IMG/VR virus record: IMGVR_UViG_2703719349_000005
Source: a virus
Taxonomy: Duplodnaviria > Heunggongvirae > Uroviricota > Caudoviricetes
Length of the DNA stretch: 37,134 nt
Reading direction: 5' to 3' (one strand)
In this document: one piece after another, positions 1 to 37,134 of the stretch
Numbering within the stretch: position 1 is the stretch's first letter
How the letters are laid out: each line of letters opens with the position of its first letter
The notes under the pieces: model-generated
What the model saw: the letters and a program-made list of their open reading frames with translations, nothing else
The model's database searches: none
What the model was told of the DNA's origin: nothing
Translations under genes and position numbers: made by a program

Positions 1-1032
1 TCAAAAACTTGCTATTGATGTTGGTAGTGTTGCCAGCGGATTAAACCGTAATGCAGTTTCCAGGTGATCCGGTGCTAGATGTGCGTAACGCATAGTCATT
101 TTTATGTCGTGATGTCCGAGGATTTTTTGCAAAGCAAGGATATTTCCACCCGACATCATAAAATGCGCCGCAAACGTATGGCGCAGAACGTGTGTCAGTT
201 GACCGCGAGGGAGCACGATAGACGTTTTTTCCATCACGGATAAAAATTGAAAATAGCAGTCTGTGAAGAAATTGAACCCATCGAGCGCCATGATCTCTTC
301 GTAAAGCTCTTTACTGATAGGGATGCTTCTGTTTTTCTTCCCCTTCGTTCTGACAAAGGTAATTCGGTATTTGGTCACCTGTGAGCGGGTAAGGTTTATT
401 GCTTCTCGCCAGCGTGCGCCTGTGCTTAAGCATATCTTGACTACCAGTGCCAGAATTGGGTCCTGACGTTTGCAATCATCCAGCAGTTCAACAATCTGCT
501 CATGGGTAAGCCATGCCATCTCTTTTTCTGCGATGGTGAATTTTCGCATGTTCTCCAGTGGGTTTGGATACGACCATTCGCCCAGGCGGGATAGTTCGCT
601 AAAAACACTACTTAGATAGCTTTGCTCCAGGTTAATGGTGACCGGGCTGGCCCCTTTCTTCCATTTCTCGCTGAAGTAGATCTCACCTGTCAGTCGTTTA
701 TCTCGATAATGGGCAAACATTTTAGATGTGAGATCGGTTGCAAGGGGATTGCCCAGAGCGTCAACCATCAGCAGCAATTTGTCATAGACATGCTGCCCAG
801 CAGTCAGAGATTTACCATGTAGTTTGAACCATAGCTCAACCACGTCTTTCAGGGTTCGACGATCTACTGATTCGCCCAGCCAGGGCTTTGCTTCGGTTTC
901 TTCCATCGTGTGACGCTCAAAAGCCAGTGCTTCGCCTTTGGTGGCGAATTGTTTACGCACACGACGCCCACTACGTCCGGCGGGGTAACATTCGCAAAGC
1001 CATTTTCCTGTGGTGAGTTTTCGTACTGCCAT
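1..1032 (-). CDS. int: Tyrosine integrase, P2/186 family (3' end runs off the window start)
   Basis: Translation has C-terminal tyrosine-recombinase motifs (LRHTFA..., HHDIKMTMRYAHL). Likely start is ATG at 1032 (MAVRKLTTGKW) with GGAGG 6-7 nt upstream on the minus strand; the longer six-frame ORF from 1110 is probably an artefact. No stop before position 1. Confidence 0.88.
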   Translation of the reverse strand: MAVRKLTTGKWLCECYPAGRSGRRVRKQFATKGEALAFERHTMEETEAKPWLGESVDRRTLKDVVELWFKLHGKSLTAGQHVYDKLLLMVDALGNPLATDLTSKMFAHYRDKRLTGEIYFSEKWKKGASPVTINLEQSYLSSVFSELSRLGEWSYPNPLENMRKFTIAEKEMAWLTHEQIVELLDDCKRQDPILALVVKICLSTGARWREAINLTRSQVTKYRITFVRTKGKKNRSIPISKELYEEIMALDGFNFFTDCYFQFLSVMEKTSIVLPRGQLTHVLRHTFAAHFMMSGGNILALQKILGHHDIKMTMRYAHLAPDHLETALRFNPLATLPTSIASF

Positions 1033-1218
1033 AAAAAATGCCCTCCAATAGAGAGCATTTTTACTGTATGTATAACCAGTGTCAATGTATGAAATCTTGC
1101 GACCATACATCTCACTGAAGCCATAATGAAGTTGGCTATTTTTTGCTATGTGAGTATGTGACTTTTGCGGTTAGCCTGCGGCTCATTGTTATATTAGGCG
1201 CAGATATAAAAGCAAAAA

Positions 1219-1410
1219 TTATCGCGAGTTTTTAGTACAGATTTTTTTTGATTTACTAATGGTTCCATCATTGCAAACGAACTTTCCATCGGAGGTACAG
1301 TGAGAGACACCTCCCTTTTTCCCAGAACAAGGATAATTTTTAGCATAGGTAGTTAGTGGGTTTAATAACAAAGAGCATGATAAAACCACAAAAAATACCT
1401 TACCAAGCAT
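1219..1410 (-). CDS. Small secreted Cys-rich peptide (63 aa, signal peptide + ~40-aa Lys/Cys-rich mature part), unknown function
   Basis: Hydrophobic N-terminus ([19 protein letters not shown]) then [45 protein letters not shown] Shine-Dalgarno 7 nt before the ATG at 1410. Sits 15 bp downstream of the repressor gene on the same strand. AT-rich. Confidence 0.5.
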
Positions 1411-1425
1411 AGTTTACTCCCGGTA

Positions 1426-2001
1426 TTACCTAACGTACTTAATTGTTAAACTTATAATTTTTCCAATTATTTCAACATCTTCTATCTTGCACTCGAAGGA
1501 TCTGTTTCCACCTTCAACGAAGATTCTTCCACCGGGTAAACGAGTAATGTCGCGGATTGTTATTTCGCCATCAATACTTATTACCCATTTACCATCACGT
1601 ATATCATCAAATTCTTTATCACAAATAAATTCAGAATTGTTATCTGTGATGACAAAAGGTTTTTTAAACGTAGAGGGTAGAAATCCCTTATCAAAAATAT
1701 AAAAACCGTCTTCACGCAAGGCACCATCAGATAATACATACTTAGCAACTTCCATCGTATTTGTATTACCTGAAGTTTGCTTTGAACCATGTCCAGTTGT
1801 GAGCCAATTAAGCGAGGTGCCCGTTTCAAGGGCGCACTGGATTACCCATTCTGCTGGGAATGAGTCACGCATGTAGCGTGTAGCGAGTGTACTTTTAGAG
1901 ATTCCTAAATGATCGCACAACGCCTGTCGAGTTTTGAATCCATAAGCTTCTACCATGCGCTCTATAGCGCCTCGTCCGCCTTTCTCCAAATTCATGGTCA
2001 C
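1426..2001 (-). CDS. cI: CI-like immunity repressor (186-type, ~190 aa, N-terminal HTH)
   Basis: 191-aa ORF facing int, with an HTH-like N-terminus (TRQALCDHLGISKSTLATRYMRD). Size and position match phage 186 CI rather than the 99-aa P2 C. Confidence 0.75.
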   Translation of the reverse strand: MTMNLEKGGRGAIERMVEAYGFKTRQALCDHLGISKSTLATRYMRDSFPAEWVIQCALETGTSLNWLTTGHGSKQTSGNTNTMEVAKYVLSDGALREDGFYIFDKGFLPSTFKKPFVITDNNSEFICDKEFDDIRDGKWVISIDGEITIRDITRLPGGRIFVEGGNRSFECKIEDVEIIGKIISLTIKYVR

Positions 2002-2039
2002 CCCAAGTGAACTTTTATCTTGACGATTTCATGATGCGA

Positions 2040-2068
2040 TCGTATGTTTATGGTGTTCACAAAATACA
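2040..2068 (+). promoter_or_regulatory. Candidate sigma70 early lytic promoter (pR-like): -35 TTGACG (2040-2045), 17-nt spacer, -10 TATGTT (2063-2068)
   Basis: Hexamers read directly in the repressor/apl intergenic region, oriented toward apl-cII. Confidence 0.35.
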
Positions 2069-2120
2069 AACGATCCGTATTCGTCCTGATTAATCATCAT
2101 TAAACGAGGAATGTTGCATC

Positions 2121-2342
2121 ATGAGACCTAACATTTCAATCACTCTTACCACGCCTCATGTGACTATTGAACGCTATAGCGAGCTGACAGGACTGTCCAT
2201 CGATACCATCAATGACATGTTGGCTGATGGACGCCTTATCCGTCACCGTTTGCGCAAAGATAAAAAACGCGAAAAAGTGATGATCAACATAGCAGCCATG
2301 ACCGTTGATGCGCTTTCAGAATGCAATCTAAACCTTAATTAG
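2121..2342 (+). CDS. apl: Apl/Cox-like small DNA-binding protein (excisionase / switch regulator)
   Basis: 73-aa basic ORF, first gene of the rightward early operon, divergent from the repressor. Assignment is by position and size only. Confidence 0.5.
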
Positions 2343-2368
2343 TTCGATTCTGAAATACATCAGAGGCA

Positions 2369-2884
2369 TTGACCATGTTTGATTACCAAGTTTCCAAACA
2401 TCCACATTTTGATGAAGCCTGTCGTGCATTTGCACTGCGCCACAATCTGGTGCAACTGGCAGAACGTGCAGGCATGAATGTGCAGATTCTGCGGAACAAG
2501 CTGAACCCAGCTCAGCCTCATTTATTAACCGCACCAGAAATCTGGCTGCTTACCGATCTGACTGAAGATTCAACGCTGGTAGATGGTTTTCTGGCACAGA
2601 TTCACTGCCTGCCATGTGTACCGATTAATGAGGTTGCAAAAGAGAAACAGCCGCATTACGTCATGAGCGCAACTGCAGAGATCGGACGTGTTGCAGCAGG
2701 TGCGGTATCTGGTGATGTAAAAACTAGTGCCGGTCGTCGTGATGCTATCAGCAGCATTAACTCTGTAACACGACTGATGGCGCTGGCTGCTGTTTCATTG
2801 CAGGCCCGTTTACAGGCTAATCCTGCGATGGCGAGTGCAGTTGATACCGTGACTGGCCTCGGTGCTTCATTCGGTTTGCTGTGA
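2369..2884 (+). CDS. cII: CII-like lysogeny establishment regulator (186 CII family)
   Basis: 171-aa ORF whose translation ([24 protein letters not shown]...[40 protein letters not shown]...) matches my recollection of 186 CII in size and sequence. Confidence 0.7.
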
Positions 2885-2891
2885 GGTGCTT

Positions 2892-3092
2892 ATGCTGACG
2901 AAAGAACCATCATTTGCATCGCTGCTGGTAAAACAAAGCCCGGCAATGCACTACGGTCACGGCTGGATCATGGGTGAGGATGGTAAACGCTGGCATCCGT
3001 GCCGTTCACAAGATGAATTGCTGGCAGAACTATCTACGAAAAAACGGGGGAACAAATGGCTATTGAAGGCGCTGCGGCGACTGTTCCATTAA
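2892..3092 (+). CDS. Hypothetical early protein (~66 aa)
   Basis: ORF with GAGG 5 nt upstream of ATG at 2892, starting just after the cII stop. No recognisable motifs. Confidence 0.4.
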   Translation: MLTKEPSFASLLVKQSPAMHYGHGWIMGEDGKRWHPCRSQDELLAELSTKKRGNKWLLKALRRLFH

Positions 3093-3397
3093 GCCCCGGT
3101 GAACGCCTGAATGGACTTAATCACATAGCGGAATTAAGGGCGAAAGTTTTTGGCCTGAATATTGAGTCAGAGCTTGAGCGGTTTATTAAAGATATGCGTG
3201 ATCCACGGGATATCAATAACGAACAAAATAAACGAGCACTGGCAGCCATATTCTTTATGGCAAAAATTCCGGCTGAACGTCATAGCATCAGCATCAATGA
3301 GCTGACCACTGACGAAAAGCGGGAGTTGATTAAAGCAATGAATCATTTTCGTGCAGTGGTGAGCTTATTTCCCAGACGGCTAACCATGCCGAATTAA
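3056..3397 (+). CDS. Hypothetical early protein (113 aa)
   Basis: ORF in the early operon; no recognisable motifs. Confidence 0.45.
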   Translation: MAIEGAAATVPLSPGERLNGLNHIAELRAKVFGLNIESELERFIKDMRDPRDINNEQNKRALAAIFFMAKIPAERHSISINELTTDEKRELIKAMNHFRAVVSLFPRRLTMPN

Positions 3398-3464
3398 CCA
3401 ACTAATGAAATTAATGGCGTAAACCCGCCGGGTATCCCTTTATCTAAATTCAGGAGAATTGATT

Positions 3465-3698
3465 ATGCGTAATATTGAAATCCTCACGACTAAAACCGGA
3501 CCGGATGATGCAGGGCTTAATATTTTACTGACAGAGGCTCGTCTGGAAGAACGCCGGGCAAGGGCTGAAGCAATGGCAGCTCGCCTTGATAGCCTGGCGT
3601 GTCATATCTCATCCCGTCAGCTAAACCACGTGGAAGCGGCAGAACTGCTGCGTGTGACTGCTGAAGCAATCCAGAACGAAGCGCAGGAGATCCACTAA
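3465..3698 (+). CDS. Hypothetical early protein (77 aa)
   Basis: AGGAG-like site upstream of ATG at 3465; coiled-coil-like sequence. Confidence 0.45.
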   Translation: MRNIEILTTKTGPDDAGLNILLTEARLEERRARAEAMAARLDSLACHISSRQLNHVEAAELLRVTAEAIQNEAQEIH

Positions 3699-3925
3699 TG
3701 GCTGATGCAATGGATCTCGTACAGCAGCGCGTTGAAGAAGAACGCCAGCGCCATATCCGTGCTGCCCGTGCCAAAACACCGGGCGTGTCTCGCGTGCTTT
3801 GCATTGAGTGTGAAGCGCCAATTCCGCCAGCACGCCGCCGTGCCATTCCGGGTGTGCAGCTTTGCATTACCTGTCAGGAAATCGCAGAGCTGAAAGGCAA
3901 ACATTACAACGGAGGTGCTGTATGA
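3698..3925 (+). CDS. TraR/DksA-family C4 zinc-finger protein
   Basis: C-x2-C...C-x2-C motif (CIECEAPIPPARRRAIPGVQLCITCQ) in a 75-aa protein. Start overlaps the upstream stop (ATGA). Confidence 0.6.
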   Translation: MADAMDLVQQRVEEERQRHIRAARAKTPGVSRVLCIECEAPIPPARRRAIPGVQLCITCQEIAELKGKHYNGGAV

Positions 3926-4776
3926 GCACTATCCTGAAATGGGCGGGAAATAAAACCGCCATAATGTCCGAACTGAAAAAACACCTTCCTGCTGGCCCGC
4001 GACTGGTTGAACCTTTCGCGGGTTCCTGTGCTGTGATGATGGAGACGGATTACCCCAGCTATCTGGTTGCGGATATTAATCCTGATTTAATCAACCTCTA
4101 TAAAAAGGTTGCCGCTGATTGTGAATCGTTTATATCTCGCGCCAGAGTTTTATTTGAGATCGCAAACAGGGAGGTGGCTTATTACAACATAAGGCAGGAG
4201 TTTAATTACTCCACTGAAATTACTGATTTCATGAAAGCGGTATATTTTCTGTATCTCAATCGTCACGGTTACCGTGGTTTATGCCGCTATAACAAGAGCG
4301 GGCATTTCAACATTCCCTACGGTAATTATAAAAATCCGTATTTCCCTGAAAAAGAAATTCGCGCATTTGCAGAAAAAGCCCAGCGGGCAACGTTTTTCTG
4401 CGCCAGCTTTGATGAAACGCTGGCGATGTTGAAGGCGGGGGATGTGGTGTATTGCGATCCGCCGTATGACGGTACGTTTTCCGGCTATCACACTGATGGT
4501 TTCACTGAAGATGACCAGTATCACCTGGCATCCGTTCTTGAACATCGAGCATCTGAAGGACATCCGGTCATTGTTTCTAACAGTGACACGTCTTTGACCC
4601 GGTCTCTTTATCGTAATTTCACTCACCACTACATCAGGGCGAAACGCAGCATCGGCGTTGCAGCGGGGGAGGGAAAATTTGCAACAGAGATGATTGCCAC
4701 TAAATCTGCTAATTGGTTTAGTGCCGATTTTAGTAGGGGACGTGACTCTACTGTTATTTTCGGGGTGCAAGTGTGA
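3922..4776 (+). CDS. dam: DNA adenine (N6) methyltransferase, Dam family
   Basis: Translation [11 protein letters not shown]...EPFAGS...[16 protein letters not shown]...YCDPPY has the Dam SAM-binding and DPPY catalytic motifs. GGAGG upstream of ATG at 3922. Confidence 0.9.
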
Positions 4777-5603
4777 AAGAAATGCACCACGGAATTCATC
4801 ATTTCCATGGGACGCCTGTCTGGGGAAGTGCTGGCGACGTTCATCGTATTGCGGTGAGCGGAGCTGGTGCTTTCGTCTCCTATGTACGACCAGATCAGAT
4901 TGCGGCGTCCATTCAGCACGCTCAGGTCGTTGGCATTGATAACGGCGCATTTTCTGCATGGGGGCGTGGGCTAAAAATTAACTGGAGTGATTTTTATAAA
5001 TGGCTCCTGAACTATTACCACCATCCTAAGGTCGCTTTTTTTGTCATTCCTGATGTTGTGGACGGAGGTGAACGTGACAATGATGCCCTGATAAACGAAG
5101 TTCCGAAAATGTTCTACGGGAAGGCAACTCCCGTCTGGCATCTGCACGAGTCAATCGATCGGCTTATCGAGTTATGTCGTGAATGGCCTCGTGTCTGCTT
5201 TGGATCGTCTGGTGAATATGCGGCTATTAGAACTGCGCACTGGCATCGTCGTATGCAGGACGCTTTTGAAGCAATTTATTGCCGACACAATTTCAAAACA
5301 GCTGTTCATGGTTTGCGCATGCTTGACGGTCGTGTGTTGGGAAATTACCCACTGGCGACTGCCGACAGTACAAATCTTGCCTGCAATGTCCCCAAATTTA
5401 ATAGCAAATATCCTGAGCTTACGCGGGCTATTCAGGAGGCTGAGTATTCGCGCAATCTGACGGAAAAGGAGCTGAAAGCTGTCATTCTGAAAAACCGTTG
5501 CGCAATTTTAAAAGGTGCAATTGAAGCTGTTCGCCCACCTTCAGTTTCTGACTGGCTGTCGAATGGTTTGCAGCCTTCACAGCTCGAACTGGAGATTGCG
5601 TAA
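4773..5603 (+). CDS. Conserved phage protein, possibly TGT-fold / DpdA-like (DNA 7-deazaguanine transglycosylase-like)
   Basis: 276-aa ORF overlapping the dam stop (GTGTGA; GTG at 4773 or ATG at 4782). Weak resemblance to tRNA-guanine transglycosylase motifs: [10 protein letters not shown] (cf. DSGGFQ), [15 protein letters not shown]. No C-terminal zinc motif. The family call is tentative. Confidence 0.4.
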
Positions 5604-7975
5604 TGAACTACAGCTATTCCTGGAATGCTGAGAAAAAAGCAATCAATCCTTACGTAGAGACAGAAGAGCAATCTTCAGTTTCTGCGCTTTCAAACCTGAT
5701 CGCTCTGTACGCTGCCGATAACGAGCAGGAACACCTGCGCCGCGAGGTACTGAGTGATCAGGTCTGGGAGCGTTATTTCTTTAATGAATCCCGTGATCCT
5801 GTCCAGCGCGAAATGGAGCAGGATAAGCTCATTAGTCGGGCAAAGCTGGCGCATGAGCAGCAGCGTTTTAATCCAGATATGGTCATTCTGGCGGACGTCA
5901 ATGCCCAGCCTTCCCATATCAGCAAGCCGCTGATGCAACGTATTGAATACTTCAGCAGCCTTGGCAGGCCAAAGGCTTATTCCCGCTATTTGCGTGAGAC
6001 GATTAAGCCATGTCTGGAACGGCTGGAGCATGTACGCGACAGTCAGCTATCCACTTCTTTTCGCTTTATGGCAAGCCATGAAGGGCTGGACGGCCTGCTG
6101 ATTCTGCCTGAAATGAGTCAGGATCAGGTGAAACGCCTGTCCACCCTGGTAGCTGCGCATATGAGTATGTGCCTTGATGTAGCTTGTGGTGATTTGTATG
6201 CCACCGATGATGTTAAGCCAGAAGAAATCCGCAAGACATGGGAAAAGGTGGCTGCAGAAACCCTGCGACTGGATGTCATACCGCCTGCGTTTGAGCAACT
6301 CCGCCGGAAAAGAAACCGCCGCAAACCTGTGCCTTATGAACTCATCCCGGGTTCGCTGGCGCGTATGCTGTGCGCCGACTGGTGGTATCGGAAATTATGG
6401 AAGATGCGTTGCGAATGGCGGGAAGAGCAGTTGCGTGCTGTCTGCCTGGTCAGCAAAAAAGCATCTCCCTATGTCAGCTATGAAGCCGTGATGCATAAAC
6501 GTGAGCAGCGCCGTAAGTCGCTGGAGTTTTTCCGTTCTCATGAACTGGTGAACGAAGACGGCGACACGCTGAACATGGAGGATGTGGTAAACGCCAGCAG
6601 CAGCAACCCGGCGCATCGCCGCAACGAGATGATGGCCTGTGTTAAAGGCCTGGAGCTTATCGCGGAAATGCGTGGTGACTGCGCCGTTTTCTACACCATC
6701 ACCTGTCCGTCACGTTTCCATTCCACGCTAAATAACGGCAGGCCAAACCCGACCTGGACCAACGCGACAGTAAGACAAAGCAGTGATTATTTGGTCGGCA
6801 TGTTTGCTGCATTTCGTAAGGCGATGCACAAAGCCGGATTGCGCTGGTATGGCGTGCGGGTGGCTGAGCCGCATCATGACGGTACAGTTCACTGGCACCT
6901 GTTGTGTTTTATGCGCAAAAAAGACCGCCGCGCCATCACTGCATTACTGCGTAAGTTTGCCATTCGTGAAGACCGCGAGGAGCTGGGTAATAACACGGGA
7001 CCACGCTTTAAGTCTGAGCTGATAAACCCGCGCAAAGGTACGCCAACAAGCTACATCGCGAAATACATCAGTAAGAACATTGACGGGCGTGGTCTGGCTG
7101 GTGAGATCAGCAAGGAAACGGGTAAATCCCTGCGTGATAACGCTGAATACGTTAATGCCTGGGCGTCTCTGCATCGTGTTCAGCAATTCCGCTTCTTTGG
7201 TATTCCGGGGCGTCAGGCTTACCGTGAACTGCGATTGCTGGCTGGTCAGGCGGCAAGGCAGCAGGGGGACAAAAAAGCAGGTGCGCCGGTACTGGATAAC
7301 CCACGCCTTGATGCCATCCTGGCTGCTGCTGATGCTGGCTGTTTTGCCACCTACATCATGAAGCAGGGCGGCGTGCTGGTTCCCCGCAAATATCACCTTA
7401 TCAGAACAGCTTATGAAATTAACGAAGAGCCGACCGCCTATGGCGATCACGGTATTCGTATTTATGGCATCTGGTCACCCATTGCAGAGGGTAAGATCTG
7501 CACTCATGCAGTGAAGTGGAAAATGGTTCGTAAAGCCGTTGACGTTCAGGAGGCGGCAGCCGACCAGGGCGCTTGCGCCCCTTGGACTCGTGGCAATAAC
7601 TGTCCCCTTGCTGAAAATTTGAACCAACATGAGAAAGATGAATCAGCAGATGGGGATACCAGAACGGACATTACCTGCATGGATGACAAGGAATTGCACG
7701 ATTACCTGCACAGTATGAGCAAAAAAGAGCGCCGGGAACTGGCAGCAAGATTGCGCCTGGTTAAACCGAAACGGCGTAAAGACTACAAACAGCGAATTAC
7801 AGAGTATCAGCGTCAGCAGCTCGTCTATGAACTGAAGTCCAGAGGATTTGATGGCAGCGAGAAAGAGGTCGATTTGCTCCTTTGCGGTGGCAGTATTCCG
7901 TCAGGAGCAGGCCTGCGTATCTTCTATCGGAACCAGCGTTTGCAGGAAGATGATAAGTGGCGGAACCTGTATTAA
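5603..7975 (+). CDS. A: Replication initiation protein A (rolling-circle nickase)
   Basis: 790-aa ORF at the P2 gene A position, with HxH-type metal motif ([10 protein letters not shown]) and a tyrosine region ([11 protein letters not shown]) typical of gpA. Confidence 0.88.
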
Positions 7976-8129
7976 TCACGCGGGTTAACAATTCGTGCTC
8001 TTAATAATACCAGGCATATCAGGCTGATGAACGTAAAAAAACGTTTTACATCAGTAAGATTATTATATACTGTAAATATAAACAGTGGTTATATGTACAG
8101 TATTGCGTATGGTGTTATAGGAGGAAAGA

Positions 8130-8317
8130 TGCAGGACTATTTTTTGGAGTCTTTGAAGCTCCAGCGCATTGATTTTTTTCTTAAGCTTGTAGCGGCTAGT
8201 GAGTGTAGTGATGAAGAGAAGGGGCTAGCTCTGCAGTGGGTTTCTGAATTGACTGATGAGTTGATGGCGAAAATTCGAAGCCATGAATACAGTAGGTCGA
8301 TGGATGTAATCAGTTGA
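8130..8317 (+). CDS. Small hypothetical protein (62 aa)
   Basis: AGGAGG 5 nt before ATG at 8130; a hairpin follows downstream. AT-rich. The longer six-frame ORF from 8027 is probably upstream extension. Confidence 0.45.
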
Positions 8318-8350
8318 GCTTGTTTCGTTAGGACTTGATAAGGGAACCGA

Positions 8351-8369
8351 AAAGGGGCATTAAGCCCCT
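8351..8369. terminator. Bidirectional stem-loop between convergent genes
   Basis: AAGGGGC-attaa-GCCCCTT inverted repeat between the 8130..8317 (+) gene and the 8385..8684 (-) gene. Confidence 0.4.
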
Positions 8370-8384
8370 TTCTCATAAGTTGAT

Positions 8385-8684
8385 TTAGTTGTTACCCAAA
8401 GAGCCGGCCATGGCTGCATATTTAATTTCTTCGCTGGGTATTTCAGGATGTAGTTGAATTTGCCTGATGATATAGCCAGGAACTTCTTCACTCCACAGTT
8501 TCGCCGCGTCCTTACAGACCTTATACGCGAAGTCTCTATTCTCAAAGGCATAGGATTTTCCGTATGCATATTGCTGACAGGCATGAACATAAGCTCCGAA
8601 GTCGCCGTCTTTATCTGGCAAAGCACATCCAGCTAAGGCTATGATGATTGCTACTAACGTAAAGGAGAAAGTTATACGTTTCAT
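8385..8684 (-). CDS. Small lipoprotein (99 aa), unknown function
   Basis: Signal peptide with lipobox (MKRITFSFTLVAIIIALAGC). Confidence 0.6.
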   Translation of the reverse strand: MKRITFSFTLVAIIIALAGCALPDKDGDFGAYVHACQQYAYGKSYAFENRDFAYKVCKDAAKLWSEEVPGYIIRQIQLHPEIPSEEIKYAAMAGSLGNN

Positions 8685-8792
8685 GGTCTCTTTCTAAGCG
8701 TTTAGCATTATTTAACTAAGGGGTATCTGCCGTGATTTGGTAGTCCCTGATATATATTCTCAGGGACTATGCTGAAGTAGCTTTAATTTTGA

Positions 8793-9600
8793 TTATTTAG
8801 AAAGGTACTTATCTCTAAGTTGATTCAGTCTGTCAGCATCGCGTTCTGAAAACTCGGCGTCACCATAGATCGATTTCCCATCTGCGTCTTCAAGGCCAAT
8901 GACTGTGACGGTAAATATAGCATCAGCCGGAACTTTAAGTTTTCCCCAATCAGAGTATCTATTAGGGGCTAATTTCCAGTTGGCTTTCTCACCTGGTTCC
9001 AGACCTCCAGAAATTTTATAGTTGAAGACGTCAGAGAACCAAGGGACGCTTCTTCCTGGGCTGGCAATAACTCCTTTGAAGAATACTCTGGCAACCGCTT
9101 TGTCTGTTCCGTTTTCAACGCTAATATCCAGAATTGGCTGATCATTGCCGTAATCCTCTTTCTGGAAATAAAAACGGGAACGTTCGACCTTGAAGGCTTT
9201 CATTTTTTCCGCAGCCTGTGTTGCAGAGGTTTGTTTGGCTTCCAGTTCTTTTATTTCTTGCAGAGCCTGTTCTTTCTCTCTCTTCTCACGCTCAAGGCGA
9301 ATAGTTTGTGCGTAATTTATAACCTCATCACCAGTTTTACCTTCCAACGCTGACTTAATTTTTGTTTCGTAGACGTCCCCAGAAGACGTTCCAGCCTGCA
9401 TTAGCTCTCTCATGTTGATTTGGCTAAAGGCAACGACTTTAACTGCATCATCAAACTGAGCTTTTTTATCTGCAGGTAAGGACTCTCTTACTTTTTGAAT
9501 GGACTCTTTCATCGACTGATCGCTTGATGCATCGATCTTCGGTTTGTCACAAGCAGTAAGCAGCAGAGCAAAAGCAATTACGCCAGTTAATTTCTTCATA
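8793..9600 (-). CDS. Lipoprotein with central coiled-coil (269 aa), unknown function
   Basis: Likely start is ATG at 9600 (MKKLTGVIAFALLLTACDKP, lipobox LTAC). Central EREKREKEQALQEIKELEAKQ coiled-coil and a beta-rich C-terminal half. The six-frame ORF extends to 9671 but the lipobox start is preferred. Confidence 0.6.
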
Positions 9601-10128
9601 TCCCTATCCCAATCGTAAAAAAACAAGGCTAATCCTAACAGGATTAGCGGGCATGACAAACTCATAGCCATATAGGTGTGCTGTATAAATTAGCGGGATG
9701 AGAAAGCCTGCACAGACCCTCATGTTGAAACTTGATTTTAGCTCAAAAGAGCTGACACTAAATAACTGCGCGGAATAATGCTCCACTTTCGGTTAGCCCT
9801 TGGCCCTTGGCCCTTGCTGGGTAAGGCGTGGGGCCGTTTTCTTCGCCTGATCCTGCTGTATCTGGCCTACAGTAGGTTGTCCTTACGCGACATGCCACAT
9901 GTCAGTAAACGGCAGGTGTAGCAGTATTAGACGCAGCTATTTAGTGTGTATTAAGCTGGCTCATATTTATGACTGGTTTCAAGGTTTGACCGATTTTCAT
10001 GTCATGCATGTCTATGCTGCATGAGTTCGCATGATCGTTTGAGGATCGGTTTGGCTAAGACATGCCAGAACTGGCGGGCTTTTGCTCATGTCATGCAGGT
10101 GCATGAAAACTACTACATAAAGCGGGCA

Positions 10129-10147
10129 GGCGTGGCGGGGATACGAG
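10129..10147. other. Candidate cos (cohesive-end) site
   Basis: GGCGTGGCGGGGATACGAG shares its first 13 nt with the recalled 186 cohesive end (GGCGTGGCGGGGAAAGCAT; P2 GGCGAGGCGGGGAAAGCAC). Lies in a ~670-bp non-coding region at the expected map position between the A-side cargo and Q. Confidence 0.45.
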
Positions 10148-10273
10148 CGCGCGCTTAAGGATAAATTGAAGTTGATTTAATTTTTCGACATGGATAATCT
10201 TAACTACGTATGATTATTGATAAAAAATAAACATAAACAATTGTAGCGGATCTTAAAACTTATTAGGATTAGT

Positions 10274-11335
10274 ATGCTTAAAACAAATAAGGTATTTATT
10301 GACACACAAACGTACGTAAAGGCTGGTCTTCATTTTGAGGGGGTAGCATTTAAAGCTTTCCATGAATTATGTGCGAAAGGTGATTTAGTCTTAATTACAA
10401 CTACAGTTGTAGAGAGAGAAGTAAAAGGTAAAATAGAGGAATCAATAAAGGATGCTCTGCAGGCTATAAACACAGTACAAAGAAAAGCTAGGCTTTTGAA
10501 TAGTATTGATAATGGACCGCTCCATGATTTTTTTCAGCAATTTAACGAACATGAAATTCACGAAGCAGCACAAAAAGTTTTTGATGATTTTTTGAAAGGA
10601 TGTCACGCCAAATTAGCTACAATAGAAGTGATAGATCTTAATGAGGTTTTAGATAAATACTTTGGCAAAGAACCACCATTTGGGCAAAATAAGAAAAAAA
10701 GTGAGTTTCCTGATGCAATCACTTTAGCTGCGGTAGAGCGATTTGTTAATGATGAAGATGTGTATATCATTTCTGAGGATAGTGACTTAAAAAATTATTG
10801 TGATGGTAAAAACAATCTTCATCAAATTGATTCACTTGATAAGTTTCTAGGTGAATACAATACGCATACAAACGAATTAAGTAATAAATTGATGCAGTTT
10901 ATCGAAAGCAAACGTGAAGACATAAGAGCGGACGTAATTGCCCAACTCAATGATGCCGATGGATATAACGTTTCAACTTGGGAAGACGCTGAATTGGATT
11001 CATTTGAAGTCGTCAATATTGATGACTTTGAACCATCAATAATTAAGATTAACAATAATTATTGTCTAGCGACCTTCTCTGTTTCTGTAGATTTTGAAGT
11101 TACTGTTTCTGGTCCAGACTTTAATAATGGGTATTGGGATAGCGAAGATAAAGTAATGATTCCAATGGAGACAACCACACGAACTGAAGTTCAAGAGATT
11201 AGTTTCGATATTGAAATTGAAGTTATGTATGAAATCGAGGATGGTGAATTAACAGATATCGCATTTGATGTGAATATTGATAAGTTATCCCGAGGGATTG
11301 AGTTCTCTATTGAAGAAAATAATTTTGAATATTAA
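10274..11335 (+). CDS. PIN-like nuclease-domain protein with acidic C-terminal domain (353 aa); candidate defence / exclusion cargo
   Basis: N-terminal VFIDTQ (Asp in strand 1), VVEREV, SEFPDAITLAAV and ISEDSDL acidic motifs are consistent with a PIN fold. C-terminal ~180 aa is D/E-rich and beta-rich. Very AT-rich. Confidence 0.5.
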   Translation: MLKTNKVFIDTQTYVKAGLHFEGVAFKAFHELCAKGDLVLITTTVVEREVKGKIEESIKDALQAINTVQRKARLLNSIDNGPLHDFFQQFNEHEIHEAAQKVFDDFLKGCHAKLATIEVIDLNEVLDKYFGKEPPFGQNKKKSEFPDAITLAAVERFVNDEDVYIISEDSDLKNYCDGKNNLHQIDSLDKFLGEYNTHTNELSNKLMQFIESKREDIRADVIAQLNDADGYNVSTWEDAELDSFEVVNIDDFEPSIIKINNNYCLATFSVSVDFEVTVSGPDFNNGYWDSEDKVMIPMETTTRTEVQEISFDIEIEVMYEIEDGELTDIAFDVNIDKLSRGIEFSIEENNFEY

Positions 11336-11372
11336 TTCGTTCATAACGGCATCATTGTGATGCCGTTGGGTT

Positions 11373-12401
11373 TTATAATGTATATATTTCAAAATTTATA
11401 ATTTCATGACCAAGCCATCTGTTTATTTCCATGAATCTTTTTTGAAGTGGTAATAGTTCATTTCTTACGAAGATGCAGCTCGCCTTCTCCACATCACCAA
11501 AACCCCCAACATTATTCGGCAAAATTCCCATCATCTGAGGCGGTACGCGGTGTGCCGCCATCATGTCATCACGGCTGACGTTCTTGATGCTCAGAAATTC
11601 ATCCTTCGCCGCGACTTCTGACAACGGGATGATCTGAAGCCCGTCCTTTTTGCCGTTAGGCGAGTACATAAACAGGTTGCGGAAGTTGCCAGGGCCTTTG
11701 GCGCTTTTCATCGCATTGCGGAGGTTGTTCACATCCTCCTGGTTCTGCGCGGCATCGGTCATGTACATGATGAAGCCTGCATGGCTGCCGTTAATGTAAT
11801 ACTTCCGGCGGAACAGCGTGGCGGACTCGTTGAGCAGGGCTGACGGAATGGCAGAAAGATAACCTGGTAGGCCGTAGATCTCCTGGTTGATGTCAGGTTC
11901 CATCAGATGAAAAATGCTGCCTTTCGTGAACTGATACGGCTGGGTTGTCATACCGTATTGCACAAACCAGTAGGTATCCAGGTCTAACCCGCGTCGGGTG
12001 TATTTTGCCAGAGCAGGCTCAAGGGCGATAACTTCACCGAAGCGGTTCGTGCGTTTCTCCAGGTAGGCGTTACCAAATACCAGATAGTCCTGCACAAAAC
12101 GTGAAAAAGCCTGCTGGCTGAGCAGCGGGTGAGGGATGTAGGTACTGGTCAGAATGTTGCACTTTACTGCAATCGGAGAACTGTGATGCACGGCGGCGCG
12201 GAAGGTGCGCGCCAGTCCGTCAAAGCTGACGGGCGGCTCATACCAACGGTCCATCTGTACGCATTCCACATAGTCCAGCAGTTCACGGCGGTCCAGAACA
12301 GGAACGGGATCACCGAAGCTGAATGCTTCGGCTGAAGTCTGGCTTTTATGCTGGATCTGGTTCGTCGACGCAGCGCGGTTCTTCTTACTCTTTCCCATCA
12401 A
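11373..12401 (-). CDS. Q: Portal protein (gpQ)
   Basis: 342-aa ORF at the P2 Q position, upstream overlap with terminase gene P on the same strand. Confidence 0.88.
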   Translation of the reverse strand: MMGKSKKNRAASTNQIQHKSQTSAEAFSFGDPVPVLDRRELLDYVECVQMDRWYEPPVSFDGLARTFRAAVHHSSPIAVKCNILTSTYIPHPLLSQQAFSRFVQDYLVFGNAYLEKRTNRFGEVIALEPALAKYTRRGLDLDTYWFVQYGMTTQPYQFTKGSIFHLMEPDINQEIYGLPGYLSAIPSALLNESATLFRRKYYINGSHAGFIMYMTDAAQNQEDVNNLRNAMKSAKGPGNFRNLFMYSPNGKKDGLQIIPLSEVAAKDEFLSIKNVSRDDMMAAHRVPPQMMGILPNNVGGFGDVEKASCIFVRNELLPLQKRFMEINRWLGHEIINFEIYTL

Positions 12402-14164
12402 AAAATCTCCACAATATTACTGGTATTGGCGGACTCGCCCTGCAGTGGTTCGTTAAACAGTGCGTGCATTGTTGCCCAGGCCAGATCGGCGTGGCTGGCT
12501 TCTTCGCTGCGGCTGGCTTCATAGGTCGGGCGGTTGCCGCTGGCGGTGGTTGCGCGACGGATTGCCATGAATGACTGCGCAATGTCGGTGTGTCCGGCGT
12601 CAAACTCCAGACGGCGGTGGCTGATAATGTCGTAGGCCTTGAGTACCAGGGCGTTTTTAACGTTGGGGTTGTAGACAAACTCCCGGACGGCAGGAAAGAA
12701 CGCTTTCACGTTCTCATAAACCCCGTGACCGACACCTGTCGAGTCGATGCCGATATATGTCACGTTGTACTGTTCGGTCAGTTTTTTGATGGCGTCCGCC
12801 TGGGCGCGGAAGTCCATCCCGCGCCACTGGTGACGCTCAAGAATACGGAACTTACCGCCCGGCACGGCTGGCGGAGCCACCACCACGCATCCGGCACTGT
12901 CGCCGTTCTGCGTACCTTTTGCCGGGTCATAACCGATCCACACTTCGCGCCAGCCAAACGGGCGCAGCGCCAGTGCATGAAAGTCGGTCCAGACTTCCCA
13001 GCTGTCCACCATGCACGCCTGCAATTCGCTGAGCGGGAACACAGATGCGAGATCGTCAACGAACTCGCACATCAGCAGGTTCTGGTATTCGTCCGGGCTG
13101 TACTCCATGCGCAACTGGTCGAGGTCGAACAGGTTACAGCCGCCGCGTACCGCATCTTCCACGGTGACTATCTGGCGGTATTGCCCGTCTGCGCACAGCA
13201 GGCCGGGGGCCAGATTGCTGTGGGACAGGTCGATGTCCACCTTATCGGCTTTGTTGCGCCCACGGTTGAACAACGCGCCGGACCAGAACGGATAAGCACT
13301 GTGGGTCAGGCTGGATGGCGTGGAAAAATAGGTCTGTCGCCATTTCTTGTGAATAGCCATACCGGAAGCCACTTTGCGCAGCTCCTGAAATTTTGGTATC
13401 CAGAAATATTCATCCAGATACAGGTTGCCGTGATAACTCTGGGCCGTGCGGGCATTGGTGCCTAGGAAGTAAAGCGTGGCCCCGTTAGGAAGCACCATCG
13501 GATCGCCTTTCAGCTCCACCTCCACTTCTTTGGCGAAGTCGATGATGTACTGCTTAAAGACGTGGGCCTGTGCCTTACTGGCGGAAAGGAAAATCTGGTT
13601 ACGCCCGGTAAGCAGAGCGTCAATCAGGGCTTCACGGGCAAAGTAAAAGGTTGCGCCGATCTGGCGTGACTTCAGCAGGTTGCGGATGCGGTTGGTTTTT
13701 CCGGCTTCCCACCAGTGGCGCTGGTAGTTGAACATGGAGGAATGGAAGATTTCTTCCAGCTTCTCAATCTGTTCATCGGTGAAGACATTCTTTTCCGGCT
13801 GACGGCGTGGGCCTTTGTTGCGGTTGGCGACGTTAGGGTTTAAGTCGGCTTCGTTGCCGCCATTGTTAAACTTGCCGATCCGCGCGTGGCGTTCCGACTG
13901 GCGCGCCAGCAGGTCAATCTCTTTGAAATCTTTCCCTTCTTTGTGCTCCTTCATAATGAGCTGGCAGTAGCGTGCGGCGGTGGTGAGCTGCATCTGATCC
14001 AGCGGCCCATAGTCACCCCACTTGTCGCGTTTTTTCCAGCTGTGAACGGTTGCAACTTTCTCGCCCAGCATTTCAGCAATGCGGGCTACGCGGTATCCCT
14101 GAAAGTACAGCAGCATGGCCTGCCGACGGGGATCGAGATCTGCGGGTGTCAGTGTGGTGTTCAT
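12398..14164 (-). CDS. P: Terminase large (ATPase) subunit (gpP)
   Basis: 588-aa ORF matching P2 gpP in size, position and Q-P arrangement; starts divergently from O. Confidence 0.88.
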   Translation of the reverse strand: MNTTLTPADLDPRRQAMLLYFQGYRVARIAEMLGEKVATVHSWKKRDKWGDYGPLDQMQLTTAARYCQLIMKEHKEGKDFKEIDLLARQSERHARIGKFNNGGNEADLNPNVANRNKGPRRQPEKNVFTDEQIEKLEEIFHSSMFNYQRHWWEAGKTNRIRNLLKSRQIGATFYFAREALIDALLTGRNQIFLSASKAQAHVFKQYIIDFAKEVEVELKGDPMVLPNGATLYFLGTNARTAQSYHGNLYLDEYFWIPKFQELRKVASGMAIHKKWRQTYFSTPSSLTHSAYPFWSGALFNRGRNKADKVDIDLSHSNLAPGLLCADGQYRQIVTVEDAVRGGCNLFDLDQLRMEYSPDEYQNLLMCEFVDDLASVFPLSELQACMVDSWEVWTDFHALALRPFGWREVWIGYDPAKGTQNGDSAGCVVVAPPAVPGGKFRILERHQWRGMDFRAQADAIKKLTEQYNVTYIGIDSTGVGHGVYENVKAFFPAVREFVYNPNVKNALVLKAYDIISHRRLEFDAGHTDIAQSFMAIRRATTASGNRPTYEASRSEEASHADLAWATMHALFNEPLQGESANTSNIVEIF

Positions 14165-14210
14165 GGCACAAACCTACAGCCTTGAATGAAGGCTTTCCCC
14201 GCCTGCGGTT

Positions 14211-14228
14211 TGTGTGGTTGTCGGTACA
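14211..14228. promoter_or_regulatory. Late-promoter activator dyad TGT-N12-ACA (Ogr binding site) in the divergent P/O control region
   Basis: TGTGTGGTTGTCGGTACA read directly, about 80 bp upstream of the O start. Confidence 0.5.
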
Positions 14229-14305
14229 AATACCGCGCATTGTTTCACTGCCCCCATCACCGCAACCATAAGGCTCCAGTAAGTTTTTCTAACGGAGCAC
14301 GGCTC

Positions 14306-15139
14306 ATGACAGTGAAAGCAAAGCGTTTTCGCATCGGGGTGGAAGGTGCCACCACCGACGGACGCGAAATCCAGCGTGAATGGCTGGAACAGATGGCAGC
14401 CAGCTACAACCCGGCGGTGTACACCGCGCTGATTAACCTTGAGCACATCAAGTCTTATCTGCCGGACAGCACCTTTAACCGCTACGGCAAGGTGACGGCG
14501 CTGTTTGCTGAAGAAATCACGGAAGGTCCGCTGGCAGGCAAGATGGCATTGTATGCCGACGTTGAGCCAACGGAGTCCCTGGTGGAACTGGTGAAAAAAG
14601 GCCAGAAATTATTCACCTCTATGGAAGTCAGCCCGAAGTTCGCTGATACGGGCAAAGCCTACCTGGTTGGCCTGGCCGCCACTGATGATCCAGCCAGTCT
14701 GGGTACGGAAATGCTGACATTCAGCGCCAGTGCAGCCCATAACCCACTGGCAAACCGCAAGCAGAATCCCGCCAATCTTTTTACCGCTGCAGAGGAAACG
14801 GTGATCGAACTGGAAGAAATCCAGGAGGACAAACCGTCCCTGTTTGCCCGTGTCACGGCGCTGTTTACCAAAAAAGAGCAGTCCGATGACGCCCGGTTCT
14901 CTGATGTGCATAAGGCCGTGGAGCTGGTCGCCACTGAGCAGCAAAACCTGAGCGTGCGCACCGAAAAATCCCTGTCTGAGCAGGAAGAACGCCTGTCGGA
15001 GCTGGAGACTGCTCTGCAGGAGCAGCAAACCGCCTTTAACGAACTGGTGAATAAGCTGAGTCAAGAAGACAGCCGCCAGGACTACCGCCAGCGTGCAACA
15101 GGCGGTAACGCCCCCGCTGACACTCTGACCAATTGCTGA
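14306..15139 (+). CDS. O: Capsid scaffolding protein (gpO)
   Basis: Start at ATG 14306 (MTVKAKRFRIGVEGATTDGREI...) after AACGGAG; position and size match P2 gpO. Confidence 0.82.
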   Translation: MTVKAKRFRIGVEGATTDGREIQREWLEQMAASYNPAVYTALINLEHIKSYLPDSTFNRYGKVTALFAEEITEGPLAGKMALYADVEPTESLVELVKKGQKLFTSMEVSPKFADTGKAYLVGLAATDDPASLGTEMLTFSASAAHNPLANRKQNPANLFTAAEETVIELEEIQEDKPSLFARVTALFTKKEQSDDARFSDVHKAVELVATEQQNLSVRTEKSLSEQEERLSELETALQEQQTAFNELVNKLSQEDSRQDYRQRATGGNAPADTLTNC

Positions 15140-15155
15140 TGGAGCACAAAACCTG

Positions 15156-16214
15156 ATGAAGAAGAATACCCGCTTTGCTTTTAACGCTTACCTGCAGCAG
15201 CTGGCGCGTCTGAACGGTGTGGCAGTTGAAGAGCTGTCCAGCAAGTTCACCGTGGAGCCGTCCGTGCAGCAGACGCTGGAAGACCAGATCCAGCAGTCCG
15301 CCGCTTTCCTGACGCTGATTAATGTCACCCCGGTGACTGAACAGTCCGGTCAACTGCTGGGGCTGGGTGTTGGTAGTACCATTGCCGGAACCACTGATAC
15401 CACCGCAAAAGAGCGTGAGCCTGTCGATCCGACGCTGATGGGCGATGTGGAATATAAATGCGAGCAGACCAACTTTGACACGGTGCTGACCTACGCGAAG
15501 CTGGACCTGTGGGCGAAATTTCAGGATTTCCAGGTGCGTATCCGTGACGCCATCGTGAAACGTCAGGCACTGGACCGCATCATGATCGGCTTTAACGGCG
15601 TGAAGCGTGCGAAAACCTCCAACCGTAGTGAAAACCCGCTGCTGCAGGATGTGAACAAAGGCTGGCTGCAGAAAATCCGTGAGGATGCACCGGATCACGT
15701 CATGGGCAGCAGCACCACAGGCGGTGAAACCACACCGGGCGCGGTGAAAGTCGGTAAAGGTGGCGAATATGCCAACCTGGACGCCGTGGTGATGGATGCC
15801 GTCAATGAGCTTATCGACGTGGTCTACCAGGACGATGACGATCTGGTGGTGATTTGCGGTCGTGAACTGTTGTCTGACAAGTATTTCCCACTGGTCAACA
15901 AAGAGCAGGAAAACAGTGAAAAACTGGCTGCCGATATGATCATCAGTCAGAAACGCATGGGTGGCCTGCAGGCCGTGCGTGCGCCGTTCTTCCCGCCGAA
16001 TGCACTGCTGATCACCCGTCTGGATAACCTGTCCATCTACTGGCAGGAAGACACCCGCCGCCGTTCAGTTATCGACAACCCGAAACGTGACCGGATTGAA
16101 AACTTTGAATCCGTTAATGAAGCCTATGTGGTTGAGGACTACCGCTGCGCCGCACTGGTGGAAAATATCCAGATTGGTGATTTCAGCGCCGCCGCAGCCG
16201 AAACCGGAGCGTAA
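15156..16214 (+). CDS. N: Major capsid protein (gpN)
   Basis: 352-aa translation (MKKNTRFAFNAYLQQLARLNG...FTVEPSVQQTL...) resembles P2 gpN. Confidence 0.9.
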   Translation: MKKNTRFAFNAYLQQLARLNGVAVEELSSKFTVEPSVQQTLEDQIQQSAAFLTLINVTPVTEQSGQLLGLGVGSTIAGTTDTTAKEREPVDPTLMGDVEYKCEQTNFDTVLTYAKLDLWAKFQDFQVRIRDAIVKRQALDRIMIGFNGVKRAKTSNRSENPLLQDVNKGWLQKIREDAPDHVMGSSTTGGETTPGAVKVGKGGEYANLDAVVMDAVNELIDVVYQDDDDLVVICGRELLSDKYFPLVNKEQENSEKLAADMIISQKRMGGLQAVRAPFFPPNALLITRLDNLSIYWQEDTRRRSVIDNPKRDRIENFESVNEAYVVEDYRCAALVENIQIGDFSAAAAETGA

Positions 16215-16217
16215 TCC

Positions 16218-16868
16218 ATGAGCCTGAGTCCCGCACGGCAGCATCGCCTGCGCGTTCAGGCTGAACAGGCCGCCCGCGAGGGCGGCAGTGTTCGCCACGC
16301 ATCGGGCTATGACCTGATGCTGCTGCAACTGGCGGAAGACCGCCGCCGTCTCAAGGGCGTTCAGTCCACGGTCAAAAAAGCGGAAATCAAGGTGGAGCTG
16401 CTGCCGAAGTACGCCGCCTGGGCAGAGGGTGTCCTGGCTGCCGGAGGCGCTCAACAGGATGACGTGCTGATGTACGTGATGCTGTGGCGCATTGATGCCG
16501 GAGATTATGCCGGGGCGCTGGAGATCGGGCGTCATGCCCTGCGTCATGGCTGGGTGATGCCGCTGGGTAACCGCAACGTGCAGACCGTGCTGGCAGAGGA
16601 AATGGCAGACGCCGCGCAGAGCGCAATGCTTGCCGCCACCGGCTTTGATGCCGATCTGTTGTTGCAGACGCTGGAGCTGACAGACGGTCTGGATATGCCG
16701 GACCAGTCACGGGCGCGTCTGCATAAAGCGATTGGCGCAGTCCTGAGTGAAAGCAATCCGGCTTCCGCCCTTAATCATCTCAACCATGCGTTACAGCTTG
16801 ATCCCCGCTGTGGCGTGAAAAAAGACAAACAGCAGCTGGAGCGCAGACTGCGCAATGACAGCCGCTGA
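16218..16868 (+). CDS. M: Terminase small / endonuclease subunit (gpM)
   Basis: Translation (MSLSPARQHRLRVQ...QDDVLMYVMLWRIDAGDYAGALEIGRHALRHG...) resembles P2 gpM. Confidence 0.85.
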   Translation: MSLSPARQHRLRVQAEQAAREGGSVRHASGYDLMLLQLAEDRRRLKGVQSTVKKAEIKVELLPKYAAWAEGVLAAGGAQQDDVLMYVMLWRIDAGDYAGALEIGRHALRHGWVMPLGNRNVQTVLAEEMADAAQSAMLAATGFDADLLLQTLELTDGLDMPDQSRARLHKAIGAVLSESNPASALNHLNHALQLDPRCGVKKDKQQLERRLRNDSR

Positions 16869-16963
16869 CAGAACGTGCCCCCGCGCACGGGCGGCACGGG
16901 GTGGCGAAAGGCACTGCCACATCAAAACCCCGTCCACCGCCCTCTATTTCAGGAGAAAGCAGC

Positions 16964-17428
16964 ATGAAGTTTGTTGCGCCAGAACAGGCACCGGAACAGG
17001 CGGAAATCATCAGAAATACGCCGTTCTGGCCTGATGTGGACCTGTCGGAGTTTCGCAGTGTCATGCGCACTGACGGCACGGTGACGCAGCCGCGTTTAAA
17101 GCAGGTTGCGCTGTCGGCAATTTCGGAGGTCAACGCAGAGCTGTATGAGTTTCGCAGACGTCAGCAGATGCTGGGGTATGTGTCGCTGGCTGAAGTTCCG
17201 GCGGAACAGCTGGACGGCAAAAGTGAGCGCATTCAGCACTATTTCAACGCGGTTTACTGCTGGGCACGCGCCATGCTCAACGAACGATACCAGGACTATG
17301 ACGCCACGGCATCCGGTGTGAAGCGAGGCGAGGAACTGGCGGAATCCAGCGGTGATTTGTGGCGTGACGCCCGCTGGGCCATCAGCCGGGTGCAGGATGC
17401 GCCGCACTGCACAGTGGAGCTTATCTGA
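16964..17428 (+). CDS. L: Head completion / stabilisation protein (gpL)
   Basis: AGGAGA upstream of ATG at 16964; position after M. Confidence 0.78.
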   Translation: MKFVAPEQAPEQAEIIRNTPFWPDVDLSEFRSVMRTDGTVTQPRLKQVALSAISEVNAELYEFRRRQQMLGYVSLAEVPAEQLDGKSERIQHYFNAVYCWARAMLNERYQDYDATASGVKRGEELAESSGDLWRDARWAISRVQDAPHCTVELI

Positions 17429-17631
17429 TGAAAGTGCGTGCGCATCAGTATGACACGGTGGACGCGCTTTGCTGGCGTCATTACGGGCGCACGCAGGGTG
17501 TCACGGAGCAGGTACTGAAGGCAAATCCGGGGCTTGCCGAATATGGCCCCTTTTTACCTCACGGGCTGCAGGTGGAGCTGCCGGACATTCCGACCACCAC
17601 CACCGTGCAGACCGTCCAGCTATGGGACTGA
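17428..17631 (+). CDS. X: Tail protein X (LysM-like, 67 aa)
   Basis: 67-aa ORF matching P2 gpX in size and position. Confidence 0.78.
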   Translation: MKVRAHQYDTVDALCWRHYGRTQGVTEQVLKANPGLAEYGPFLPHGLQVELPDIPTTTTVQTVQLWD

Positions 17632-17634
17632 ATT

Positions 17635-17850
17635 ATGACGCTTGAGCGAATCAGCGCCTTTATCACGTACTGCATCGCCGTTGTGCTAGCCTGGCTGGGC
17701 GATTTGTCCATCAAGGATGCCTCAACGCTGGGCGGCCTGATGATTGGTGTGCTGATGCTGGCTATCAACTGGTACTACAAACACAAAGCCTACCAGCTTC
17801 TGCGCGACGGGCAGATCTCGCGGGAGGACTATGAATCCATCAATCGTTAA
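17635..17850 (+). CDS. Holin (small membrane protein)
   Basis: 71 aa with two hydrophobic segments and a charged C-terminus, immediately before the lysozyme gene. Confidence 0.65.
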   Translation: MTLERISAFITYCIAVVLAWLGDLSIKDASTLGGLMIGVLMLAINWYYKHKAYQLLRDGQISREDYESINR

Positions 17851-18343
17851 ACGCTGCCTTGTCGGGGCCGTGCTGGCTATTGCTGCCACGCTGCCAGGTT
17901 TTCAGCAGCTTCACACCTCCGTGGAGGGGCTGAAACTGATTGCCGATTACGAAGGCTGTCGTCTGCAGCCGTATCAGTGCAGCGCGGGTGTCTGGACCGA
18001 CGGCATTGGTAATACATCGGGCGTCATTCCCGGCAAAACAATCACGGAACGACAGGCAGCAGAAGGGCTGATCTCCAACGTGCTGCGTGTGGAGCGGGCA
18101 CTGGAAAGGTGTGTGAAGCAACAGCCGCCGCAGAAGGTGTATGACGCTACGGTGTCGTTTGCCTTCAACGTGGGGACGGGCAATGCCTGTAGTTCCACGC
18201 TGGTGAAATTGCTCAATCAGCGGCGCTGGGCGGATGCGTGCCGACAGTTGCCGCGCTGGGTGTATGTGAAAGGTGTTTTTAATCAGGGGCTGGATAACCG
18301 CCGTGCGCGGGAGATGGCCTGGTGCTTACAGGGAGCAAACTGA
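17831..18343 (+). CDS. K: Endolysin, GH24 lysozyme family, possibly SAR-type
   Basis: E-D-T catalytic triad context (EGLKLIADYEGCRLQPY...VWTDGIGNT). N-terminal Gly/Ala-rich hydrophobic stretch (CLVGAVLAIAATLPG). Confidence 0.8.
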   Translation: MNPSIVKRCLVGAVLAIAATLPGFQQLHTSVEGLKLIADYEGCRLQPYQCSAGVWTDGIGNTSGVIPGKTITERQAAEGLISNVLRVERALERCVKQQPPQKVYDATVSFAFNVGTGNACSSTLVKLLNQRRWADACRQLPRWVYVKGVFNQGLDNRRAREMAWCLQGAN

Positions 18344-18344
18344 A

Positions 18345-18722
18345 ATGAAAAAGAAATTAATCAGCGGACTGTTTCTGATGTTATGGATGGCGCTGTTAAT
18401 CGCAGCAATGATGTATCCGCAGGGGATTTTTCCGGTACTGTCAGCGTCCGGCGTTTGGGTAGCCTGTTTGCTGACATGGGCGGTAATTCCGGTAGCACTG
18501 GCTGCGTTAATTAAGAATGGACCGCTCTGGCAGGAGTTGAGGGCATCTTTGCTGAAGACAATTACCCGAAAAGAAAACGTATTTATCAGCTGGGTGATGC
18601 GATTACTGATTGTCGTAAGTCTCGCCTGGACGGGGTGGGCTATTACTCTGGTCTTTTATCTGCTGACCGTTATTGCCTTCTGGATCACCCGTAATCAGAT
18701 GGCGCAACAGGTAGCAGCATGA
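18345..18722 (+). CDS. lysA: LysA-like lysis membrane protein
   Basis: Multi-TM small protein (MKKKLISGLFLMLWMALLIAAMM...) following the lysozyme gene. Confidence 0.6.
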   Translation: MKKKLISGLFLMLWMALLIAAMMYPQGIFPVLSASGVWVACLLTWAVIPVALAALIKNGPLWQELRASLLKTITRKENVFISWVMRLLIVVSLAWTGWAITLVFYLLTVIAFWITRNQMAQQVAA

Positions 18723-19147
18723 ACCGGTTGCTGCTGGTTATGCTGGCGTTATTACTGGCGGCGCTGGGCTGGCAGACGTGGCGGCTGGCTGATGCCAGCC
18801 AGACCATCAGCACGCAGGCAGACGAGCTGCAGCGCCAAAGCCAGGCACTGGCAAAGAGCAACAGCCAGCTTATCAGCCTGTCCATTCTTACTGAAACCAA
18901 TAACCGGGAGCAGGCGCGGCTCTATGCCGACGCAGAACAGACCAGCGCACTGCTGAGACAACGACAACGCCGGATGGAGGAACTGAAACGTGAGAACGAG
19001 GATTTACGCCGCTGGGCTGATACTCCTTTGCCTGCTGACATTATCCGGCTGCGGGAACGTCCGGCACTCACCGGAGGTGCAGCTTACCGTCAGTGGTTGT
19101 CCGCGAGTGACGCCGTGTCGGCTGGATCAGGCAACGCCGCGCACTAA
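18719..19147 (+). CDS. lysB: LysB / Rz-like inner-membrane spanin
   Basis: N-terminal TM, then coiled-coil. Confidence 0.65.
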   Translation: MNRLLLVMLALLLAALGWQTWRLADASQTISTQADELQRQSQALAKSNSQLISLSILTETNNREQARLYADAEQTSALLRQRQRRMEELKRENEDLRRWADTPLPADIIRLRERPALTGGAAYRQWLSASDAVSAGSGNAAH

Positions 19148-19280
19148 TGGTGATCTGAACGCGTTGCTGGATGAAACGGAGGCTGCCTGGGCGGTCTGTG
19201 CAGATAAAGTGGACATGATTATTGCGTGTCAGGAGCGAAACAGTGAACAAACCACAATCCCTGCGCCACGCCCTCAATAA
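18990..19280 (+). CDS. lysC: LysC / Rz1-like outer-membrane lipoprotein spanin (overlaps lysB in another frame)
   Basis: Lipobox LLTLSGC and Pro-rich mature part; embedded/overlapping arrangement typical of spanin pairs. Confidence 0.6.
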   Translation: MRTRIYAAGLILLCLLTLSGCGNVRHSPEVQLTVSGCPRVTPCRLDQATPRTNGDLNALLDETEAAWAVCADKVDMIIACQERNSEQTTIPAPRPQ

Positions 19281-19674
19281 AGCGGTGCCTTATGTCCGCA
19301 ATAACCCGGACAAACTGCATCTGTTTGTGGATAACGGTTCGCTGGTTGCCACGGGGGCCAGCTCCATGTCGTGGGAGTACCGTTACACCCTGAACGCGGT
19401 GATTGAGGATTTCAGCGGCGACCAGAATCTGCTGATGGCCCCGGTTTTGCTGTGGCTGAGGGATAACCAGCCCGATGCCATCAATAACCCGGCGTTACGG
19501 GAAAAGCTATTCACCTTTGAGGTGGATATTTTGCGCAACGATGTCTGTGATATCAGCCTTAACCTGCAACTGACGGAGCGTGTGCTGGTCAGCACTGACG
19601 GCAGTGTGTCGAGCGTTGAAGCGGTAGCGGAACCTGATGAACCTGAAGAAATGTGGACGGTGAAATGTGGCTGA
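19243..19674 (+). CDS. R: Tail completion protein (gpR)
   Basis: Likely GTG start at 19243 (VNKPQSLRHALNKAV...), which aligns with the recalled P2 gpR N-terminus (MLKPDSLRRAL...). Confidence 0.78.
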   Translation: MNKPQSLRHALNKAVPYVRNNPDKLHLFVDNGSLVATGASSMSWEYRYTLNAVIEDFSGDQNLLMAPVLLWLRDNQPDAINNPALREKLFTFEVDILRNDVCDISLNLQLTERVLVSTDGSVSSVEAVAEPDEPEEMWTVKCG

Positions 19675-20104
19675 ACTGCAGAAGGTGGATGAGTGGCTGG
19701 CGGCCTTGCTGGCGAATCTGGAGCCTGCCACACGCCAGCGTATGATGCGGGAACTGGCGCAGGAGTTGCGCCGCAATCAGCAGGAGAATATCAGGCTGCA
19801 GCTTAACCCTGATGGCAGCGGCTTTGAGCCGCGCCGGGTAGCAGCCCGCAGTAAGAAGGGGCGCATCAAACGCCAGATGTTCGCCAAATTGCGCACTAAT
19901 AAATACCTGAAAACTGCCGCCACAGCGGATTATGCCTGCGTGTATTTTGATGGAAAAGTCCAGCGCATCGCCTGTGTACACCACTATGGACTGCGTGACC
20001 GTGTTAGTCGAAGAGGTTTAAAAGTACAGTACCCTGAGAGAAGGCTTTTAGGATTTACTAAGGATATTAGTAACTTGAACTTGGGTGTTTACTTAAAACG
20101 CTAA
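19667..20104 (+). CDS. S: Tail completion protein (gpS)
   Basis: 145-aa ORF at the P2 S position; last ~20 codons become AT-rich (see findings). Confidence 0.8.
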   Translation: MAELQKVDEWLAALLANLEPATRQRMMRELAQELRRNQQENIRLQLNPDGSGFEPRRVAARSKKGRIKRQMFAKLRTNKYLKTAATADYACVYFDGKVQRIACVHHYGLRDRVSRRGLKVQYPERRLLGFTKDISNLNLGVYLKR

Positions 20105-20249
20105 AGTAAATAGTGGGTTAAGAGAATTAGTGGAGGGAGACTTTATCGTTCTACATAAGATACCTTGCTTGAATATACTATAAAGCTCTTTTTTTGAGAT
20201 TAATCTTGTTGTACTTTAATGTCTTCACCTCACTAATGGAGCTAATTTT

Positions 20250-22208
20250 ATGATAGTAGGGATTTTTTTAAGGTATTTTAAAACATACAACGGAAATCAT
20301 TACATACCGTTATCTTCTGGAAGTCAGTTTTGTGGAATTGTTGGTAACAATGGAATTGGCAAAAGTTCTGTTCTTGAGGCTTTAGATTCGTTTATTAATA
20401 ACAAACCATGGAATATTAATTCTTCATTTAAAAGAACCTCCAGTGACAGACCTTCTCCACATATTGTTCCTTTATATCTTATAAAGCGAGAGGAATTACA
20501 TGAAGATCATCATGCTAAAGCTGAAATCTTAACGCAATTAGTATTAGAATATAGCAATAGTAATGCTGATGTTACATTGACGCCAACAACACGAAATATA
20601 ATTAATACGTTTTTTGAACATATTAACAAATTAAAAAGAAATTTAAATCTCCAAGATTATTTTTTGATCCCTCTGGGTGTCGAGAAAGATGGTGATGTAA
20701 GTATTTCGATTCTTAATGGGAAGAGTTTATGTCGACTTTTGGAGGTTGATAATCCCGATAATAAAGTTTCGAGCGAGTTGCTTAGTGAGCACTTTGGGTA
20801 TTTATTACATCATGTCCGCCATAAGTATGAATATATATATATTCCAAAGGATATAGACTCTGAATCGTTTACGAAGCTAGAAACAAGTGAAGTACAAAAG
20901 TTGATGGGTGAGTCTTTAGAGCAGATAATTAAAGATAGAATATCTGATAGAACCATAAGTCAAATCAATACAGGGCTTGCCAAATTTCTGGATGGTGTTG
21001 AAGAGGAGCTTGAAGAATATGGTTATAGAACATCTGGCGAGAGACAATCGCGATTAAAAAAGAAAGATGTTTATAATTTGATTATCGAAGCATTCTTCAA
21101 GGTTAGGAAATTAAATAAAAAGCAGAATTCAGGTTGGATTGAAATTAGCTCGCTAAGTTCAGGGGAGAAGCAACGTGCAATAATGGATATTGCATATGGG
21201 TTTCTTACCAATCATCGAGAAAATGGCGATAATCTGATTATTGGAATTGATGAGCCAGAATGTTCTCTTCATATGTCTGCATGTTTTGAACAATTTGAAA
21301 AGCTCTATTCTATTAGTGGTATATGTGAACAATTAATATTTACTTCACATTGGTATGGCTATCTTCCAACCGTCGAAAATGGATGTACCACAACTATCCT
21401 TAAAACAGATTCAACTCATCATTTTGAATTATATGATCTTGCCAGTTATAGAGAAGAAGTCAGGAAGAAAGTAAAAACCTCTTCCCCGGGTATGCCATTT
21501 GATATAAAAATAAAAAGTGTAAATGACCTTATACAATCCATAATATCTAGCTGTTTGGCTGAGAAACCTTACAATTGGTTGATTTGTGAGGGTACTACAG
21601 AAAAAATATATCTTTCGCATTATCTAAAGGACTTGGTAGAAAATAAAAGGCTAAGGATTGTGCCTGTAGGGGGAGCTAGTGAAGTTAAAAAAATATTTAA
21701 GCATTTAGAAGCTTCTTATGAAGAGTTCAAAAAAGACCTCAAAGGAAAAGTGTTCTTACTAACCGATACAGATTCAGAGTTGGTGTCATATGATACCCCA
21801 GTTATGCCGCATGTTGTTTGTAAGCGAATTGTTAGTGTAGGTGATTCAGTGAAGTTGGTTGATATTTCTTCCAATCCAGTTTCTCCTGCAACAGAAATAG
21901 AGGATTGTCTTAATCCTGTATCGTTTATAGAGGCTTTAACATCATTTTCTTCACGTTTTCCTGAGCTTCAGGCATTGCTGCCTAATAGTAATGTTATGAT
22001 AGATGAAAGACATTCATCGTTTGCTGCGATGGATTTGTCACCCAAGAACAAAAAAACGCTTGATGCTTTTTTTGACCGTGAAGGGATTAAGTTTGATTTT
22101 TCAAAGGAATATATTTCAATCTGTGAGCGAAATGAGCGGAAAAGGCCAGAGTGGATTGCCAAAATTGAAAATTTTTTTATAAGTGATAAACCTGTAAAGT
22201 TTAATTGA
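20250..22208 (+). CDS. OLD/GajA-like ABC-type ATPase fused to Toprim-like nuclease domain (652 aa); candidate antiphage cargo
   Basis: Walker A GNNGIGKSS, ABC-signature-like LSSGEKQ, Walker B LIIGIDEPE, H-loop-like TSHW. C-terminal Toprim-like acidic motifs WLICEGTTEK, IVPVGG, FLLTDTDSE. Strongly AT-rich relative to flanking phage genes. Confidence 0.65.
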   Translation: MIVGIFLRYFKTYNGNHYIPLSSGSQFCGIVGNNGIGKSSVLEALDSFINNKPWNINSSFKRTSSDRPSPHIVPLYLIKREELHEDHHAKAEILTQLVLEYSNSNADVTLTPTTRNIINTFFEHINKLKRNLNLQDYFLIPLGVEKDGDVSISILNGKSLCRLLEVDNPDNKVSSELLSEHFGYLLHHVRHKYEYIYIPKDIDSESFTKLETSEVQKLMGESLEQIIKDRISDRTISQINTGLAKFLDGVEEELEEYGYRTSGERQSRLKKKDVYNLIIEAFFKVRKLNKKQNSGWIEISSLSSGEKQRAIMDIAYGFLTNHRENGDNLIIGIDEPECSLHMSACFEQFEKLYSISGICEQLIFTSHWYGYLPTVENGCTTTILKTDSTHHFELYDLASYREEVRKKVKTSSPGMPFDIKIKSVNDLIQSIISSCLAEKPYNWLICEGTTEKIYLSHYLKDLVENKRLRIVPVGGASEVKKIFKHLEASYEEFKKDLKGKVFLLTDTDSELVSYDTPVMPHVVCKRIVSVGDSVKLVDISSNPVSPATEIEDCLNPVSFIEALTSFSSRFPELQALLPNSNVMIDERHSSFAAMDLSPKNKKTLDAFFDREGIKFDFSKEYISICERNERKRPEWIAKIENFFISDKPVKFN

Positions 22209-22217
22209 TAAATGGTC

Positions 22218-22236
22218 GCAGGGGAAACCCTGCGAT
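22218..22236 (+). terminator. Stem-loop after the cargo gene (TCGCAGGG-gaaa-CCCTGCGA)
   Basis: Perfect 8-bp inverted repeat with a GAAA loop 10 bp after the stop; no clear U-tract. Confidence 0.4.
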
Positions 22237-22243
22237 ATTCTAC

Positions 22244-22318
22244 TAACCTCTAACCTCTAACCTCTAACCTCTAACCTCTAACCTCTAACCTCTAACCTCT
22301 AACCTCTAACCTCTAACC
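22244..22318. repeat. Perfect heptanucleotide microsatellite (TAACCTC) x ~10.7
   Basis: Read directly: ten full tandem copies of TAACCTC plus a partial copy, between the cargo gene hairpin and the P_V dyad. Confidence 0.95.
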
Positions 22319-22346
22319 AGAGGGTTTATTTCTTTTCAAAGAAAAT

Positions 22347-22364
22347 TGTATCTTCTTTTATACA
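22347..22364 (+). promoter_or_regulatory. Late-promoter activator dyad TGT-N12-ACA upstream of V
   Basis: TGTATCTTCTTTTATACA read directly, about 50 bp upstream of the V start. Confidence 0.5.
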
Positions 22365-22411
22365 AAATAAGCTGTTTGAAGAGGTTGTGTAAAGCATGGA
22401 AAAATAATCTT

Positions 22412-22990
22412 ATGAATACACAACTCACAGAAATCATGCGCCTTATCACCAACCTGATCCGCACAGGGGTAGTCACTGAAGTGGACAAGGAAAACTGGCT
22501 TTGTCGGGTGAAAACGGGCGACCTTGAAACCAACTGGATTAACTGGCTGACGCTGCGCGCGGGTAATGCCCGCACATGGTGGCGACCATCGGAAGGTGAG
22601 CAGGTGGTGCTGCTGAGTCTGGGAGGTAATCTGGAAACAGCCTTTGCGCTGCCCGCCATCTATTCGAATCAGTTCGCACCACCGTCGACGTCGGCAGATG
22701 CCTGCGTGATAGAACATCCTGACGGTGGCTGGTTTGAATACGAACCCGCCACTGGGCGCTGGTATGTCAGGGGCATCAAATCAATGGTCATTGAGGCCGC
22801 CGACAATATCACCCTGAAAACCAGTGAGTTTGTGCTGGAGGCTGACCGCACGCGTATTAACAGCGAAGTGGTGATCAATGGTGGCGTTACCCAGGGCGGC
22901 GGAGCGATGAGTTCTAACGGGATCGTGGTTGATGCGCATCAGCATACTGGCGTTCTGAAAGGCGGCGACACAACCGGAGGCCCGGTATGA
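22412..22990 (+). CDS. V: Baseplate spike / assembly protein (gpV)
   Basis: Start at ATG 22412 (MNTQLTEIMRLITNLIRTGVVTEVDKENWLCRV...), gpV-like. Confidence 0.85.
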   Translation: MNTQLTEIMRLITNLIRTGVVTEVDKENWLCRVKTGDLETNWINWLTLRAGNARTWWRPSEGEQVVLLSLGGNLETAFALPAIYSNQFAPPSTSADACVIEHPDGGWFEYEPATGRWYVRGIKSMVIEAADNITLKTSEFVLEADRTRINSEVVINGGVTQGGGAMSSNGIVVDAHQHTGVLKGGDTTGGPV

Positions 22991-23346
22991 CGCTTTATAG
23001 CGGGATGAACAATACCAGCGGCAAAGCCATTACTGATATTGACCATCTGCGGCAGTCGGTGCGGGACATTCTGCTGACGCCGCAGGGTAGCCGCATTGCT
23101 CGCCGTGAATATGGTTCCCTGCTGTCGGCACTGATAGACCAGCCACAAAATCCGGCGTTACGCCTGCAGGTCATGTCGGCAGTGTATGTGGCGCTGAGTC
23201 GCTGGGAGCCACGGCTGACGCTGGATTCCATCACCATCAACAGCAACTTTGACGGTTCTATGGTGGTGGACCTGACCGGGCGGCGGAATAACGGTGTGCC
23301 TGTGTCCCTTTCCGTATCAACAGGAGCAGAGAATGGCAGTGATTGA
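22987..23346 (+). CDS. W: Baseplate wedge protein (gpW, lysozyme-like fold)
   Basis: 119-aa ORF overlapping the V stop; P2 order. Confidence 0.8.
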   Translation: MTLYSGMNNTSGKAITDIDHLRQSVRDILLTPQGSRIARREYGSLLSALIDQPQNPALRLQVMSAVYVALSRWEPRLTLDSITINSNFDGSMVVDLTGRRNNGVPVSLSVSTGAENGSD

Positions 23347-24241
23347 CCTTTCGCAGTTGCCTGCACCGCAGATTGTGGATATGCCGGACTTTGAGACGCT
23401 GCTTGCCGAACGCAAGGCTGAATTTGTGGCGCTTCATCCTAAAGATGAACAGGAAGCCGTGATCCGTACGCTGGAACTGGAATCTGAACCCGTCACCAAA
23501 TTGTTGCAGGAGAACGCTTACCGTGAGTTGCTTCTGCGCCAGCGCATTAACGAAGCCGCGCAGGCGGTGATGGTGGCTTACGCGATGGGCGGCGATCTTG
23601 ACCAGCTCGCTGCCAACTACAACGTGAAACGCCTGACGGTGACGCCTGCTGATAATGATACTGTGCCGCCCGTTGCGGCTGTGATGGAAAGTGATGAAGC
23701 GTTACGCCTGCGTGTGCCTGCAGCCTTTGAAGGGCTTTCAGTTGCGGGGCCAACTGCAGCTTATGAATTTCATGCCCGAAGCGCCGACGGTCGGGTGGCG
23801 GATGCCAGTGCAACCAGCCCGGCACCTGCAGAGGTGGTGCTGACTGTCCTTAGCCGCGAAGCCGATGGAACTGCAGAAAAAGACCTGCTGGACGTGGTGG
23901 AAAAAGCTCTGAACAGTGAGAACGTCCGCCCGGTGGCTGACCGTCTTACGGTTCGCAGCGCAGAAATCATCCCGTATCGCGTGGAAGCCACCATTTTTCT
24001 CTATCCTGGACCGGAAGCAGAGCCGGTAATGGCAGCGGCAAAAGCCAGCCTGCAGAAGTACATCGCCAGTCAGACGCGTCTTGGTCGGGATATTCGCCGT
24101 AGCGCCATCTTTGCCGCCCTGCATGTTGAGGGTGTGCAGCGTGTGGAGCTGGCTTCTCCTCTGGCGGATGTGGTCCTGAACAAAACACAGGCGGCATCAT
24201 GTACGCAGTGGAGCGTAACCAACGGAGGAACGGATGAATAG
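23333..24241 (+). CDS. J: Baseplate protein (gpJ)
   Basis: Start at ATG 23333 (MAVIDLSQLPAP...), gpJ-like. Confidence 0.85.
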   Translation: MAVIDLSQLPAPQIVDMPDFETLLAERKAEFVALHPKDEQEAVIRTLELESEPVTKLLQENAYRELLLRQRINEAAQAVMVAYAMGGDLDQLAANYNVKRLTVTPADNDTVPPVAAVMESDEALRLRVPAAFEGLSVAGPTAAYEFHARSADGRVADASATSPAPAEVVLTVLSREADGTAEKDLLDVVEKALNSENVRPVADRLTVRSAEIIPYRVEATIFLYPGPEAEPVMAAAKASLQKYIASQTRLGRDIRRSAIFAALHVEGVQRVELASPLADVVLNKTQAASCTQWSVTNGGTDE

Positions 24242-24839
24242 TCTGCTGCCACCGGGTTCAACACCACTGGAGCGCCGACTGGCGCAAACCTGCAGCGGGA
24301 TTTCTGATCTGCAGGTGCCGCTTCGTGACTTGTGGAATCCGGCAACCTGTCCGGTCAGTTTCCTGCCTTATCTCGCCTGGGCGTTCTCTGTGGATCGCTG
24401 GGACGAGGGCTGGACAGAAAGCGTCAAGCGCCAGGTGGTGAAGGATGCTTTTTATATTCATCAGCATAAAGGGACCACCAGTGCCGTGCGGCGGGTGGTG
24501 GAGCCGTTCGGCTTTCTGATCCGCATTATTGAGTGGTGGCAGACCGGAGAGGCACCGGGCACGTTTCGCCTGGATATCGGCGTGCAGGACCAGGGCATCA
24601 CTGAAGATACCTATCTGGAACTTGAGCGACTGATAAGCGATGCCAAACCATGTAGCCGCCACATGATCGGCATGTCCATCAATCTGCAGACCAGCGGCCC
24701 GCATTGGGTAGGAGCCGCCAGCTATCTTGGCGAAGAAATCACGATCTATCCGTATATCAACGAAACGATTATTTCCGGTGGCACCGCGCATGAAGGCGGG
24801 GCGGTCCATGTTATTGACACAATGAGAGTGAATCCATGA
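24234..24839 (+). CDS. I: Baseplate protein (gpI)
   Basis: 201-aa ORF overlapping J and H; P2 order. Confidence 0.8.
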   Translation: MNSLLPPGSTPLERRLAQTCSGISDLQVPLRDLWNPATCPVSFLPYLAWAFSVDRWDEGWTESVKRQVVKDAFYIHQHKGTTSAVRRVVEPFGFLIRIIEWWQTGEAPGTFRLDIGVQDQGITEDTYLELERLISDAKPCSRHMIGMSINLQTSGPHWVGAASYLGEEITIYPYINETIISGGTAHEGGAVHVIDTMRVNP

Positions 24840-26566
24840 GCACAAAATTTTATACCCTGCTGACGGATATTGGTGCGGCGAAACTTGCCAGCGCCGCCGC
24901 GCTCGGTGCGCCGCTAAAAATTACCCATATGGCGGTGGGCGATGGCGGCGGAGTATTGCCAACGCCGGACGCAAAGCAGACGGCACTGGTAAATGAGAAA
25001 CGCCGGGCTGCGCTGAATATGCTTTATATCGACCCGCAGAACAGCAGCCAGATTATTGCTGAACAGGTGATCCCTGAAAACGAGGGCGGTTGGTGGATAC
25101 GTGAAGTGGGCCTGTTTGATGAGTCCGGGGCATTGATTGCCGTGGGCAACTGCCCGGAAAGCTATAAGCCGCAACTGGCTGAAGGCAGCGGGCGCACCCA
25201 GACCGTGCGCATGGTGCTGATTACCAGCAGTACGGACAATATCACCCTGAAAATCGACCCTGCTGTAGTGCTGGCAACCCGTCATTATGTAGATCAACAA
25301 ATAGAAATTCATGAGCAATCGCGCCGCCATCTTTCTGCGTCTTTGACAGAAAAGGGATTTGTACGTCTGTATAGCGGTGTGGAAAGCAATGATGAAACAG
25401 TCGCTGCAACGCCAAAAGCAGTGAAAATAGCGATGGATAATGCCAGCGCCAGACTGGCAAAAGACCGCAATGGTTCTGATATTCCCAATCCGGCACTGTT
25501 TGTTCAGAATCTGGGATTGAAAACGACTGTTGATAAAGCTGCATCAGCGATTCAGCCAGGAGATTATGGAATTGGCCTGGCTTATCTGAAAACCATGGGA
25601 ACCAAATCGCAATTTTTTGCTTATGGTACAGCTGTCGGCTATCCAGAAGTGCCAACACATGGTGCTGGTTTCCAGGCCTGTTACAACGACAATCGACGTG
25701 CACAAATTTATGTCGCTAATGATGGCAAGATGTACTGTCGATTCAGCATGTTATCGAAAATTGCCGATGATGAAACACCGTGGAATCAGGTGTTCACCAG
25801 TGCACATTATCCAGAAGCATCAGTGAGTGTTAAAGGAATGGTGCAACTGGGGAACGATGTAAACAGCGTGTCAGAAAATGTTGCGGCGACATTGAAAGCG
25901 GTAAAAATTGCGATGGACAACGCCAGCGCGAGACTGGCAAAGGACCGCAATGGTGCTGATATTCCTGACCCGACTTTGTTTATTCAGAATCTGGGACTTA
26001 AACCGACGGTTGATAAGGCTGAAAGTGCTCTGCAACAGGGAGCATACGGAATCGGTAGCAATAATAACTACGAAATGGGTGATGTTTCACAGTTTCTTGC
26101 ATATTCAGGTAATGCAGATGAAGTGCCATCGAATGGTGCAGGTTTTCAGGCTGCGTATAACAAGAACAGACGCGCGCAGATTTTCATCACCGGAGCAGGG
26201 GAAATGTATCACCGTTTCAGCGGCTCTGATACGGTTAAAGACAATACAACACTATGGCGTCGGGGTGTTTGTGAAGATGAATTTTCATTTGGCAGCAATT
26301 ATCACCGAATAACTGGCGGTGTGCTGAAGCAGTTTTTTAACAGTTATTTTTCCGGGGCAACGGGTGTGGTGAATAAAGAGTATCAGGTGAATTTTCCGAC
26401 ACCATTTGCCCGTCAGTGCTGGTACGTGATCCCCGTTTTCCGTTCGTCACACGGTGGGAGTGTTGAGGGTGTCGCCATTACAGCTATTACTGCAACTGGC
26501 TTTACTCTGAGCATCACCGGAGATAACGGTGGATGGAATATTGGGTTTATTGCGGAGGGGGTCTGA
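24836..26566 (+). CDS. H: Tail fibre protein (gpH) with internally duplicated module
   Basis: N-terminus (MSTKFYTLLTDIGAAKLASAAALGAPLKITHMAVGDGGG...) is gpH-like; the ATPKAVK motif occurs twice inside a ~115-aa tandem duplicated segment. Confidence 0.85.
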   Translation: MSTKFYTLLTDIGAAKLASAAALGAPLKITHMAVGDGGGVLPTPDAKQTALVNEKRRAALNMLYIDPQNSSQIIAEQVIPENEGGWWIREVGLFDESGALIAVGNCPESYKPQLAEGSGRTQTVRMVLITSSTDNITLKIDPAVVLATRHYVDQQIEIHEQSRRHLSASLTEKGFVRLYSGVESNDETVAATPKAVKIAMDNASARLAKDRNGSDIPNPALFVQNLGLKTTVDKAASAIQPGDYGIGLAYLKTMGTKSQFFAYGTAVGYPEVPTHGAGFQACYNDNRRAQIYVANDGKMYCRFSMLSKIADDETPWNQVFTSAHYPEASVSVKGMVQLGNDVNSVSENVAATLKAVKIAMDNASARLAKDRNGADIPDPTLFIQNLGLKPTVDKAESALQQGAYGIGSNNNYEMGDVSQFLAYSGNADEVPSNGAGFQAAYNKNRRAQIFITGAGEMYHRFSGSDTVKDNTTLWRRGVCEDEFSFGSNYHRITGGVLKQFFNSYFSGATGVVNKEYQVNFPTPFARQCWYVIPVFRSSHGGSVEGVAITAITATGFTLSITGDNGGWNIGFIAEGV

Positions 26567-27000
26567 TGAGTTATTTTTACAGTCCATCAAGAAATGCATT
26601 TTATAACAGTGAACTGAAATCTGATTATTACGATGCTCTCGATGCGTGGCCGGATGACTGTATTGAGGTAAGTGATGCAGTCTATCAGGAGTTTTATCTT
26701 GGTTATCGGGAAGGGTACAAAATGGTTGCAGGCACTGATAACCAGCCATCATGGGAAGAACGTCCACCATTGACCCATGAGGAACAGATGGAACAGGCTG
26801 AAATGATGAAACAGATGCGCATTAATGAGGCTAACAACCTGATTAATGAAAAACAATGGCCATCAAAATTACAGCTTGGCAGGCTGAACGAAATGGAGAC
26901 AACCAGATTTAATGCGATGCTGGATTATCTTGAGTTACTTGAAAATATTAATGTAAGTGATGCCCCGGATATAGTCTGGCCTTTATCACCAGAAGTCTGA
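26566..27000 (+). CDS. G: Tail fibre assembly chaperone (gpG-like)
   Basis: ATG overlaps the H stop (TGATG); position after H. Confidence 0.7.
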   Translation: MSYFYSPSRNAFYNSELKSDYYDALDAWPDDCIEVSDAVYQEFYLGYREGYKMVAGTDNQPSWEERPPLTHEEQMEQAEMMKQMRINEANNLINEKQWPSKLQLGRLNEMETTRFNAMLDYLELLENINVSDAPDIVWPLSPEV

Positions 27001-27039
27001 ATACATCCCCGCGTCTGCGGGGATTGCTGTATCCGCCGT

Positions 27040-27057
27040 TGTGCCATTTTTCATACA
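27040..27057 (+). promoter_or_regulatory. Late-promoter activator dyad TGT-N12-ACA upstream of FI
   Basis: TGTGCCATTTTTCATACA read directly, about 75 bp upstream of the FI start. Confidence 0.55.
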
Positions 27058-27132
27058 AACCACATAACGTGCATCCTGCTCGTATCAACCAGAACATAGG
27101 CAGACCCCCTCTACTACCGGAGAGACTGCCTT

Positions 27133-28305
27133 ATGGCTCAGGATTACCACCACGGGGTGCGCGTTGTTGAAGTCAACGAAGGCTCCCGATCCATTACCAC
27201 GGTGAGCACCGCCATCGTGGGCATGGTCTGCACGGGCGATGATGCCGATGCAAAAATGTTTCCTCTTAATAAACCCGTGCTGATCACTGATGTGCTGACT
27301 GCCAGCGGTAAAGCGGGTGAGTCCGGCACGCTGGCCCGTTCGCTGGATGCCATCTCTGACCAGGCAAAACCCGTGACCGTTGTTGTGCGTGTGCCGCAGG
27401 GTGAAACGGAAGAAGAAACCACGACCAATATCATCGGCGCAGTGACTGCTGAAGGTAAAAAAACAGGCATGAAAGCCCTGTTATCTGCCCAGACACAGCT
27501 CGGCGTTAAACCGCGCATTCTCGGCGTACCTGGTCACGATAACAAAGCCGTTGCGACTGAGTTGCTGAGCGTGGCGCAAAGCCTGCGTGGGTTTGCCTAC
27601 CTGTCAGCGTATGGTTGCAAGACGGTGCAGGAAGCAATCACTTACCGTGAAAACTTCAGCCAGCGCGAAGGGATGCTGATCTGGCCTGACTTTACTGGCT
27701 GGGACACGGTGCTGAATGCCGAAGCAACGGCTTATGCCACCGCCCGTGCGCTTGGTCTGCGCGCCAAAATTGACGAGCAGACCGGATGGCACAAAAGCCT
27801 GTCCAACGTGGGCGTGAACGGTGTCACCGGAATTTCTGCTGATGTGTTCTGGGATCTGCAGGACCCGACAACCGATGCAGGTCTGCTGAACCAGAACGAC
27901 GTCACCACGCTTGTGCGTAAAGACGGTTTCCGCTTCTGGGGTTCCCGCAGCCTGAGTGATGACCCGCTCTTTGCCTTCGAAAACTACACCCGCACGGCGC
28001 AGGTGCTGATGGACACGATGGCAGAAGCACACATGTGGGCGGTGGATAAACCGCTTAACCCGTCGCTGGCCCGCGACATTATCGAAGGTATCCGCGCCAA
28101 AATGCGCAGCCTGGTCAGTCAGGGTTATCTCATTGGTGGTGATTGCTGGCTGGATGAGTCGGTGAACGACAAAGACACGCTGAAAGCCGGAAAACTCACC
28201 ATCGACTATGACTACACGCCAGTGCCGCCACTTGAAAATCTGATGCTGCGCCAGCGCATCACCGATCAGTACCTGGTGAATTTCGCCAGCCAGGTCAGCG
28301 CGTAA
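27133..28305 (+). CDS. FI: Tail sheath protein (gpFI)
   Basis: 390-aa translation ([34 protein letters not shown]...) is sheath-like; P2 order. Confidence 0.9.
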
Positions 28306-28314
28306 GGGGACAAC

Positions 28315-28830
28315 ATGGCTTTACCACGCAAATTAAAACATCTGAACCTGTTTAACGACGGGAACAACTGGCAGGGGATCGTTGAGTCGCTGACGCTGCC
28401 GAAATTCACCCGCAAATATGAGAAGTATCGCGGCGGCGGAATGCCGGGTGCAGTGGATGTGGATCTGGGGCTTGATGACAGTGCTCTGGACACAGAATTT
28501 TCCATTGGTGGTACTGAACTGCTGCTGTTTAAACAGATGGGCAAAGCCACGGTGGATGGCATCCAGTTGCGCTTTACCGGCTCTATCCAGCGTGATGATA
28601 CCGGGGAAGTACAGGCCGTGGAGCTTGTGGTGCGTGGACGTCACAAAGAAGTGGACTCCGGCGAGTGGAAGACGGGCGAAAGCAACACCACCAAAGTGAC
28701 CAGTACCAACAGCTACGCGAAGCTGACTATCAATGGTGAGGTGCTCTATGAAGTGGACCTTATCAACATGGTGGAAATTGTGGACGGTGTGGACCTGATG
28801 GAGGCGCACCGCAACGCCCTCGGCCTCTGA
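28315..28830 (+). CDS. FII: Tail tube protein (gpFII)
   Basis: 171-aa ORF immediately after the sheath gene. Confidence 0.9.
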   Translation: MALPRKLKHLNLFNDGNNWQGIVESLTLPKFTRKYEKYRGGGMPGAVDVDLGLDDSALDTEFSIGGTELLLFKQMGKATVDGIQLRFTGSIQRDDTGEVQAVELVVRGRHKEVDSGEWKTGESNTTKVTSTNSYAKLTINGEVLYEVDLINMVEIVDGVDLMEAHRNALGL

Positions 28831-28884
28831 TGTATCTGAACGGCGCGGGATTCCGCGCCAGAACCCAATTTACAGGACAACAAA

Positions 28885-29187
28885 ATGAGCGATAAGCAGA
28901 CTGAAAAGACCATTCAACTGGATACCCCCATCATGCGCGGTAAAACAGAAGTCACCGAAATTGTGCTGCGTAAACCGCAGTCCGGTGCGCTGCGCGGCAC
29001 ACGCCTGCAGGCCATTATGGATATGGATGTGAACGCGATGATGACCGTGATCCCCCGCATCTCCAGTCCGGCACTGACTGCACAGGAAATTGCAGAGATG
29101 GACCCGGCAGATCTCACTGCCATGTCGGTTGAGGTTGTCACTTTTTTGTTGAAGAAGTCGGTGCTTGCCGGTTTACCGACAGCCTGA
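28885..29187 (+). CDS. E: Tail assembly chaperone (gpE)
   Basis: 100-aa ORF upstream of the tape measure gene, with the slippery site T_TTT_TTG near its 3' end. Confidence 0.75.
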   Translation: MSDKQTEKTIQLDTPIMRGKTEVTEIVLRKPQSGALRGTRLQAIMDMDVNAMMTVIPRISSPALTAQEIAEMDPADLTAMSVEVVTFLLKKSVLAGLPTA

Positions 29188-29321
29188 CGGTTGACGATCT
29201 GGTGGCTGATATCGCCACCATCTTTCACTGGCCGCCATCCGTTACTGACGTTATGCCGCTGACCGAAGTGCTGGAATGGCGGTATAAAGCGATTCAGAGA
29301 AGTGGGGCCAGCCATGAGTGA
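28885..29321 (+). CDS. Tail assembly chaperone E+E' (predicted -1 programmed frameshift product at 29142-29148)
   Basis: T_TTT_TTG lies in the E zero frame; the -1 frame then reads ...VEEVGACRFTDSLTVDDLVADIATIFHWPPSVTDVMPLTEVLEWRYKAIQRSGASHE* and stops at 29319-29321, overlapping the T start. Confidence 0.6.
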
Positions 29322-32300
29322 CAATAACCTGCGTCTGCAGGTCATTCTTAATGCGGTTGACAAGCTCACCCGCCCATTTCGATCTGCGCAGGCCAGTTCA
29401 AGAGAACTGGCTGCTGCTGTCAAAAAATCCCGCGATGCAATAAAGCAGCTTGATCAGGCCGGGAGCAGTCTGGACAGCTTCCGAAAGCTGCAGGCAGAAA
29501 ATCAGAAATTAGGCGACAGGCTGAGCTATGCCCGCCAGCGTGCAAATTTGCTCAGTCAGGAACTGGGAGCGATGGGGCCGCCTTCGCAACGTCAGGTTGT
29601 TGCTCTGGGCCGTCAACGGCTGGCTGTTCAGCGCCTGGAAGAACGCCAGAAAAAGCTGCAGCAGCAGACGGCGCTTGTGCGCGCAGAACTTTATCGTGCT
29701 GGTATTTCAGCTAATGATGGTGCCAGTGCGACGGCCCGCATTACCCGTGAAACGATGCGTTATAACAGGCAGCTTTCTGAGCAGGAAGCGAGGTTACGAC
29801 GTGTCGGGGAGCAACAGCGAAAAATGCACTCCGCCCGGGGGGCTTACGCCAGGCGTCTTGAAGTAAGGGATCGGATTGCAGGTGCCGGAGCCACCACCAC
29901 GGCTGCAGGGCTGGCAATGGGCGCACCAGTGATGGCGGCAGTAAAAAGCTATACCAGCATGGAAGATGCCATGAAAGGTGTGGCAAAGCAGGTCAATGGT
30001 CTGCGTGACGATAATGGCAACCGCACTGCACGTTTTTATGAAATGCAGGATGCCATCAAGGCTGCCAGCGAACAGTTGCCGATGGAAAACGGTGCGGTGG
30101 ATTTCGCTGCACTGGTTGAAGGTGGTGCGCGCATGAACGTCGCAAACCCTGACGACAGCTGGGAAGACCAGAAACGTGACCTGCTGGCCTTCGCCAGTAC
30201 GGCAGCAAAGGCGGCAACAGCCTTTGAGCTGCCAGCGGATGAACTGTCAGAAAGTCTGGGGAAAATCGCCCAGCTCTACAAAATCCCTACCCGCAATATT
30301 GAACAGCTCGGTGATGCGCTGAACTATCTGGATGATAACGCCATGTCGAAAGGTGCAGACATCATTGATGTCATGCAACGTCTGGGCGGTGTGGCTGACC
30401 GTCTGGATTATCGTAAAGCGGCGGCGCTGGGTTCCACCTTCCTGACACTGGGCGCTGCACCGGAGGTTGCAGCCAGTGCAGCAAACGCGATGGTGCGTGA
30501 ATTGTCCATTGCCACCATGCAGAGCAAGAGTTTCTTTGAAGGGATGAATCTGCTGAAACTCAATCCTGAAGTGATTGAAAAGCAGATGACGAAGGATGCG
30601 ATGGGAACTATCCAGCGTGTGCTGGAGAAGGTGAACGCACTACCGCAGGATAAGCGACTGTCTGCCATGACCATGTTGTTTGGTAAAGAGTTTGGCGATG
30701 ACGCGGCGAAACTGGCAAACAACCTGCCGGAACTGCAGCGCCAGCTAAAACTGACAGCGGGCAATGATGCGCTCGGTTCCATGCAGAAAGAATCCGACAT
30801 CAACAAGGACTCACTTTCTGCGCAGTGGTTGCTGGTCAAAACCGGAGCGCAGAACACCTTCAGCAGCCTGGGCGAAACGCTGCGCCAGCCGCTGATGGAT
30901 ATTCTGTACACGGTGAAAAGCGTCACGGGGGCGTTGCGCCGCTGGGTGGAAGCTAACCCGGAACTGACAGGCACACTGATGAAAGCATCGGCTGTTGTGG
31001 CTGCGGTTACCGTCGGCCTCGGCACCTTAGCGGTGGCGCTGGCTGCAGTGCTGGGGCCGCTGGCAGTGATCCGTCTGGGATTCTCTGTGCTGGGTATCAA
31101 AACGTTACCTTCCGTTACGGCAGCAGTAACTCGAACCAGCAGCGCGTTGTCCTGGCTGGCTGGCGCACCACTGGTACTGCTGCGACGCGGGCTTGCTTCA
31201 TCGGGCAACGCTGCGGGTTTACTTACTGCACCGTTGTCATCTTTGCGCCGCACGGCATCACTGACGGGAAATGTCATGAAAACTGTAGCAGGTGCGCCAG
31301 TTGCACTGTTGCGGTCTGGATTATCCGGTTTACGTGCGGTTGCTGTGATGTTTATGAATCCACTGGCGGTACTGCGCGGTGGACTGACCGCCGCAGGCGC
31401 GGTGCTGCGAGTGCTGGCATCCGGTCCGCTGGCGATGCTGCGCGTTGCTCTGTATGCCGTATCTGGTCTGTTAGGTGCTCTGCTCAGTCCGGTAGGTCTT
31501 GTGGTTACTGCACTGGCGGGCGTGGCGCTGGTTGTCTGGAAATACTGGCAACCCATCACCGCATTTCTCGGTGGCGTGGTGGAAGGATTCAAAGCGGCGG
31601 CAGGTCCCGTCAGTGCAGCGTTCGAACCGCTTAAGCCCGTGTTCCAGTGGATTGGCGACAAAGTGCAGGCGCTGTGGGGCTGGTTTACTGATCTGCTGAC
31701 GCCTGTTAAGTCGACCTCTGCCGAACTGCAGAGCGCAGCGGCAATGGGGCGACGATTCGGGGAGGCACTGGCGGAAGGGCTGAATATGGTTATGCATCCG
31801 CTGGACTCCCTGAAATCCGGTGTTTCATGGTTGCTGGATAAACTCGGCATTGTCAGTAAAGAGGCTGCAAAGGCGAAACTGCCGGAAAGCGTGACGCGTC
31901 AGCAACCTGCGACGGTGAATGCTGACGGTAAAGTGATGATGCCATCGGGTGGTTTTCCGTCATGGGGATATGGCTTTGCGGGGATGTATGACAGCGGCGG
32001 CTATATCCCGCGCGGGCAGTTTGGCATCGTCGGTGAAAACGGGCCAGAAATTGTTAACGGCCCGGCAAATGTGACCAGCCGGAGAAATACAGCTGTACTG
32101 GCTGCCGTTGTTGCCGGAATGATGGGAGTTGCTGCCGCGCCTGCAGAGCTTCCACCGTTACATCCTTTGGCACTTCCCGCGAAAGGCGGCGAAGCGATGG
32201 TGAGTCGTGCAGCCACTGTGCCGCCCGTTCAACGGCTTGAGGCACCGACGCAGATCATCATTCAGACGCAGCCAGGACAAAGTGCGCAGGATATTGCGCG

Positions 32301-32391
32301 GGAGGTAGCCCGCCAGCTTGATGAACGTGAACGCAGGCTGAAAGCAAAGGCCAGGAGTAACTACAGCGATCAGGGGGGATACGACGCATGA
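29314..32391 (+). CDS. T: Tail tape measure protein (gpT)
   Basis: ~1025 aa with coiled-coil N-terminus and Ala/Gly/Leu-rich hydrophobic middle. Confidence 0.9.
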   Translation: MSDNNLRLQVILNAVDKLTRPFRSAQASSRELAAAVKKSRDAIKQLDQAGSSLDSFRKLQAENQKLGDRLSYARQRANLLSQELGAMGPPSQRQVVALGRQRLAVQRLEERQKKLQQQTALVRAELYRAGISANDGASATARITRETMRYNRQLSEQEARLRRVGEQQRKMHSARGAYARRLEVRDRIAGAGATTTAAGLAMGAPVMAAVKSYTSMEDAMKGVAKQVNGLRDDNGNRTARFYEMQDAIKAASEQLPMENGAVDFAALVEGGARMNVANPDDSWEDQKRDLLAFASTAAKAATAFELPADELSESLGKIAQLYKIPTRNIEQLGDALNYLDDNAMSKGADIIDVMQRLGGVADRLDYRKAAALGSTFLTLGAAPEVAASAANAMVRELSIATMQSKSFFEGMNLLKLNPEVIEKQMTKDAMGTIQRVLEKVNALPQDKRLSAMTMLFGKEFGDDAAKLANNLPELQRQLKLTAGNDALGSMQKESDINKDSLSAQWLLVKTGAQNTFSSLGETLRQPLMDILYTVKSVTGALRRWVEANPELTGTLMKASAVVAAVTVGLGTLAVALAAVLGPLAVIRLGFSVLGIKTLPSVTAAVTRTSSALSWLAGAPLVLLRRGLASSGNAAGLLTAPLSSLRRTASLTGNVMKTVAGAPVALLRSGLSGLRAVAVMFMNPLAVLRGGLTAAGAVLRVLASGPLAMLRVALYAVSGLLGALLSPVGLVVTALAGVALVVWKYWQPITAFLGGVVEGFKAAAGPVSAAFEPLKPVFQWIGDKVQALWGWFTDLLTPVKSTSAELQSAAAMGRRFGEALAEGLNMVMHPLDSLKSGVSWLLDKLGIVSKEAAKAKLPESVTRQQPATVNADGKVMMPSGGFPSWGYGFAGMYDSGGYIPRGQFGIVGENGPEIVNGPANVTSRRNTAVLAAVVAGMMGVAAAPAELPPLHPLALPAKGGEAMVSRAATVPPVQRLEAPTQIIIQTQPGQSAQDIAREVARQLDERERRLKAKARSNYSDQGGYDA

Positions 32392-32873
32392 TGATGGTGC
32401 TGGGATTGTACGTGTTTATGCTGCGCACTGTGCCGTATCAGGAACTGCAGTATCAACGCAGCTGGCGACATGCGGCAAACAGCCGGGTAAACCGTCGTCC
32501 GTCCACGCAGTTTCTGGGACCGGAAAACGACATGCTGACGCTTTCCGGTGTTCTTATGCCGGAGATAACAGGCGGCAGGCTGTCGTTGCTGGCACTGGAG
32601 CAGATGGCAGAACAGGGGAAAGCATGGCCCCTGATTGAAGGCAGCGGCACGATTTACGGCATGTATGTGATTGAGGGACTGAATCAGACTAAAACGGAGT
32701 TTTTCCGCGACGGTATGCCGCGCAGGATTGAGTTCACCCTTTCGCTAAAACGGGTGGATGAATCCCTGTCCGATATGTTCGGTGATCTCAGTACTCAACT
32801 GAATAATCTGCAGGACACGGCAACGTCTGCTTTAAGCGATATCAGTAAAACGGTGGGAGGGCTGCTGTCGTGA
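32388..32873 (+). CDS. U: Tail protein (gpU)
   Basis: 161-aa ORF overlapping the T stop; P2 order. Confidence 0.8.
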   Translation: MMMVLGLYVFMLRTVPYQELQYQRSWRHAANSRVNRRPSTQFLGPENDMLTLSGVLMPEITGGRLSLLALEQMAEQGKAWPLIEGSGTIYGMYVIEGLNQTKTEFFRDGMPRRIEFTLSLKRVDESLSDMFGDLSTQLNNLQDTATSALSDISKTVGGLLS

Positions 32874-33970
32874 ATTTCAGCTCTGAACTGCTTAACAAAG
32901 GCAACAAAACTCCGGCATTCAGCATCAGTATTGAAGGCAGGGATATCACTACTGTGCTGGACAACCGCCTGATGGGGCTTACGCTGACGGATAACCGGGG
33001 CTTTGAAGCGGACCAGCTTGATCTGGAGCTGGACGACGCCGATGGAAAAATCGTGCTGCCGCGCCGTGGTGCGGTCATTACGCTGGCGCTGGGCTGGAAG
33101 GGGCAGCCGCTTTTCCCGAAAGGGGCATTCACGGTGGACGAGATTGAACACACTGGCGCCCCGGACCGCCTGACTATCCGGGCGCGAAGTGCTGATTTTC
33201 GTGAAACACTGAATACCCGCCGTGAAAAGTCGTGGCACAAGACCACCGTTGGGGAAGTGGTGAAGGAAATAGCTGCGCGGCACAAACTGAAGATGGCATT
33301 GGGTAAAGACCTGTCAGATAAACCCGTGGAACATATAGACCAGACCAATGAGAGTGACGGCAGTTTTCTGATGCGGCTGGCGCGCCAGTACGGTGCTATT
33401 GCGTCGGTGAAAAATGGCAATCTGTTATTCATCCGACAGGGGCAGGGTAAAAGCGCCAGTGGTAAACCACTACCGGTTATCACTATCACACGTAAGGACG
33501 GCGACAGTCACCGCTTTACCCTGGCAGATCGCGGAGCTTACACGGGCGTAATTGCCAGCTGGTTGCATACCCGCGAACCCGCGAAGAAAGAAAGCACCAC
33601 AGTGAAGCGTAAGCGCAGGACTAAGAAGCAGAAGAAAGAGCCGGAAGCGAAGCAGGGCGATTACCTGGTGGGTACGGATGAAAACGTGCTGGTACTCAAT
33701 CGCACCTATGCCAATCGGAGTAACGCCGAACGGGCAGCGAAAATGCAGTGGGAACGCCTGCAACGCGGCGTTGCGTCATTCTCGCTACAACTGGCGGAAG
33801 GGCGGGCAGATCTCTACACGGAAATGCCTGTGAAGGTCAGTGGTTTTAAACAGCCGATAGATGATGCGGAATGGACCATTACGACTCTGACACATACCGT
33901 CAGCCCGGATAACGGTTTTATGACCAGTCTGGAGCTTGAAGTGAGGATTGATGATTTCGAAATGGAATGA
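32870..33970 (+). CDS. D: Tail protein (gpD)
   Basis: 366-aa ORF overlapping the U stop; P2 order. Confidence 0.85.
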   Translation: MNFSSELLNKGNKTPAFSISIEGRDITTVLDNRLMGLTLTDNRGFEADQLDLELDDADGKIVLPRRGAVITLALGWKGQPLFPKGAFTVDEIEHTGAPDRLTIRARSADFRETLNTRREKSWHKTTVGEVVKEIAARHKLKMALGKDLSDKPVEHIDQTNESDGSFLMRLARQYGAIASVKNGNLLFIRQGQGKSASGKPLPVITITRKDGDSHRFTLADRGAYTGVIASWLHTREPAKKESTTVKRKRRTKKQKKEPEAKQGDYLVGTDENVLVLNRTYANRSNAERAAKMQWERLQRGVASFSLQLAEGRADLYTEMPVKVSGFKQPIDDAEWTITTLTHTVSPDNGFMTSLELEVRIDDFEME

Positions 33971-34060
33971 TTCTTCGCAATGGAGAACTTTTAAGTTTGC
34001 AAAATGGAATAATGCGGTATCATTATTGTGAATTTAGCAAAAATGGGGAGAACTCGAAAA

Positions 34061-34279
34061 ATGATGATTTGCCCACTGTGTGGAAGTGCCGCCCATACTC
34101 GCAGCAGTTTTCAGGTATCTTCATTGACCAAAGAGCGTTACAACCAGTGCCAGAATATTAACTGCAGCCATACTTTTGTAACCCATGAAACTTTTGTTCG
34201 TTCGATTGCAACGCCAAAAGAGTCAAATCCGGTTCAGCCGCATCCAATGAAATCAGGACAGGTGGCGCTCTCTCTTTGA
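34061..34279 (+). CDS. ogr: Ogr/Delta-family zinc-finger late-gene transcription activator
   Basis: MMICPLCGSAAHTRSS...KERYNQCQNINCSHTF matches the recalled P2 Ogr pattern (CPLC...HQCQNVNCS). GGGGAG upstream of ATG at 34061. Confidence 0.85.
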   Translation: MMICPLCGSAAHTRSSFQVSSLTKERYNQCQNINCSHTFVTHETFVRSIATPKESNPVQPHPMKSGQVALSL

Positions 34280-34360
34280 CTCTGCCGCCAATTTGTCGCC
34301 ATCATTAAAAAACAGTGCGTCTAACATCATGATTTTAAACAGCTTAAATTTCAGGCAACA

Positions 34361-34413
34361 AAAAACCCATCAACCTTGAACCGAAATGGCGGGGTTGATG
34401 GGCTCCACAAAAT
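34361..34413 (-). terminator. Rho-independent terminator (minus strand) downstream of ybjL
   Basis: Inverted repeat CCCATCAACC...GGTTGATGGG followed on the minus strand by a T6 run. Confidence 0.55.
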
Positions 34414-34514
34414 GGGGACATCAAAGAAAAGCAGTGGCACTAATTAAGACTGATGCCCTGCGGAAAAGTTCTGCGGTTGTGCAAAAAAATTTCATTTTCA
34501 GGGCAACTTCAGTT

Positions 34515-36200
34515 TTATCCTAATCCTGGCCATACCATGACGATGATTGTCCCTGCCAGCGTCAGCAGGACGTTGGCGATTGCGTAGGTGCCCGCATAGC
34601 CCAGCGCAGGGATGTTACTGCGAGCTGTATCACTGATGATCTCCATTGCCGGCGCGCAGGTGCGTGCGCCCATCATTGCGCCGAACAACAGTGCGCGGTT
34701 CATTCGCAATACATAAGCACCGAACAAGAAACAGATAACCACGGGCACAAGACTGACAATTAATCCGGCAATCAACATCTGACCGCCAATCGCGCCCAGG
34801 CCGTTATTAATACCGCTACCGGCGCTCAGACCAACGCCTGCCATAAACACCATCAAGCCGAACTCTTTCACCATGCTTAATGCACCTTGCGGAATGTAAC
34901 CGAAGGTCGGGTGGTTAGCACGCATAAAGCCCAGCATAATTCCGGCGAATAACAACCCGGCAGCGTTCCCCATGCCGAAACTGAATGTGCTGAACTGGAA
35001 GGTGATCATCCCGATCATCAGCCCAATAACAAAGAAGGCGCAAAATGCCAGCAGGTCAGTGACCTGGCTGTGAATCGAGATAAAGCCGATGCGATCGGCG
35101 ATGGTTTTTACGCGACGGGCATCACCGCTGACTTGTAAAACGTCACCTTTGTTAAGCACGACGTTGTCATCTATCGGCATCTCAATCTGGCTACGAATGA
35201 CGCGGTTAAGGAAGCAACCGTGATCGGTCAACTTCAGTTGTGCGAGACGTTTACCTACAGCGTTATGGTTTTTAACGACCACTTCTTCAGTGACGATACG
35301 CATGTCGAGAAGGTCACGATCGAAAACTTCTTTACCGTTACGGAAGCTGGGATCGAGTCGGGCATGGGCGTCGGGATAGCCTACCAACGCTATTTCATCG
35401 CCCATTTGTAGCACGGCATCACCGTCTGGATTTGCCAGAATCCCGTTACGTCGAATACGTTCAATGTAGCAGCCGGTTTGTCGATAAATACCCAGTTCAC
35501 GCAGATTTTTGCCGTCGGTCCAGGCCACCAGCTCCGGGCCGACGCGATAGGCGCGGATCACCGGTAAATAAACCTTACGGTTGGCATCAGTGTCCAGGCC
35601 ACGTTCGCGGGCGATTTGCTGGGCGCTGGTCTGTAAGTCCTGATGCTGCAATTTCGGCAAGTAACGCGCACCAACAATCAAACTCACCAGACCGATTAAA
35701 TAGGTTAAGGCATACCCGAGGCTCAGATTATCCAGTGCCAGTGAGAGCTGCCTGCTTTCCATGCCGAAATGACGCAGTGTATCGCCAGCACCGACCAGAA
35801 CCGGTGTCGACGTCATAGAGCCTGCTAACATACCGGCCGTCAGGCCAATATCCCAGCCAAACAGCTTACCTAACCCTAAGGCGATCACCAGCGCACTGCC
35901 AACCATCACCAGTGCTAACATTAGGTAATTTTTCCCATCGCGAAAAAAAATGGAAAAAAAGTTCGGTCCGGCTTCGACCCCGACGCAGAAAATAAACAGC
36001 ATAAAGCCAAGATTAAGCGCATCGGTGTTAATGCTGAAATGTTGTTGGCCTAATAACAGCGATACGACTAAAACGCCAATGGAATTACCCAGTTGGATCG
36101 AACCAAGTCGTAACTTTCCGAGACATAGCCCAAGCGCGAGGACCACAAATAATAACAGAATGTAATTCCCATTTAACAATTCGGCGACGTTTATATTCAC
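34515..36200 (-). CDS. ybjL: Putative transport protein YbjL (AspT/YidE/YbjL family, two TrkA-C domains)
   Basis: 561-aa translation ([36 protein letters not shown]...) matches E. coli YbjL as I recall it. Confidence 0.88.
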
Positions 36201-36469
36201 GGAGGCTAACTTCTTGTTTACTAGTAAGCTGTTGAAAGAAATGGTAATTTACGATAATGTTTTTTACCAGAATTCAGGGCGCAGATTCATTCAGCGCACC
36301 TAAACGATAGTAAAGTAACAATATATTTTACTAGTGTAATCACATTAGGTATTAACGGCTATATGAATTGCGTTGGCCTATATTAGCATGGAATGCGAAG
36401 CGGCTTTATCTTACTGAACGCCACACTGGCGAAAAATGTGTTCGATAGACGCAGTGTCAGGAGGAACGA

Positions 36470-36847
36470 GTGAAACATAAACAACGTTGGGCGGGGGCAA
36501 TCTGCTGTTTTGTCCTCTTCATTGTGGTGTGCCTTTTTCTGGCGACGCACATGAAAGGCGCTTTTCGGGCTGCCGGGCATCCTGAAATCGGCTTGCTATT
36601 TTTCATTCTTCCTGGAGCAGTTGCCAGTTTCTTTTCACAGCGTAGAGAAGTCCTGAAACCTCTATTTGGCGCAATGCTGGCGGCACCCTGTTCAATGCTC
36701 ATTATGCGGCTGTTTTTTTCACCGACGCGCTCATTCTGGCAAGAGCTGGCATGGTTACTAAGCGCGGTGTTCTGGTGTGCGCTGGGGGCACTGTGTTTCT
36801 TATTTATCAGTAGTTTGTTTAAACCACAGCACAGAAAAAATCAGTAA
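36470..36847 (+). CDS. ybjM: Inner membrane protein YbjM
   Basis: 125-aa multi-TM protein with GTG start after AGGAGGA; sits between ybjL and grxA as in E. coli. Confidence 0.8.
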   Translation: MKHKQRWAGAICCFVLFIVVCLFLATHMKGAFRAAGHPEIGLLFFILPGAVASFFSQRREVLKPLFGAMLAAPCSMLIMRLFFSPTRSFWQELAWLLSAVFWCALGALCFLFISSLFKPQHRKNQ

Positions 36848-36876
36848 AGCCCTCAACGCGAGGGCTTGTCAGACGA

Positions 36877-37134
36877 TCAGGCGTCCAGATTTTCTTTCAC
36901 CCATGCAGCAAAATCGGTATAGCCGCCGATATGTTGCTGATCGACAAAAATCTGCGGCACGGTTTCTACGGGTTTACCTGCCTTTTGTTGTAGATCTTCT
37001 TTAGTGATCCCTTCCGCACGAATATCTACATACTGATACTGAAAATCATCGCGTTCATTGCTCAATTTCTCAGCCAGATCTTTTGCACGCACACAGTAAG
37101 GGCAACCCGAACGACCAAAAATAACGGTTTGCAT
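36877..37134 (-). CDS. grxA: Glutaredoxin 1
   Basis: 85-aa translation with CPYC active site (MQTVIFGRSGCPYCVRAKDLAEKL...); start codon is the last 3 bases of the window. Confidence 0.9.
   Translation of the reverse strand: MQTVIFGRSGCPYCVRAKDLAEKLSNERDDFQYQYVDIRAEGITKEDLQQKAGKPVETVPQIFVDQQHIGGYTDFAAWVKENLDA

Follow-up and report, generated by a model that had tools for sequence, protein, structure and literature searches.

Prophages carry moron, lysogenic-conversion or exclusion genes, among them lambda rexAB, which is expressed with cI, and old, tin and fun of P2. Phage 186 transcribes both cI and int from its lysogenic promoter, pL. Envelope-located superinfection-exclusion proteins include the lipoproteins Llp of T5 and Cor of phi80, Sp and Imm of T4, and SieA of P22. 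P2-like phages have cargo hotspots (PMC9122126, PMC13586616), and a minor defence hotspot of theirs is the interval between integrase and primase (PMC13586616).

Two described proteins are closer to the gene that is the subject of this report. One is YdcA of Escherichia coli, an uncharacterised, chromosomally encoded protein of 57 aa that is predicted to be periplasmic (PMC7642389, bioRxiv 10.1101/2024.02.12.579971). The sole phenotype reported for it is that deletion of ydcA in E. coli W causes sensitivity to 300 mM 3-hydroxypropionate; the gene is reportedly induced at pH 5 via YdcI (PMC7642389), and the rydC/ydcA spacer is among the listed RpoS constitutive promoters (PMC5493296). The other is Dis2 (Lpg0823), found in Legionella as a subunit of Dot/Icm, a type IV secretion system (T4SS). 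This subunit consists of two similar lobes with five disulfides, lies on the side of the core complex that is turned towards the outer membrane, touches three lipoproteins (DotC, DotD and DotK), and has been described as Legionellales- or species-specific and as lacking homologues at the level of structure (PMC8486379, PMC12716638). The T4SS is hardly impaired when Dis2 is lost (PMC12716638).

The DNA analysed here, a single stretch of 37,134 nucleotides that we refer to as the window, is a 186-like (Peduoviridae) prophage whose far end adjoins the host genes ybjL and ybjM. An original prediction, made from the letters of the window, had proposed a small gene for a Cys-rich secreted peptide between the repressor and integrase genes. 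The features of this region are as follows.

1..1032, minus strand: P2/186-type integrase gene (int), downstream of ydcA (PF24624 and PF00589)
1034..1062, minus strand: 13-bp hairpin (AAAAAUGCUCUCU-AUU-GGAGGGCAUUUUU), from an RNA fold of 1020-1230(-)
1085..1057: promoter-like sequence TTGACA-17-AAAAAT, from a scan
1219..1410, minus strand: ydcA-family gene, 63 codons plus stop (ORF listing, NF007463, phrog_6000, PF27300)
1222..1341, minus strand: part encoding the mature YdcA domain, 40 aa with four Cys (conservation, substitution counts, AF2)
1342..1410, minus strand: part encoding the predicted signal peptide, residues 1-23 (family alignment, AF2)
1417..1421, minus strand: Shine-Dalgarno-like GGGAG, 6 nt before the ydcA ATG (direct sequence reading)
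1426..2001, minus strand: 186-type CI repressor gene (PF07022, E = 2.8e-33; PF16452, E = 1.1e-28; RefSeq 'phage repressor protein CI')
2002..2120, no strand assigned: cI/apl divergent control region (promoter-like site, flanking ORFs)

The 63-aa ORF, which reads on the minus strand from an ATG at 1410..1408 to a stop codon at 1221..1219, proved to be real, as attested by its matches to NF007463 and phrog_6000 and by a dN far below dS, and the good ribosome-binding site claimed for it corresponds to the GGGAG sequence. Its position between repressor and integrase genes also stood, since Pfam identified a 186-type CI upstream and a P2/186-type Int downstream, as did its placement on the same strand as cI and 15 bp downstream of it, the cI stop codon (TAA) being at 1428..1426. 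The int start is the ATG at 1032, where homology begins; the mechanical ORF extends to 1110, and gene calls for int in identical loci range from 338 to 350 aa.

The encoded protein is almost certainly a member of the YdcA family (PF27300, PRK10040), a named family with a chromosomal K-12 member that the original prediction had missed and that emerged from the homology search. The protein scored 116.1 bits against NCBIfam model NF007463 (PRK10040.1-2; cutoff, 93 bits), with residues 5-63 aligned to positions 1-58 of the 58 in the profile, and it matched phrog_6000 with an E value of 4.6e-34; a precomputed match to the Pfam family PF27300 ('YdcA') exists for the identical protein and for each of its close homologues. 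Against NF007462, the K-12-type equivalog model, it scored 68 bits and thus fell below the cutoff of 118 bits, for which reason we regard the window gene as a paralogous, prophage-borne subtype and not as the chromosomal ydcA. The window and K-12 proteins share a signal peptide, a PCSGxKGG(V/I)xHC...GxF(V/I)CxDGxxSxSKKxC core with four Cys and a length of ~57-63 aa, but the K-12 gene adjoins rydC/cybB, whereas the window gene lies in a cI-int operon and is of the NF007463 subtype.

In the window protein, as in the family, the four-Cys core (PCSGxKGG..C..F.C.DG..S.SK..C) follows directly after the signal peptide. An alignment of 150 diverse members showed C28, C38, C46 and C58 and the Gly/Lys/Ser motif to be conserved in at least 90% of them; the positions that are invariant or conserved to at least that level are P27, C28, S29, G30, K32, G33, G34, C38, F44, C46, G49, S52, S54 and C58. 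A family profile compared with 1.84 billion protein representatives found 468 representative clusters at E <= 1e-3. The median start of the domain is residue 28; in 87% of members it immediately follows the signal peptide, and 133 of 141 domain instances are basic, the net charge being +4 in the 31-aa core of the window protein and +3 as the family mean. RefSeq labels the ydcA gene of this locus 'hypothetical protein' or, for some identical copies, 'YdcA family protein', and literature searches under YdcA-like, PRK10040, PF27300 and the RefSeq protein accession returned nothing.

Several other identifications were considered and rejected. A GULLO2 match in Pfam was sub-threshold and spurious (the Pfam copy used predates PF27300), and a resemblance to the lpg1681 family was not significant (E = 0.11). 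The UniRef cluster label 'Conjugal transfer protein' is unsupported, as the plasmid copies lie in miscellaneous accessory regions and not in transfer operons. Occurrences of the name 'ydcA' in papers on a gonococcal island, the F plasmid and Bacillus are coincidences of naming.

The prediction of a signal peptide followed by a basic mature peptide of about 40 aa with four cysteines agrees well with what we found. The first 23 residues comprise an n-region with K4, a hydrophobic core and T-Y-A at -3/-1, and the remaining 40 aa (4.3 kDa, pI 9.64) contain 9 Lys and Arg residues versus 2 Asp and Glu residues and four Cys. Across the family alignment, the Ala at -1 is invariant and the residue at -3 is always small, and the signal peptide itself, at 11-64% identity between YdcA homologues, is free to vary. 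The AF2 model of the pre-protein has a helix at residues 3-16 and pLDDT values of 86-93 across residues 31-60. Cleavage by signal peptidase would fall after A23, between TYA and K, and export through Sec to the periplasm is very probable from these signals. Because there is a Sec signal peptide and there are no further export genes, the periplasm alone, rather than the outside of the cell, is the most likely destination; the word 'secreted' in the original prediction therefore applies as far as the Sec pathway but not beyond the periplasm.

That prediction had also argued that the gene was probably acquired because it is AT-rich. The ydcA ORF does have a GC content of 35.4%, against 50.1% for the whole window, but it lies in a low-GC block, from ~1100 to ~1750, that also takes in the spacer from ydcA to int (37.1%) and, within cI, the C-terminal half (33.5%). 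Since the spacer and this half of cI are equally AT-rich, low GC content is a mark of the whole immunity-proximal block and not of ydcA alone, and the argument for acquisition is weak.

The 15-bp gap between cI and ydcA is too short to accommodate a promoter or a terminator, our scan found no terminator-like site on the minus strand from cI to int, and no promoter was found that belongs to ydcA itself. Positional comparison showed that distant YdcA genes likewise have a 186-type cI immediately upstream and int further downstream. This holds for prophages of E. coli, Hafnia, Yersinia and Enterobacter and for Haemophilus phage HP2, and the cI-ydcA gap ranges from -1 to 53 bp among them; in HP2, ydcA is an unannotated 60-aa ORF whose ATG overlaps the cI stop codon. 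From the 15-bp spacing and this conserved synteny, we infer that ydcA is made together with CI in lysogens, a conclusion that we hold to be probable. The proposal that the gene is embedded in a lysogeny operon with cI was thus upheld, the spacing being equally tight in five other prophage lineages. Its description as a typical moron arrangement was only partly correct: ydcA is accessory cargo in a variable slot, but it lacks its own promoter and terminator and probably rides on the cI transcript. The presumed source of a lysogenic (pL-type) transcript of cI and ydcA is the control region at 2002..2120, a placement drawn from knowledge of phage 186, pL not having been located in the window. A scan found a promoter-like site on the plus strand at 2020-2048, and an apl/cox-like ORF at 2121, followed by cII (PF06892), is divergent from cI.

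The 186-nt spacer between ydcA and int is predicted to be strongly structured. For 1020-1230(-), the RNA fold reached -57.3 kcal/mol, an energy that 200 shuffled sequences all failed to match (z = -4.15). Its hairpin at 1034..1062 buries the int Shine-Dalgarno sequence (GGAGG, 1046..1042) and is followed, just before the int ATG, by a U run. This element could act as a terminator or attenuator of the cI-ydcA message and hold Int at a low level in lysogens, and the TTGACA-17-AAAAAT sequence at 1085..1057 could serve int separately. A comparison of the region 900-2200 with Rfam found no RNA family.

Of 5426 complete E. coli genomes, at least 592 contain the 1.1-kb block that comprises the int 5' end, ydcA and cI (>=80% coverage), among them those of ATCC 8739, BLR(DE3) and Rosetta2(DE3). 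A megablast search of isolated phages with positions 1000-2100 found only the int 5' end, in Klebsiella phages, and no isolate with the cI-ydcA block; among 140 phage records with this type of CI, 137 lack a YdcA gene, the only carriers being HP2/S2. What separates ydcA from int varies among the lineages: there is a KAP NTPase gene in a second E. coli lineage, a gene for a 347-aa unknown protein in Hafnia and orf1(S) in HP2, and there is no extra gene in Yersinia or Enterobacter. Other cargo occupies the cI-int slot in strain LR-48, Klebsiella phage 4LV2017 and phage vB_EcoM-813R9. Because related phages hold other genes in this slot, we regard ydcA as accessory. The KAP NTPases found there match the PADLOC defence candidate PDC-S20; the window protein itself matched 0 defence families in PADLOC-DB and none of the known exclusion families.

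YdcA homologues are also encoded among the tail genes of Moraxella and Acinetobacter phages and on Acinetobacter, Psychrobacter and Rhizobium plasmids, a scatter that suggests the behaviour of mobile cargo. No universal conserved partner gene was found beside YdcA on these phages and plasmids; exported OB-fold proteins (PF12869) recur beside it twice, in HP2 and on an Acinetobacter plasmid. Single chromosomal copies of YdcA genes are common.

Across the prophage lineages, mature YdcA is 69-95% identical, compared with 33-71% for CI and 49-97% for Int, and it is among the best-conserved parts of these prophages. Third-position variation is visible in the ydcA DNA alignment, and the E. coli, Hafnia and Enterobacter copies differ from each other by 17-19.5 synonymous versus 1.5-5 nonsynonymous differences over 32 codons. 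Synonymous sites are saturated in these comparisons and dN is 0.02-0.08; in the one pair for which dS can still be estimated, dN/dS is 0.08. Judged by these counts, the mature YdcA core is under strong purifying selection, and conservation of this strength implies a conserved target in the envelope. Such conservation across genera is unlike that of the usual exclusion proteins, which evolve fast in an arms race.

What the target might be is suggested by the wider family. Dis2 (7MUC chain AN) was matched by phmmer with E = 3.1e-5 and by the family profile with E = 6.7e-5, both of its lobes aligning to the YdcA core with all four Cys included. Chain AN was also the top Foldseek match (probability 0.87), a weak result at the level of a fold search. 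In addition, a Dis2-like protein carries a precomputed PF27300 match and gave reciprocal E values of 2-3e-4 with the YdcA NCBIfam models. We conclude that homology of YdcA and Dis2 is probable but not proven. YdcA is by prediction, like Dis2, exported, disulfide-rich and periplasmic, and each Dis2 lobe aligns with the YdcA core; the differences are that Dis2 has two lobes and five disulfides, is not basic and belongs to a T4SS, whereas the window protein is a single basic lobe and the window contains no T4SS genes.

Longer family members place the domain at the N terminus of other exported proteins. Among 33 long members, Endonuclease_NS is the partner in three, SNase in one, a PLD/NucT-like nuclease in one, the PBCV basic adaptor domain in two and VasL in one, so that nuclease fusions, which involve three unrelated nuclease folds, are a minority (5 of 33); a word-indexed profile search was dominated by the 132-aa class and gives no census of fusions. 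A large class of 132-148 aa in Enterobacterales consists of the YdcA domain, a basic linker and a conserved C-terminal motif (PTCAPLYMA..PICSGNQY). It was found in three kinds of type VI secretion system (T6SS) locus, with members encoded within the core gene clusters of T6SS and as the last gene of a vgrG-Tle3-Tli3-PAAR island, where the YdcA-domain protein directly follows a 474-aa membrane protein.

The reading that we prefer, to which we give a probability of about 0.5, is that the window carries an intact YdcA-family accessory gene in the cI-ydcA-int operon of a 186-like E. coli prophage and that the product acts as an envelope-docking mini-domain. On this model, ydcA would be transcribed with cI from the lysogenic promoter, as spacing and synteny suggest, and lysogens would produce YdcA continuously. 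The 23-aa signal peptide would direct the protein to Sec, and signal peptidase I would cleave after TYA. In the periplasm, the 40-aa basic domain would acquire two disulfides, to judge from its four conserved Cys and the disulfide-rich lobes of Dis2, and mature YdcA would dock on the periplasmic side of the outer membrane, its partner there being a conserved component that is probably anionic. Docking at the outer membrane is proposed because of the position of the Dis2 lobes, the use of the domain as an N-terminal module of nucleases and of proteins from T6SS loci, and its basic charge. As a domain standing alone could do no more than bind or occupy, we favor a function in modifying the envelope of lysogens; the likeliest gain for the phage, which is the last and speculative step, would be a change in the lysogen envelope that hinders the entry of foreign DNA or the action of injection machines, in the manner of exclusion. 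The docking role taken by itself is tentative, with the odds somewhat against it, and it is doubtful that exclusion is the function for which phage YdcA has been selected. Several observations speak against the explanation: PADLOC and the known exclusion families gave no match, conservation is stronger than in typical exclusion proteins, nuclease fusions are few (5 of the 33 long members), loss of Dis2 is barely felt by the T4SS, and the phenotype of the paralogue concerns tolerance of organic acid and not phage (PMC7642389).

That phenotype is the starting point for the main rival, according to which prophage YdcA is a host-fitness (lysogenic-conversion) factor that, like the chromosomal protein, confers envelope tolerance of acid, organic acids or stationary phase and has no action on other phages. 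The 3-hydroxypropionate sensitivity of the E. coli W deletion strain and acid induction via YdcI (PMC7642389) and the listing of an RpoS constitutive promoter in the rydC/ydcA spacer (PMC5493296) would all be in keeping with such a role, and the very strong purifying selection points to a conserved host target more readily than to an arms race. Moreover, the BLR(DE3) prophage is defective, with cII and replication gene pseudogenes, and yet its ydcA is intact and its product identical to that of the window. On the other hand, the paralogue phenotype comes from one study and has no known mechanism, the window protein falls below the cutoff of the K-12-type model (68 versus 118 bits against NF007462), and the cI-int slot otherwise collects defence-like cargo. 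On balance, we consider a pure host-fitness role unlikely, though less so than any of the alternatives that follow.

The nuclease fusions raise the question of whether the domain is a periplasmic nucleic-acid binder, that is, a substrate-binding module of nucleases whose solo copy would disturb the DNA of incoming phages, transformation or conjugation. Fusion to three unrelated secreted nuclease folds would be explained in this way, and the net charge of +4 in the 31-aa core (family mean, +3), the PF12869 OB-fold neighbours in HP2 and the Acinetobacter plasmid, and the fact that the phage-borne copies found sit in naturally competent hosts (Haemophilus, Moraxella, Acinetobacter) point the same way. 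However, E. coli is not known to be naturally competent under usual conditions, structure comparison recognized no DNA-binding fold, and small accessory domains of secreted nucleases are often anchors or metal-binding modules. The Dis2 lobes, too, are not basic and are peripheral in the T4SS, away from the channel (PMC12716638). We therefore think a nucleic-acid-binding function quite improbable.

The T6SS loci, in turn, could be taken to mean that YdcA is an orphan periplasmic immunity protein or inhibitor that protects the lysogen against a T6SS effector, bacteriocin, lysozyme or protease. Longer YdcA proteins do occur in T6SS core clusters and at the end of the vgrG-Tle3-Tli3-PAAR island, and YdcA faintly resembles the Pin-II (potato type II) proteinase inhibitors (E = 0.24-2). 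Immunity proteins are normally specific and fast-evolving, whereas the YdcA domain is nearly invariant across orders, and its fusion to nucleases does not suit an immunity role; no cognate toxin gene adjoins ydcA in the window or in other 186-like prophages. The Pin-II matches are not significant, the best having an E value of 0.24, and we rejected this identity because four Cys residues do not make up the eight-Cys pattern of Pin-II. An immunity function is thus very unlikely.

A released, defensin-like antimicrobial or bacteriocin-like peptide that kills competitors would resemble YdcA in being small and basic and in having four Cys and a signal peptide, but it is highly implausible here, since a Sec signal peptide alone reaches only the periplasm in E. 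coli, the window has no dedicated exporter, immunity or modification genes near ydcA, larger periplasmic proteins and a structural T4SS subunit contain the domain as one of their modules, and solitary chromosomal copies are widespread. That the ORF is a chance ORF or encodes an outer-membrane lipoprotein is refuted by strong homology and a dN far below dS in the first case and, in the second, by the restriction of Cys12 (in 'VLSC') to the window subtype, other members lacking it and all having an AXA-type site with an invariant Ala at -1, and by its closeness to the N terminus, from which it is only 12 residues away; shortness, AT richness and the Cys at position 12 are what favors these two readings.

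Returning to the envelope-docking reading, it is useful to compare the window gene with the known prophage systems. It resembles prophage morons in that it is accessory, lies in a variable slot, is probably carried on the repressor transcript and has a lower GC content than the phage, but it differs from them in having no promoter or terminator of its own and no defence match, and it is far better conserved than its neighbours. Like T5 Llp, phi80 Cor, T4 Sp and Imm and P22 SieA, YdcA is phage encoded and targeted to the envelope, and it is small; it has no sequence relationship to any of these proteins, and it is not a lipoprotein. An extension of the docking idea, which we put forward as a long shot, is that YdcA is a general module for docking to the outer membrane from below, common to T4BSS (Dis2), proteins of T6SS loci and periplasmic nucleases, and that temperate phages and plasmids, expressing the solo copy from the lysogeny operon, use it as a 'plug' against injection or DNA-entry machines. 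Such a plug would be competitive, and its targets would be superinfecting phage tails, conjugation and T6SS attack.

The gene is already listed in databases under its family name, and for a prophage to carry cargo in a known variable region is nothing unusual. We did not find, in the literature searched, the cI-ydcA synteny across five genera, including the unannotated HP2 gene, and the probable homology to Dis2 and the association of YdcA with nucleases and T6SS loci appear unreported. The links to Dis2, T6SS and nucleases are the first functional leads for the YdcA family (PF27300). If the Dis2 link is true, the supposedly Legionella-specific Dis2 would become part of a proteobacteria-wide family; if the 'plug' proposal is true, YdcA would represent a new, sequence-conserved class of envelope-level exclusion factor, and if the solo domain acts on the entry of DNA or of machines, an envelope-level mechanism would be added to the cargo repertoire of P2/186-like phages. 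On a practical level, ydcA is present in about one-ninth of complete E. coli genomes, including those of the protein-expression B-strain derivatives BLR(DE3) and Rosetta2(DE3), and YdcA is likely to be produced whenever the prophage repressor is.

One match of the YdcA family came from a secretion system: the family matched both lobes of Dis2 (Lpg0823), a subunit of the Legionella Dot/Icm T4SS (PDB 7MUC/7MUD chain AN), with E = 3e-5 to 7e-5, and reciprocal searches recovered the family at E = 2-3e-4 (Dis2-like entries, P0336 and P0337). The Dis2-like P0336 has PF27300 on record. The literature describes the Legionella protein as species-specific and without homologues (PMC8486379, PMC12716638).

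Larger proteins also carry the domain. In a class of 132-148 aa from Klebsiella, E. coli and relatives (L036-L039, L042-L044), the YdcA domain is followed by a basic S/T/K linker and a conserved C-terminal PTCAPLYMA..PICSGNQY segment. Members of this class are encoded within T6SS core clusters (tssF-tssG-tssJ-tssE ... tssA/VasL), and a vgrG-Tle3-Tli3-PAAR island also ends with one. Furthermore, metagenomic and genomic proteins (P0190, P0169, P0119 and P0213) join an N-terminal YdcA domain to secreted nucleases whose folds are of three unrelated kinds: Endonuclease_NS, SNase/EcnA-like and PLD/NucT-like.

Among phages, we found an unannotated YdcA gene in Haemophilus phage HP2, lying between cI and orf1(S)/int, its own ATG overlapping the cI stop codon, and the same match in phage S2. 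In HP2 and an Acinetobacter lwoffii plasmid, mobile elements that are unrelated to each other, the YdcA gene has an OB-fold protein of family PF12869 ("tRNA_anti-like"), exported or lipoprotein, beside it or close by.

NC_003315.1 ~2486-2668 (-), equal to 2920-3102 (+) of HP2 locus L001: YdcA-family ORF, 60 aa
L001 3112-3876: PF12869 protein, HP2 orf1(S)
L009 1690-2511: PF12869 protein, A. lwoffii plasmid

In sister prophages, the slot between cI and int is occupied by KAP-family P-loop NTPases, either after ydcA or replacing it (L020-L025, 4198-5529; L004, 25-1542), and these NTPases hit PDC-S20, a defence candidate in PADLOC, at E = 1e-171 and 8e-78.

The spacer that separates ydcA from int in the window contains a predicted hairpin that pairs the int Shine-Dalgarno sequence (1046..1042) and is followed 3' by a U run and then the int ATG (1032); folding of the entire spacer gave z = -4.15. 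The hairpin may be a terminator or a translational attenuator holding Int low in lysogens. A sequence scan placed a promoter-like site over its left arm.

1033-1218: spacer between ydcA and int
1034-1062 (-): 13-bp hairpin from RNA folding, arms AAAAAUGCUCUCU-AUU-GGAGGGCAUUUUU
1085..1057 (-): promoter-like site, TTGACA-17-AAAAAT

Other genes at cargo sites lie elsewhere in the window. An OLD/AriA-like gene is inserted among the tail genes, where P2-like phages are known to carry cargo, and two genes occupy the interval between the replication and portal genes, which is the main P2 cargo hotspot; PADLOC returned no match for either of these two products. Host genes at one end place the prophage boundary near 34.4 kb, and rcdA/ybjJ adjoin the int side in identical loci.

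20250-22208 (+): OLD/AriA-like ATPase-TOPRIM protein, 652 aa (PADLOC AriA, E = 8.5e-22; Pfam AAA_15 and OLD-like_TOPRIM)
8793-9671 (-): DUF6694 protein
10274-11335 (+): PIN_12-domain protein
34515-36847: host ybjL-like Asp-Al_Ex permease gene and ybjM

Finally, B-strain derivatives of E. coli have a defective P2/186-like prophage; in the BLR(DE3) copy (L006; NZ_CP020368.1 852666-859766) cII and the replication gene are pseudogenes and int, ydcA and cI are all intact. Its YdcA protein is identical to that of the window, with one synonymous change across the compared 32-codon core.

Follow-up and report, generated by a model that had tools for sequence, protein, structure and literature searches.

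A 276-aa open reading frame (ORF) lying between dam and the replication gene gpA of an E. coli P2-like prophage encodes a DpdA-family protein of the TGT superfamily. The prophage was analysed as a stretch of 37,134 nucleotides (the window; IMG/VR record IMGVR_UViG_2703719349_000005). The ORF product is probably a compact, zinc-less (beta/alpha)8-barrel of the 'DpdA-only' clade found in gamma-proteobacterial phages, and we establish here its family membership and fold, the conservation of its catalytic constellation, its position in an operon and the absence of que genes around it. By analogy with characterised relatives we infer a DNA substrate, the identity of the inserted base and any protective effect that the modification may confer. 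The gene family, including the close copy in the P2-like phage SEN1, was already catalogued in 2019: the 'DpdA-only' phages of Hutinet 2019 (PMC6884629, Supplementary Data) include SEN1 (YP_009217891, gp38), HK106, PEAT2, SE131 and 7-11. Our search of the literature on DpdA in P2-like phages yielded nothing beyond this catalogue and the paper on Pantoea phage MED16.

Chance cannot account for the ORF, which is a real gene. It has 4312 homologues at E<=1e-3 in a set of 5.8 billion proteins, and 551 homologues among representatives of 50%-identity clusters; in about 100 E. coli genomes the reading frame is intact, with at least 98.9% conservation. RefSeq nevertheless labels it "hypothetical protein", because no Pfam or NCBIfam model covers the family; its recognition as DpdA closes this annotation gap. 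The GTG start at 4773 falls within the GTGA that holds the dam stop codon, so that the two genes share 4 nt; the first-pass annotation of the sequence had noted an overlap, and its coordinates are exact. PGAP places the start of the copy in E. coli ZF34 at ATG 4782 instead. The overlapping start is the better supported, because the Klebsiella and Enterobacter homologues both begin at the codon equivalent to 4773, with ATG and GTG respectively, and with the same 4-nt overlap with the dam stop; the Enterobacter gene has no nearby ATG.

Features of the early region of the prophage, with positions given in the window
Feature	Position	Strand	Details
CI repressor gene	1426-2001	minus	
Candidate early promoter, TTGACG-17-TATGTT	2020..2048	+	Consensus match only
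CII/CP76 gene	2369-2884		P2/186 gene order
TraR/DksA-type C4 zinc-finger gene, 75 aa	3698..3925	+	PF01258 3.1e-11; TIGR02419 3.9e-18; PHROG 54
dam, Dam-family N6-adenine DNA methyltransferase, 284 aa	3922..4776, ATG-TGA	+	PF02086; TIGR00571; PADLOC orphan MTase
Mosaic block relative to P2-like phages with dam directly followed by gpA (Cartapus, KP12)	4700..5677	+	Pairwise alignments
DpdA-family (TGT-superfamily) guanine transglycosylase-like gene, 276 aa, without Zn motif	4773..5603, GTG-TAA	+	
gpA replication endonuclease, 790 aa	5603..7975	+	PF05840 6.4e-127; PHROG 91 2.5e-286

Tight packing extends to both sides of the gene pair: the zinc-finger gene overlaps the start of dam (ATGA), and the stop of the DpdA-like gene overlaps the start of gpA (TAATG). 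A sigma-70-like scan of the plus strand found a single match in 2000-8400; it lies just beyond the divergent CI repressor gene, and no further promoter-like site follows up to 8400. In view of the P2/186 gene order, we regard this site as the candidate early promoter of an operon containing dam, the DpdA-like gene and gpA. A terminator-like hairpin at 4731-4753 was set aside, such sites being no commoner in the region than chance predicts (10 found against 6.7 +/- 2.9 expected).

The identity of dam, described as clear in the first pass, is confirmed. Its product exceeds the cutoffs of both Pfam PF02086 (1.9e-75, 254 bits, cutoff 22) and TIGR00571 'Dam family' (1.1e-94, 317 bits, cutoff 114.85), matches the PADLOC orphan MTase model at 1e-109, and contains the DPPY (CDPPYDG) and EPFAGSCAV motifs of an AdoMet-binding, D12-class enzyme. 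The score against the E. coli Dam equivalog NF008152 falls below the cutoff (287 vs 441 bits), and GATC specificity is a presumption from family membership.

Assignment of the downstream gene to the DpdA family draws on profile, structural and homology evidence. Its product matches PHROG 887 ("queuine tRNA-ribosyltransferase") at E 8.4e-96, and is 75.5-75.7% identical to the proteins of Salmonella phages SW9 and SEN1, 54.7% identical to MED16 DpdA, 38% to a coliphage HK106 protein and 34-36% to phage 7-11 DpdA and SE131. Alignment of a 58-member family profile with the validated DpdA of phage CAjan (hhalign, 98.7%, E 1.6e-16, 170 columns) pairs IDNGAFS with LDSGAFS, WHLHE with FHFGE, HGLRM with LHAFG and ADST with CDSS. 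The AlphaFold2 model (pLDDT 87.3, pTM 0.86) has eight beta/alpha units and forms a (beta/alpha)8 TIM barrel closest to TGT/DpdA structures. A Foldseek search of BFVD returned 30 matches at E<=1e-3, and every named one is a viral queuine/queuosine tRNA-ribosyltransferase. The first-pass annotation had guessed at a TGT/DpdA-like protein, and had made this guess depend on whether profiles or structures would reveal a resemblance to the TGT fold; both kinds of method recover that similarity, and homology to published DpdA proteins supports the guess further.

Canonical TGT proteins are linked to the family by no sequence method that we tried. Pfam and NCBIfam searches of the ORF gave no match (none to PF01702 at E<=1), PF01702 matched 0 of the 58 family members, and CAjan DpdA did not match it either. 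The family profile aligned to a single E. coli Tgt sequence at 1.4% in hhalign. In the PDB, phmmer with the ORF, hmmsearch with the family profile and phmmer with CAjan DpdA all returned nothing. For MED16 DpdA, an HHpred match to the structure 2ASH at 99.18% has been reported. None of the PADLOC models matches the ORF, and therefore nothing ties it to their Dpd or CBASS models.

The TGT-like segments noted in the first pass map to residues 54-63 (the ten-residue counterpart of DSGGFQ), 143-149 (FGSSGEY) and 179-186 (HGLRMLDG). Across 58 sequences at 29-74% identity, the sole invariant residues are D56, D94, H123, H179, D198 and S199, which the model places at the ends of strands b3, b4, b5, b7 and b8. 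D56 (with F60), D94 and D198 lie at the ends of b3, b4 and b8, respectively; D56 and D198 pair with Asp residues of CAjan DpdA in the hhalign alignment, and H123, at the end of b5, pairs with the His of CAjan FHFGED. With residue roles taken over from PMC10164549, the predicted catalytic set consists of D56 as acid/base, F60, D94, H123, the G144-G147 loop, H179 and D198 as nucleophile. The corresponding b3, b4, b5 and b8 positions of S. Montevideo DpdA hold D95, D130, H181 and D256, and Cap10 has a D248/H226 pair. DpdA2 lacks the 'position 196' His, whose S. Montevideo counterpart H181 contacts the base. Mapping of the base-binding Asp is inexact, because CAjan DpdA has a Ser opposite D94, with its own Asp falling opposite the non-conserved D97 (hhalign and MAFFT). 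A CxCxxC zinc motif is absent from the ORF, CAjan DpdA and 7-11 DpdA; E. coli Tgt carries CDCYTC at residue 302. The two phage enzymes lack the motif, and a zinc site is therefore not required for phage DpdA, in keeping with the earlier remark that the protein resembles phage DpdA in missing the zinc motif of tRNA-TGT.

The closest counterparts are the other members of the 'DpdA-only' clade (the P2/186-like SEN1 and SW9, 7-11, SE131, MED16, HK106 and PEAT2), which share PHROG 887, a length of about 240-276 aa, the missing zinc motif and phage genomes without preQ0-synthesis genes. The SEN1 gene is found in the identical slot immediately upstream of gpA, but the upstream neighbour in SEN1-type phages is a DUF5405 gene, whereas here and in the Enterobacter and Klebsiella prophages it is an overlapping dam. 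The validated preQ0 DNA transglycosylases of the Queuovirinae (DpdA1 of CAjan and Enterobacteria phage 9g) have catalytic motifs that align with those of the ORF, and deletion of dpdA in CAjan abolishes dPreQ0. Identity to the CAjan protein is only about 20%, however, and CAjan, about 32% of whose G is modified, carries its own FolE, QueD, QueE and QueC, unlike the present prophage with its lack of que genes. S. Montevideo DpdA (7UI4), from the bacterial Dpd restriction-modification system, also differs: it is 413 aa long, with a large Ins8 and a CXCX2CX22H zinc site that the ORF lacks, and it belongs to an 11-gene dpd cluster in which the DpdB ATPase is needed, whereas the neighbours of the ORF are dam and gpA. 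E. coli Tgt (PF01702) differs similarly, having 375 aa and both a zinc domain and tRNA-binding insertions that are missing from the ORF.

We propose that the gene shares the early (lytic) operon transcript of dam and gpA and is probably coupled translationally to both. By analogy with TGT and DpdA chemistry, Asp198 would displace guanine from double-stranded DNA to give a covalent ribosyl-enzyme intermediate, with Asp56 as general acid/base. A free 7-deazaguanine base, bound by D94 and H123, would then resolve the intermediate. The inserted base may be preQ0 or a close relative (ADG, preQ1), supplied by the host FolE-QueD-QueE-QueC pathway. No que genes were found when the 37 window ORFs were scanned against family libraries, and the base would be host-derived because the prophage has no preQ0-synthesis genes. 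The ORFs outside the early/regulatory and cargo sets match canonical P2-type structural and lysis families. E. coli synthesises preQ0. The matching prophages sit in E. coli chromosomes, and both queA and tgt were seen in MG1655. Replicating phage DNA would thus acquire sparse dPreQ0 or dADG alongside the m6A deposited by Dam, the presumed benefit being evasion of some host nucleases. The bacterial DpdA needs the ATPase DpdB, and the prophage contains no such partner.

How much modification to expect can be gauged from LC-MS/MS measurements on relatives, in which phage 7-11 DNA contained 50 dADG per 10^6 nt (about 0.02% of G) and MED16 DNA 354 per 10^6 nt (about 0.13% of G). The dADG of these two phages, putatively the work of their DpdA proteins, and the loss of dPreQ0 in the CAjan deletion point by analogy to a similar chemistry for the present protein. 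The first-pass suggestion that methylation and deazaguanine form a two-layer anti-restriction strategy is unproven and finds no support among the nearest characterised relatives: 0.02-0.13% of G is modified, according to the MED16 authors, the restriction enzymes that they tried were minimally affected, and the pairing with dam is not a conserved trait of the family.

Such low levels raise the question of whether the enzyme places a few site-specific marks per genome rather than providing bulk anti-restriction, possibly by direct insertion of ADG in the absence of a DpdC-type hydratase, with the marks serving anti-defence, replication or packaging. The relatives' phages carry dADG only and have no recognisable DpdC, and the present prophage is small, with almost no unassigned genes that might supply a hydratase. 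In three genera of P2-like prophages, moreover, the gene lies immediately upstream of the replication nickase gene and overlaps it. We nonetheless consider this account of the present gene quite unlikely. Linkage to gpA is not general, because lambdoid copies sit in a lysis cassette away from replication genes, and low levels could simply reflect a limiting supply of host preQ0. The broader proposition is that zinc-less, partner-less 'DpdA-only' enzymes mark each genome at a handful of specific sequences, possibly by direct insertion of the QueC reaction intermediate ADG, for which they would need neither a DpdC-type hydratase nor a DpdB-type ATPase; this is tentative and also unlikely. If true, this nearly fully assigned prophage would represent a minimal one-gene system explaining the dADG of phages 7-11 and MED16.

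Three further readings are less likely. A Cap10-like or tRNA-directed TGT relative would work on protein-linked deazaguanine or RNA, and we rate this as very unlikely: in sequence the protein is related to CAjan DpdA, a DNA enzyme that has been validated, and it has neither the zinc domain nor the tRNA-binding insertions of TGT. Cap10 of type IV CBASS (PDB 9NTN) binds an N-terminally deazaguanylated protein and is partnered by the QueC-like Cap9 and a CD-NTase, genes for neither of which occur in the window or around the homologues in the seven contexts compared, and it is 11% identical to the ORF product in structural alignment. It is about as improbable that the gene is a prophage exclusion or defence factor, which might remove or swap the deazaguanine of modified phages that superinfect the lysogen, or else mark the DNA of the lysogenic host. 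P2-like prophages are rich in defence cargo and proteins that sense deazaguanine DNA exist, but the gene lies inside a repressor-controlled early lytic operon, outside the known cargo slots and with no promoter-like site of its own; it has no nuclease partner, and the virulent phages 7-11 and MED16 carry homologues. Hardly any weight attaches to the idea of a decayed or functionless passenger, or of a TIM-barrel enzyme with unrelated chemistry. Empty Pfam, NCBIfam and PDB sequence searches and the existence of truncated or fused variants (P0011, P0121) would suit it; the intact and conserved reading frame, six polar residues kept invariant across the divergent family and the specific match to CAjan DpdA would not. 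Our preferred reading is that of a 'DpdA-only' transglycosylase acting on phage DNA.

An E. coli P2-like prophage is perhaps the most tractable setting for 'DpdA-only' biochemistry. Most of its small genome is assigned, que and tgt mutants of the host are available, and nature provides sister prophages that carry or lack the cassette. About 2% of complete E. coli genomes carry the gene, among them the common strains ATCC 8739 (99.0% identity) and APEC O78, as do about 8% of E. coli dam-gpA prophages, a patchy distribution that fits a trade-off with defences sensing deazaguanine DNA.

Comparison with phages in which gpA directly follows dam reveals a mosaic block made up of the last ~25 dam codons, the DpdA-like gene in its entirety and the first ~25 gpA codons. 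Similarity to Cartapus ends at about 4700 and resumes at about 5678, and megablast of 3600-6000 against phages gave 58 records, with 59% query coverage only, in 2 pieces. A clean insertion of the DpdA-like gene is ruled out, since the replaced stretch also takes in the 3' end of dam on one side and the 5' end of gpA on the other. An obligatory Dam-DpdA module is likewise ruled out by the neighbours seen elsewhere: besides the DUF5405 gene of SEN1-type phages, two lambdoid prophages have the homologue between a holin-like gene and an endolysin gene, and in the Flyfo siphovirus (61% identity) it directly follows a YhhQ/Vut_1-family transporter gene, an arrangement that counts in favour of the DpdA reading. 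The cargo of the present prophage includes an OLD-like nuclease and a PIN-domain gene; in the ZF34 prophage the same slot is occupied by an RM pair.

Five independent lines agree on the TGT/DpdA likeness of the 276-aa ORF, although direct sequence searches are silent. Judged by its conservation, the ORF is a real gene, with 4312 homologues at E≤1e-3 and a family of 551 representatives of 50%-identity clusters. No Pfam domain was found among the homologues, nearly all of which carry the source name 'hypothetical protein'; direct Pfam and NCBIfam searches with the ORF gave no match, none of 58 diverse family members matches Pfam TGT, and neither a sequence nor a profile search of the PDB yielded anything for the family. 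PHROG 887 (queuine tRNA-ribosyltransferase) matches the whole protein at 8.4e-96. By tblastn against phage genomes, the protein is 75.5-75.7% identical to proteins of the Salmonella P2-like phages SW9 and SEN1, 54.7% identical to DpdA of Pantoea phage MED16, 38% to a protein of HK106 and 34-36% to those of the Salmonella phages SE131 and 7-11. Hutinet et al., in their Supplementary Data, count SEN1, HK106, PEAT2, SE131 and 7-11 among the 'DpdA-only' phages. According to the MED16 paper, the nearest viral homologues of MED16 DpdA are SW9 gp39 and SEN1 gp38, and MED16 DpdA itself has an HHpred match of 99.18% to Thermotoga TGT. A profile of the 58 members (29-74% identity) aligned with the experimentally validated phage enzyme CAjan DpdA at 98.7% probability (E 1.6e-16, 170 columns), pairing IDNGAFS/LDSGAFS, WHLHE/FHFGE, HGLRM/LHAFG and ADST/CDSS (family/CAjan); hhalign of the family profile against the single E. 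coli Tgt sequence found nothing. The profile match, PHROG 887 and homology to phage DpdA proteins bear out the guess of the first-pass annotation that this gene is TGT/DpdA-like.

The only invariant columns in the 58 sequences are D56, D94, H123, H179, D198 and S199, which the AlphaFold2 model places at the C-terminal ends of strands b3, b4, b5, b7 and b8. In S. Montevideo DpdA, D95 (b3) is the general acid/base, D130 (b4) and H181 (b5) bind the base and D256 (b8) is the nucleophile (PMC10164549); F99 lies four residues after D95, as F60 does after D56 in the 276-aa protein. One weak point is that the CAjan DpdA residue aligned with D94 is Ser; the empty hhalign comparison with E. coli Tgt is another. 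As had been noted for phage DpdA proteins, the ORF lacks the CxCxxC zinc motif, which is present in E. coli Tgt and absent from both CAjan and 7-11 DpdA.

A tRNA TGT is ruled out, since the ORF has neither a Zn domain nor tRNA-binding insertions nor a Pfam match. The DpdA of a bacterial Dpd system would bring DpdB-K, an Ins8 insertion, a Zn site or a PADLOC match for the ORF; none was found, and this candidate is also excluded. Cap10 has a D248/H226 pair similar to D198/H179, and is ruled out by the absence of a Cap9 gene and a CD-NTase gene from the window and seven homologue contexts. The product of the 276-aa ORF is a member of the phage DpdA family and, by analogy, would work as such; within the family it falls in the 'singleton' DpdA-only group of gamma-proteobacterial phages that was described in 2019. 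The finding holds, but its kind was already known: the catalogue published in 2019 (Hutinet et al., PMC6884629) includes a P2-like phage orthologue of 75% identity. This E. coli prophage makes the clade's substrate, target sites and benefit readily testable.

No que genes were found among 37 window ORFs scanned against family libraries (canonical-size P2 ORFs at 12398-14164, 15156-16214, 22987-23346, 24836-26566, 27133-28305, 28885-29187 and 29302-32391 lay outside the scan), and the prophage is therefore a 'DpdA-only' element. Early or regulatory genes, canonical structural and lysis genes of P2 type, and cargo with no relation to queuosine account for the scanned ORFs. If the chemistry follows that of TGT and DpdA, D198 would displace guanine in duplex DNA, and the covalent intermediate thus formed would be resolved by free 7-deazaguanine supplied by the host through FolE-QueD-QueE-QueC. 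The protein would presumably act on replicating phage DNA in lytic growth, alongside Dam. CAjan, with its own preQ0 synthesis, has ~32% of its G modified. The only chemistry on phages related by this clade is the level of dADG in 7-11 (50 per 10^6 nt, ~0.02% of G) and in MED16 (354 per 10^6 nt, ~0.13% of G), and the MED16 authors describe a minimal effect on the restriction enzymes tried. With dADG so sparse and its effect so small, the proposed two-layer anti-restriction strategy of methylation plus deazaguanine is plausible in kind, though these levels do not support it in degree. Nor is the combination new, since MED16 already pairs a Dam-like methylase with the same DpdA type.

The dam gene is as unambiguous as first annotated (PF02086, 1.9e-75; TIGR00571, 1.1e-94, above cutoff; PADLOC orphan MTase, 1e-109). 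Junctions of ATGA (TraR/dam), GTGA (dam/ORF) and TAATG (ORF/gpA) leave no spacers between TraR, dam, the 276-aa ORF and gpA. In the PGAP annotation the ORF begins at ATG 4782; orthologues in Klebsiella (ATG) and Enterobacter (GTG, no ATG nearby) begin at the codon that corresponds to 4773, with a 4-nt dam overlap, and on these sequence grounds 4773 is the better reading. This start points to translational coupling to dam, which the earlier annotation had also favoured. Only one plus-strand promoter-like site was found in 2000-8400; it adjoins the repressor gene and is consistent with expression of the ORF from an early lytic promoter.

Features of the prophage and of related loci (window positions unless another sequence is named)
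Feature	Position	Strand	Remarks
CI repressor	1426-2001	minus	
Promoter-like site	2020-2048	plus	
dam	3922-4776		
Mosaic block	4700-5677		
276-aa ORF	4773-5603	plus	GTG to TAA
Cargo slot	8385-11335		between gpA region and portal gene
DUF6694 protein	8793-9671	minus	292 aa; cargo slot
PIN_12 + DUF7339 protein	10274-11335	plus	353 aa; cargo slot
Tail-completion gene S	19667-20104		
OLD-family nuclease-like gene	20250-22208	plus	652 aa; AAA_15 2e-17, AAA_21, OLD-like TOPRIM 1.8e-6
Baseplate gene V	22346-22990		
YhhQ/Vut_1-family gene and homologue, Flyfo siphovirus Tbat1_6 (L006)	3525-4783		homologue 61% identity
Homologue, lambdoid prophage L009	5001-5810		64-67% identity (with L016)
Homologue, lambdoid prophage L016	4001-4804		
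ORF gene, E. coli ATCC 8739	NZ_CP033020.1 3047740-3048570		99.0% identity

The gene behaves as a mobile phage cassette, not tied to dam. gpA directly follows dam in most of the P2-like relatives, Klebsiella phage KP12 and Escherichia phage Cartapus among them. Similarity to Cartapus breaks off at ~4700, in the 3' end of dam, and resumes at ~5678, inside gpA, so that a mosaic replacement block holds the ORF. Because the last ~25 residues of Dam and the first ~25 of gpA fall within this block, the recombination breakpoints lie inside the flanking genes and a clean insertion is ruled out. Of 5426 complete E. coli genomes, the dam/gpA region is present in 1244 and the ORF in only 107; 103 of these copies are at least 95% identical, and those listed sit between dam and gpA. 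Prophages of Enterobacter (84% identity) and of Klebsiella (66%) show the same order, with 4-nt overlaps; Salmonella 186-like phages have a DUF5405 gene in dam's place. Such patchy spread would fit a cost from defences against deazaguanine DNA, e.g. GrwAB or Dag1/Dag2. Two metagenome/Logan proteins, an in-frame Dam(1-193)::ORF(48-276) fusion (P0011) and one in which residues 1-150 of the ORF are joined to another protein sequence (P0121), seem to be deletion variants from this type of prophage, and the cassette is therefore decaying in some lineages. APEC O78 strains and the widely distributed ATCC 8739 carry the gene, and are ready-made lysogens for testing.

Homologues also occur in other contexts. 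In two lambdoid E. coli prophages one lies between a holin-like and an endolysin gene, within the lysis cassette, where expression would be late, not early. The endolysin gene of L009 is Peptidase_M15_4, with a ParB_N-N6_N4 methyltransferase gene just downstream; the L016 homologue has a 112-aa gene on one side and a CHAP-domain gene on the other. In the bat-gut siphovirus Tbat1_6, the homologue is directly downstream of a YhhQ/Vut_1-family gene (PF02592, 4.7e-10), and that family is the preQ0/preQ1 transporter family. This neighbour is an independent context tying the clade to 7-deazaguanine metabolism, and the pair suggests phage-borne uptake-plus-insertion for 7-deazaguanine bases.

The window is a P2/186-like prophage whose early part runs through integrase, CI, CII/CP76, DUF5347, DUF2732, a TraR/DksA zinc finger, Dam, the 276-aa ORF and gpA, followed by canonical P2 structural genes and then the host genes ybjL and ybjM. 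Positions 3600-6000 are 98-99% identical to E. coli chromosomal prophages, e.g. in ZF34 and APEC O78. The OLD-like gene, inserted between S and V, occupies a second variable slot of the prophage and is cargo or a defence gene. Neither cargo protein between gpA and the portal gene has a PADLOC match; in ZF34 the equivalent slot is taken by genes for a NotI-family restriction enzyme and a cytosine methyltransferase.

Follow-up and report, generated by a model that had tools for sequence, protein, structure and literature searches.

The window analysed here is a stretch of 37,134 nucleotides of viral DNA (IMG/VR record IMGVR_UViG_2703719349_000005), in which a block of three genes follows replication gene A: an ORF of 62 aa on the plus strand and two predicted lipoprotein genes on the minus strand (Table 1). 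A first-pass annotation of the sequence had placed the three ORFs there and had noted that the block differs from the tin and old genes of P2, and both statements hold. The ORFs are real genes rather than chance frames, as judged by full-length matches to phrog_698, phrog_7666 and phrog_7468 (E = 1e-37 to 7e-161). The larger lipoprotein carries the lipobox LTAC that had been read in it, with a length of 268 and not 269 aa. The annotation had further treated the whole block as cargo in the main variable slot of the region, and this has to be abandoned on two counts, since the 62-aa ORF belongs to the phage backbone and the lipoprotein genes replace a DinI-like gene (tumB), whereas the slot proper lies at 10156-11372, beyond the coordinates given to the block.

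Table 1. Coordinates of the features found behind gene A, in window positions.
Feature	Position	Strand	Remarks
LexA (SOS) box CTGTAAATATAAACAG	8070..8085	+	5' of the 62-aa ORF
62-aa ORF, Fels-2-type upstream 'tum' gene (tumA-like)	8129..8317	+	phrog_698, E = 1.2e-37, full-length
Inserted module, two lipoprotein genes and MITE-like element	8319..10004	.	BLAST breakpoints against Fels-2 and KS-NP019
GC-rich hairpin (AAAGGGGC-attaa-GCCCCTTT)	8351..8371	.	between the convergent 62-aa and 99-aa genes
99-aa predicted lipoprotein	8385..8684	-	lipobox LAGC, Cys20; phrog_7666, E = 1.3e-64, full-length
Hairpin, 10-bp stem	8741..8769	-	in the 108-nt spacer between the lipoprotein genes
268-aa DUF6694-family lipoprotein	8793..9599	-	lipobox LTAC, Cys17; phrog_7468, E = 7e-161, full-length
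Hairpin and T-run (GCTAATCCTGTTAGGATTAGC CTTGTTTTTT)	9628..9648	-	overlaps the promoter-like site
Promoter-like site of the DUF6694 gene	9632..9659	-	TTGTCA, 16-nt spacer, TG-n-TAGGAT (extended -10)
MITE-like element, ~193 bp	9755..9947	.	40-nt imperfect terminal inverted repeats, 78% complementarity

The 62-aa ORF begins with an ATG preceded by AGGAGG, a start that is favoured over that of a longer frame of 96 aa, opening at 8027, because the latter crosses the LexA box. This box is perfect, lies 44 nt upstream of the ORF and is the sole CTGT-N8-ACAG of the window; the 20-mer in which it is embedded (8068-8087, TACTGTAAATATAAACAGTG) has three mismatches to the LexA consensus TACTGTATATATATACAGTA. 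Fels-2 and the prophage of E. coli KS-NP019 also keep it in front of their copies of the gene, and phage 186 has an annotated LexA site of its own at the equivalent p95 promoter. A homologue is held by 66 phage records, including Fels-2, SopEPhi and P2-like phages of Klebsiella, Yersinia and E. coli, with 84-98% identity in 58 of them and less than 60% in the other eight. Compared with Fels-2, the ORF is the orthologue of the upstream gene of the tum region (STM2728, 95% identity, same position after gene A), and by its sequence it is a conserved backbone gene, not cargo. In Fels-2 and PSP3, tum is split in two, the upstream part being an antirepressor and the downstream part a DinI homologue (PMC3121763), although the antirepressor statement goes back to a personal communication on PSP3 cited in that paper. 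The 62-aa protein is, likewise, a probable SOS-induced antirepressor; a BLASTP comparison with 186 Tum, allowing E up to 100, aligned nothing.

Behind this gene, a DinI-like (tumB) segment of 324 bp, present in relatives, is exactly exchanged for the inserted module, whose right part is the MITE-like element. The flanks 7901-8318 and 10005-10155 are common to Fels-2 and KS-NP019, the module itself being absent from the same site in both. Its base composition is also unlike that of the flanking phage genes, the GC content over 8001-9500 (0.40-0.43) being below those of gene A (approximately 0.50-0.55) and of Q and P (0.53-0.59). The whole module, at 98.9% identity or more, is found in 20 of 5,426 complete E. 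coli genomes, in every case in P2-like prophages, and the cargo to its right varies among them; in the window, this hotspot cargo proper encodes a PIN_12 protein. An IS1 splits the DUF6694 gene in two of the 20 copies, so this gene is dispensable. Module genes also occur in phage-plasmids, siphophages and plasmids: the same gene pair, 74% identical and with an equal 108-nt spacer, is found in a Citrobacter SSU5-like phage-plasmid, and the DUF6694 gene alone, at 99.3% identity, in three small E. coli plasmids. Copies of the MITE-like element (70-83% identity) are present in about 130 further E. coli genomes, for example next to an rhs locus and in a P1-like plasmid, and an Rfam scan of 7950-10300, this element included, returned no match at E up to 1. 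The module is best explained as a horizontally acquired, self-contained "moron" in a Fels-2-type P2-like prophage. The map of the Fels-2-type A-Q region is thereby refined: behind tumA, which is conserved and SOS-controlled, come two distinct sites of exchange, that of tumB/DinI and the hotspot proper. The response of the prophage to SOS induction may change with DinI/tumB gone. The cohesive-end (cos) 19-mers of P2 and 186 are absent, allowing up to three mismatches. PADLOC-DB v2 assigned none of its families to the four proteins of the A-Q interval.

Several elements of the cassette could shape its transcription. The hairpin between the convergent genes forms on either strand (z = -2.4 and -2.25) and, judging from its sequence, looks like a bidirectional terminator; it is not among the calls of a strict terminator scan. 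The one between the lipoprotein genes has z = -2.85, none of 200 shuffles folding equally well, and the Citrobacter phage-plasmid keeps both the core of its stem, AGTCCC/GGGACT, and the spacing of the two genes. As no U-run comes after it, this hairpin is probably not a terminator but an mRNA element. Promoter-like sites such as that of the DUF6694 gene are consensus matches only, four being found where 5.1 are expected in shuffles. The TGTTAGGAT element and the T-run downstream of it are kept in the Citrobacter phage-plasmid and small-plasmid copies. The hairpin overlapping this site may insulate the DUF6694 gene from upstream minus-strand transcription, its role as a terminator being uncertain since its left arm is not kept in the Citrobacter copy.

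The two minus-strand proteins fit the PROSITE PS51257-type rule with its lipobox [LVI][ASTVI][GAS]C, both with two K/R in the first seven residues and an uncharged hydrophobic stretch (VIAFALLLTAC in the 268-aa protein and LVAIIIALAGC in the 99-aa one). The lipobox Cys is conserved in either family: Cys17 is nearly invariant (at least 90%) in 106 DUF6694 homologues, with a lipobox in 70 of 71 chromosomal ones, and Cys20 is invariant in 15 of 15 homologues of the smaller protein. The signal peptide and lipobox check that had been proposed for both, with LAGC as the lipobox of the 99-aa protein, is hence passed, and we infer that both products would be exported and lipidated.

The 268-aa start was chosen over that of a likewise open frame of 292 aa, from 9671, because RefSeq and the family alignment agree with it, and the identical RefSeq protein is named "DUF6694 family lipoprotein". 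Over residues 7-101 the protein reaches 79.2 bits with the DUF6694 HMM (Pfam PF20404; cut-off 24.3), which also matches all 106 aligned homologues. The homologues, in 354 protein clusters, share 47-79% identity over 91-100% of the query (85-89% in two partial ones) and are mostly 261-292 aa long; in the alignment of 106 sequences, the mean column identity is 63% and the beta-sandwich residues are invariant. The AlphaFold model (pLDDT 88) consists of a helical N-domain or head, a 44-residue helix (90-133), a beta-sandwich and a C-terminal helix, in agreement with the full-length architecture of the family (about 270 aa: N-domain, long helix, beta-sandwich). The coiled-coil formerly attributed to the protein corresponds to the confidently modelled long helix, a result that concerns the helix and not oligomerisation. 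The mature N-terminus reads C-D-K, and the Asp at +2, therefore, predicts retention in the inner membrane. Of the Enterobacterales members examined, the E. coli siphophage copies among them, nearly all share this residue; two Pectobacterium proteins have Asn instead, and one further sequence has Gly. In E. coli lipoprotein sorting, a Lys at +3, as here, may weaken the retention signal of Asp at +2.

Scans of Pfam, PHROGs and NCBIfam at E up to 1 gave only families of unknown function for the cassette proteins, and none of these collections gave a profile match to the Cor, Llp, Bor, SieA/B or gp15/YebO families. The Cor profile phrog_1119 touched the 268-aa protein at E = 0.054, over residues 1-20, and was rejected as reflecting the signal peptide only. 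The literature searched makes no mention of DUF6694, and Table S5A of Rousset et al. 2022 gives these proteins only as "hypothetical". The homology and structure searches that had been suggested have thus identified the 268-aa protein as a DUF6694 member with a confident model, while the smaller one remains an orphan, and profile searches of the PDB with both lipoprotein families returned no hits at E up to 1.

The 99-aa protein, of 80 aa when mature, has no Pfam, NCBIfam or PADLOC family. Its homologues form just 14 clusters, every one from Enterobacteriaceae, and a profile search of 1.84 billion representatives brought no true remote relatives, the two extra matches being translated tandem repeats that were discarded. 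As far as sequence goes, it is an orphan family confined to mobile elements of Enterobacteriaceae. Apart from Cys20, its invariant residues are C36, C57 and the PDKD-D residues of a PDKDGD motif, G27 being nearly so; that motif was considered as an EF-hand-like calcium loop and rejected, as it has no Gly at position 6 and no acidic residue at 12. Four helices follow the signal peptide in a poor structure model (pLDDT 63.6), for which Foldseek found no fold match (best E = 3.3). Since the residue at +2 is Ala, sorting to the outer membrane is predicted. About 230 phage-plasmids carry the gene, as do lambdoid prophages, where it lies between terminase and lysis genes, and a Salmonella prophage, at its end. 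In other elements the 99-aa gene is preceded, 10 nt upstream, by a gene for a different lipoprotein of 139 aa, whose likeness to DUF6694 is limited to the signal peptide and which was therefore dismissed as a relative, and it is also seen alone, without a partner.

What do the genomic settings of DUF6694 tell about its function? The family is carried by some 120 of 185,579 species representatives (~0.06%) from at least seven phyla, with 38-54% identity, a sparse spread that fits a mobile accessory gene and not a housekeeping one. Most of its genes, in genomes and phages, stand alone, that is, without the 99-aa gene. In IMG/VR, 85 contigs encode the family, and 51 of the 80 loci kept (64%) have the DUF6694 gene 5-76 nt from a tape-measure gene on the same strand, spanning at least three tape-measure families. 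It lies upstream of the tape-measure gene in 30 of them (L087, the locus checked, has a tail assembly chaperone before it) and downstream in 21 (minor tail protein M follows in L051, the locus checked). On the chromosomal side, a WYL regulator is divergently encoded directly upstream in an Alcanivorax group, in Phaeodactylibacter and in one unclassified MAG, with BrxA downstream in the first and HsdM in the second. A gene of the OLD-type, AAA_15-TOPRIM, is directly upstream in Maricurvus; GmrSD_N appears twice among the chromosomal neighbours, and marine genomes have the DUF6694 gene in an island together with ThsB-TIR, DUF4145 and toxin-antitoxin genes. The counts of defence neighbours stem from few independent lineages only. 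Other copies are surrounded by housekeeping genes, and no mobile element is in sight, as in Pectobacterium, after rplS, and in Serratia, by a PBP5-type carboxypeptidase.

That the two predicted lipoproteins act as exclusion or conversion factors, as the first-pass annotation had it, is plausible. We favour the former, namely, that the cassette is an autonomously expressed envelope unit that excludes superinfecting phages, with a probability of roughly 0.5. The cassette, read in the direction opposite to the early operon, would start at its own extended -10 promoter (~9632-9659), and its transcript would end at a hairpin in common with the SOS-controlled tumA, from which we infer an expression in the lysogen that is independent of phage development. 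The 268-aa protein would be held in the inner membrane facing the periplasm, its helical stalk keeping the conserved beta-sandwich off the membrane, while the 99-aa protein would reside in the inner leaflet of the outer membrane. There, the former might disturb the trans-periplasmic genome injection of long-tailed phages by acting on their tape-measure conduit or on its conserved host factor, in a mode comparable to those of HK97 gp15 and TP-J34 Ltp. The latter might be a second exclusion factor, acting on receptors in the way of Cor/Llp, or else an accessory of the DUF6694 protein. The receptor masking proposed before hence suits the 99-aa protein and not the 268-aa one, given the inner-membrane retention signal of the latter and its injection and defence contexts.

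In favour of exclusion speak the anatomy of the moron (opposite strand, low GC, promoter-like site, flanking hairpins and exact replacement of DinI), the mobility of the module and the location of DUF6694 beside tape-measure genes and in chromosomal defence loci. Against it, the slots adjacent to tape-measure genes might simply be permissive for morons of whatever function, PADLOC provides no match, chromosomal copies lie amid housekeeping genes, the IS1 insertions indicate dispensability and the lineages with defence neighbours are few. Furthermore, the conservation of the family is unusual for a recogniser of diverse tape-measure proteins, which speaks for a conserved target in the host or else for a cellular function. 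The latter would be the case if the cassette were a lysogenic-conversion or host-fitness factor unrelated to phages, with a periplasmic or envelope role like those of lambda Bor or TraT, for instance in tolerating stress, in homeostasis of the cell wall or outer membrane, or in resistance to serum or bacteriocins. The ordinary chromosomal settings in Pectobacterium, Lonsdalea and Serratia would suit it, and so would the very high cross-phylum conservation, the invariant beta-sandwich residues suggesting a conserved cellular ligand; besides, 49 of 71 chromosomal loci lack both a large ORF next to the gene and a small lipoprotein gene downstream. Nevertheless, we regard such a role as unlikely, as so scattered a distribution is unlike that of a housekeeping envelope factor, nearly two thirds of the viral copies adjoin a tape-measure gene, the family recurs next to WYL, BREX, restriction-modification and OLD-type genes, and no Bor, TraT or Lom family was matched in Pfam or PHROGs.

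The tape-measure neighbourhood can also be read in terms of the lytic cycle. In siphophages, the DUF6694 gene is within the late tail operon and on its strand, so that late transcripts would include it, and the T5 Llp gene, which adjoins the gene whose function Llp counteracts, is a precedent. The lipoproteins could accordingly be made late, sparing progeny DNA from being wasted on debris or infected cells, or aiding the phage's own injection or release, and the protection of lysogens would be a by-product. In the window, however, no lytic operon includes the cassette, which is on the opposite strand and has its own promoter-like site, in a P2-like myovirus that has lysis and tail genes of its own, and the copies in small plasmids and in BREX or restriction-modification contexts have no phage lytic programme to serve, all of which makes a lytic role improbable. 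Lower still we place the idea that the two proteins interact, in a spanin-like or other way, the helical inner-membrane protein and the small outer-membrane lipoprotein bridging the periplasm. It would explain their complementary predicted topology (Asp versus Ala at +2), the upkeep of pair and spacer as a unit between P2-like prophage and phage-plasmid, and the 139-aa lipoprotein gene found elsewhere, as if the 99-aa protein needed a partner; yet both genes are encountered on their own, DUF6694 in most cases, the 99-aa protein is helical and not proline-rich, and the cassette is outside the lysis region with no match to a spanin family. Two-component spanins of the Rz/Rz1 type, in particular, were ruled out by position (A-Q, far from lysis and late genes) and by architecture: the large protein is lipid-anchored and not transmembrane, the small one is helical, and there were no spanin profile hits.

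Returning to superinfection exclusion, it can be extended, more tentatively, to the family as a whole: DUF6694 could be a widespread, so far unrecognised single-gene anti-phage system of the periplasm, tethered to the inner membrane and blocking the tape-measure conduit or its host factor. Its carriers would be siphophages (by their own tape-measure gene), P2-like phages, phage-plasmids and defence islands controlled by WYL (BrxR-type) regulators, and Enterobacteriaceae would add a lineage-specific outer-membrane lipoprotein as a second exclusion layer. Of the layers of phage defence that Gram-negative bacteria have, envelope exclusion has been charted the least, with a handful of known factors (Cor, Llp, gp15, SieA, Imm/Sp) of narrow host ranges. 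If the idea is true, the family would offer a simple way into the question of how phage DNA gets across the periplasm, with a confident structural model at hand and a test that takes one cloning step.

Regarding known systems, the comparison with 186 Tum and with TumA/TumB of PSP3 and Fels-2 concerns the 62-aa ORF only, which resembles TumA in following gene A, in the LexA box at its promoter and in its near identity to the upstream tum half of Fels-2; unlike in the Fels-2 arrangement, the DinI-like second gene is absent and the lipoprotein cassette stands in its stead. For the 99-aa protein, the best functional analogy is that of Cor (phi80, N15, HK022) and Llp (T5), small outer-membrane lipoproteins that inactivate FhuA. 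All of them are small, phage-encoded and restricted to enterobacterial phages, but there is no homology, and the prediction for the 99-aa protein is a helical structure that has one disulfide.

The systems closest to the proposed action of DUF6694 operate at genome injection. SNIPE, a nuclease bound to the membrane, associates with tape-measure proteins at that moment (PMC13190303) and, like DUF6694 as proposed here, is an envelope-located defence against the genome injection of siphophages; nonetheless, its activity is cytoplasmic, whereas the DUF6694 protein is predicted to be entirely periplasmic, with no recognisable catalytic domain. HK97 gp15, from a temperate E. coli phage, is an autonomously expressed exclusion moron of the inner membrane (Cumby et al. 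2012 in PMC3594210) that stops genome entry and leaves the outer-membrane receptor untouched. The 30 viral DUF6694 genes directly upstream of a tape-measure gene occupy the slot of HK97 gene 15, and both DUF6694 and gp15/YebO are families with non-phage chromosomal homologues. Their sequences are unrelated, though, gp15 being a small YebO-like transmembrane protein and DUF6694 a lipid-anchored periplasmic protein of 252 residues with a beta-sandwich, and the gene described here is located in a myovirus by the replication gene and not in the tail operon. TP-J34 Ltp, from a Streptococcus thermophilus phage, is an exclusion lipoprotein that targets the tape-measure protein (PMC3952083; Bebeacua 2013 in PMC10883804). 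Ltp differs in its Gram-positive host, in its helical repeat domains, in the placement of its gene in the lysogeny module and in having no match among the cassette proteins in the Pfam, PHROGs or NCBIfam scans. Still, it is a prophage lipoprotein that is anchored to the cytoplasmic membrane, at its outer face, and keeps DNA from being injected, and the same site and logic are those proposed for the DUF6694 protein.

The window holds a complete P2/Fels-2-like prophage, which opens at its left edge with the integrase gene, followed by the genes for CI, CII and Dam, and whose further order is given in the table. The genes for RybB and for a permease belong to the host, which puts the right-hand boundary of the prophage just before ~34350. 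Between replication gene A and portal Q, the first-pass annotation had described a cargo block at the tin/old position of P2, made of a 62-aa ORF and two lipoprotein genes. The three ORFs and both lipoboxes are real, each ORF being a full-length match to a PHROG family of unknown function, although the larger lipoprotein has 268 residues and not the 269 first reported. G+C content drops to 0.40-0.43 over 8001-9500, and some 670 bp with no credible gene separate the 268-aa ORF from the PIN_12 gene. On the other side of gene A, a 276-aa ORF overlaps both this gene and the Dam gene by a few bases, at the position of orf84 in phage 186, and has no match in Pfam or PADLOC scans.

Coordinates of the features in the window
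Feature	Position	Strand	Remarks
Dam methylase gene	3862-4776		5' of the 276-aa ORF
276-aa ORF	4773-5603	+	between the Dam gene and gene A
Replication gene A	5603-7975	+	
62-aa ORF	8129-8317	+	first feature of the A-Q interval
GC-rich hairpin	8351-8371		between the convergent 62-aa and 99-aa genes; A and T runs on its flanks
99-aa ORF	8385-8684	-	A-Q interval
10-bp hairpin	8741-8769		gap between the lipoprotein genes; no U-run after it
268-aa ORF	8793-9599	-	A-Q interval
MITE-like element	9755-9947		~193 bp; right part of the module; 40-nt imperfect inverted ends
Conserved non-coding segment	10005-10155		150 bp; between tum region and variable cargo
353-aa PIN_12 protein	10274-11335	+	PF16289, E = 1.8e-25; weak DUF7339
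Portal Q	11373-12401	-	followed by terminase P, then late genes
652-aa OLD-family protein	20250-22208	+	second low-GC cargo site, among late/tail genes
RybB sRNA gene	34357-34435	-	105 bits; near the start of host DNA
Asp-Al_Ex/TrkA_C permease gene	34515-36200	-	host DNA marker

The 62-aa ORF, for its part, is a backbone gene and not cargo. The sole CTGT-N8-ACAG motif of the window lies 44 nt 5' of it, within a LexA-box 20-mer (TACTGTAAATATAAACAGTG) that departs from the LexA consensus at three positions, and both box and ORF are kept in Fels-2 and in one E. coli prophage. Of 66 phage records with this protein, 58 have it at 84-98% identity, among them Fels-2, SopEPhi, RE2010 and P2-like phages of Klebsiella, Yersinia and E. 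coli, and the other eight at below 60%. Phage 186 has at the equivalent position the annotated SOS promoter p95, a LexA site and tum, a region that is split in two in Fels-2 and PSP3 (Lemire et al., PMC3121763). The ORF is accordingly a tumA-type gene (the upstream half of the split region, probably the antirepressor), a function assigned from position, LexA box and literature because the protein has no detectable similarity to 186 Tum.

What is cargo becomes clear from the comparison of the window with the prophages of E. coli LR-29-1 and KS-NP019 and with Fels-2. The stretches 7901-8318 (94-100% identity) and 10005-10155 (90-100%) are common to all of them, whereas 8319-10004 is limited to LR-29-1-type prophages, the others having instead 324 bp with a DinI-like gene. 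A second slot, right of 10155 and adjoining portal Q, varies independently of this module: PIN_12 occupies it in the window and in KS-NP019, LR-29-1 has three hypothetical genes there, and Fels-2 has different ones. Among 5,426 complete genomes of E. coli, 20 contain the module at 98.9% identity or more, and in two of these IS1 splits the large lipoprotein gene; in none of the 5,426 does it occur together with the PIN_12 cargo. The P2-hotspot table of Rousset et al. enters the module proteins merely as 'hypothetical'.

Several observations concern the cargo around this module. The PIN_12 protein has no PADLOC match, appears as 'PIN_12' in Table S5A of Rousset et al., and in other E. coli prophages its gene is paired with tumA-DinI. 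In LR-29-1 (locus L001, 8261-9929) the variable slot carries the co-oriented hypothetical genes of WP_000752436, WP_135960113 and WP_001009569; Rousset et al. describe a three-gene system with no recognisable domains that protects against P1. The non-coding segment between the two slots, kept in all Fels-2-type relatives, may act as a promoter of the cargo genes or as a signal for packaging; the cohesive-end 19-mers of P2 and 186 are absent from the whole window with up to three mismatches allowed. Farther off, an island of low G+C (0.33-0.37 over 20001-22500) contains a gene whose product has AAA_15 (E = 2e-17) alongside a TOPRIM domain of the OLD-like kind (E = 2e-6) and matches AriA (8.5e-22) and Old (2.4e-11) in PADLOC, so that the 'old'-like gene of this prophage is sited differently from that of P2.

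Within the module, the lipoprotein genes are separated by 108 nt, a spacing retained, with the stem core of the 10-bp hairpin in the gap, in the 74%-identical copy of a Citrobacter SSU5-like phage-plasmid. A promoter-like site lies 5' of the large gene; its extended -10, TGTTAGGAT, is an element that both the Citrobacter copy and one on a small plasmid retain. These features are compatible with a moron, though the putative expression signals are no more than consensus matches. The MITE-like element has no matching Rfam family; diverged copies (70-83% identity) are found in ~130 other E. coli genomes, with examples beside an rhs locus and, close to a tnpB gene, on a P1-like plasmid.

The 268-aa protein is a DUF6694-family lipoprotein of full length (PF20404, 79 bits), with homologues in 354 clusters that are 47-79% identical over 91-100% of the query (85-89% for two partial sequences) and with many invariant residues in its C-terminal half. 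In its AlphaFold2 model (106 sequences, pLDDT 87.9), the signal peptide leads into a helical domain (27-85) and a helix of 44 residues (90-133), after which come a beta-sandwich (136-245) and a final helix at the C-terminus. The predicted mature protein starts with Cys-Asp-Lys and, since Asp at +2 is the established signal of the +2 rule, retention in the inner membrane is predicted. This Asp is found in nearly all Enterobacterales members examined, E. coli siphophage copies included, apart from two Pectobacterium proteins (Asn) and one unnamed sequence (Gly); in other taxa, the position is Ser, Gly or Ala.

The 99-aa lipoprotein, of 80 residues when mature and with Ala at +2, belongs to a far narrower family: 14 clusters, Enterobacteriaceae throughout, to which a profile search of 1.84 billion representatives made no real addition. 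Invariant residues are C36, C57 and, within a PDKDGD motif, PDKD-D, while G27 is nearly invariant; Pfam, NCBIfam and PADLOC hold no matching family, and a fold search with a poor model was empty. The gene is found on mobile elements only, namely P2-like prophages, ~230 phage-plasmids of ~100-120 kb, lambdoid prophages (between terminase and lysis genes) and the end of a Salmonella prophage. In most of these elements, a gene for a different, 139-aa lipoprotein (lipobox MVGC) lies 10 nt upstream; in some the 99-aa gene stands alone, and in the phage-plasmid of Citrobacter its upstream neighbour is a DUF6694 gene, as in the window. The small gene is therefore constant and the upstream lipoprotein gene exchangeable. 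The 139-aa protein, a second partner unrelated to DUF6694 that is encoded in phage-plasmids and lambdoid prophages, has lipobox MVGC or IVGC (5571-5990 in both loci L015 and L023) and five Cys in the mature L015 copy. At the Salmonella prophage end beside dsbB (L019, 5465-5971), the 99-aa gene lies between an upstream gene for a 168-aa cytoplasmic protein, whose CxC...CxH motif looks SWIM-like, and a downstream hok/gef toxin gene.

DUF6694 is encoded on 85 viral contigs of IMG/VR; named phages with the family include E. coli PHB10, two phages of Pseudomonas and Marinobacter AS1. Among the 80 viral loci kept for context counts, the gene lies 5-68 nt upstream of a co-oriented tape-measure gene in 30 (with tail tube and tail assembly chaperone genes before it in L087, the locus checked) and 57-76 nt downstream of one in 21 (minor tail proteins M and L following in L051, likewise checked); in 13, which are P2-like or phage-plasmid loci, the 99-aa gene follows, and the remaining 16 have other contexts. 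The adjoining tape-measure genes belong to three Pfam families. In cellular genomes DUF6694 is rare (~120 matches in 185,579 species, by species-representative genomes), at 38-54% identity in Pseudomonadota, Desulfobacterota, Bacteroidota, Acidobacteriota, Planctomycetota and others. The commonest Pfam families in neighbouring genes, counted over chromosomal loci not classed as tape-measure-adjacent (two with a large ORF farther off), are WYL (5), BrxA (3), AAA_15 (2) and GmrSD_N (2). The order is WYL (-), DUF6694 (+), BrxA (+) in the Alcanivorax group; WYL-WCX, DUF6694, HsdM in Phaeodactylibacter (L203); and WYL-WCX, DUF6694 in an unclassified MAG. In Maricurvus an OLD-type AAA_15-TOPRIM gene lies immediately 5', and in marine genomes DUF6694 shares an island with DUF4145, toxin-antitoxin and ThsB-TIR genes. 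In an Alloalcanivorax MAG (L156, 2936-6013) the gene is placed within a BREX locus, between the divergent WYL regulator gene and brxA; L163 and L165 share this arrangement, and L202 its BrxA side.

From this structure and these associations, which are shown, we infer as the best-supported reading, with a probability of about one half, that the module is an autonomously expressed two-lipoprotein moron, which would keep other phages out by changing the lysogen's envelope. Its DUF6694 protein, presumably in the inner membrane, would interfere with injection, and the small lipoprotein, presumably of the outer membrane, would either work at the level of the receptor or play an accessory part. The main competing explanation, an envelope or host-fitness function independent of phages, appears rather unlikely, and it draws on the strong conservation of DUF6694 and on some contrary contexts in housekeeping neighbourhoods (after rplS in Pectobacterium, beside a PBP5-like gene in Serratia). 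Service to the lytic cycle of the phage itself, or an interacting, spanin-like pair of lipoproteins, are lesser alternatives.

Neither DUF6694 nor its adjacency to tape-measure genes and WYL/BREX loci is mentioned in the literature searched, and PADLOC has no model for the family. A prophage moron lipoprotein as a candidate exclusion factor is a known kind of element, but both lipoprotein families are uncharacterised. Where DUF6694 precedes a tape-measure gene, it occupies the slot that gene 15 has in HK97; gene 15 was the first moron described, and its inner-membrane product blocks genome injection (PMC3594210).

Follow-up and report, generated by a model that had tools for sequence, protein, structure and literature searches.

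Terminases of the P2 group cut DNA at a cohesive-end packaging site (cos) that leaves 19-nt 5′ cohesive ends, as in P2, 186 and P4; P2 terminase acts on monomeric circles. In P2 and 186, the portal gene lies within about 190 bp of cos. In PMC5694545 and PMC9594776, a 55-bp cos core common to P2 and P4 is credited to Ziermann & Calendar 1990. The region gpA-cos-gpQ is described as an accessory-gene hotspot beside cos in Rousset et al. 2022 (PMC9122126), and a slot between cos and the portal gene was noted by Dodd & Egan 1996 and by Nakayama 1999, as cited in PMC5694545.

We analysed a stretch of 37,134 nucleotides (IMG/VR virus record IMGVR_UViG_2703719349_000005), hereafter termed the window. 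The whole stretch is a P2-like (Fels-2/186-type) E. coli prophage; at the DNA level it is closest to E. coli prophages and to Fels-2-like phages of Salmonella, Klebsiella and Yersinia. It encodes an integrase (1-1110, minus strand), a gpA replication endonuclease (5603-7975, plus strand), a gpQ-like portal protein (11373-12401, minus strand; Pfam Phage_portal), a gpP-like large terminase (12398-14164, minus strand; Pfam Terminase_5, Terminase_6N and Terminase_6C) and a P2-type, gpM-like small terminase (16218-16868, plus strand; Pfam Phage_term_smal, E=2.2e-40). The gene order gpA, cargo, cos, cargo, portal, TerL, TerS was the same in 75 related contigs. The original prediction had pointed to cos-like sequence and repeated motifs in a gap of ~670 bp between a lipoprotein gene and a PIN gene. 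The gap is real; it measures 674 bp, from the ATG of a DUF6694 lipoprotein gene at 9599 to the start of a PIN_12 gene at 10274.

Sequence comparison identifies 10005-10154, within this gap, as very probably the cos site of a P2-family prophage of Fels-2/186 type. A profile HMM was built from 83 P2/186/P4-type cos regions, with all Fels-2-type sequences left out. It gave a single match in the window, at 9995-10155 (nhmmer; 100 bits, E=2.2e-30). The cos-like character first ascribed to the gap was borne out by alignment with the joined ends of the P2 and 186 records, in which cohesive ends are annotated, and with the P4 ends: the alignment was gap-free from TGCAT-AAAAC through AAGCGGGC, the 19-mer and GCGCGC. 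The 19-mer at 10129-10147 (plus strand), GGCGTGGCGGGGATACGAG, aligned base for base with annotated cosL of P2 and cos of 186, and is the predicted cohesive-end sequence. It is G-rich and homologous to the P2-family form GGCG(A/T)GGCGGGGA..., and its 13 leading bases are identical to those of the 186 end (13/13), as stated in the original prediction. The tail of the overhang reads ATACGAG, versus AAAGCAT in 186 and AAAGCAC in P2, the differences falling at base 14 and within bases 16-19; the last six bases are thus TACGAG here and AAGCAT in 186. With up to one mismatch allowed, the 13-mer GGCGNGGCGGGGA occurred once in 37 kb. Because ~0.25 such matches are expected in 37 kb, the 13-mer alone is only suggestive.

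The site also has the position and the core of P2-family cos sites. As in P2-like phages, it lies between accessory genes on the gpA side and the 3′ end of the portal gene, with the gpP and gpM genes of the terminase close by, and it shares with P2, 186 and P4 the core TGCAT-AAAAC...AAGCGGGC followed by the 19-mer and GCGCGC, together with upstream GCAT boxes at -123, -110 and -100. When measured here, the stretch common to P2 and P4, from TGCATTAAAAC to GCGCGC, was exactly 55 bp, in agreement with the reported core; its equivalent in the window is 10100-10154 (plus strand; -29 to +26). Unlike P2 and 186, the window has a 1.06-kb PIN_12 gene between cos and the portal gene. A lambda-type cos (cosN/cosB) was considered as an alternative assignment and was rejected, homology being to P2/186/P4 only.

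Conservation among relatives was examined in 80 IMG/VR viral contigs that were picked solely for encoding a close relative of the portal protein. Seventy-five carried the 19-mer, as GGCGTGGCGGGGATACGA(G/T); it was identical in 71 and ended in T in the other 4. The five contigs that did not carry it were truncated. In all 75 contigs the 19-mer was downstream of the portal gene, at a distance of 183-3524 bp; the distance from cos to the portal stop is 1225 bp in the window, which has the PIN variant. When 72 unique IMG/VR relatives were anchored on the 19-mer, column conservation collapsed to the left of 10005 and to the right of 10154. The conserved block (10005-10154, plus strand) therefore comprises 124 bp to the left of the 19-mer, the 19-mer itself and 7 bp to the right. 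Its left edge coincides with the first of the boxes described below, and its right edge with the end of the 55-bp core.

The putative cos of Felsduovirus members (Fels-2, SEN8, RE-2010, SopEPhi, and Klebsiella and Yersinia relatives) shows 84-92% identity to the 150-bp block. The window differs from these relatives in its cargo on both sides, in three substitutions in the arm of a dyad, and in a miniature inverted-repeat transposable element (MITE) 60 bp to the left. The record of Salmonella phage SEN8 starts at the homologous 19 nt, annotated 'putative cos site', and Cartapus is annotated likewise. A cos at this site is thus an ordinary, well-known feature class, already annotated (as putative) in close relatives. 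Degradation of the dyad upstream of the core in this lineage would fit a relic, i.e., a cos sequence left in a prophage that has become defective or has ceased to use this site for packaging. However, the family consensus is retained in every box, in the 55-bp core and in the 19-mer, the ORFs for gpA, the portal and both terminase subunits are full length, and about 20 E. coli genomes carry the block at 99-100% identity. We consider decay of the site very unlikely, and a cos of the P2 family is the preferred reading.

By homology with P2, 186 and P4, the phage's own terminase (gpM-like and gpP-like subunits) would recognise 10005-10154 on replicated circular DNA. Two nicks 19 bp apart, at 10128/10129 on the top strand and at 10147/10148 on the bottom strand, would yield a linear genome with 5′-protruding GGCGTGGCGGGGATACGAG ends. 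The left virion end would start at 10129 and lead into the PIN_12 gene and then the portal gene; the right end would bear the lipoprotein module. Homology with P2/186/P4 cos thus predicts the orientation proposed originally, in which the PIN gene occupies the left end and the lipoprotein the right end. Recognition would most likely proceed via GCAT/TGCAT boxes at -124, -111, -101, -36 (inverted) and -29, and the AAAAC...AAGCGGGC stretch of the 55-bp core is most likely also part of it. Placement of the predicted virion ends helps annotation and genome orientation, and placement of cos helps to recognise two flanking cargo slots that carry anti-phage and other accessory genes.

Box offsets were counted from the first base of the 19-mer. 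Three direct boxes, TGCAT at 10005, TGCAT at 10018 and cGCAT at 10028 (block 10005-10032, plus strand), are located at -124, -111 and -101. An inverted pair, ATGCA-GG-TGCAT (10093-10104, plus strand), is located at -36 and -29 and overlaps the left edge of the 55-bp core. The three-box pattern had one match in the window, namely the cos boxes, versus 0.04 expected. We surveyed the boxes in 91 non-redundant cos regions of P2/P4-like type, drawn from viral and genome contigs and from reference phages; a degenerate cos pattern run over the genome contigs gave mostly chance matches in GC-rich genomes, and a handful of true P2-like sites were usable. TGCAT was present at -124 in 38, at -111 in 60 and at -101 in 58 of the 91 regions, and inverted ATGCA was present at -36 in 53. 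The figure for TGCAT at -29 (85/91) is biased by the selection filter of the set. GCAT occupied all four direct positions (-123, -110, -100 and -28) in 46 regions and the last three in 74, and the interval from -88 to -45 was nearly box-free across the set. At two Stenotrophomonas loci (L058 and L059), GCAG replaced GCAT together at -110/-111, -100/-101, -36 and -28. Such a concerted change is expected if one protein reads all boxes, and it suggests linked evolution of the repeated boxes. The overhang ends of these two loci also differ, reading GGCGTGGCGGGGAGAC(A/G)AG.

The gpM-like small terminase is the presumed reader of the cos boxes, and we infer that it binds them. Positional conservation points to a small-terminase binding array that may play the part of cosB in lambda. 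In lambda cos (cosQ-cosN-cosB, with R-site repeats for gpNu1), the nicking site likewise has several copies of one short motif on one side; the resemblance is functional only, there being no sequence similarity, a 12-nt overhang in lambda versus 19 nt here, and a different box motif and spacing. That the boxes form a gpM recognition array across the whole P2/P4 family, as a cosB equivalent not explicitly defined so far, is a tentative proposal that we regard as possible but rather doubtful; the array may already be described in earlier P2/P4 literature. If the proposal is true, cargo exchange in nature has amounted to a 'deletion mapping' of the functional cos, to exactly -124..+26, and the switch from GCAT to GCAG in Stenotrophomonas phages marks co-evolution of boxes and terminase specificity. 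The family-wide phasing of the boxes is the one mildly new element here and refines a known system. The box pattern provides a hypothesis of cos recognition by P2-type terminases that is inexpensive to test, and is relevant to P2/P4 cosmid delivery.

Between the two groups of boxes, a GC-rich dyad centred at about -60 and followed by TTTTGC (10058-10085, plus strand) has a left arm degraded by three substitutions. The Fels-2-type consensus of the dyad is GCCCGCCAG-AA-CTGGCGGGC-TTTTGC, and the window reads GACATGCCAG..CTGGCGGGC. The consensus resembles an intrinsic terminator, and a terminator-like scan match was found at 10063-10076 in the window. A dyad centred at -60/-62 was present in 33 of the 91 cos regions, and a T-rich tail in 7; perfect stems of at least 6 bp were found at the dyad in 17 regions, versus about 4 expected. 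The dyad was rejected as a universal cos element. It is optional, because P2 has none and only about one third of the family (33/91) has one.

To the left of cos, beyond a spacer specific to the lipoprotein cargo module (9945-10004; not cos), the ~187-bp segment 9758-9944 (no strand assigned) is, judging from its termini and relatives, an IS630-family MITE related to ISEc33, and is neither part of cos nor a packaging signal. A repeat search revealed a 40-nt imperfect inverted repeat, 78% complementary, with arms at 9755-9794 and 9908-9947. The ends of the element match the ends of ISEc33 at 19/20 positions on the left and 32/34 on the right, and the ISEc33 terminus pattern matched the window at only two places, 9758 and 9944, one per strand. 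IS630-type elements duplicate a TA target, typically in CTAG. The target of the window copy is CTAG, and TA flanks the copy at 9759-9760 and 9942-9943. The flanks C-TA ... TA-G were found in the window copy and in two further copies (L208 and L210), and a third copy (L209) has A-TA ... TA-G. Terminal inverted repeats, TA flanks in CTAG, the length and the lack of a transposase are shared with MITEs of IS630-type origin. Unlike ISEc33, the element has an unrelated interior, and its copy number is low, about 1 per genome.

Homologues of the element with 66-83% identity and sharp boundaries were found in unrelated chromosomal, plasmid and prophage loci, namely an Rhs locus, a fimbrial island, phage-plasmids, a lambdoid prophage and Shigella phage SfII. 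Individual copies measure 164-187 bp. Diverged copies were present in ~154 of 5426 complete E. coli genomes (median, 1 copy per genome) and also on plasmids of several Enterobacteriaceae. The empty site expected for the window copy is a CTAG site, AGCTGACAC-TA-GTGTGTATT. No empty site was found for the window copy in the viral or metagenome contigs searched, nor for the Rhs-linked copy in the E. coli genomes searched. The element is putatively mobile. As far as we found, this MITE has no published name. In the E. coli phage-plasmid pEC21Z048-103K (L210, 5001-6760), a diverged copy adjoins an integrase fragment and follows a TnpB/InsQ gene at a distance of ~420 bp; this proximity is probably coincidental.

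The element folds better than shuffled sequence on both strands (z = -3.0 and -3.6), and a promoter-like site is present at 9752-9779. These features, together with the low copy number and the lack of an empty site for the window and Rhs-linked copies in the contigs and genomes searched, would also suit a function for the element within the lipoprotein cargo, as a structured RNA or a DNA hairpin site, for instance a regulatory sRNA or a recombination site. However, an Rfam search of 9400-10400 gave no match at E<=1, and the stability of the fold is explained by the 40-nt terminal inverted repeats, which match both ends of an IS630-family IS. The TA flanks in CTAG fit an IS630-type insertion, the interior tolerates length changes of 7 or 14 nt, and the copies occur in mutually unrelated contexts. 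A structured RNA or hairpin site is therefore improbable, and we treat 9758-9944 as a MITE.

The original prediction also listed several repeated motifs of the gap as possible terminase recognition elements. The motifs exist. GCCCTTG is present three times at 9796-9816 (plus strand) as a true tandem repeat (TRF period 7, 3.0 copies, 100% matches); both copies of CATGTCATGCA are present, at 9998-10008 and 10087-10097, as is the palindrome GACATG-N3-CATGTC at 9889-9903. Two positions needed correction: GGCGTGGGGCC, reported near 9826, starts at 9825, and of the two copies of GACATGCCA, both of which are present, the second is at 10059-10067 instead of 10049-10057. The triple GCCCTTG, GGCGTGGGGCC and the GACATG palindrome (which includes the first GACATGCCA) all lie within the MITE. 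The proposed role in terminase recognition did not hold up in the comparison, since the listed repeats are mostly internal to the MITE and absent from relatives with the same cos. MITE copies at other loci keep the GGCGTGGGGCC stretch, so its resemblance to cos is a coincidence.

The individual motifs have separate origins. GCCCTTG forms a 7-bp VNTR inside the MITE; its copy number is 1, 2 or 3 in relatives with the same flanks and 1 in other MITE families, and one variant copy reads GCTCTTG. A 47-aa ORF at 9778-9921 and other small ORFs in the gap were rejected as genes, because the 7- and 14-nt repeat variants and other MITE copies break the frame; the window copy of the MITE has a single ORF, which these length variants disrupt. 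The 6-bp GACATG palindrome is weakly significant at best. No function was assigned to the palindrome GACATGccaCATGTC, which is not kept in other MITE families. The second GACATGCCA was created by the three lineage-specific substitutions in the left arm of the dyad, and the pair of these 9-mers is at chance level (for any 9-mer, ~0.9 pairs would be expected in 681 bp). Chance is an unlikely source of the 11/12-mer pair TCATGTCATGCA, with roughly 0.01-0.05 pairs expected in 681 bp, and 5 of its bases are the conserved functional box. In each CATGTCATGCA copy, the ATGCA/TGCAT portion alone falls on a conserved box.

The exact 12-mer TCATGTCATGCA lies inside a 20-nt direct repeat at 9997-10016 and 10086-10105 (17/20 identical). 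The first copy spans the point at which the left cargo meets the first cos box; the second is at the -36 box, where the form TATGTCATGCA is a common family variant. Recombination between cos boxes might have left the junction copy as a scar.

A broader version of the same idea is that the whole of 9780-10160 is an extended packaging signal in which all listed motifs are read by the terminase. The motifs are within about 350 bp of the cos 19-mer, and accounts of P2/P4 cosmids report better transduction with flanks beyond the 55-bp core. However, relatives that share the 19-mer exactly, along with the terminase and portal genes, have unrelated sequence to the left of 10005. The element that hosts the motifs recurs beside Rhs, fimbrial, phage-plasmid and lambdoid tail-fibre genes, far from cos; GCCCTTG is found in anywhere from 1 to 3 copies; and the second GACATGCCA is a dyad arm as altered in this lineage. 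These sequence comparisons largely refute an extended signal, which we consider extremely unlikely. Most of the special-looking motifs of the gap appear to reflect insertion of a transposable element and not packaging signals, and the predicted cos remains 10005-10154.

Different cargo flanks cos on each side. On the left (gpA) side, the DUF6694 lipoprotein gene (8793-9599, minus strand; Pfam DUF6694, E=3.5e-22) has its ATG start codon at 9599 and encodes a signal peptide and the lipobox MKKLTGVIAFALLLTAC; RefSeq gives the DUF6694 lipoprotein annotation in relatives too. On the right, between cos and the portal gene, is the PIN_12 gene (10274-11335, plus strand; Pfam PIN_12, E=1.8e-25). Most relatives have DinI/Tum-like genes in place of the lipoprotein module. 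One E. coli relative (L005) has the same left module, 100% identical up to ~10155, and three unrelated genes to the right, and another (L006) has the same PIN gene and DinI-like genes to the left. Since these two relatives swap opposite sides, cos is flanked by two independently exchangeable cargo slots, and the breakpoints in both are the edges of the cos block, -124 and +26. There is no essential difference from the known gpA-gpQ hotspot; what is seen here is the independent swapping of the two slots, with breakpoints at -124/+26.

The left cargo module (8027-9599) comprises the lipoprotein gene and hypothetical ORFs at 8027-8317 (plus strand) and 8385-8684 (minus strand). In some E. coli relatives (H46 and H47) it carries an IS1 insertion. 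A minus-strand terminator-like hairpin, GCTAATCCT-GTT-AGGATTAGC followed by a T run, is present within 9618-9697, overlapping a promoter-like site; it precedes the start codon of the lipoprotein gene by only ~20-50 nt. Two copies of ATTAGCGGG occur here, at 9643 and 9689. The hairpin may be an attenuator or insulator. The PIN_12 protein (353 aa) has a weak DUF7339 match and recurs with a different left cargo in L006. PADLOC gave no match for the PIN_12 gene, the lipoprotein gene or the two small cargo ORFs. The slot often carries anti-phage genes, and the PIN_12 protein is a candidate product of an uncharacterised defence or exclusion gene. The right cargo module seems to extend through a terminator hairpin at 11347-11369 into the portal gene, taking in its last ~25 codons, which are AT-rich. 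The C-terminus of the portal protein reads ..LPLQKRFMEINRWLGHEIINFEIYTL in the window and L006 versus ..KPLQQRIREVNNWLHDDVIKFQDYSL in L005 (window, 11336-11450; L005, 7005-7130), which places the swap boundary inside the portal gene and not at its stop codon.

Follow-up and report, generated by a model that had tools for sequence, protein, structure and literature searches.

What does a P2-like prophage carry between its cohesive-end site (cos) and its portal gene, and on whose behalf would such a gene act? The stretch of DNA analyzed here (the window, 37,134 nt) contains a complete P2-like prophage, and the site in question is filled by a single gene coding for a protein of the PIN_12 (DUF4935) family (10274..11335, plus strand; ATG start, 353 aa plus stop; Pfam PF16289). 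Judged from its sequence and from its relatives, we consider this gene likely to be a self-contained, horizontally acquired piece of anti-phage cargo of the prophage. The prophage comprises the integrase (1-1110) and the CI repressor (1426-2001), both on the minus strand, the replication protein gpA (5603-7975, plus strand), the portal gene (11373-12401, minus strand; matching DNA is annotated as portal in related records) and the large terminase (12398-14164, minus strand), with the capsid and tail genes beyond. At the right end of the prophage, the host flank is recognized by a RybB sRNA (34357-34435, minus strand; Rfam RF00110, 105 bits) and by a permease gene of the Asp-Al_Ex/TrkA_C type (34515-36200, minus strand), and the prophage is thus integrated beside rybB.

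The left edge of the cargo module is formed by a conserved cos region (10005..10175), and in 78 Peduoviridae phage records this region of ~150-170 bp (window ~10005-10155/10175) is 86-92% conserved. Its 19-nt core, GGCGTGGCGGGGATACGAG (10129..10147, plus strand), is the equivalent of the cohesive end and was placed by alignment with bases 1-19 of P2 cosL; 14 of the 19 bases aligned alike with the annotated P2 site, and the core is identical to the putative cos of Escherichia phage Cartapus. The PIN_12 gene is placed between this core and the portal gene stop (11373), that is, on the Q-proximal side of cos, where the original prediction had put it on the strength of a candidate cos. The interval from cos to the Q stop measures 1225 nt in the window vs. 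168 nt in P2, in which the tQ terminator is its sole content. The GC content of the gene is 33.5%, compared with 50.7% for the portal gene and 50.1% for the window, which bears out the early impression of a very AT-rich module.

The gpA-gpQ region adjoining cos is a described defense hotspot of P2 (Rousset et al., 2022, PMC9122126; Vassallo et al., 2022, PMC9519451), and the PIN_12 gene shares with the old/tin cargo of this hotspot a cos-proximal locus between A and the portal gene Q, a patchy presence with variable occupancy of the site, a low and atypical GC content and the organization of an independent transcription unit. However, P2 itself carries old and tin on the A-proximal side of cos, whereas the PIN_12 gene of the window lies on the Q-proximal side, a side put to use by relatives of the Felsduovirus/Elveevirus type and not by P2; no mention of a PIN gene was found in the main text of either hotspot paper. 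The proposal that the conservation of this insertion site be compared across P2-like phages proved fruitful, as the cos-portal slot is filled by other cargo elsewhere, an Abi-type gene included: a retron (effector and reverse transcriptase) in Klebsiella phage 4LV2017, a Hypoth_Ymh gene in vB_EcoM-813R9, a DUF4145 gene in Cartapus, and large hypothetical genes in Fels-2 and ST11-OXA245phi3.1. Homologues of the window protein are likewise found beside the portal gene, in this slot of a Pantoea prophage and of a metagenomic P2-like phage. In addition, the slot of the Pantoea prophage (locus L007, 6073-9065) and that of a further locus (L010) hold, in this order, a ~197-198-aa ORF, an HTH_3 plus Peptidase_M78 gene and the PIN_12 gene, which in the Pantoea prophage is preceded by a terminator hairpin. 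The ~197-198-aa ORF and the HTH_3/Peptidase_M78 (ImmA/IrrE-like) gene may represent a separate uncharacterized system.

On the other side of cos, the window carries a second block of cargo (8385-9671, minus strand) with a 292-aa DUF6694 lipoprotein-family gene and a 99-aa ORF, and PADLOC returned no match for either of these gpA-side genes. The left cargo block together with cos is 100% identical to other E. coli genomes and prophages, and this identity stops at ~10155; the pairing of the DUF6694 block with the PIN gene seen in the window was found in 0 of 5,426 complete E. coli genomes. The end of the identity and the absence of this pairing argue that the two sides of cos are independently assorting cargo slots. 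In many P2 relatives, the Q-proximal side of cos is a separate cargo slot, which assorts independently of the old/tin side.

The 353-aa ORF that had been claimed for this module is real, and the range noted for it at the time (10150-11372) corresponds to the whole cargo module, from the right of cos to the portal stop. The sequence TCGACA-N18-TATGAT (10185..10214, plus strand), put forward as a promoter of the gene's own, is a candidate sigma-70 promoter with 10 of 12 matches, the best in the region, and is identical in E. coli 09-02E. The site is present as the original prediction gave it, and a role as the promoter of the PIN_12 gene is plausible from the sequence, while the region contains 7 promoter-like sites vs. 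6.2 +/- 2.8 in shuffles, i.e., no excess, and gives it no statistical support. A Shine-Dalgarno motif, AGGA (10265..10268, plus strand), can be read from the sequence 5 nt before the ATG. Downstream, a terminator scan identified an intrinsic terminator (11344..11378, plus strand) composed of a hairpin (11344-11368, 11-bp stem and 3-nt loop) followed by the T-run GGTTTTATAA. This terminator takes up the 37 nt that separate the PIN_12 gene from the convergent portal gene and occupies the position of the P2 tQ terminator, and since its T-run is on the plus strand, the hairpin is oriented to terminate the cargo gene. In P2, by contrast, the T-run of tQ, the terminator found at the equivalent position, is on the strand of the portal operon.

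No partner ORF was found next to the PIN_12 gene, as 126 nt of non-coding, AT-rich sequence separate the ATG from the cos core and only the 37-nt gap follows downstream, and an Rfam search found no known RNA close to the gene. From these sequence features, the PIN_12 module looks like a self-contained transcription unit. Similarly, in E. coli 09-02E the PIN_12 gene is the sole annotated gene between a DinI-like gene and the portal gene. The RefSeq copy of that strain (L001 8320-8325, vs. 11327-11335 in the window) is two residues shorter owing to E352stop and also carries D85G and N260D; the two genes differ by 3 nucleotides, all of them non-synonymous, which are too few for an inference of selection.

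The protein is composed of three parts. Its PIN nuclease domain (aa 7-171; 10292..10786, plus strand) scores 90.8 bits with Pfam PIN_12/DUF4935 (PF16289; cutoff, 32 bits; E=1.8e-25), the match extending over model positions 1-171 of 172, and this profile search affirmatively answers the question, raised at the outset, of whether a PIN fold is present. The window protein has the alpha/beta fold of PIN domains, with a helical insert behind strand 2, and VapC toxins come nearest to its PIN domain in fold. The acidic tetrad D10, E49, D147 and D169 is invariant in 37 aligned sequences from two subfamilies, and the EFPDA-type motif that includes D147 occurs in 131 of 137 representatives of the PIN_12 family. 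The three motifs pointed out originally, VFIDTQ (D10), VVEREV (E49) and ISEDSDL (D169), are present and fall on three of these four invariant acids; the fourth, D147 in EFPDA, had been missed.

The PIN domain is followed by a two-helix linker (~aa 186-228; 10829..10957, plus strand), which AlphaFold models as helices 188-212 and 214-227 with pLDDT >90, and by an acidic, beta-rich C-terminal domain with a cystatin/NTF2-like fold (aa 229-353; 10958..11332, plus strand). The description of this domain as extremely acidic was apt: residues 229-353 have a net charge of -27, 26% D+E and a pI of 4.05. Across 371 family members, the C-terminal 125 residues keep a mean net charge of -23 to -27, although their identity drops below 25%. 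Modeled alone, the domain reaches a pLDDT of 88.3, and its fold matches, with Z <=7.8, comprise a designed cystatin-fold protein, NTF2-like proteins, VirB8/TraM and the CaMKII hub. As these are generic cystatin/NTF2-like folds only, the fold says little about the role of the domain. A profile search of PDB sequences gave no match for the protein, C-terminal domain included, and PADLOC v2.0.0, NCBIfam and PHROGs gave no significant match for the 353-aa protein. DUF4935 had earlier been assigned to the VapC group of PIN domains, with an uncharacterized alpha/beta region behind the PIN part, and described as usually monocistronic (Matelska et al., 2017, PMC5499597). The window protein agrees with this description in its length (~350 aa described, 353 found), its uncharacterized C-terminal region and the absence of an adjacent co-oriented gene.

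Activity against phages has been validated for two members of the family, which provide the closest available comparison. [quoted passage not shown] Its sequence was taken from the DNA in Table S3 of the preprint, which was machine-read with frameshift errors, so that the readable frames were stitched and used to find the database protein; the intact Cosus recovered in this way is a 382-aa protein of Providencia stuartii (P0121), which is predicted to form a hexamer, and its matches include the authors' homologue from Marinobacter salexigens. BLASTP aligned the window protein with Cosus at 28% identity over 354 positions covering both domains (E=2e-18), and on this sequence evidence the former is a distant full-length homologue of the latter. 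Both belong to the same Pfam family and share the invariant D/E/D/D tetrad, the layout of PIN_12 domain, helical linker and acidic beta-rich C-terminus (net charge -29 in Cosus and -27 in the window protein), and the organization as a single gene without a partner on a mobile element. In contrast, they fall into separate subfamilies with ~22-24% identity in the multiple alignment, and in reciprocal query searches neither was among the matches listed for the other; Cosus is longer (382 aa vs. 353 aa) and is carried by an integron cassette with attC, whereas the window protein is carried in a prophage hotspot.

The published mutants of Cosus allow this comparison to be extended to single residues. 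Of 11 point mutants, D153A and D177A included, only T12A, D14A and D96A were named as weakening defense; these three lowered protection more than 10^5-fold and left ~100-fold (bioRxiv 10.1101/2024.07.02.601719). D14, D153 and D177 correspond to D10, D147 and D169 of the window protein, while T12 and D96 correspond to F8 and Q89, neither of them conserved in the window protein, and F8 is fixed in its subfamily. Because D153A and D177A were among the mutants and not named as weakening, a simple four-acid nuclease mechanism cannot be taken as established for Cosus either. A weak escaper of Cosus D14A had a change in the T7 tail protein gp12, from which the authors suggested a possible interference with DNA entry (bioRxiv 10.1101/2024.07.02.601719). 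Two further mutants, E42A and S57A, do not fall on E and S in P0121, which has K42 and I57, and the canonical second PIN acid there is E52; the mismatch may go back to wrong numbering or a misprint in the preprint, and it restricts how far one can say which catalytic residues were mutated.

The second validated member, DS-5, was described by DefensePredictor (Science 2026) and consists of the PIN_12 protein WP_021513009.1 (376 aa) and of WP_021513008.1 (166 aa), a DUF5830/AcrIF4-like protein; both proteins are required for defense, which was validated in E. coli and is lost in catalytic PIN mutants (PMC13092281). DS-5 resembles the window protein in its E. coli host and in a homologous PIN_12 domain, with 24% identity over ~200 aa (E=2e-7). 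However, this similarity is confined to the PIN domain, the C-terminal part of DS-5 is less acidic (-16), and DS-5 needs its partner gene, whereas the window is without any such gene: tblastn of the DS-5 partner against the window gave no match better than E=0.44. Since both domains align with Cosus and the PIN domain alone with DS-5, and since no partner is present, the window protein represents a separate single-gene branch that is nearer to Cosus than to DS-5. Another PIN protein of the same study, DS-3 (WP_022645725.1, 340 aa, PIN8), has a VapC-like PIN domain split between both ends and was set apart by this description as a different protein; for this single-gene PIN system, the DefensePredictor authors proposed the sensor/autoinhibitor logic that is considered below for the window protein (PMC13092281).

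The exact window protein is already present in public databases, in 55 E. coli contigs, and its cluster at 90% identity comprises 211 proteins of E. coli, Klebsiella and E. albertii, each of which bears the name PIN or DUF4935 domain-containing protein. Full-length homologues at 40-56% identity occur across Gammaproteobacteria, and a profile search collected 4,193 clusters at 50% identity, the best matches of which are nearly all two-domain proteins of ~350-390 aa. A reading of the gene as a pseudogene was rejected, given the intact ORF, the 211 near-identical copies and the full-length homologues. When 5,426 complete E. coli genomes were searched, 36 of the ~1250 with such a cos/portal flank had the PIN_12 gene beside the portal gene. 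Elsewhere, a Vibrio homologue adjoins Gabija (GajA/GajB-type genes), a homologue on a Salmonella conjugative element lies beside a Septu-like AAA_15/HNH pair, a P. aeruginosa homologue is near a relaxase, and Enterobacter phage ENT4 has a homologue in the gpS-gpV late-gene hotspot. The neighborhoods of PIN_12 homologues are typical of defense genes.

Family membership, fold, an intact catalytic tetrad, single-gene organization, location and these defense-type neighborhoods of homologues are established by the present analysis. The anti-phage reading is backed by analogy with the validated relatives Cosus/Brc24 (bioRxiv 10.1101/2024.07.02.601719) and DS-5 (PMC13092281), and only for these relatives is it known that they act against phages and that this activity depends on the first aspartate of the PIN domain. 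Counting against the anti-phage reading are the ~28% identity to Cosus, the lack of a PADLOC v2.0.0 model that matches the window protein and the fact that two of the three residues whose mutation weakens Cosus are unlike in the window protein. From this body of comparisons, we infer defense by the window protein itself, as well as its substrate, its trigger and its autoinhibition. The gene would be expressed from the prophage under its own promoter, and the nuclease would do no damage as long as the cell is uninfected, as is required of a protein that lacks an antitoxin and yet persists in many lineages. The absence of an antitoxin likewise makes it probable that the C-terminal domain, the candidate sensor or autoinhibitor, restrains the nuclease. 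When a competing phage infects, the PIN domain, a metal-dependent nuclease of the VapC type, would cut nucleic acid (RNA being the likeliest substrate, given the analogy with other PINs of this type) and thereby stop the development of the phage. The specific mechanism of a triggered RNase is proposed tentatively, as a possibility in which we place less than even confidence. It is rather unlikely, though conceivable, that the acidic C-terminal domain acts as a nucleic-acid mimic that at rest sits in the substrate groove of the PIN domain and upon infection is pulled off by a DNA- or RNA-binding protein of the phage, i.e., as a single-chain bait-and-release sensor that would make an immune effector of a VapC-type nuclease and dispense with an antitoxin.

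A different mechanism would leave the defensive role intact but dispense with the nuclease. The acidic domain would perhaps block the entry or early handling of phage DNA, with the PIN domain serving mainly for binding or structure. The gp12 change in the weak escaper of Cosus D14A, the protection held at high MOI and the lack of any reported loss of defense in D153A and D177A all point in this direction, as does the C-terminal charge of about -23 to -27 that is kept across 371 relatives despite the divergence of their sequences; by analogy, the gp12 escaper and the suggested effect on DNA entry fit poorly to a pure abortive-infection RNase model. Nevertheless, the invariance of the four PIN acids in both subfamilies argues for retained catalysis, the catalytic PIN mutations of DS-5 abolish defense, and inspection of the sequence and model of the window protein revealed no membrane segment or secretion signal, so that nothing was noticed that would place the protein at the site of entry. 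On balance, we regard non-catalytic defense as improbable, and the MOI, mutant and escaper data of Cosus are the reason for which it is kept as a live rival.

Two further explanations see the gene as something other than a defense of the host and are given lower weight than this one. In the virion DNA, the gene has its place at the left end, directly beside cos, and P2-type accessory genes can have phage-centered roles; the gene might therefore serve the phage that carries it, as a nuclease of lytic growth, an anti-defense factor or a factor directed only against the P4 satellite or related P2-like phages. This is unlikely in view of the homologues found outside phages, which lie beside Gabija, on conjugative elements and in integrons, and of the protection that Cosus alone gives E. 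coli against T7, an unrelated lytic phage. Moreover, the gene is dispensable for the phage, since most related prophages lack it. The resemblance of the PIN domain to VapC toxins, both in its nearest fold and in the assignment of DUF4935 to the VapC group (Matelska et al., 2017, PMC5499597), suggests instead an orphan toxin or addiction module that stabilizes the prophage and has no immune role, but this we consider very improbable. An orphan toxin that is constitutively toxic could not be maintained in 211 near-identical copies, and the protein, with its conserved second domain and its 353 residues, differs from the ~135-aa VapC and belongs to a family reported as monocistronic. A VapBC toxin-antitoxin system in the strict sense was rejected, as no antitoxin gene lies on either side and the type II toxin is a single-domain protein of ~130-140 aa; compared with VapC, the monocistronic window protein is 2.5 times larger, has an additional domain and shows a long helical insert behind its strand 2. 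The preferred reading is thus that of anti-phage cargo carried by the prophage.

Much of the background to this reading is already known, namely the hotspot, a domain family annotated in Pfam and RefSeq, and the two members validated as anti-phage. The computational checks suggested in the original prediction all came out in its favor, but as both the hotspot (PMC9122126, PMC9519451) and the defense role of the family had been published, the finding is less novel than that prediction assumed. What appears to be new, to a modest extent and as judged from sequence comparison, is a prophage-borne subfamily without a partner gene and with ~28% identity to Cosus. If the reading is correct, the window protein would represent a third, prophage-borne branch of PIN_12 defense proteins after Cosus and DS-5, within a family of more than 4,000 clusters at 50% identity. 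The gain for the mapping of E. coli immunity would be incremental, and no new question is opened by it.

The module beside cos is one of two AT-rich islands observed in the prophage. The second (20250-22208, plus strand; ~33-35% GC) sits between the tail genes gpS (19667-20104) and gpV (22346-22990) and consists of a single gene for a 652-aa OLD-family protein, with an AAA_15 ATPase and an OLD-like TOPRIM domain (PADLOC AriA, 8.5e-22; Old, 2.4e-11). Elsewhere, this S-V slot holds other cargo, for example the PIN_12 homologue of phage ENT4 (L002) and, in another locus (L009), a DUF6602 gene.

What the first reader, a model, noticed from the sequence alone, without database searches (positions are those of the whole stretch)
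20105..22320. OLD/GajA-like ATPase-Toprim gene inserted between tail-completion gene S and baseplate gene V, outside the canonical P2 cargo sites
The 652-aa ORF at 20250-22208 carries ABC-ATPase motifs (GNNGIGKSS, LSSGEKQ, LIIGIDEPE, TSHW) and C-terminal Toprim-like acidic motifs (WLICEGTTEK, IVPVGG, FLLTDTDSE). This is the architecture of P2 Old, Gabija GajA and PARIS-type effectors. It is AT-rich against GC-richer tail genes and has its own hairpin. There is no helicase (GajB-like) or other partner gene adjacent, so it looks like a solitary OLD-class effector. The classical P2 cargo sites are A-Q and G-FI; here G-FI is empty and a defence-like gene occupies S-V, which I do not recall as a described hotspot. 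This is my leading candidate for an undescribed system.
Basis: partly seen in the sequence, partly recalled or inferred. Interest (0 to 1): 0.85.

Follow-up and report, generated by a model that had tools for sequence, protein, structure and literature searches.

The report
Solitary OLD-family nuclease in P2 orf30 site
A P2-like prophage of E. coli carries a divergent, stand-alone OLD-type ATPase-nuclease gene, most likely an anti-phage defence gene, in a slot between tail genes S and V that has long been known to hold foreign genes, so it is a new example of a known kind.

Summary
A 652-aa ORF (20250-22208, +) lies in a 34% GC island between tail genes S and V (55-59% GC). It passes Pfam thresholds for AAA_15 and OLD-like_TOPRIM. 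Its predicted fold matches full-length GajA, the retron-Eco8 OLD effector and Thermus OLD. All ATPase and two-metal Toprim residues are invariant in 34 homologues, and dN/dS is 0.06. It has no partner gene here or in five unrelated contexts, so it is a Class 1 (solitary) OLD-family nuclease. It belongs to a compact, uncharacterised clade (about 250 clusters at 50% identity) that is very distant from P2 Old, Vc OLD and YbjD.

The claim that S-V is an undescribed cargo site is wrong. P2's own non-essential orf30 sits there, and papers from 2010 and 2019 list it as one of three characteristic moron regions. My census shows about 40-45% of related prophages carry cargo there, in at least 18 types, including PARIS, Septu, SIR2, AIPR, GmrSD and KAP NTPase.

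This gene is co-oriented with the late genes, unlike most of that cargo. No terminator-like fold was found between S and the gene.

Verdict: a new member of a known kind. Defence function and substrate are inferred, not shown.

The parts
19999..22411 (.). Swapped cassette relative to empty-site relatives. It comprises the 3' end of S, the OLD-like gene, terminators, a heptamer array and the PV promoter region.
   Evidence: blastn against the empty-site E. coli prophage L011 loses homology after 19998 and regains it at 22411. GC falls below 0.40 from about 20020-20040 to about 22440.
19667..20104 (+). Tail-completion gene S. Its last ~16-35 codons belong to the AT-rich cassette.
   Evidence: Pfam Phage_tail_S 1.4e-36. 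The divergent AT-rich 3' end is shared with the Cronobacter P2-like copy.
20150..20179 (+). Candidate sigma-70 promoter (TCTACA-18-TATACT). The evidence is weak.
   Evidence: Consensus scan gives 9 of 12 matches, but the number of such sites in the region is no higher than in shuffles.
20197..20206 (.). Palindrome AGATTAATCT upstream of the gene. It travels with the gene and is a possible operator or UTR element.
   Evidence: Identical in the E. coli and Cronobacter copies, and imperfect (AAGATTATTCTT) upstream of the chromosomal Pantoea copy.
20250..22208 (+). OLD-family (Class 1) ATPase-Toprim nuclease gene, 652 aa. A GGAG Shine-Dalgarno sequence lies at 20238-20241.
20268..21350 (+). ABC-type ATPase domain (aa 7-367) with a helical insertion (~aa 200-295). 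Key residues: Walker A K38, signature LSSGEKQ 302-308, Walker B D334/E335, H-loop H367.
   Evidence: Pfam AAA_15 and AAA_21. These residues are invariant in the 34-sequence alignment. The AF2 model shows low-confidence helices at 220-297.
21576..22091 (+). Toprim nuclease domain plus the start of the helical domain (aa 443-614). Key residues: E447, E451, D506xD508, T548/E549/E551, K614.
   Evidence: Pfam OLD-like_TOPRIM covers aa 443-508. The residues are invariant or nearly invariant. Their pattern and spacing mirror Bp OLD E400/E404/D455/D457/T506/E508/K562 (PMC6755086).
22214..22236 (+). G+C-rich hairpin 6 nt after the stop codon (9-bp stem, GAAA loop).
   Evidence: The region folds better than all 200 shuffles (z = -3.2).
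22243..22318 (.). Perfect tandem heptamer array, (CTAACCT) x 10.9, with variable copy number between strains.
   Evidence: TRF score 152 with 100% matches. E. coli SF-468 has 6 whole CTCTAAC units where the window has 10 by the same count. E. coli matches end in 7-nt steps. The array is absent from the Cronobacter copy.
22310..22335 (+). Terminator-like short hairpin (CCTCT-AACC-AGAGG) followed by a T-run. Its left arm is the last heptamer unit.
   Evidence: Terminator scan and fold.
22347..22364 (+). TGT-N12-ACA dyad upstream of V, at the position of the activator (Ogr/B) site of late promoter PV.
   Evidence: Pattern search. P2 annotates an activator binding site at the same relative position. 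The empty-site relative has TGTATCAGCAGTGATACA there. The function is inferred.
22412..22990 (+). Baseplate spike gene V.
   Evidence: Pfam Phage_base_V 3e-18 and Apex. 96% nucleotide identity to relatives from 22411 onward.

Best explanation
The gene encodes a stand-alone (Class 1) OLD-family enzyme: an N-terminal ABC-type ATPase with a helical dimerisation insert, fused to a C-terminal two-metal Toprim nuclease. It is carried as a moron in the orf30 (S-V) variable locus of a 186/P2-like E. coli prophage.

Shown:
- domain identity and fold;
- conservation of every catalytic residue;
- strong purifying selection;
- solitary organisation;
- horizontal mobility;
- residence in a locus that elsewhere holds known defence systems.

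Inferred:
- it protects the lysogen and prophage against other phages;
- it stays inactive until infection is sensed;
- ATP binding or hydrolysis by the ATPase dimer then licenses the Toprim site to cut nucleic acid (DNA nicking as in Vc OLD and GajA, or tRNA cleavage as in P2 Old and AriB; I cannot tell which), stopping replication or killing the infected cell.

The cassette moves by recombination in the flanking S and V genes. It brings its own S 3' end and PV promoter region.
For: Domains and fold:
- Pfam AAA_15 64 bits (cutoff 32) and OLD-like_TOPRIM 28.8 bits (cutoff 23.2).
- PADLOC Old 2.4e-11 and retron I-B ATPase-Toprim 1.8e-9.
- AF2 model with pLDDT 77.8. Foldseek full-length matches to GajA 8x5i (2e-14), Eco8 OLD 9lpa (3e-13) and Ts OLD 6p74 (1.4e-11).
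- hhalign to P2 Old gives 89.7% probability across the signature motif, Walker B, H-loop and Toprim strands.

Catalytic residues and selection:
- K38, D334/E335, H367, E447, D506, D508, T548, E549, E551 and K614 are invariant (E451 nearly) in 34 homologues down to 47% identity.
- dN/dS is 0.06.

Solitary and mobile:
- Contexts are P2-like S-V in E. coli and Cronobacter, a single-gene insert in Pantoea, next to an integrase and a SIR2_2 gene in Atlantibacter, beside an Rhs island in E. kobei, and an integrative element in Halopseudomonas.

S-V cargo elsewhere is defence-type:
- PARIS, Septu, an AriAB-like fusion, KAP/PDC-S49, SIR2, AIPR, FRG and GmrSD.

Precedent:
- Class 1 OLDs defend in P2, V. 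cholerae and E. coli YbjD.
Against: - There is no functional data for this clade.
- The gene is co-oriented with the late operons, and no terminator-like structure separates it from S (z = 0.10). Most other S-V cargo is antisense. It may therefore be expressed mainly or also in lytic growth.
- Evidence for its own promoter is no better than chance.
- The clade is so distant from characterised OLDs (P2 Old BLASTP E = 1e-4 over 79 aa; no PDB sequence hit better than 0.006) that trigger and substrate cannot be transferred.
- In YbjD the Toprim domain was dispensable for the phenotype.
- An archaeal OLD (Cran1) is not a defence protein.
Confidence: 0.7

Rival explanations
1. It is a single-chain PARIS (fused AriA-AriB) system. 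It would sense anti-restriction proteins such as Ocr and release a Toprim tRNA nuclease.
For: The best PADLOC hit is labelled AriA (8.5e-22). The best PDB sequence hit is AriA (0.006-0.035). Two-gene PARIS and an AriAB-like fusion occupy the same S-V site in other E. coli prophages.
Against: - The 'AriA' profile hit covers only the generic ATPase. The profile is 373 positions long, close to Pfam AAA_15's 374, so I suspect it is essentially that model; I did not check this.
- The AriAB fusion profile aligns over only 47 residues.
- The Toprim domain matches OLD-like_TOPRIM, not DUF4435.
- hhalign to the AriAB-like S-V protein gives only 56% probability.
- Structural neighbours are GajA, Eco8 OLD and Ts OLD, not AriA/AriB.
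Confidence: 0.08
2. It serves the phage's own lytic cycle or inter-element conflict rather than lysogen defence. It would be transcribed by read-through from the late O operon and act on host DNA, co-infecting phages or P4-type satellites.
For: It has the same orientation as the late genes. No terminator-like fold lies between the S stop codon and the gene. The terminator-like elements come only after the gene. Most other S-V cargo is on the opposite strand.
Against: - Close homologues sit outside prophages as lone chromosomal genes (Pantoea, E. kobei), so they function without late-operon transcription.
- A conserved upstream palindrome and Shine-Dalgarno sequence travel with the gene.
- Plus-strand SIR2 cargo also occurs at this site.
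Confidence: 0.12
3. It is an orphaned effector of a multi-gene system (Gabija without GajB, or a retron without RT/ncRNA). On its own it would be inactive or dependent on a partner in trans.
For: The nearest structural matches are the multi-gene-system effectors GajA and Eco8 OLD. The retron I-B ATPase-Toprim profile hits at 1.8e-9.
Against: - No helicase, RT or other ORF is adjacent.
- Rfam finds no RNA family in the cassette.
- The gene is solitary in six independent contexts.
- It is under strong purifying selection with all catalytic residues intact.
Confidence: 0.05
4. It is a non-defence housekeeping or DNA-metabolism ATPase-nuclease, as proposed for archaeal Cran1.
For: Not every OLD-family protein is a defence protein (PMC12796447 abstract).
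Against: The gene is sporadic (14 of 5426 complete E. coli genomes). It has 34% GC in hosts whose flanking DNA is about 55-59% GC. It is always found in mobile or variable contexts.
Confidence: 0.03

Closest known systems
P2 Old (Class 1 OLD, archetype)
   Same: It is a solitary ABC-ATPase + Toprim protein carried as a non-essential moron by a P2-type phage. It has the same motif order (hhalign 89.7% probability).
   Different: It sits at a different locus (A-Q/TO region rather than S-V) and on the opposite orientation logic. It is only about 23-30% identical over partial alignments, and 586 aa against 652 aa. Its RecBCD-sensing trigger and tRNA target cannot be assumed here.
Vc OLD of Vibrio cholerae (Class 1, DNA nickase)
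   Same: It is solitary, sits on a mobile defence element, and requires its ATPase and Toprim residues for defence.
   Different: Its key residues are at different positions (K48/D313/D468/D470 against K38/D334/D506/D508). I did not have the sequence to align. It is not among the named close homologues.
E. coli YbjD/OldB (Class 1)
   Same: It is a solitary OLD-type protein of E. coli with anti-phage phenotypes on induction.
   Different: It is a core chromosomal gene of 552 aa. Only the P-loop aligns to this family's profile. [quoted passage not shown]
Thermus scotoductus OLD (6P74) and Bp OLD (Class 1 and Class 2 structures)
   Same: Full-length fold match (E = 1.4e-11). The two-metal residue pattern E...E, DxD, T/E, K is conserved.
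   Different: About 13% identity. The global TM-score is low (0.29-0.35) because domain orientations differ and the model is uncertain at 220-297. This protein is about 130 aa longer than the solved Ts OLD chain.
GajA (Gabija, Class 2) and the retron-Eco8 OLD effector (Class 3)
   Same: These are the best structural neighbours (2e-14 and 3e-13).
   Different: They need GajB helicase, or RT plus msDNA. Neither partner is present here.
P2 orf30 locus (S-V moron region)
   Same: Same position: between the S stop codon and the PV activator site. The cargo is AT-rich and non-essential.
   Different: orf30 and most other cargo are antisense to the late genes and unrelated in sequence. This cargo is sense-oriented and replaces the 3' end of S.

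Membership tests
OLD family nucleases (superfamily) | N-terminal ABC-type ATPase with Walker A, signature motif, Walker B and H-loop | tested here: met
   Pfam AAA_15 64.3 bits against a cutoff of 32.1. G32-K38-S39, LSSGEKQ 302-308, D334/E335 and H367 are invariant in 34 homologues.
OLD family nucleases (superfamily) | C-terminal Toprim domain with the conserved Glu and the DxD motif | tested here: met
   Pfam OLD-like_TOPRIM 28.8 bits against a cutoff of 23.2. E447 and D506/D508 are invariant.
OLD family nucleases (superfamily) | Second-metal ligands and a catalytic Lys from the helical domain (Bp OLD E404, T506, E508, K562) | tested here: inconclusive
   E451 (at +4 from E447), T548/E549/E551 and K614 are invariant or nearly so, with similar spacing. 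The assignment is by pattern, not by superposition of coordinates.
OLD family nucleases (superfamily) | Full-length fold similarity to solved OLD proteins | tested here: met
   Foldseek probability 1.00 to GajA, Eco8 OLD and Ts OLD over 570-700 aligned columns. Global TM is only about 0.3.
OLD family nucleases (superfamily) | ATP hydrolysis and metal-dependent nuclease activity | not testable with these tools
   Needs purified protein.
Class 1 OLD | Isolated gene with no helicase, RT or other conserved partner | tested here: met
   No adjacent ORF of 20 aa or more in the gaps. The flanks are gpS and gpV. Neighbours differ in six contexts.
Class 2 OLD / Gabija GajA | [quoted passage not shown] | tested here: not met
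   No such gene is in the cassette or beside any homologue examined. GajA profiles hit only the P-loop.
Class 3 OLD / retron type I-B effector | Adjacent reverse transcriptase and msr-msd ncRNA | tested here: not met
   There is no RT ORF. Rfam at gathering threshold finds only RybB in the whole window. Rfam's coverage of retron RNAs is incomplete.
PARIS (AriA/AriB or fused AriAB) | DUF4435-type Toprim (AriB) partnered or fused with AriA | tested here: not met
   No DUF4435 hit. The AriAB profile aligns to residues 295-341 only. A true AriA+AriB pair at the same site in another strain scores clearly (AriB 2e-24).
P2 Old orthologue | Close full-length sequence similarity to P2 Old | tested here: not met
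   BLASTP E = 1e-4 over 79 residues. tblastn of this protein finds nothing in 50,697 phage records.
P2-like moron region 'orf30' (S-V) | Foreign gene(s) between the S stop codon and the PV promoter, variable among P2-like phages | tested here: met
   P2 annotation. Literature. Census: 22 of 56 sampled E. coli backbones and 34 of 75 IMG/VR loci are occupied, in at least 18 cargo types.

The most novel reading that the evidence does not exclude
This compact clade (about 250 clusters at 50% identity, nearly all 625-670 aa, not reached from mainstream OLD/GajA families by sequence search) could be a functionally distinct OLD class with its own trigger and substrate. In this prophage it is co-transcribed with the late O operon. 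It would then act during the phage's own lytic cycle, for example against co-infecting phages or P4-type satellites, rather than as a classical lysogenic-conversion defence.
Probability: 0.12. Interest if true: 0.55.

Novelty: new member of a known kind. Interest (0 to 1): 0.3.

Why it matters
Few solitary (Class 1) OLD nucleases have been tested: P2 Old, Vc OLD and YbjD. They differ in trigger, substrate and even in whether the Toprim domain is needed. A 2023 review lists whether lone OLD proteins defend on their own as an open question. This gene adds a natural, prophage-borne and very divergent test case. Generic tools label it only as 'AAA family ATPase', and its matches to the PADLOC Old and GajA profiles are weak and partial, so defence annotation pipelines may miss it.

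A by-product may be more useful than the gene. The S-V (orf30) locus is a rich reservoir of defence and unknown genes, occupied in about 40-45% of related prophages by at least 18 cargo types. The hotspot papers I read concentrate on A-Q and Z/fun and do not name S-V as a defence hotspot.

Tried and rejected
- tblastn of the protein against 50,697 phage records found no match. No deposited phage genome in that set carries it, although IMG/VR prophage contig L030 does.
- PDB sequence searches with the single protein and with the profile found nothing better than AriA at 0.006. Fold search was needed.
- hhalign to YbjD aligned only the P-loop. I did not pursue YbjD as a close relative.
- The promoter scan found no more sites than in shuffles, so I make no promoter claim beyond 'candidate'.
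- Folding the S-to-OLD spacer showed no terminator (z = 0.10).
- Rfam on the whole window found only host RybB, which rejects the retron reading as far as Rfam covers retron RNAs.
- PADLOC on the two A-Q cargo proteins gave no hits.
- I considered that the PADLOC 'AriA' top hit meant PARIS. I rejected this because the hit covers only the generic ATPase, there is no DUF4435 match and the AriAB fusion profile aligns over only 47 residues; I also suspect, from its length alone, that the profile is essentially Pfam AAA_15.
- I could not obtain the Vc OLD sequence for a direct comparison. I compared only the published residue numbers.
- I could not read the model coordinates, so I could not confirm that the putative catalytic residues cluster in space.
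Full report
**1. Observation**

The window is a complete 186/P2-like prophage. It runs from the integrase (1-1110, minus strand) and a CI-type repressor, through a Dam-like methylase, gpA, an AT-rich A-Q cargo region, and the portal and other late genes. Host ybjL and ybjM lie at the right end.

The ORF named in the finding exists exactly as described: 20250-22208, plus strand, 652 aa, with every quoted motif. GC is 0.33-0.37 across 20001-22500 and 0.55-0.59 on both sides. Pfam confirms the neighbours as gpR, gpS and gpV. A strong hairpin follows the stop codon. No other ORF of 20 aa or more lies in the intergenic gaps.

**2. What the protein is**

- Pfam gives AAA_15 (2e-17, residues 7-367), AAA_21, and OLD-like_TOPRIM (1.8e-6, residues 443-508). 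All three are above their gathering scores.
- PADLOC gives 'AriA' (8.5e-22) over the ATPase only, through a 373-position profile that I suspect is essentially Pfam AAA_15 (374 positions). It then gives Old (2.4e-11) and the retron I-B ATPase-Toprim profile (1.8e-9). GajA profiles hit only the P-loop.
- Sequence searches of the PDB find nothing convincing.
- An AlphaFold2 model built on a 34-sequence alignment has mean pLDDT 77.8. It is weak only in the helical insert at 220-297 and a linker at 408-419.
- That model matches full-length OLD proteins: GajA 8x5i (E = 2e-14), the retron-Eco8 OLD effector (3e-13) and Thermus scotoductus OLD 6p74 (1.4e-11). Each has probability 1.00 and about 570-700 aligned columns.
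- hhalign of the family profile to P2 Old gives 89.7% probability across the ABC signature, Walker B, H-loop and the first two Toprim strands.

**3. Catalytic competence**

In 34 homologues down to 47% identity, the following are invariant:

- Walker A: G32, G35, G37, K38, S39.
- Signature motif: L302-S-S-G-E-K-Q308.
- Walker B: D334 and E335.
- H-loop: H367.
- Toprim: E447, D506, D508, T548, E549, E551 and K614. E451 is nearly invariant.

This reproduces the pattern defined structurally for Bp OLD. There, E400 and D455/D457 form metal site A, E404 and T506/E508 form metal site B, and K562 is the catalytic lysine (PMC6755086). My assignment of the metal-B ligands and the lysine rests on pattern and spacing only.

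The gene is under strong purifying selection. dN/dS is 0.06 against the 91%-identical Cronobacter copy. GC stays at 34% in the E. coli, Cronobacter and Pantoea copies.

**4. Family size and distance from characterised OLDs**

The word-indexed search gave 685 hits. The best 120 are nearly all 640-665 aa and come from Enterobacterales (58-91% identity) and from distant Gamma- and Campylobacterota (about 48%).

Exhaustive phmmer against 1.84 billion representatives gave only 471 hits at E <= 1e-3 and 250 at E <= 1e-30, most of them full length. The family is therefore compact and sharply bounded, and sequence search does not reach the mainstream OLD/GajA families.

- P2 Old aligns by BLASTP only over 79 residues (E = 1e-4).
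- YbjD aligns only at the P-loop.
- Vc OLD has its key residues at different positions.
- RefSeq labels the gene simply 'AAA family ATPase'.

**5. Solitary and mobile**

| Host | Identity | Context |
|---|---|---|
| E. coli (14 of 5426 complete genomes) | >=99% | S-V of a P2-like prophage in the one genome fetched with flanks (SF-468) and across the R-S-V-W backbone in another (H45) |
| Cronobacter | 91% | Same S-V position in a P2-like prophage |
| Pantoea | 75% | Single-gene insert between the phn operon and an mscS gene |
| Atlantibacter | 59% | Beside an integrase and a SIR2_2 gene |
| Enterobacter kobei | 58% | Next to an Rhs/SUKH island |
| Halopseudomonas | 48% | In an integrative element |

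No neighbour is conserved across these contexts. No helicase, RT or DUF4435 gene is present, and Rfam finds no RNA in the cassette. By the published, context-based definition this is a Class 1 OLD.

**6. The site**

- P2 itself carries the non-essential orf30 between the O-operon terminator after S and the activator site of PV.
- PMC3091744 (2010) names the TO region, the Z region and orf30 as the three loci where foreign genes are commonly found.
- The defence-hotspot papers I read concentrate on A-Q and Z/fun. A 2026 preprint mentions additional hotspots 'within the late genes' and 'downstream of GpL' without naming S-V.

My own census gives the following.

- *E. coli genomes.* 1055 of 5426 complete genomes hold this R-S...V-W backbone. 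In an evenly spaced sample of 56 backbones, 34 have an empty junction and 22 carry cargo.
- *Cargo identities there.* They include PARIS AriA+AriB, Septu PtuA+PtuB, an AriAB-like fusion, a KAP NTPase (PDC-S49), GmrSD, SIR2, FRG and DUF6216.
- *IMG/VR loci.* Of 75 loci with a 96-98% identical gpV, 41 are empty and 34 are occupied, in at least 18 size and gene classes. These include AIPR, SIR2_2, FRG, DUF2971, DUF6216 and several proteins with no Pfam match. One locus (L030) carries this OLD gene at 99.8% identity.

S-V is therefore a genuine defence-rich hotspot. That supports a defence role for the gene by association.

**7. Anatomy of the cassette**

Against an empty-site relative, homology ends at 19998, inside S about 35 codons before its stop. 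It resumes at 22411, one base before the V start codon. The cassette therefore replaces the S C-terminus and brings its own PV region, including a TGT-N12-ACA dyad at 22347-22364. The AT-rich S tail is shared with the Cronobacter copy, which fits movement by recombination within S and V.

Most other cargo at this site is antisense to the late genes. This gene is sense-oriented, and the 145-nt spacer after S shows no terminator-like fold (z = 0.10). Terminator-like elements come only after the gene: a hairpin at 22214-22236 and a short hairpin plus T-run at 22310-22335. Read-through from the O operon during lytic growth is therefore plausible, although this is inference.

Evidence for an own promoter is weak. 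A palindrome (AGATTAATCT, 20197-20206) does travel with the gene into the Pantoea chromosome.

**8. Mechanism**

*Shown:* the architecture, intact catalytic residues, purifying selection, mobility and a defence-rich locus.

*Inferred:* an ATP-regulated Toprim nuclease that is kept inactive until infection. It then cuts DNA (as Vc OLD and GajA do) or tRNA (as P2 Old and AriB do), giving abortive infection or a block to replication. I cannot choose between the substrates, and the trigger is unknown.

*Rivals:*

- a fused PARIS system;
- a lytic-cycle or anti-satellite role;
- an orphaned effector of a multi-gene system;
- a non-defence housekeeping role.

**9. Verdict**

The gene is a new, divergent member of a known kind (a Class 1 OLD carried as a P2 moron) at a known variable locus. 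It is not an undescribed system. Interest is modest: it is a good experimental test case for solitary OLD function and a pointer to the under-used S-V hotspot.

Noticed in passing
window 22243-22318: Perfect tandem heptamer array, (CTAACCT) x 10.9, between the OLD gene's hairpin and the PV promoter. Copy number differs between E. coli strains: SF-468 has 6 whole CTCTAAC units where the window has 10 by the same count, and matches in other genomes end in 7-nt steps. The array is absent from the Cronobacter copy. Its last unit forms the left arm of the terminator-like hairpin at 22310-22323. Function unknown.
   Followed up: partly
window 8000-11350: The canonical A-Q (TO) hotspot is occupied by AT-rich cargo (GC 0.33-0.45). 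One gene is a DUF6694 protein (8793-9671, minus strand). Another is a PIN_12 protein with a weak DUF7339 match (10274-11335, plus strand). Several small ORFs are also present. Neither large protein matches any PADLOC model, so they are uncharacterised defence candidates.
   Followed up: partly
E. coli and IMG/VR loci L017-L020 and L022-L101 (S-V junction): The S-V (orf30) junction of related prophages is a rich hotspot. About 40-45% of junctions are occupied, by at least 18 cargo types. These include PARIS, Septu, an AriAB-like fusion, KAP/PDC-S49, GmrSD, SIR2, AIPR, FRG, DUF2971 and DUF6216. Five proteins (304, 386, 429, 449 and 503 aa) have no Pfam match above threshold.
   Followed up: partly
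window 19999-20104: The last ~35 codons of tail gene S diverge from empty-site relatives, and the last ~16 are AT-rich cassette sequence shared with the Cronobacter copy. The cargo swap therefore rewrites the C-terminus of an essential tail protein.
   Followed up: partly
window 20197-20206: The palindrome AGATTAATCT lies about 45 nt upstream of the OLD start codon. It is conserved in the Cronobacter prophage copy and, imperfectly, upstream of the chromosomal Pantoea copy. It may be an operator or UTR element that moves with the gene.
   Followed up: no
window 34357-34435 (minus strand): The host sRNA gene RybB (Rfam 105 bits) lies just beyond the prophage's right end, followed by ybjL (34515-36200) and ybjM (36470-36847). 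The prophage is therefore integrated next to rybB.
   Followed up: no
window 3862-4776 (plus strand): The prophage early region encodes a D12-class N6-adenine DNA methyltransferase (Pfam 2.3e-75). This could modify the phage or host genome and affect restriction or defence interactions.
   Followed up: no
L015/L016 (Atlantibacter hermannii) 428-6962: A 59%-identical homologue of the OLD-like gene lies next to an integrase, a CI-like repressor fragment and an 864-aa SIR2_2 protein. This looks like a small defence islet at the int-att end of a phage-like element.
   Followed up: no

Follow-up and report, generated by a model that had tools for sequence, protein, structure and literature searches.

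A hypervariable heptanucleotide repeat between a candidate defence gene and the gene V late promoter of a P2-like prophage

The stretch of DNA analysed here (the window; 37,134 nucleotides) consists of an entire P2-like prophage and a portion of host flank. Its landmarks include an integrase gene (1-1110), gpA (5603-7975) and a host permease gene (34515-36200). The region of interest has the order R, S, low-GC cassette, V and W and contains the following features.

19667-20104, plus strand: homologue of P2 gene S (tail completion; Pfam Phage_tail_S, E = 1.4e-36), which marks the conserved left edge of the S-V accessory hotspot.
20105-22411, plus strand: variable low-GC cassette, defined by its composition profile and containing the cargo gene, a hairpin, the repeat array and its own copy of the late promoter P_V.
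20250-22208, plus strand: cargo gene encoding a 652-residue OLD-like ABC-type ATPase with a TOPRIM domain (Pfam, PADLOC).
22215-22236, plus strand: hairpin 1, with a 9-bp stem, a GAAA loop and no U-run after it (RNA folds, alignment).
22244-22318, plus strand: hypervariable microsatellite (TAACCTC)10 followed by TAACC (sequence, TRF, predicted RNA fold).
22310-22337, plus strand: predicted hairpin 2, in which CCTCT of the last unit pairs with AGAGG across an AACC loop, followed by GTTTATTTCTTTTC (terminator scan, fold).
22347-22364, plus strand: TGT-N12-ACA dyad, the Ogr/Delta-type activator site of P_V (motif, alignment to P2).
22412-22990, plus strand: gene V for the baseplate spike, which opens the V-W-J-I-H-G late operon and marks the conserved right edge of the hotspot (Pfam Phage_base_V and Apex; PGAP at the identical locus).

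The S-V interval, where orf30 is located in the P2 record, is known as a hotspot for accessory and defence genes among the tail genes (PMC13586616). In the window, it is occupied by a cassette with a GC content of 0.31-0.37, compared with 0.55-0.59 in the flanks. The cargo gene is transcribed in the same direction as V and ends in TGA. Its product matches the Pfam families AAA_15 (2e-17) and OLD-like_TOPRIM (2e-6), the best PADLOC matches are AriA (8.5e-22) and Old (2.4e-11), and the gene is a candidate anti-phage defence gene by sequence. The 5' region of the gene (window 20195-20215, …GATTAATCTTGTTGT…) is conserved with chromosomal, non-phage homologues of the Pantoea type (L258, L254), and the 3' hairpin and spacer are present only in P2-borne copies. 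The cargo gene thus seems to move together with its own promoter region, and its 3' end seems to have been gained in a phage context. In the genome of APEC 16-1068 (NZ_CP087287.1; L013 1552-3509), the cargo is annotated as two coding sequences (1552-1968 and 1965-3509), an apparent frameshift, and a 7-unit array is retained. Elsewhere in the window, a DUF6694 protein and a PIN_12-domain protein are encoded between gpA and the Q-side genes (8793-9671, minus strand, and 10274-11335, plus strand), at the cos-proximal old/tin hotspot of P2-like phages. Neither protein has a PADLOC match, and the pair is possible uncharacterised defence cargo.

The repeat tract begins shortly after hairpin 1, from which the first TAACCTC unit is separated by ATATTCTAC. 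Ten full units (22244-22313) are followed by the partial unit TAACC (22314-22318), and the TRF call (22243-22318) has a period of 7, 10.9 copies, 100% matches and a score of 152. A preliminary description of this DNA had reported ten full copies of a perfect 7-bp repeat, placed after a hairpin, with the cargo gene on one side and a P_V dyad at 22347 on the other. Direct reading and TRF bear out the count and the perfection of the repeat, and the placement is correct, so that the existence, purity and position of the tract are established. The hairpin is real as well (nine pairs, one of them G-U, with a GAAA loop; -17.9 kcal/mol, z = -5.7), and the start coordinate given earlier, 22218, falls within it. 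The periodic GAGG motif described on the minus strand, (GAGGTTA)n, is present but is simply a property of the repeat unit. Within the window, the motif is confined to 22244-22320, and the three-unit 21-mer has a single site (0 matches expected, 100 shuffles). A coding role for the tract was excluded: stop codons occur in all six frames, TAA on the plus strand and TAG on the minus strand every 7 nt, and the minus strand has no start codon.

The rarity of such a repeat, also claimed earlier, was examined in 875 kb of P2-like DNA comprising the window and 80 related loci. The tract is the sole array in this set with a period of at most 9 and at least 4 copies, a degenerate GGT run aside, and the only one with a 7-bp unit and at least 5 copies. 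No other real microsatellite was found in the 875 kb, and the claim holds.

The late promoter lies downstream of the tract. The centre of the dyad is located 56.5 nt before the ATG of V. In the P2 record, the activator site is annotated at 10239-10266, and transcription of the V operon starts at 10308, the first base of the V ATG. The segment from the dyad to the ATG aligns with P2 without gaps and at an equal distance from the ATG. Because the spacing is the same and the alignment to the annotated P2 activator site is gap-free, the earlier assignment of the dyad to P_V is supported. By analogy with P2, the V mRNA of the window prophage is probably leaderless, and relative to this putative start the array would span positions -168 to -94. 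The array ends 29 bp from the activator dyad and lies outside the dyad, the -10 region and the core promoter. A three-codon mini-ORF (ATG GAA AAA TAA; 22396-22407), preceded by AGAGG at 22381-22385, is found just 5' of the V ATG and has the counterpart ATG GGA AAA TAA in the Cronobacter-type cassette described below. The mini-ORF may be coincidental, and it overlaps the -10 region expected for P_V. A promoter-like site on the minus strand (22393-22364) was rejected, as its 9/12 match is at chance level (9 sites found, 8.8 expected).

The copy number of the repeat was compared among 24 independent assemblies of the S-cargo-V cassette, including 14 complete E. coli genomes from different laboratories. 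All 24 alleles are perfect, and their immediate flanks are identical. The alleles contain 3 (one assembly), 4 (one), 5 (six), 6 (five), 7 (three), 8 (two), 9 (four), 10 (one) or 11 (one) units. The complete E. coli genomes contain 5-9 units by direct count, and their match lengths differ from that of the query by multiples of 7; alleles of 3, 4, 5, 6, 6, 6, 7, 9 and 11 units come from other assemblies, one IMG/VR contig and two metagenome contigs. No allele of fewer than 3 units is observed among the 24, although the search pattern used for the metagenomes would match one unit or more. The longest allele (11 units) is carried by a mosaic or rearranged P2-like element (L246). Directly 5' of lysB, this element has a phage_tail_N fragment together with genes of the Com (zinc ribbon) and Mom families (435-1266), in place of the L, X, holin, lysozyme and LysA genes of the other carriers.

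Twelve sequences whose flanks do not differ at any position over 6.3 kb contain 5, 5, 5, 5, 5, 6, 6, 6, 7, 7, 8 and 9 units. Moreover, the window (10 units) is flank-identical to L245 (6 units), L010 (8 units) is flank-identical to L244 (9 units), and all three backbone haplogroups, which are ∼2% apart, vary in unit number. Because unit number ranges from 5 to 9 with no flank difference over 6.3 kb, the tract is a hypermutable VNTR. It mutates orders of magnitude faster than single bases; at least four changes against 0 substitutions in 6.3 kb put its rate of change, at a rough estimate, at least ∼10^4-fold above that of single-base substitution. The preliminary description had listed a slippage-prone tract among its possibilities and had proposed a comparison across related prophages, in which an invariant copy number would have spoken against it. 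The observed 3-11 copies, in unit steps between identical flanks, strongly support the slippage option, and the polymorphism is established.

The copy-number differences are almost certainly not artefacts of assembly or sequencing. One Logan contig (L251) does end inside the hexamer array of a related cassette, but in the 24 independent assemblies all length differences are exact multiples of 7 between perfect flanks, and the arrays (21-77 bp) are shorter than a single short read.

The tract resembles bacterial VNTR/MLVA loci, such as those of E. coli, in its short, perfect, head-to-tail units, in its location in horizontally acquired non-coding DNA and in whole-unit changes between otherwise identical isolates; purity and whole-unit variation between constant flanks, which define such loci, are both observed. 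A point of difference is that arrays with a 7-bp unit and at least 5 copies are rare in P2-like DNA, the tract being the sole case in the 875 kb surveyed. Slipped-strand mispairing is the accepted mechanism for VNTR loci. We infer that 7-bp units of the tract are likewise gained and lost by slipped-strand mispairing during replication, far faster than point mutations arise, and otherwise identical prophages would then come to differ in copy number only. A search of papers with a 14-mer of the repeat returned no bacterial context and a single irrelevant zebrafish paper, and a search with the 7-mer returned primer matches only. A keyword search of papers on the P2 hotspot found no mention of a tandem-repeat tract.

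The contingency loci of Neisseria and Haemophilus offer a second comparison. There, too, a hypermutable tract that changes in reversible unit steps lies beside a conflict gene, here OLD-like. In Neisseria nadA, a TAAA repeat tract is located upstream of the promoter. In contrast, the TAACCTC tract is not in an ORF, a core promoter or a promoter spacer; it follows a stop codon and a 3' hairpin and precedes the next promoter start by 94-168 nt. Its position is therefore not that of a contingency locus.

The S-V hotspot was compared in 75 close P2-like relatives from IMG/VR. The site is empty in 41 of them, with an 83-bp spacer, and the remaining 34 carry ∼20 other cassettes. The microsatellite is absent from all 41 empty sites and from the ∼20 other cassettes, the exception being a contig with the same cargo, and its absence elsewhere at the hotspot is established. 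Each S-V cassette has its own strongly diverged P_V region, in which the TGT-N12-ACA dyad is kept at a fixed distance from the V ATG throughout (L162-L241). In the window, cassette-specific sequence likewise extends beyond the array, through P_V, to the V ATG. Since each cassette carries its own copy of P_V, the late promoter is part of the swapped module. The cargo region is nearly invariant between backbones that differ by ∼2-7%, and divergence resumes inside S and ∼200 bp into V, which indicates exchange by homologous recombination in the flanking genes. The left boundary of the cassette contains no unit-like sequence, and no flanking direct repeats were found beyond chance 11-14-mers.

These observations bear on the earlier suggestion that the repeat is a recombination or insertion scar marking the cargo boundary, and on the accompanying proposal to look for it beside other cargo genes. 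That the tract is a scar or hotspot which marks or drives S-V cassette exchange is extremely unlikely. The tract does lie near the right end of the low-GC cassette, but the motif has no copy at the left boundary and is absent from the 41 empty sites, from the ∼20 other cassette types and from the three cassettes with 84%, 77% and 59% homologues of the cargo gene. Moreover, near-identity runs from inside S to ∼200 bp into V, placing the boundaries within these genes and pointing to homologous recombination there. An att-like element or target-site duplication was rejected, as a matching repeat at both boundaries and a link to other-cargo junctions are both absent.

The window cassette shares with other P2 S-V cassettes its location between S and V and its exchange between backbones, and many of these cassettes are defence-like. 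It differs from P2 orf30 and most other S-V cassettes, which are antiparallel to V and have no repeat, in being co-directional with V, and it is the only one with a microsatellite. In all but three of the ∼20 cassette types (L162-L241), the longest ORF is antiparallel to the late operons, like P2 orf30. The window cassette is one of these three co-directional types. Of the other two, one (L193/L197/L212) contains a canonical intrinsic terminator before P_V, and in the second (L219) only 13 nt separate the stop codon from the dyad. The canonical terminator suggests that insulation is plausibly needed between a co-directional cassette and P_V. The 3' end of the cargo gene was absent from INPHARED and PLSDB, a distant-mode search included, and no deposited phage genome carries this cassette.

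Homologues of the cargo gene occur in P2-like S-V cassettes of other Enterobacterales. The Cronobacter-type cassette, with a cargo that is 91% identical, contains the same hairpin (loop GTGA), followed by TATTTTAA, one TAACCTC, a (TGCCTC)n array and a right flank homologous to that of the window. The hexamer array has n = 14, 13, or 7 plus an interrupted unit (L250 5002-5085, L256 and L255). As it follows the same hairpin, (TGCCTC)n represents a second, different VNTR at the orthologous position, and the existence of this parallel array is established. The 84% and 77% homologues have no array and instead place a 26-30-nt C/T-rich, G-poor spacer (1 G) before the dyad. Both have a hairpin at the equivalent place, that of the 77% homologue being of different sequence (-20 kcal/mol). 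No array is present with the 59% homologue (P2 context) or with the chromosomal Pantoea-type homologues.

Alignment of the P2-borne homologues shows that the position of hairpin 1 is kept in all of them. The fold energies are -17.9 kcal/mol in the window, -17.0 in the Cronobacter type, -10 in L252 and -20 in L257, the last with a different sequence. Hairpin 1 is stable, yet the sequence that follows it in the window is AUAUUCUAC and not a U-run, and a U-run is absent in all four lineages. The folds suggest that hairpin 1 is the 3'-end or terminator stem-loop of the cargo transcript. Hairpin 2 overlaps the end of the array and consists of five predicted pairs (CCUCU-AACC-AGAGG, then GUUUAUUUCUUUUC; -6.2 kcal/mol, z = -1.2) with a U-rich tail. 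In the predicted fold, it looks like a weak intrinsic terminator with a repeat unit as its 5' arm. It resembles intrinsic terminators in that the last unit and the flank form a hairpin followed by a U-rich tail, and departs from them in its weakness. The Cronobacter-type counterpart is CCUCUGAU-AGCUA-AUCAGUGG, followed by CGUAUUUCAUUUC (-8.4 kcal/mol, z = -2.3).

The two lineages that have an array share an arrangement in which the final unit pairs with the 3' flank ahead of a U-rich tail; the reverse complement of CCTCTG is CAGAGG, the right flank in E. coli. Because in each case the final unit supplies the 5' arm of a hairpin with a U-rich tail, we infer that the arrays are slippage amplifications of a terminator arm. 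The ancestral cassette would have had a small terminator-like hairpin 3' of the cargo gene, with a pyrimidine-rich 5' arm (CCTCT...). This arm, together with the adjacent TAACC/CCTCT proto-repeat, would have been amplified by slippage independently in the two lineages, as a 7-mer in E. coli and as the TGCCTC 6-mer in the Cronobacter type. Microsatellites would then have been born from a terminator arm twice, in sister cassettes.

The sense strand of the tract has an unusual composition. Its RNA contains no G and 43% C and is wholly unpaired in the predicted fold. At n = 10, 33 C and 0 G are found in 78 nt (C-G = 33, compared with a mean of -2.6 and an sd of 6.3), making the tract the top C>G sense-strand window of the 37 kb, and the excess climbs steadily with unit number. 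A Rho-dependent terminator combines a C-rich, G-poor rut site with a pause (PMC6407284, PMC12360218), and a rut site is characterised by 70-80 nt of unstructured RNA that is rich in C and poor in G (PMC6407284). The 10-unit allele provides such an untranslated, unstructured C>G stretch of ∼70-80 nt after a stop codon, and alleles of 3-5 units do so weakly. Under the RhoTermPredict rule that C residues are regularly spaced every 11-13 nt (PMC6407284), the tract fails if the rule refers to a C-to-C distance of 11-13 nt, and it passes if 11-13 is the number of intervening bases; with either reading, ∼11% of the background windows pass. The tract shares with Rho-dependent terminators a G-free, C-rich, unpaired RNA located downstream of a stop codon. 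The 3' end of a Rho-dependent terminator may be trimmed back to a stem-loop, and the predicted layout of hairpin 1 without a U-run followed by a C>G tract is compatible with such a terminator. We know of no described class in which a tandem microsatellite serves as a terminator 5' arm or as a rut site.

The tract could accordingly be read as a tunable terminator or insulator, which would act as a rut site, as a source of alternative 5' arms for hairpin 2, or both. The number of units would then set read-through into the leaderless V operon or the 3'-end stability of the cargo mRNA, and the source of the read-through may be either the defence gene or the late O operon upstream. This reading is unlikely. 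The unpaired state of the array, its extreme and n-dependent C>G composition and its resemblance to published rut features of 70-80 nt (PMC6407284) argue for it. So do the lack of a U-run after hairpin 1 in four lineages, where the following spacers are G-poor even without an array (1 G per 26-30 nt), the canonical intrinsic terminator before P_V in the only other well-separated co-directional cassette, and the two independent expansions at one site. However, the C-spacing result depends on how the 11-13 rule is read, with its ∼11% background, and alleles of 3-5 units, far below 70 nt, are common. Moreover, the 84% and 77% homologues manage with a 26-30-nt spacer, and hairpin 2 is weak. A version in which the element is selected for phase variation is decidedly unlikely. 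In that case, slippage would alter termination of a constitutive defence gene before the V operon, or protection of the mRNA 3' end, lysogens would be heterogeneous, and the 6-mer and 7-mer expansions would be convergent. If n does govern termination after the defence gene and before the tail operon, this would be a rare case in Enterobacteriaceae of phase variation at the 3' end of a gene.

An effect on the late promoter itself, with n altering the distance or helical phase to the Ogr site or the shape of the upstream DNA, is very unlikely. The array ends only 29 bp 5' of the dyad, and each 7-bp step would turn the upstream DNA by approximately two thirds of a helical turn. Nevertheless, nothing is conserved 5' of the array save the hairpin of the cargo gene, which the homologous cassettes place 26-30 bp from the dyad. 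In addition, P_V functions at empty sites, where the whole S-V spacer is 83 bp long and nothing beyond about -83 is available to it, and the P2 activator site is annotated at about -69 to -42 only.

The preliminary description had also considered a protein-binding array. An iteron-like array or a DNA structure, such as a two-tetrad G-quadruplex on the GAGG strand, would draw on the periodicity of CCTC/GAGG and on the CCTC core common to the 7-mer and 6-mer arrays. The sequence lends this option no support, and it is highly improbable: the units are contiguous, without the spacers of known iterons, the 7-bp and 6-bp units differ in helical phasing, and copy number is unconstrained, ranging freely from 3 to 14. 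Moreover, no Rfam match was found at E <= 1 on either strand of 22100-22480. To our knowledge, no P2 regulator recognises CCTC.

Overall, the tract is probably a hypermutable simple sequence repeat (VNTR) in the non-coding spacer of a defence-gene cassette, a by-product of slippage that originated from a terminator arm and is neutral or nearly neutral. It is most likely a passenger, and any transcript of it would be the trailing 3' part of the cargo mRNA. Counted against neutrality are the two different microsatellites at the orthologous site with none other in the 875 kb of P2-like DNA, the lack of alleles below 3 units and the extreme C>G composition after a hairpin without a U-run. The twin arrays at one site exceed what simple neutral evolution would lead one to expect and could reflect selection for a long G-poor tract or a local mutational hotspot. 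The tract is of a known type and a useful marker, and none of the observations calls for a function.

The tract is a previously unremarked VNTR in a P2-like prophage that is widespread in E. coli (ExPEC/APEC). The exact cargo protein is indexed in 462 blocks of the sequence collection. The tract could discriminate between very close isolates with this prophage; in assembly and variant calling, it will give rise to breaks or spurious indels.

The motif also occurs outside this context. A 21-mer scan identified 25 loci in IMG/VR and at least 120 genome loci in unrelated phyla, of which only one shares the flanks (L024, the same contig as L170). Same-composition shuffled control heptamers have 8 and 27 loci in IMG/VR, compared with 25 for TAACCTC. 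As the control heptamers are about equally frequent, the shared motif is a coincidence and not homology, and a motif-specific meaning of TAACCTC was rejected on this ground and because the flanks are unrelated. Cyanobacterial STRR and the arrays of Bacteroidota and Acidobacteriota contain the identical (TAACCTC)n, in up to 94 copies, in unrelated flanks and hosts. Matches to the array are enriched in Bacteroidota, Cyanobacteria, Acidobacteriota and Planctomycetota. Very long arrays in unrelated genomes include one of 94 copies in a contig of IMG/VR that derives from an isolate genome (L028 4143-4798), 36 copies in Mucilaginibacter sp. SMC90 (L076 6371-6622), and 31 and 21 copies in other MAGs (L150 3040-3253 and L119 2678-2824).

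Follow-up and report, generated by a model that had tools for sequence, protein, structure and literature searches.

Gene H of the prophage studied here encodes a tail fibre that appears to contain the same kind of segment twice. This raises the question of whether the fibre was extended by duplication within the gene or assembled from parts exchanged among phages. The window, by which we mean the whole 37,134-nt stretch of DNA that was analysed, is a complete E. coli prophage of the P2/186 type. It runs from an integrase (1–1110, minus strand), a CI-type repressor and a gpA replication gene through to gpD, and is adjoined by the host genes ybjL and ybjM. Its tail genes follow the order J-I-H-G and then sheath FI and tube FII, as expected around a P2 gpH-type fibre, with the ORFs at 27133–28305 and 28315–28830 occupying the positions of the annotated sheath and tube genes in loci L002, L003 and L004. 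In the ORF list, H lies between a gpI homologue (Tail_P2_I) and the fibre assembly gene (Caudo_TAP), as follows:

24836–26566, + strand: tail fibre gene H, 576 aa
24836–25282, + strand: N-terminal baseplate-attachment (tail-collar) domain of H, residues 1–149 (PF12571, E = 1.2e-64), a widely shared constant part
26566–27000, + strand: tail fibre assembly chaperone gene G (PF02413, Caudo_TAP, E = 1.1e-25)

The PF12571 domain at residues 1–149 (E = 1.2e-64) likewise places the protein among the P2 gpH-type tail fibres. A Pfam scan of H found, in addition, two stretches of PF03406 and one PF21882 domain, and the phrog_988 profile, which already includes both repeated modules, matched residues 1–529 (E = 3.5e-162). 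The constancy of the N-terminal part is apparent from its distribution: the first 459 nt of H are matched in about 1,042 of 5,426 E. coli genomes, the whole gene in only 47. Public data (NCBI, UniRef; for example WP_222902566.1) contain identical 576-aa proteins in abundance, and near-identical 576-aa E. coli proteins dominated the matches of two large protein searches. Their database names are generic ('phage tail-collar fiber domain-containing protein'), with the internal repeat and the body domain described below unannotated. The preliminary description had remarked that H is shorter than P2 gpH; given that relatives of H range in length from 416 to about 919 aa, this carries no information. 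The record named 'P2' in our comparison, which is not canonical P2, has a fibre gene of 2,760 nt.

The repeat itself is unambiguous. When residues 151–335 of H were compared with residues 336–576 by BLASTP, a single strong match was returned, pairing residues 176–316 with 336–474 (89 of 142 positions identical, 63%; 4 gap positions; E = 9e-56). The two paralogous segments reported earlier are thus upheld, and their similarity reaches well past the short motif to which a self-alignment might have reduced it. The repeat is, however, somewhat longer than the ~115 aa first proposed, at about 140 aligned residues per copy. The copies occupy 25361–25783 and 25841–26257, and the span originally given, 25390–26240, falls within them. 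The VAAT-KAVKIAMDNASARLAKDRNG motifs begin at residues 189 and 349 (nt 25400 and 25880), a spacing of exactly 480 nt, in frame. At the DNA level, the repeat has a core of 127 nt at 84% identity (25415–25541 against 25895–26021, E = 2.5e-37) and a second piece of 64 nt at 73% identity. The distal part of H was found in 48 of 5,426 complete E. coli genomes at 95–99.8% identity (99% or more in 33 of them), with both copies present every time. H therefore carries a 160-residue shaft module twice, in tandem.

Each repeat unit comprises a head of ~75 aa and a β-rich body of ~80 aa, and the second unit is followed by the fibre tip:

25337–25561, + strand: head 1, residues 168–242, with PF03406 at 169–209 and a Mu-S-type junction segment
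25562–25798, + strand: body 1, residues 243–321, β-rich and possibly knob-like (local HMM match 241–321)
25817–26041, + strand: head 2, residues 328–402, with the second PF03406 stretch and the junction cassette
26042–26272, + strand: body 2, residues 403–479, β-rich and 48% identical to body 1 (local HMM match 401–479)
26273–26563, + strand: C-terminal tip, residues 480–576, PF21882 (Gp53-like_C), the likely primary receptor-binding domain

The heads open with the PF03406 motif, which scored 101.6 bits in H against a cutoff of 22 and fell in two stretches, and continue as ...KIAMDNASARLAKDRNG-DIP-P-LF(V/I)QNLGLK. The bodies carry the signature YGIG...SQF-AY...EVP-NGAGFQA-YN-NRRAQI...G-MY-RFS...D--T-W, and in the Pfam scan of H no family covered these ~80 residues. 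The assignment of the tip is close to threshold: PF21882 scored 26.7 bits against a cutoff of 24.9 with residues 475–576 alone and 23.2 bits, just under the cutoff, with the whole protein. The repeat had been taken for a receptor-binding-region module. It does belong to the fibre in question, but it is a module of the shaft, upstream of the Gp53-like_C tip (residues ~480–576), after which the Caudo_TAP chaperone gene follows. By analogy with the knob domains of pyocins, a binding role for the repeated modules is nonetheless possible.

The body is an independent domain family. A profile search with the two modules among 1.84 billion representative proteins gave 939 matches, mostly to the head alone; a handful included the body, and two full modules occurred only in the H family. 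Bodies outside this head context were found in P0144, P0225, P0260 and P0263, and a direct tandem pair of bodies in P0233. Outside E. coli, a scan of species-representative genomes gave matches to the head only.

To describe the body fold, we used AF2 to model body 1 and its flanks as a monomer, from a 10-sequence alignment. The model has five β-strands, with a pLDDT of 74 and a pTM of 0.64; residues 151–576 modelled with no alignment reached a pLDDT of 34. Searched by Foldseek, the body model had no match at E below 0.001, and its probable matches were all fibre or receptor-binding proteins. Among PDB entries, the R1 and R2 pyocin fibres came first (probability 0.99–0.82, TM 0.45–0.47), followed by the phi812 baseplate, phage K gp144 and the Pa193 fibre, and matches in BFVD were to the tail fibres of many phages. 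The comparison with 6CL5 (probability 0.99, E = 0.087, TM 0.47) is a weak match, for which the trimeric protein was modelled as a monomer, and the body sequence profile matched no solved fibre among PDB sequences. On the strength of this resemblance, the bodies of H probably form two knob-like bulges on the shaft, ahead of the tip, such that the second module would both lengthen the shaft and add a second knob.

The R-type pyocins of P. aeruginosa (R1/R2; 6CL5, 6CL6, 6CT8), whose fibre is a relative of P2 gpH, offer the closest architectural parallel. Like H, their fibre serves a contractile tail of the P2 type. Two Knob domains lie in tandem, each a five- or six-stranded antiparallel sheet, with a helix-plus-turn linking them (PMC6116203). 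The knobs are thought to derive from a duplication, and Knob2, together with the C-terminal domain, to bind the cell surface, with saccharide binding proposed (PMC6116203). H shares the series of N-terminal baseplate domain, two tandem β domains and C-terminal binding domain, with a chaperone encoded downstream, and its putative second knob may provide a secondary sugar-binding site of the kind proposed for R-type pyocin fibres. Unlike in the pyocins, however, the bodies are parted by a conserved 75-residue head instead of a helix-plus-turn linker, and they are 48% identical, compared with 20% for the pyocin knobs. The tip is Gp53-like_C where the pyocin has a lectin-like foot. Between the two systems, sequence similarity is undetectable and the folds match only weakly (TM 0.47).

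How old the repeat is, and whether its two copies are sisters, can be judged separately for heads and bodies. In their 127-nt core the two heads share 84% identity, whereas each is 79–80% identical to the single copy of phage 186 and 69–72% to that of Mu. The heads thus resemble 186 (80%) nearly as much as they resemble one another (84%), so that most of the head similarity is what any two fibres of this class have in common. By the Nei-Gojobori method, dS between the copies is 0.95 in the head core and 1.5 in the first half of the PF03406 repeat, and synonymous sites in the bodies are saturated (pS 0.785). Against this, dS between H and its nearest relatives, the X and Y types introduced below, is 0.067 and 0.069, respectively, the latter taken from the H part of the shared region only. 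On these values, the modules can be said to have diverged more than 10 times earlier than the exchanges with the X and Y types. Between body 1 and body 2 identity is 48%, and body 2 is 53% identical to the bodies of three unrelated fibres (P0144, P0225, P0263). In a neighbour-joining tree of bodies, which is poorly resolved (87 columns, 8 lineages, drawn from the top 150 of the 939 matches), body 1 and body 2 did not pair, and they formed an exclusive pair in 39 of 500 bootstraps. The bodies are not, then, demonstrably sisters, and the copies were not found to be mutual closest relatives, as a recent duplication in place would have left them. Of the tandem duplication proposed earlier, what stands is that the segments are homologous, tandem and within the fibre gene; what does not is a simple duplication in place followed by divergence, given head identity (84%) near that to 186 (79–80%), body identity of 48% and the 39 of 500 bootstraps. 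Rather than a recent duplication, the repeat is an old and mosaic structure.

Two relatives locate the exchanges to the base. The X-type fibre (P0270/P0122, E. coli, L005) is 97–100% identical in DNA to the window from 24836 to about 25905, a stretch that runs from the N-terminus through head 1, body 1 and the linker into the start of head 2; beyond about 25905 it is unrelated to H and continues into a P2-H-like, glycine-rich distal part. The Y-type fibre (P0123, L003) has 416 aa, that is 576 minus 160, and belongs to a phage of a different P2 lineage, that matches Escherichia phage Midge at 96.6% over the upstream 6 kb. In its N-terminal part the fibre shares only about 70% identity with the window, rising to 94.9% over 25895–26702, which covers the head 2 core, body 2, the tip and the first part of G. 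Because X-type identity extends to about 25905 and Y-type identity begins at 25895, H reads as an apparent join of an X-type left part and a Y-type right part at the AAT-KAVK motif of head 2:

25895–25905, + strand: mosaic breakpoint at the AAT-KAVK motif of head 2, where X-type identity ends and Y-type identity starts
25476–25485 (partner 25956–25965), + strand: identical 10-nt stretch CTGATATTCC, where the Y type switches from head-1 to head-2 sequence

The second of these features emerged from a map of informative sites in the single Y-type head, which has 0 mismatches to head 1 over 25403–25475 and 0 mismatches to head 2 from 25966 on, for at least 110 nt. Read site by site, the Y-type head is an exact chimera of the two heads in the window. 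By megablast, the head 1 region was found in no other E. coli gene, and as the matches amounted to 48 records only, the sequence of head 1 is confined, within that collection, to this fibre family. On the simplest reading, the Y type would descend from a two-module gene through a 480-nt in-frame deletion between the heads, and the resulting cassette would afterwards have been joined to the N-terminal domain of another phage near 25400. In the Y-type phage, the tip travels together with body 2 and the start of G. All three breakpoints between H and its nearest relatives lie inside the head cassette, and a fourth, very common one lies at nt 459–466 of the gene, at the end of the collar domain. 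A further candidate, a match in H140 that starts at about 25498 and would have placed a breakpoint at the first of the relic crossover sites described below, was rejected on finding an ISEc8 insertion there.

We therefore favour, with a probability of roughly 0.6, a reading of H as a trimeric P2/186-type fibre that carries two old, mosaic modules and has been reshuffled by recombination at the conserved head cassette. The protein would consist, in series, of a baseplate-binding N-terminal domain, two shaft modules whose bodies probably form knobs on the fibre, and a chaperone-dependent tip. The head cassette, conserved in many Mu-, 186- and P2-type fibres at the protein and partly at the DNA level, would act as a patch of shared homology at which fibre genes recombine, in or out of register; an out-of-register exchange would gain or lose a whole module in frame. 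H would accordingly combine the 5′ part of the X type, joined at the AAT-KAVK of head 2, with a body 2–tip–chaperone cassette found in another P2 lineage too, and the 416-aa relative would be the product of a deletion between head 1 and head 2. The junction in the Y type lies 15 nt upstream of a relic crossover site and not at its centre, which points to homology-driven rather than site-specific recombination, and we infer that the recombination was homologous. The longest exact match between the heads is 14 nt, short for RecA-type recombination.

The strongest competitor holds that a one-module ancestor underwent in-place tandem duplication by unequal crossing-over, after which the copies diverged under selection for new binding, with the X and Y types as later derivatives. 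The arrangement of the copies in the same order and in frame with a period of 480 nt is what such an event would produce. The similarity of the head cores to each other (84%) slightly exceeds that to 186 (80%), and a tandem duplication of knobs is the accepted origin of pyocin Knob1 and Knob2 (PMC6116203). The two-module form is also by far the commonest relative. Whereas one or two contigs each are known for the X and Y types, H is present in hundreds of contigs and in 48 complete genomes, so both types may derive from H, and deletion from an H-type gene is the best account of the Y type. The breakpoints would indeed be matched equally well by an old in-place duplication from which X and Y later descended. 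The bodies, however, are only 48% identical, body 2 is nearer to the bodies of unrelated fibres, and an exclusive body pair occurred in only 39 of 500 bootstraps; moreover, the body 2–tip–G cassette moves as a unit between phage lineages, and the saturation of synonymous sites means that any such event predates the present mosaic context. On balance, we consider an origin by duplication in place unlikely, though worth keeping in view.

A different set of possibilities arises from what the heads resemble. In a translated search against deposited phages, both matched one and the same place in Mu S, 186 K and many Mu-like and P2-like fibres, a place annotated in Mu as the G-segment boundary and in 186 as a 'Mu-like inversion crossover site'. 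Residues 167–247 of H align with residues 111–191 of Mu S (gp49) (E = 5e-24; sequences of the solved structures 5YVQ and 8JU3). In Mu, the gixL site TTATCCAAAACCTCGGTTTACAGGAA encodes IQNLGLQE, and the LF(V/I)QNLGL codons of H correspond to it; the homologous sequence occurs twice in the window, in the same frame and in direct orientation:

25500–25525, + strand: degenerate Gin/Cin-type crossover-site relic, copy 1, TTGTTCAGAATCTGGGATTGAAAACG, within the FVQNLGLK codons (14 of 26 positions shared with Mu gixL, 19 of 26 with the 186 site)
25980–26005, + strand: degenerate crossover-site relic, copy 2, TTATTCAGAATCTGGGACTTAAACCG, in direct orientation to copy 1 (14 of 26 shared with Mu gixL)

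At both, the central dinucleotide, at 25512–25513 and 25992–25993, is TG, not TC, and dyad symmetry is poor (4 of 12). Within 3 mismatches, gix had no match anywhere in the window, and a tblastn search with Mu Gin found no Gin-like serine invertase there (best E = 2.8). Both sites lie on the same strand, and no pair of well-conserved inverted 26-bp crossover sites was found. With the sheath gene directly after G, no space is left between them for alternative fibre and chaperone genes, and the minus-strand ORFs at 24.8–27.0 kb in the ORF list are short overlaps of H and G. We therefore excluded an active inversion system, there being no invertase, only degenerate direct sites and no space for alternative ends; the crossover-site-like sequences in the heads would be relics at best. 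In Mu, alternative distal fibre parts join at a single junction, with Gin and with inverted sites flanking the S and U genes. The window, by contrast, carries two junction cassettes in direct order within a single ORF; its sites are degenerate, and it lacks both an invertase and alternative ends.

A more ambitious proposal would have the head as an in-frame recombination linker, derived from an invertase crossover region and conserved for that purpose, with the number of modules tuned to the host surface and a host invertase perhaps still acting on the relic sites. Were this so, P2- and Mu-type fibres could gain, lose and swap knob modules by way of the head, and module number would set the reach of the fibre and its count of sugar-binding sites, matched to the thickness or chemistry of the host surface. 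We regard this as improbable. It is very improbable that the repeat is a fossil or working part of a multi-site invertase system (Gin/Cin/Min/Pin), even one served in trans by a host enzyme. Each head does hold a gix-homologous sequence in the frame used by Mu, the corresponding sequence of 186 was labelled a Mu-like inversion crossover site by its annotators, and the exchange of fibre genes has been attributed in part to fibre-associated invertases (PMC3945230). Yet the tblastn search found no serine invertase anywhere in the window, and the sites, at 14 of 26 positions to gix, with dyad symmetry of 4 of 12 and a different central dinucleotide, include none within 3 mismatches and are direct, not inverted. 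In the ORF list, the opposite strand shows no alternative fibre ends, with the sheath gene right after G, and the Y-type junction falls 15 nt upstream of the site instead of at its centre. Finally, although fibre genes often break assemblies and two contigs stop inside a fibre gene, a repeat created by mis-assembly or sequencing duplication is next to inconceivable with copies just 63% identical in protein and at most 84% in DNA, and with the same gene in 48 complete genomes and hundreds of contigs.

Retaining the reading of H as a mosaic fibre reshuffled at its head cassettes, we see in the repeat an ordinary kind of phage fibre mosaicism and not a new kind of system. The exchange of fibre segments among unrelated phages, and its link to fibre-associated invertases, is long established (Haggard-Ljungquist 1992; Sandmeier 1992, 1994; as cited in PMC3945230). 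As in the mosaic fibres of those studies, which evolve by acquiring and rearranging motifs, H has a constant N-terminus and a replaceable distal part, with breakpoints at motifs common to the fibres of unrelated phages. Also already known are tandem knobs in a P2-type fibre, in the pyocins, and the H protein itself, present in NCBI, UniRef and PHROGs as a member of phrog_988 and of a generic NCBI fibre entry. What this analysis adds is the anatomy of the module, a body domain so far without annotation, the placing of the breakpoints in the head cassette and a deletion derivative found in nature, which together make H a base-resolved case of a P2-type fibre changing its number of shaft modules. 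As the ~80-residue body has no Pfam family, its description should be of use in annotating fibre genes, and the junctions mapped here offer sensible points at which fibre modules of laboratory phages and tailocins could be compared or swapped.

Two smaller observations concern the gene boundaries and a variant of H. The fibre gene in P0121 is a frameshifted H. The start of G is likely at 26566, overlapping the stop codon of H, where the ORF list has 26533; the gene is annotated as 143 aa in L003 and as 144 aa, from the last base of H, in L004.

The two-module distal part of the tail fibre H, which carries both head-body pairs, follows two or more distinct N-terminal alleles (database proteins P0106, P0113 and P0313), with 80% versus 69% identity to the N-terminus of the one-module, Y-type fibre P0123, and is also present in Escherichia albertii. 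In the loci from Intestinirhabdus alba (L009) and Yokenella regensburgei (L010), at 3001-3342, the contig stops within a fibre gene, just past the conserved head. These ends are consistent with the head cassette acting as a repeat that breaks short-read assemblies.

Disrupted copies of H were also found. In E. coli NS-NP030 (NZ_AP024126.1), H is interrupted by ISEc8, an element of the IS66 family, at the equivalent of window position ~25498, close to relic crossover site 1; the insertion splits the fibre gene and leaves an N-terminal piece annotated as a pseudogene. The 491-aa variant P0121 is frameshifted after residue ~421 and reads into an otherwise spurious +1-frame ORF (window 25908-26312, + strand); as this frameshifted H is present in the database, broken fibre copies do circulate. 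Body-domain doubling also occurs in the unrelated fibre-like protein P0233 (503 aa), where two bodies (residues 136-214 and 216-298), 30% identical, lie directly adjacent, without a head between them. This is an independent case.

Downstream of H, the ORF list places the start of the chaperone gene G at 26533 (ORF to 27000). In annotated relatives, G begins at the last base of H in an ATGA overlap (window 26566), a start that yields a chaperone of 143-144 aa. Since the Y-type identity to the window stops at 26702, inside G, the 5' portion of this gene moves with the fibre tip.

Apart from the fibre, the window holds these genes in low-GC DNA:

20250-22208, + strand, OLD-family ATPase-TOPRIM protein of 652 aa (Pfam AAA_15, OLD-like_TOPRIM)
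8793-9671, - strand, DUF6694 protein
10274-11335, + strand, PIN_12-domain protein

The OLD-family gene lies in an island of GC 0.33-0.35, inserted where the genes for tail completion adjoin baseplate gene V. By PADLOC, its product matched AriA (8.5e-22) and Old (2.4e-11), and it is likely anti-phage defence cargo. PADLOC returned no match for the DUF6694 or PIN_12-domain protein; both lie in a second low-GC cargo region (8000-11400, GC 0.36-0.44), which sits between replication gene A and the capsid and packaging genes.
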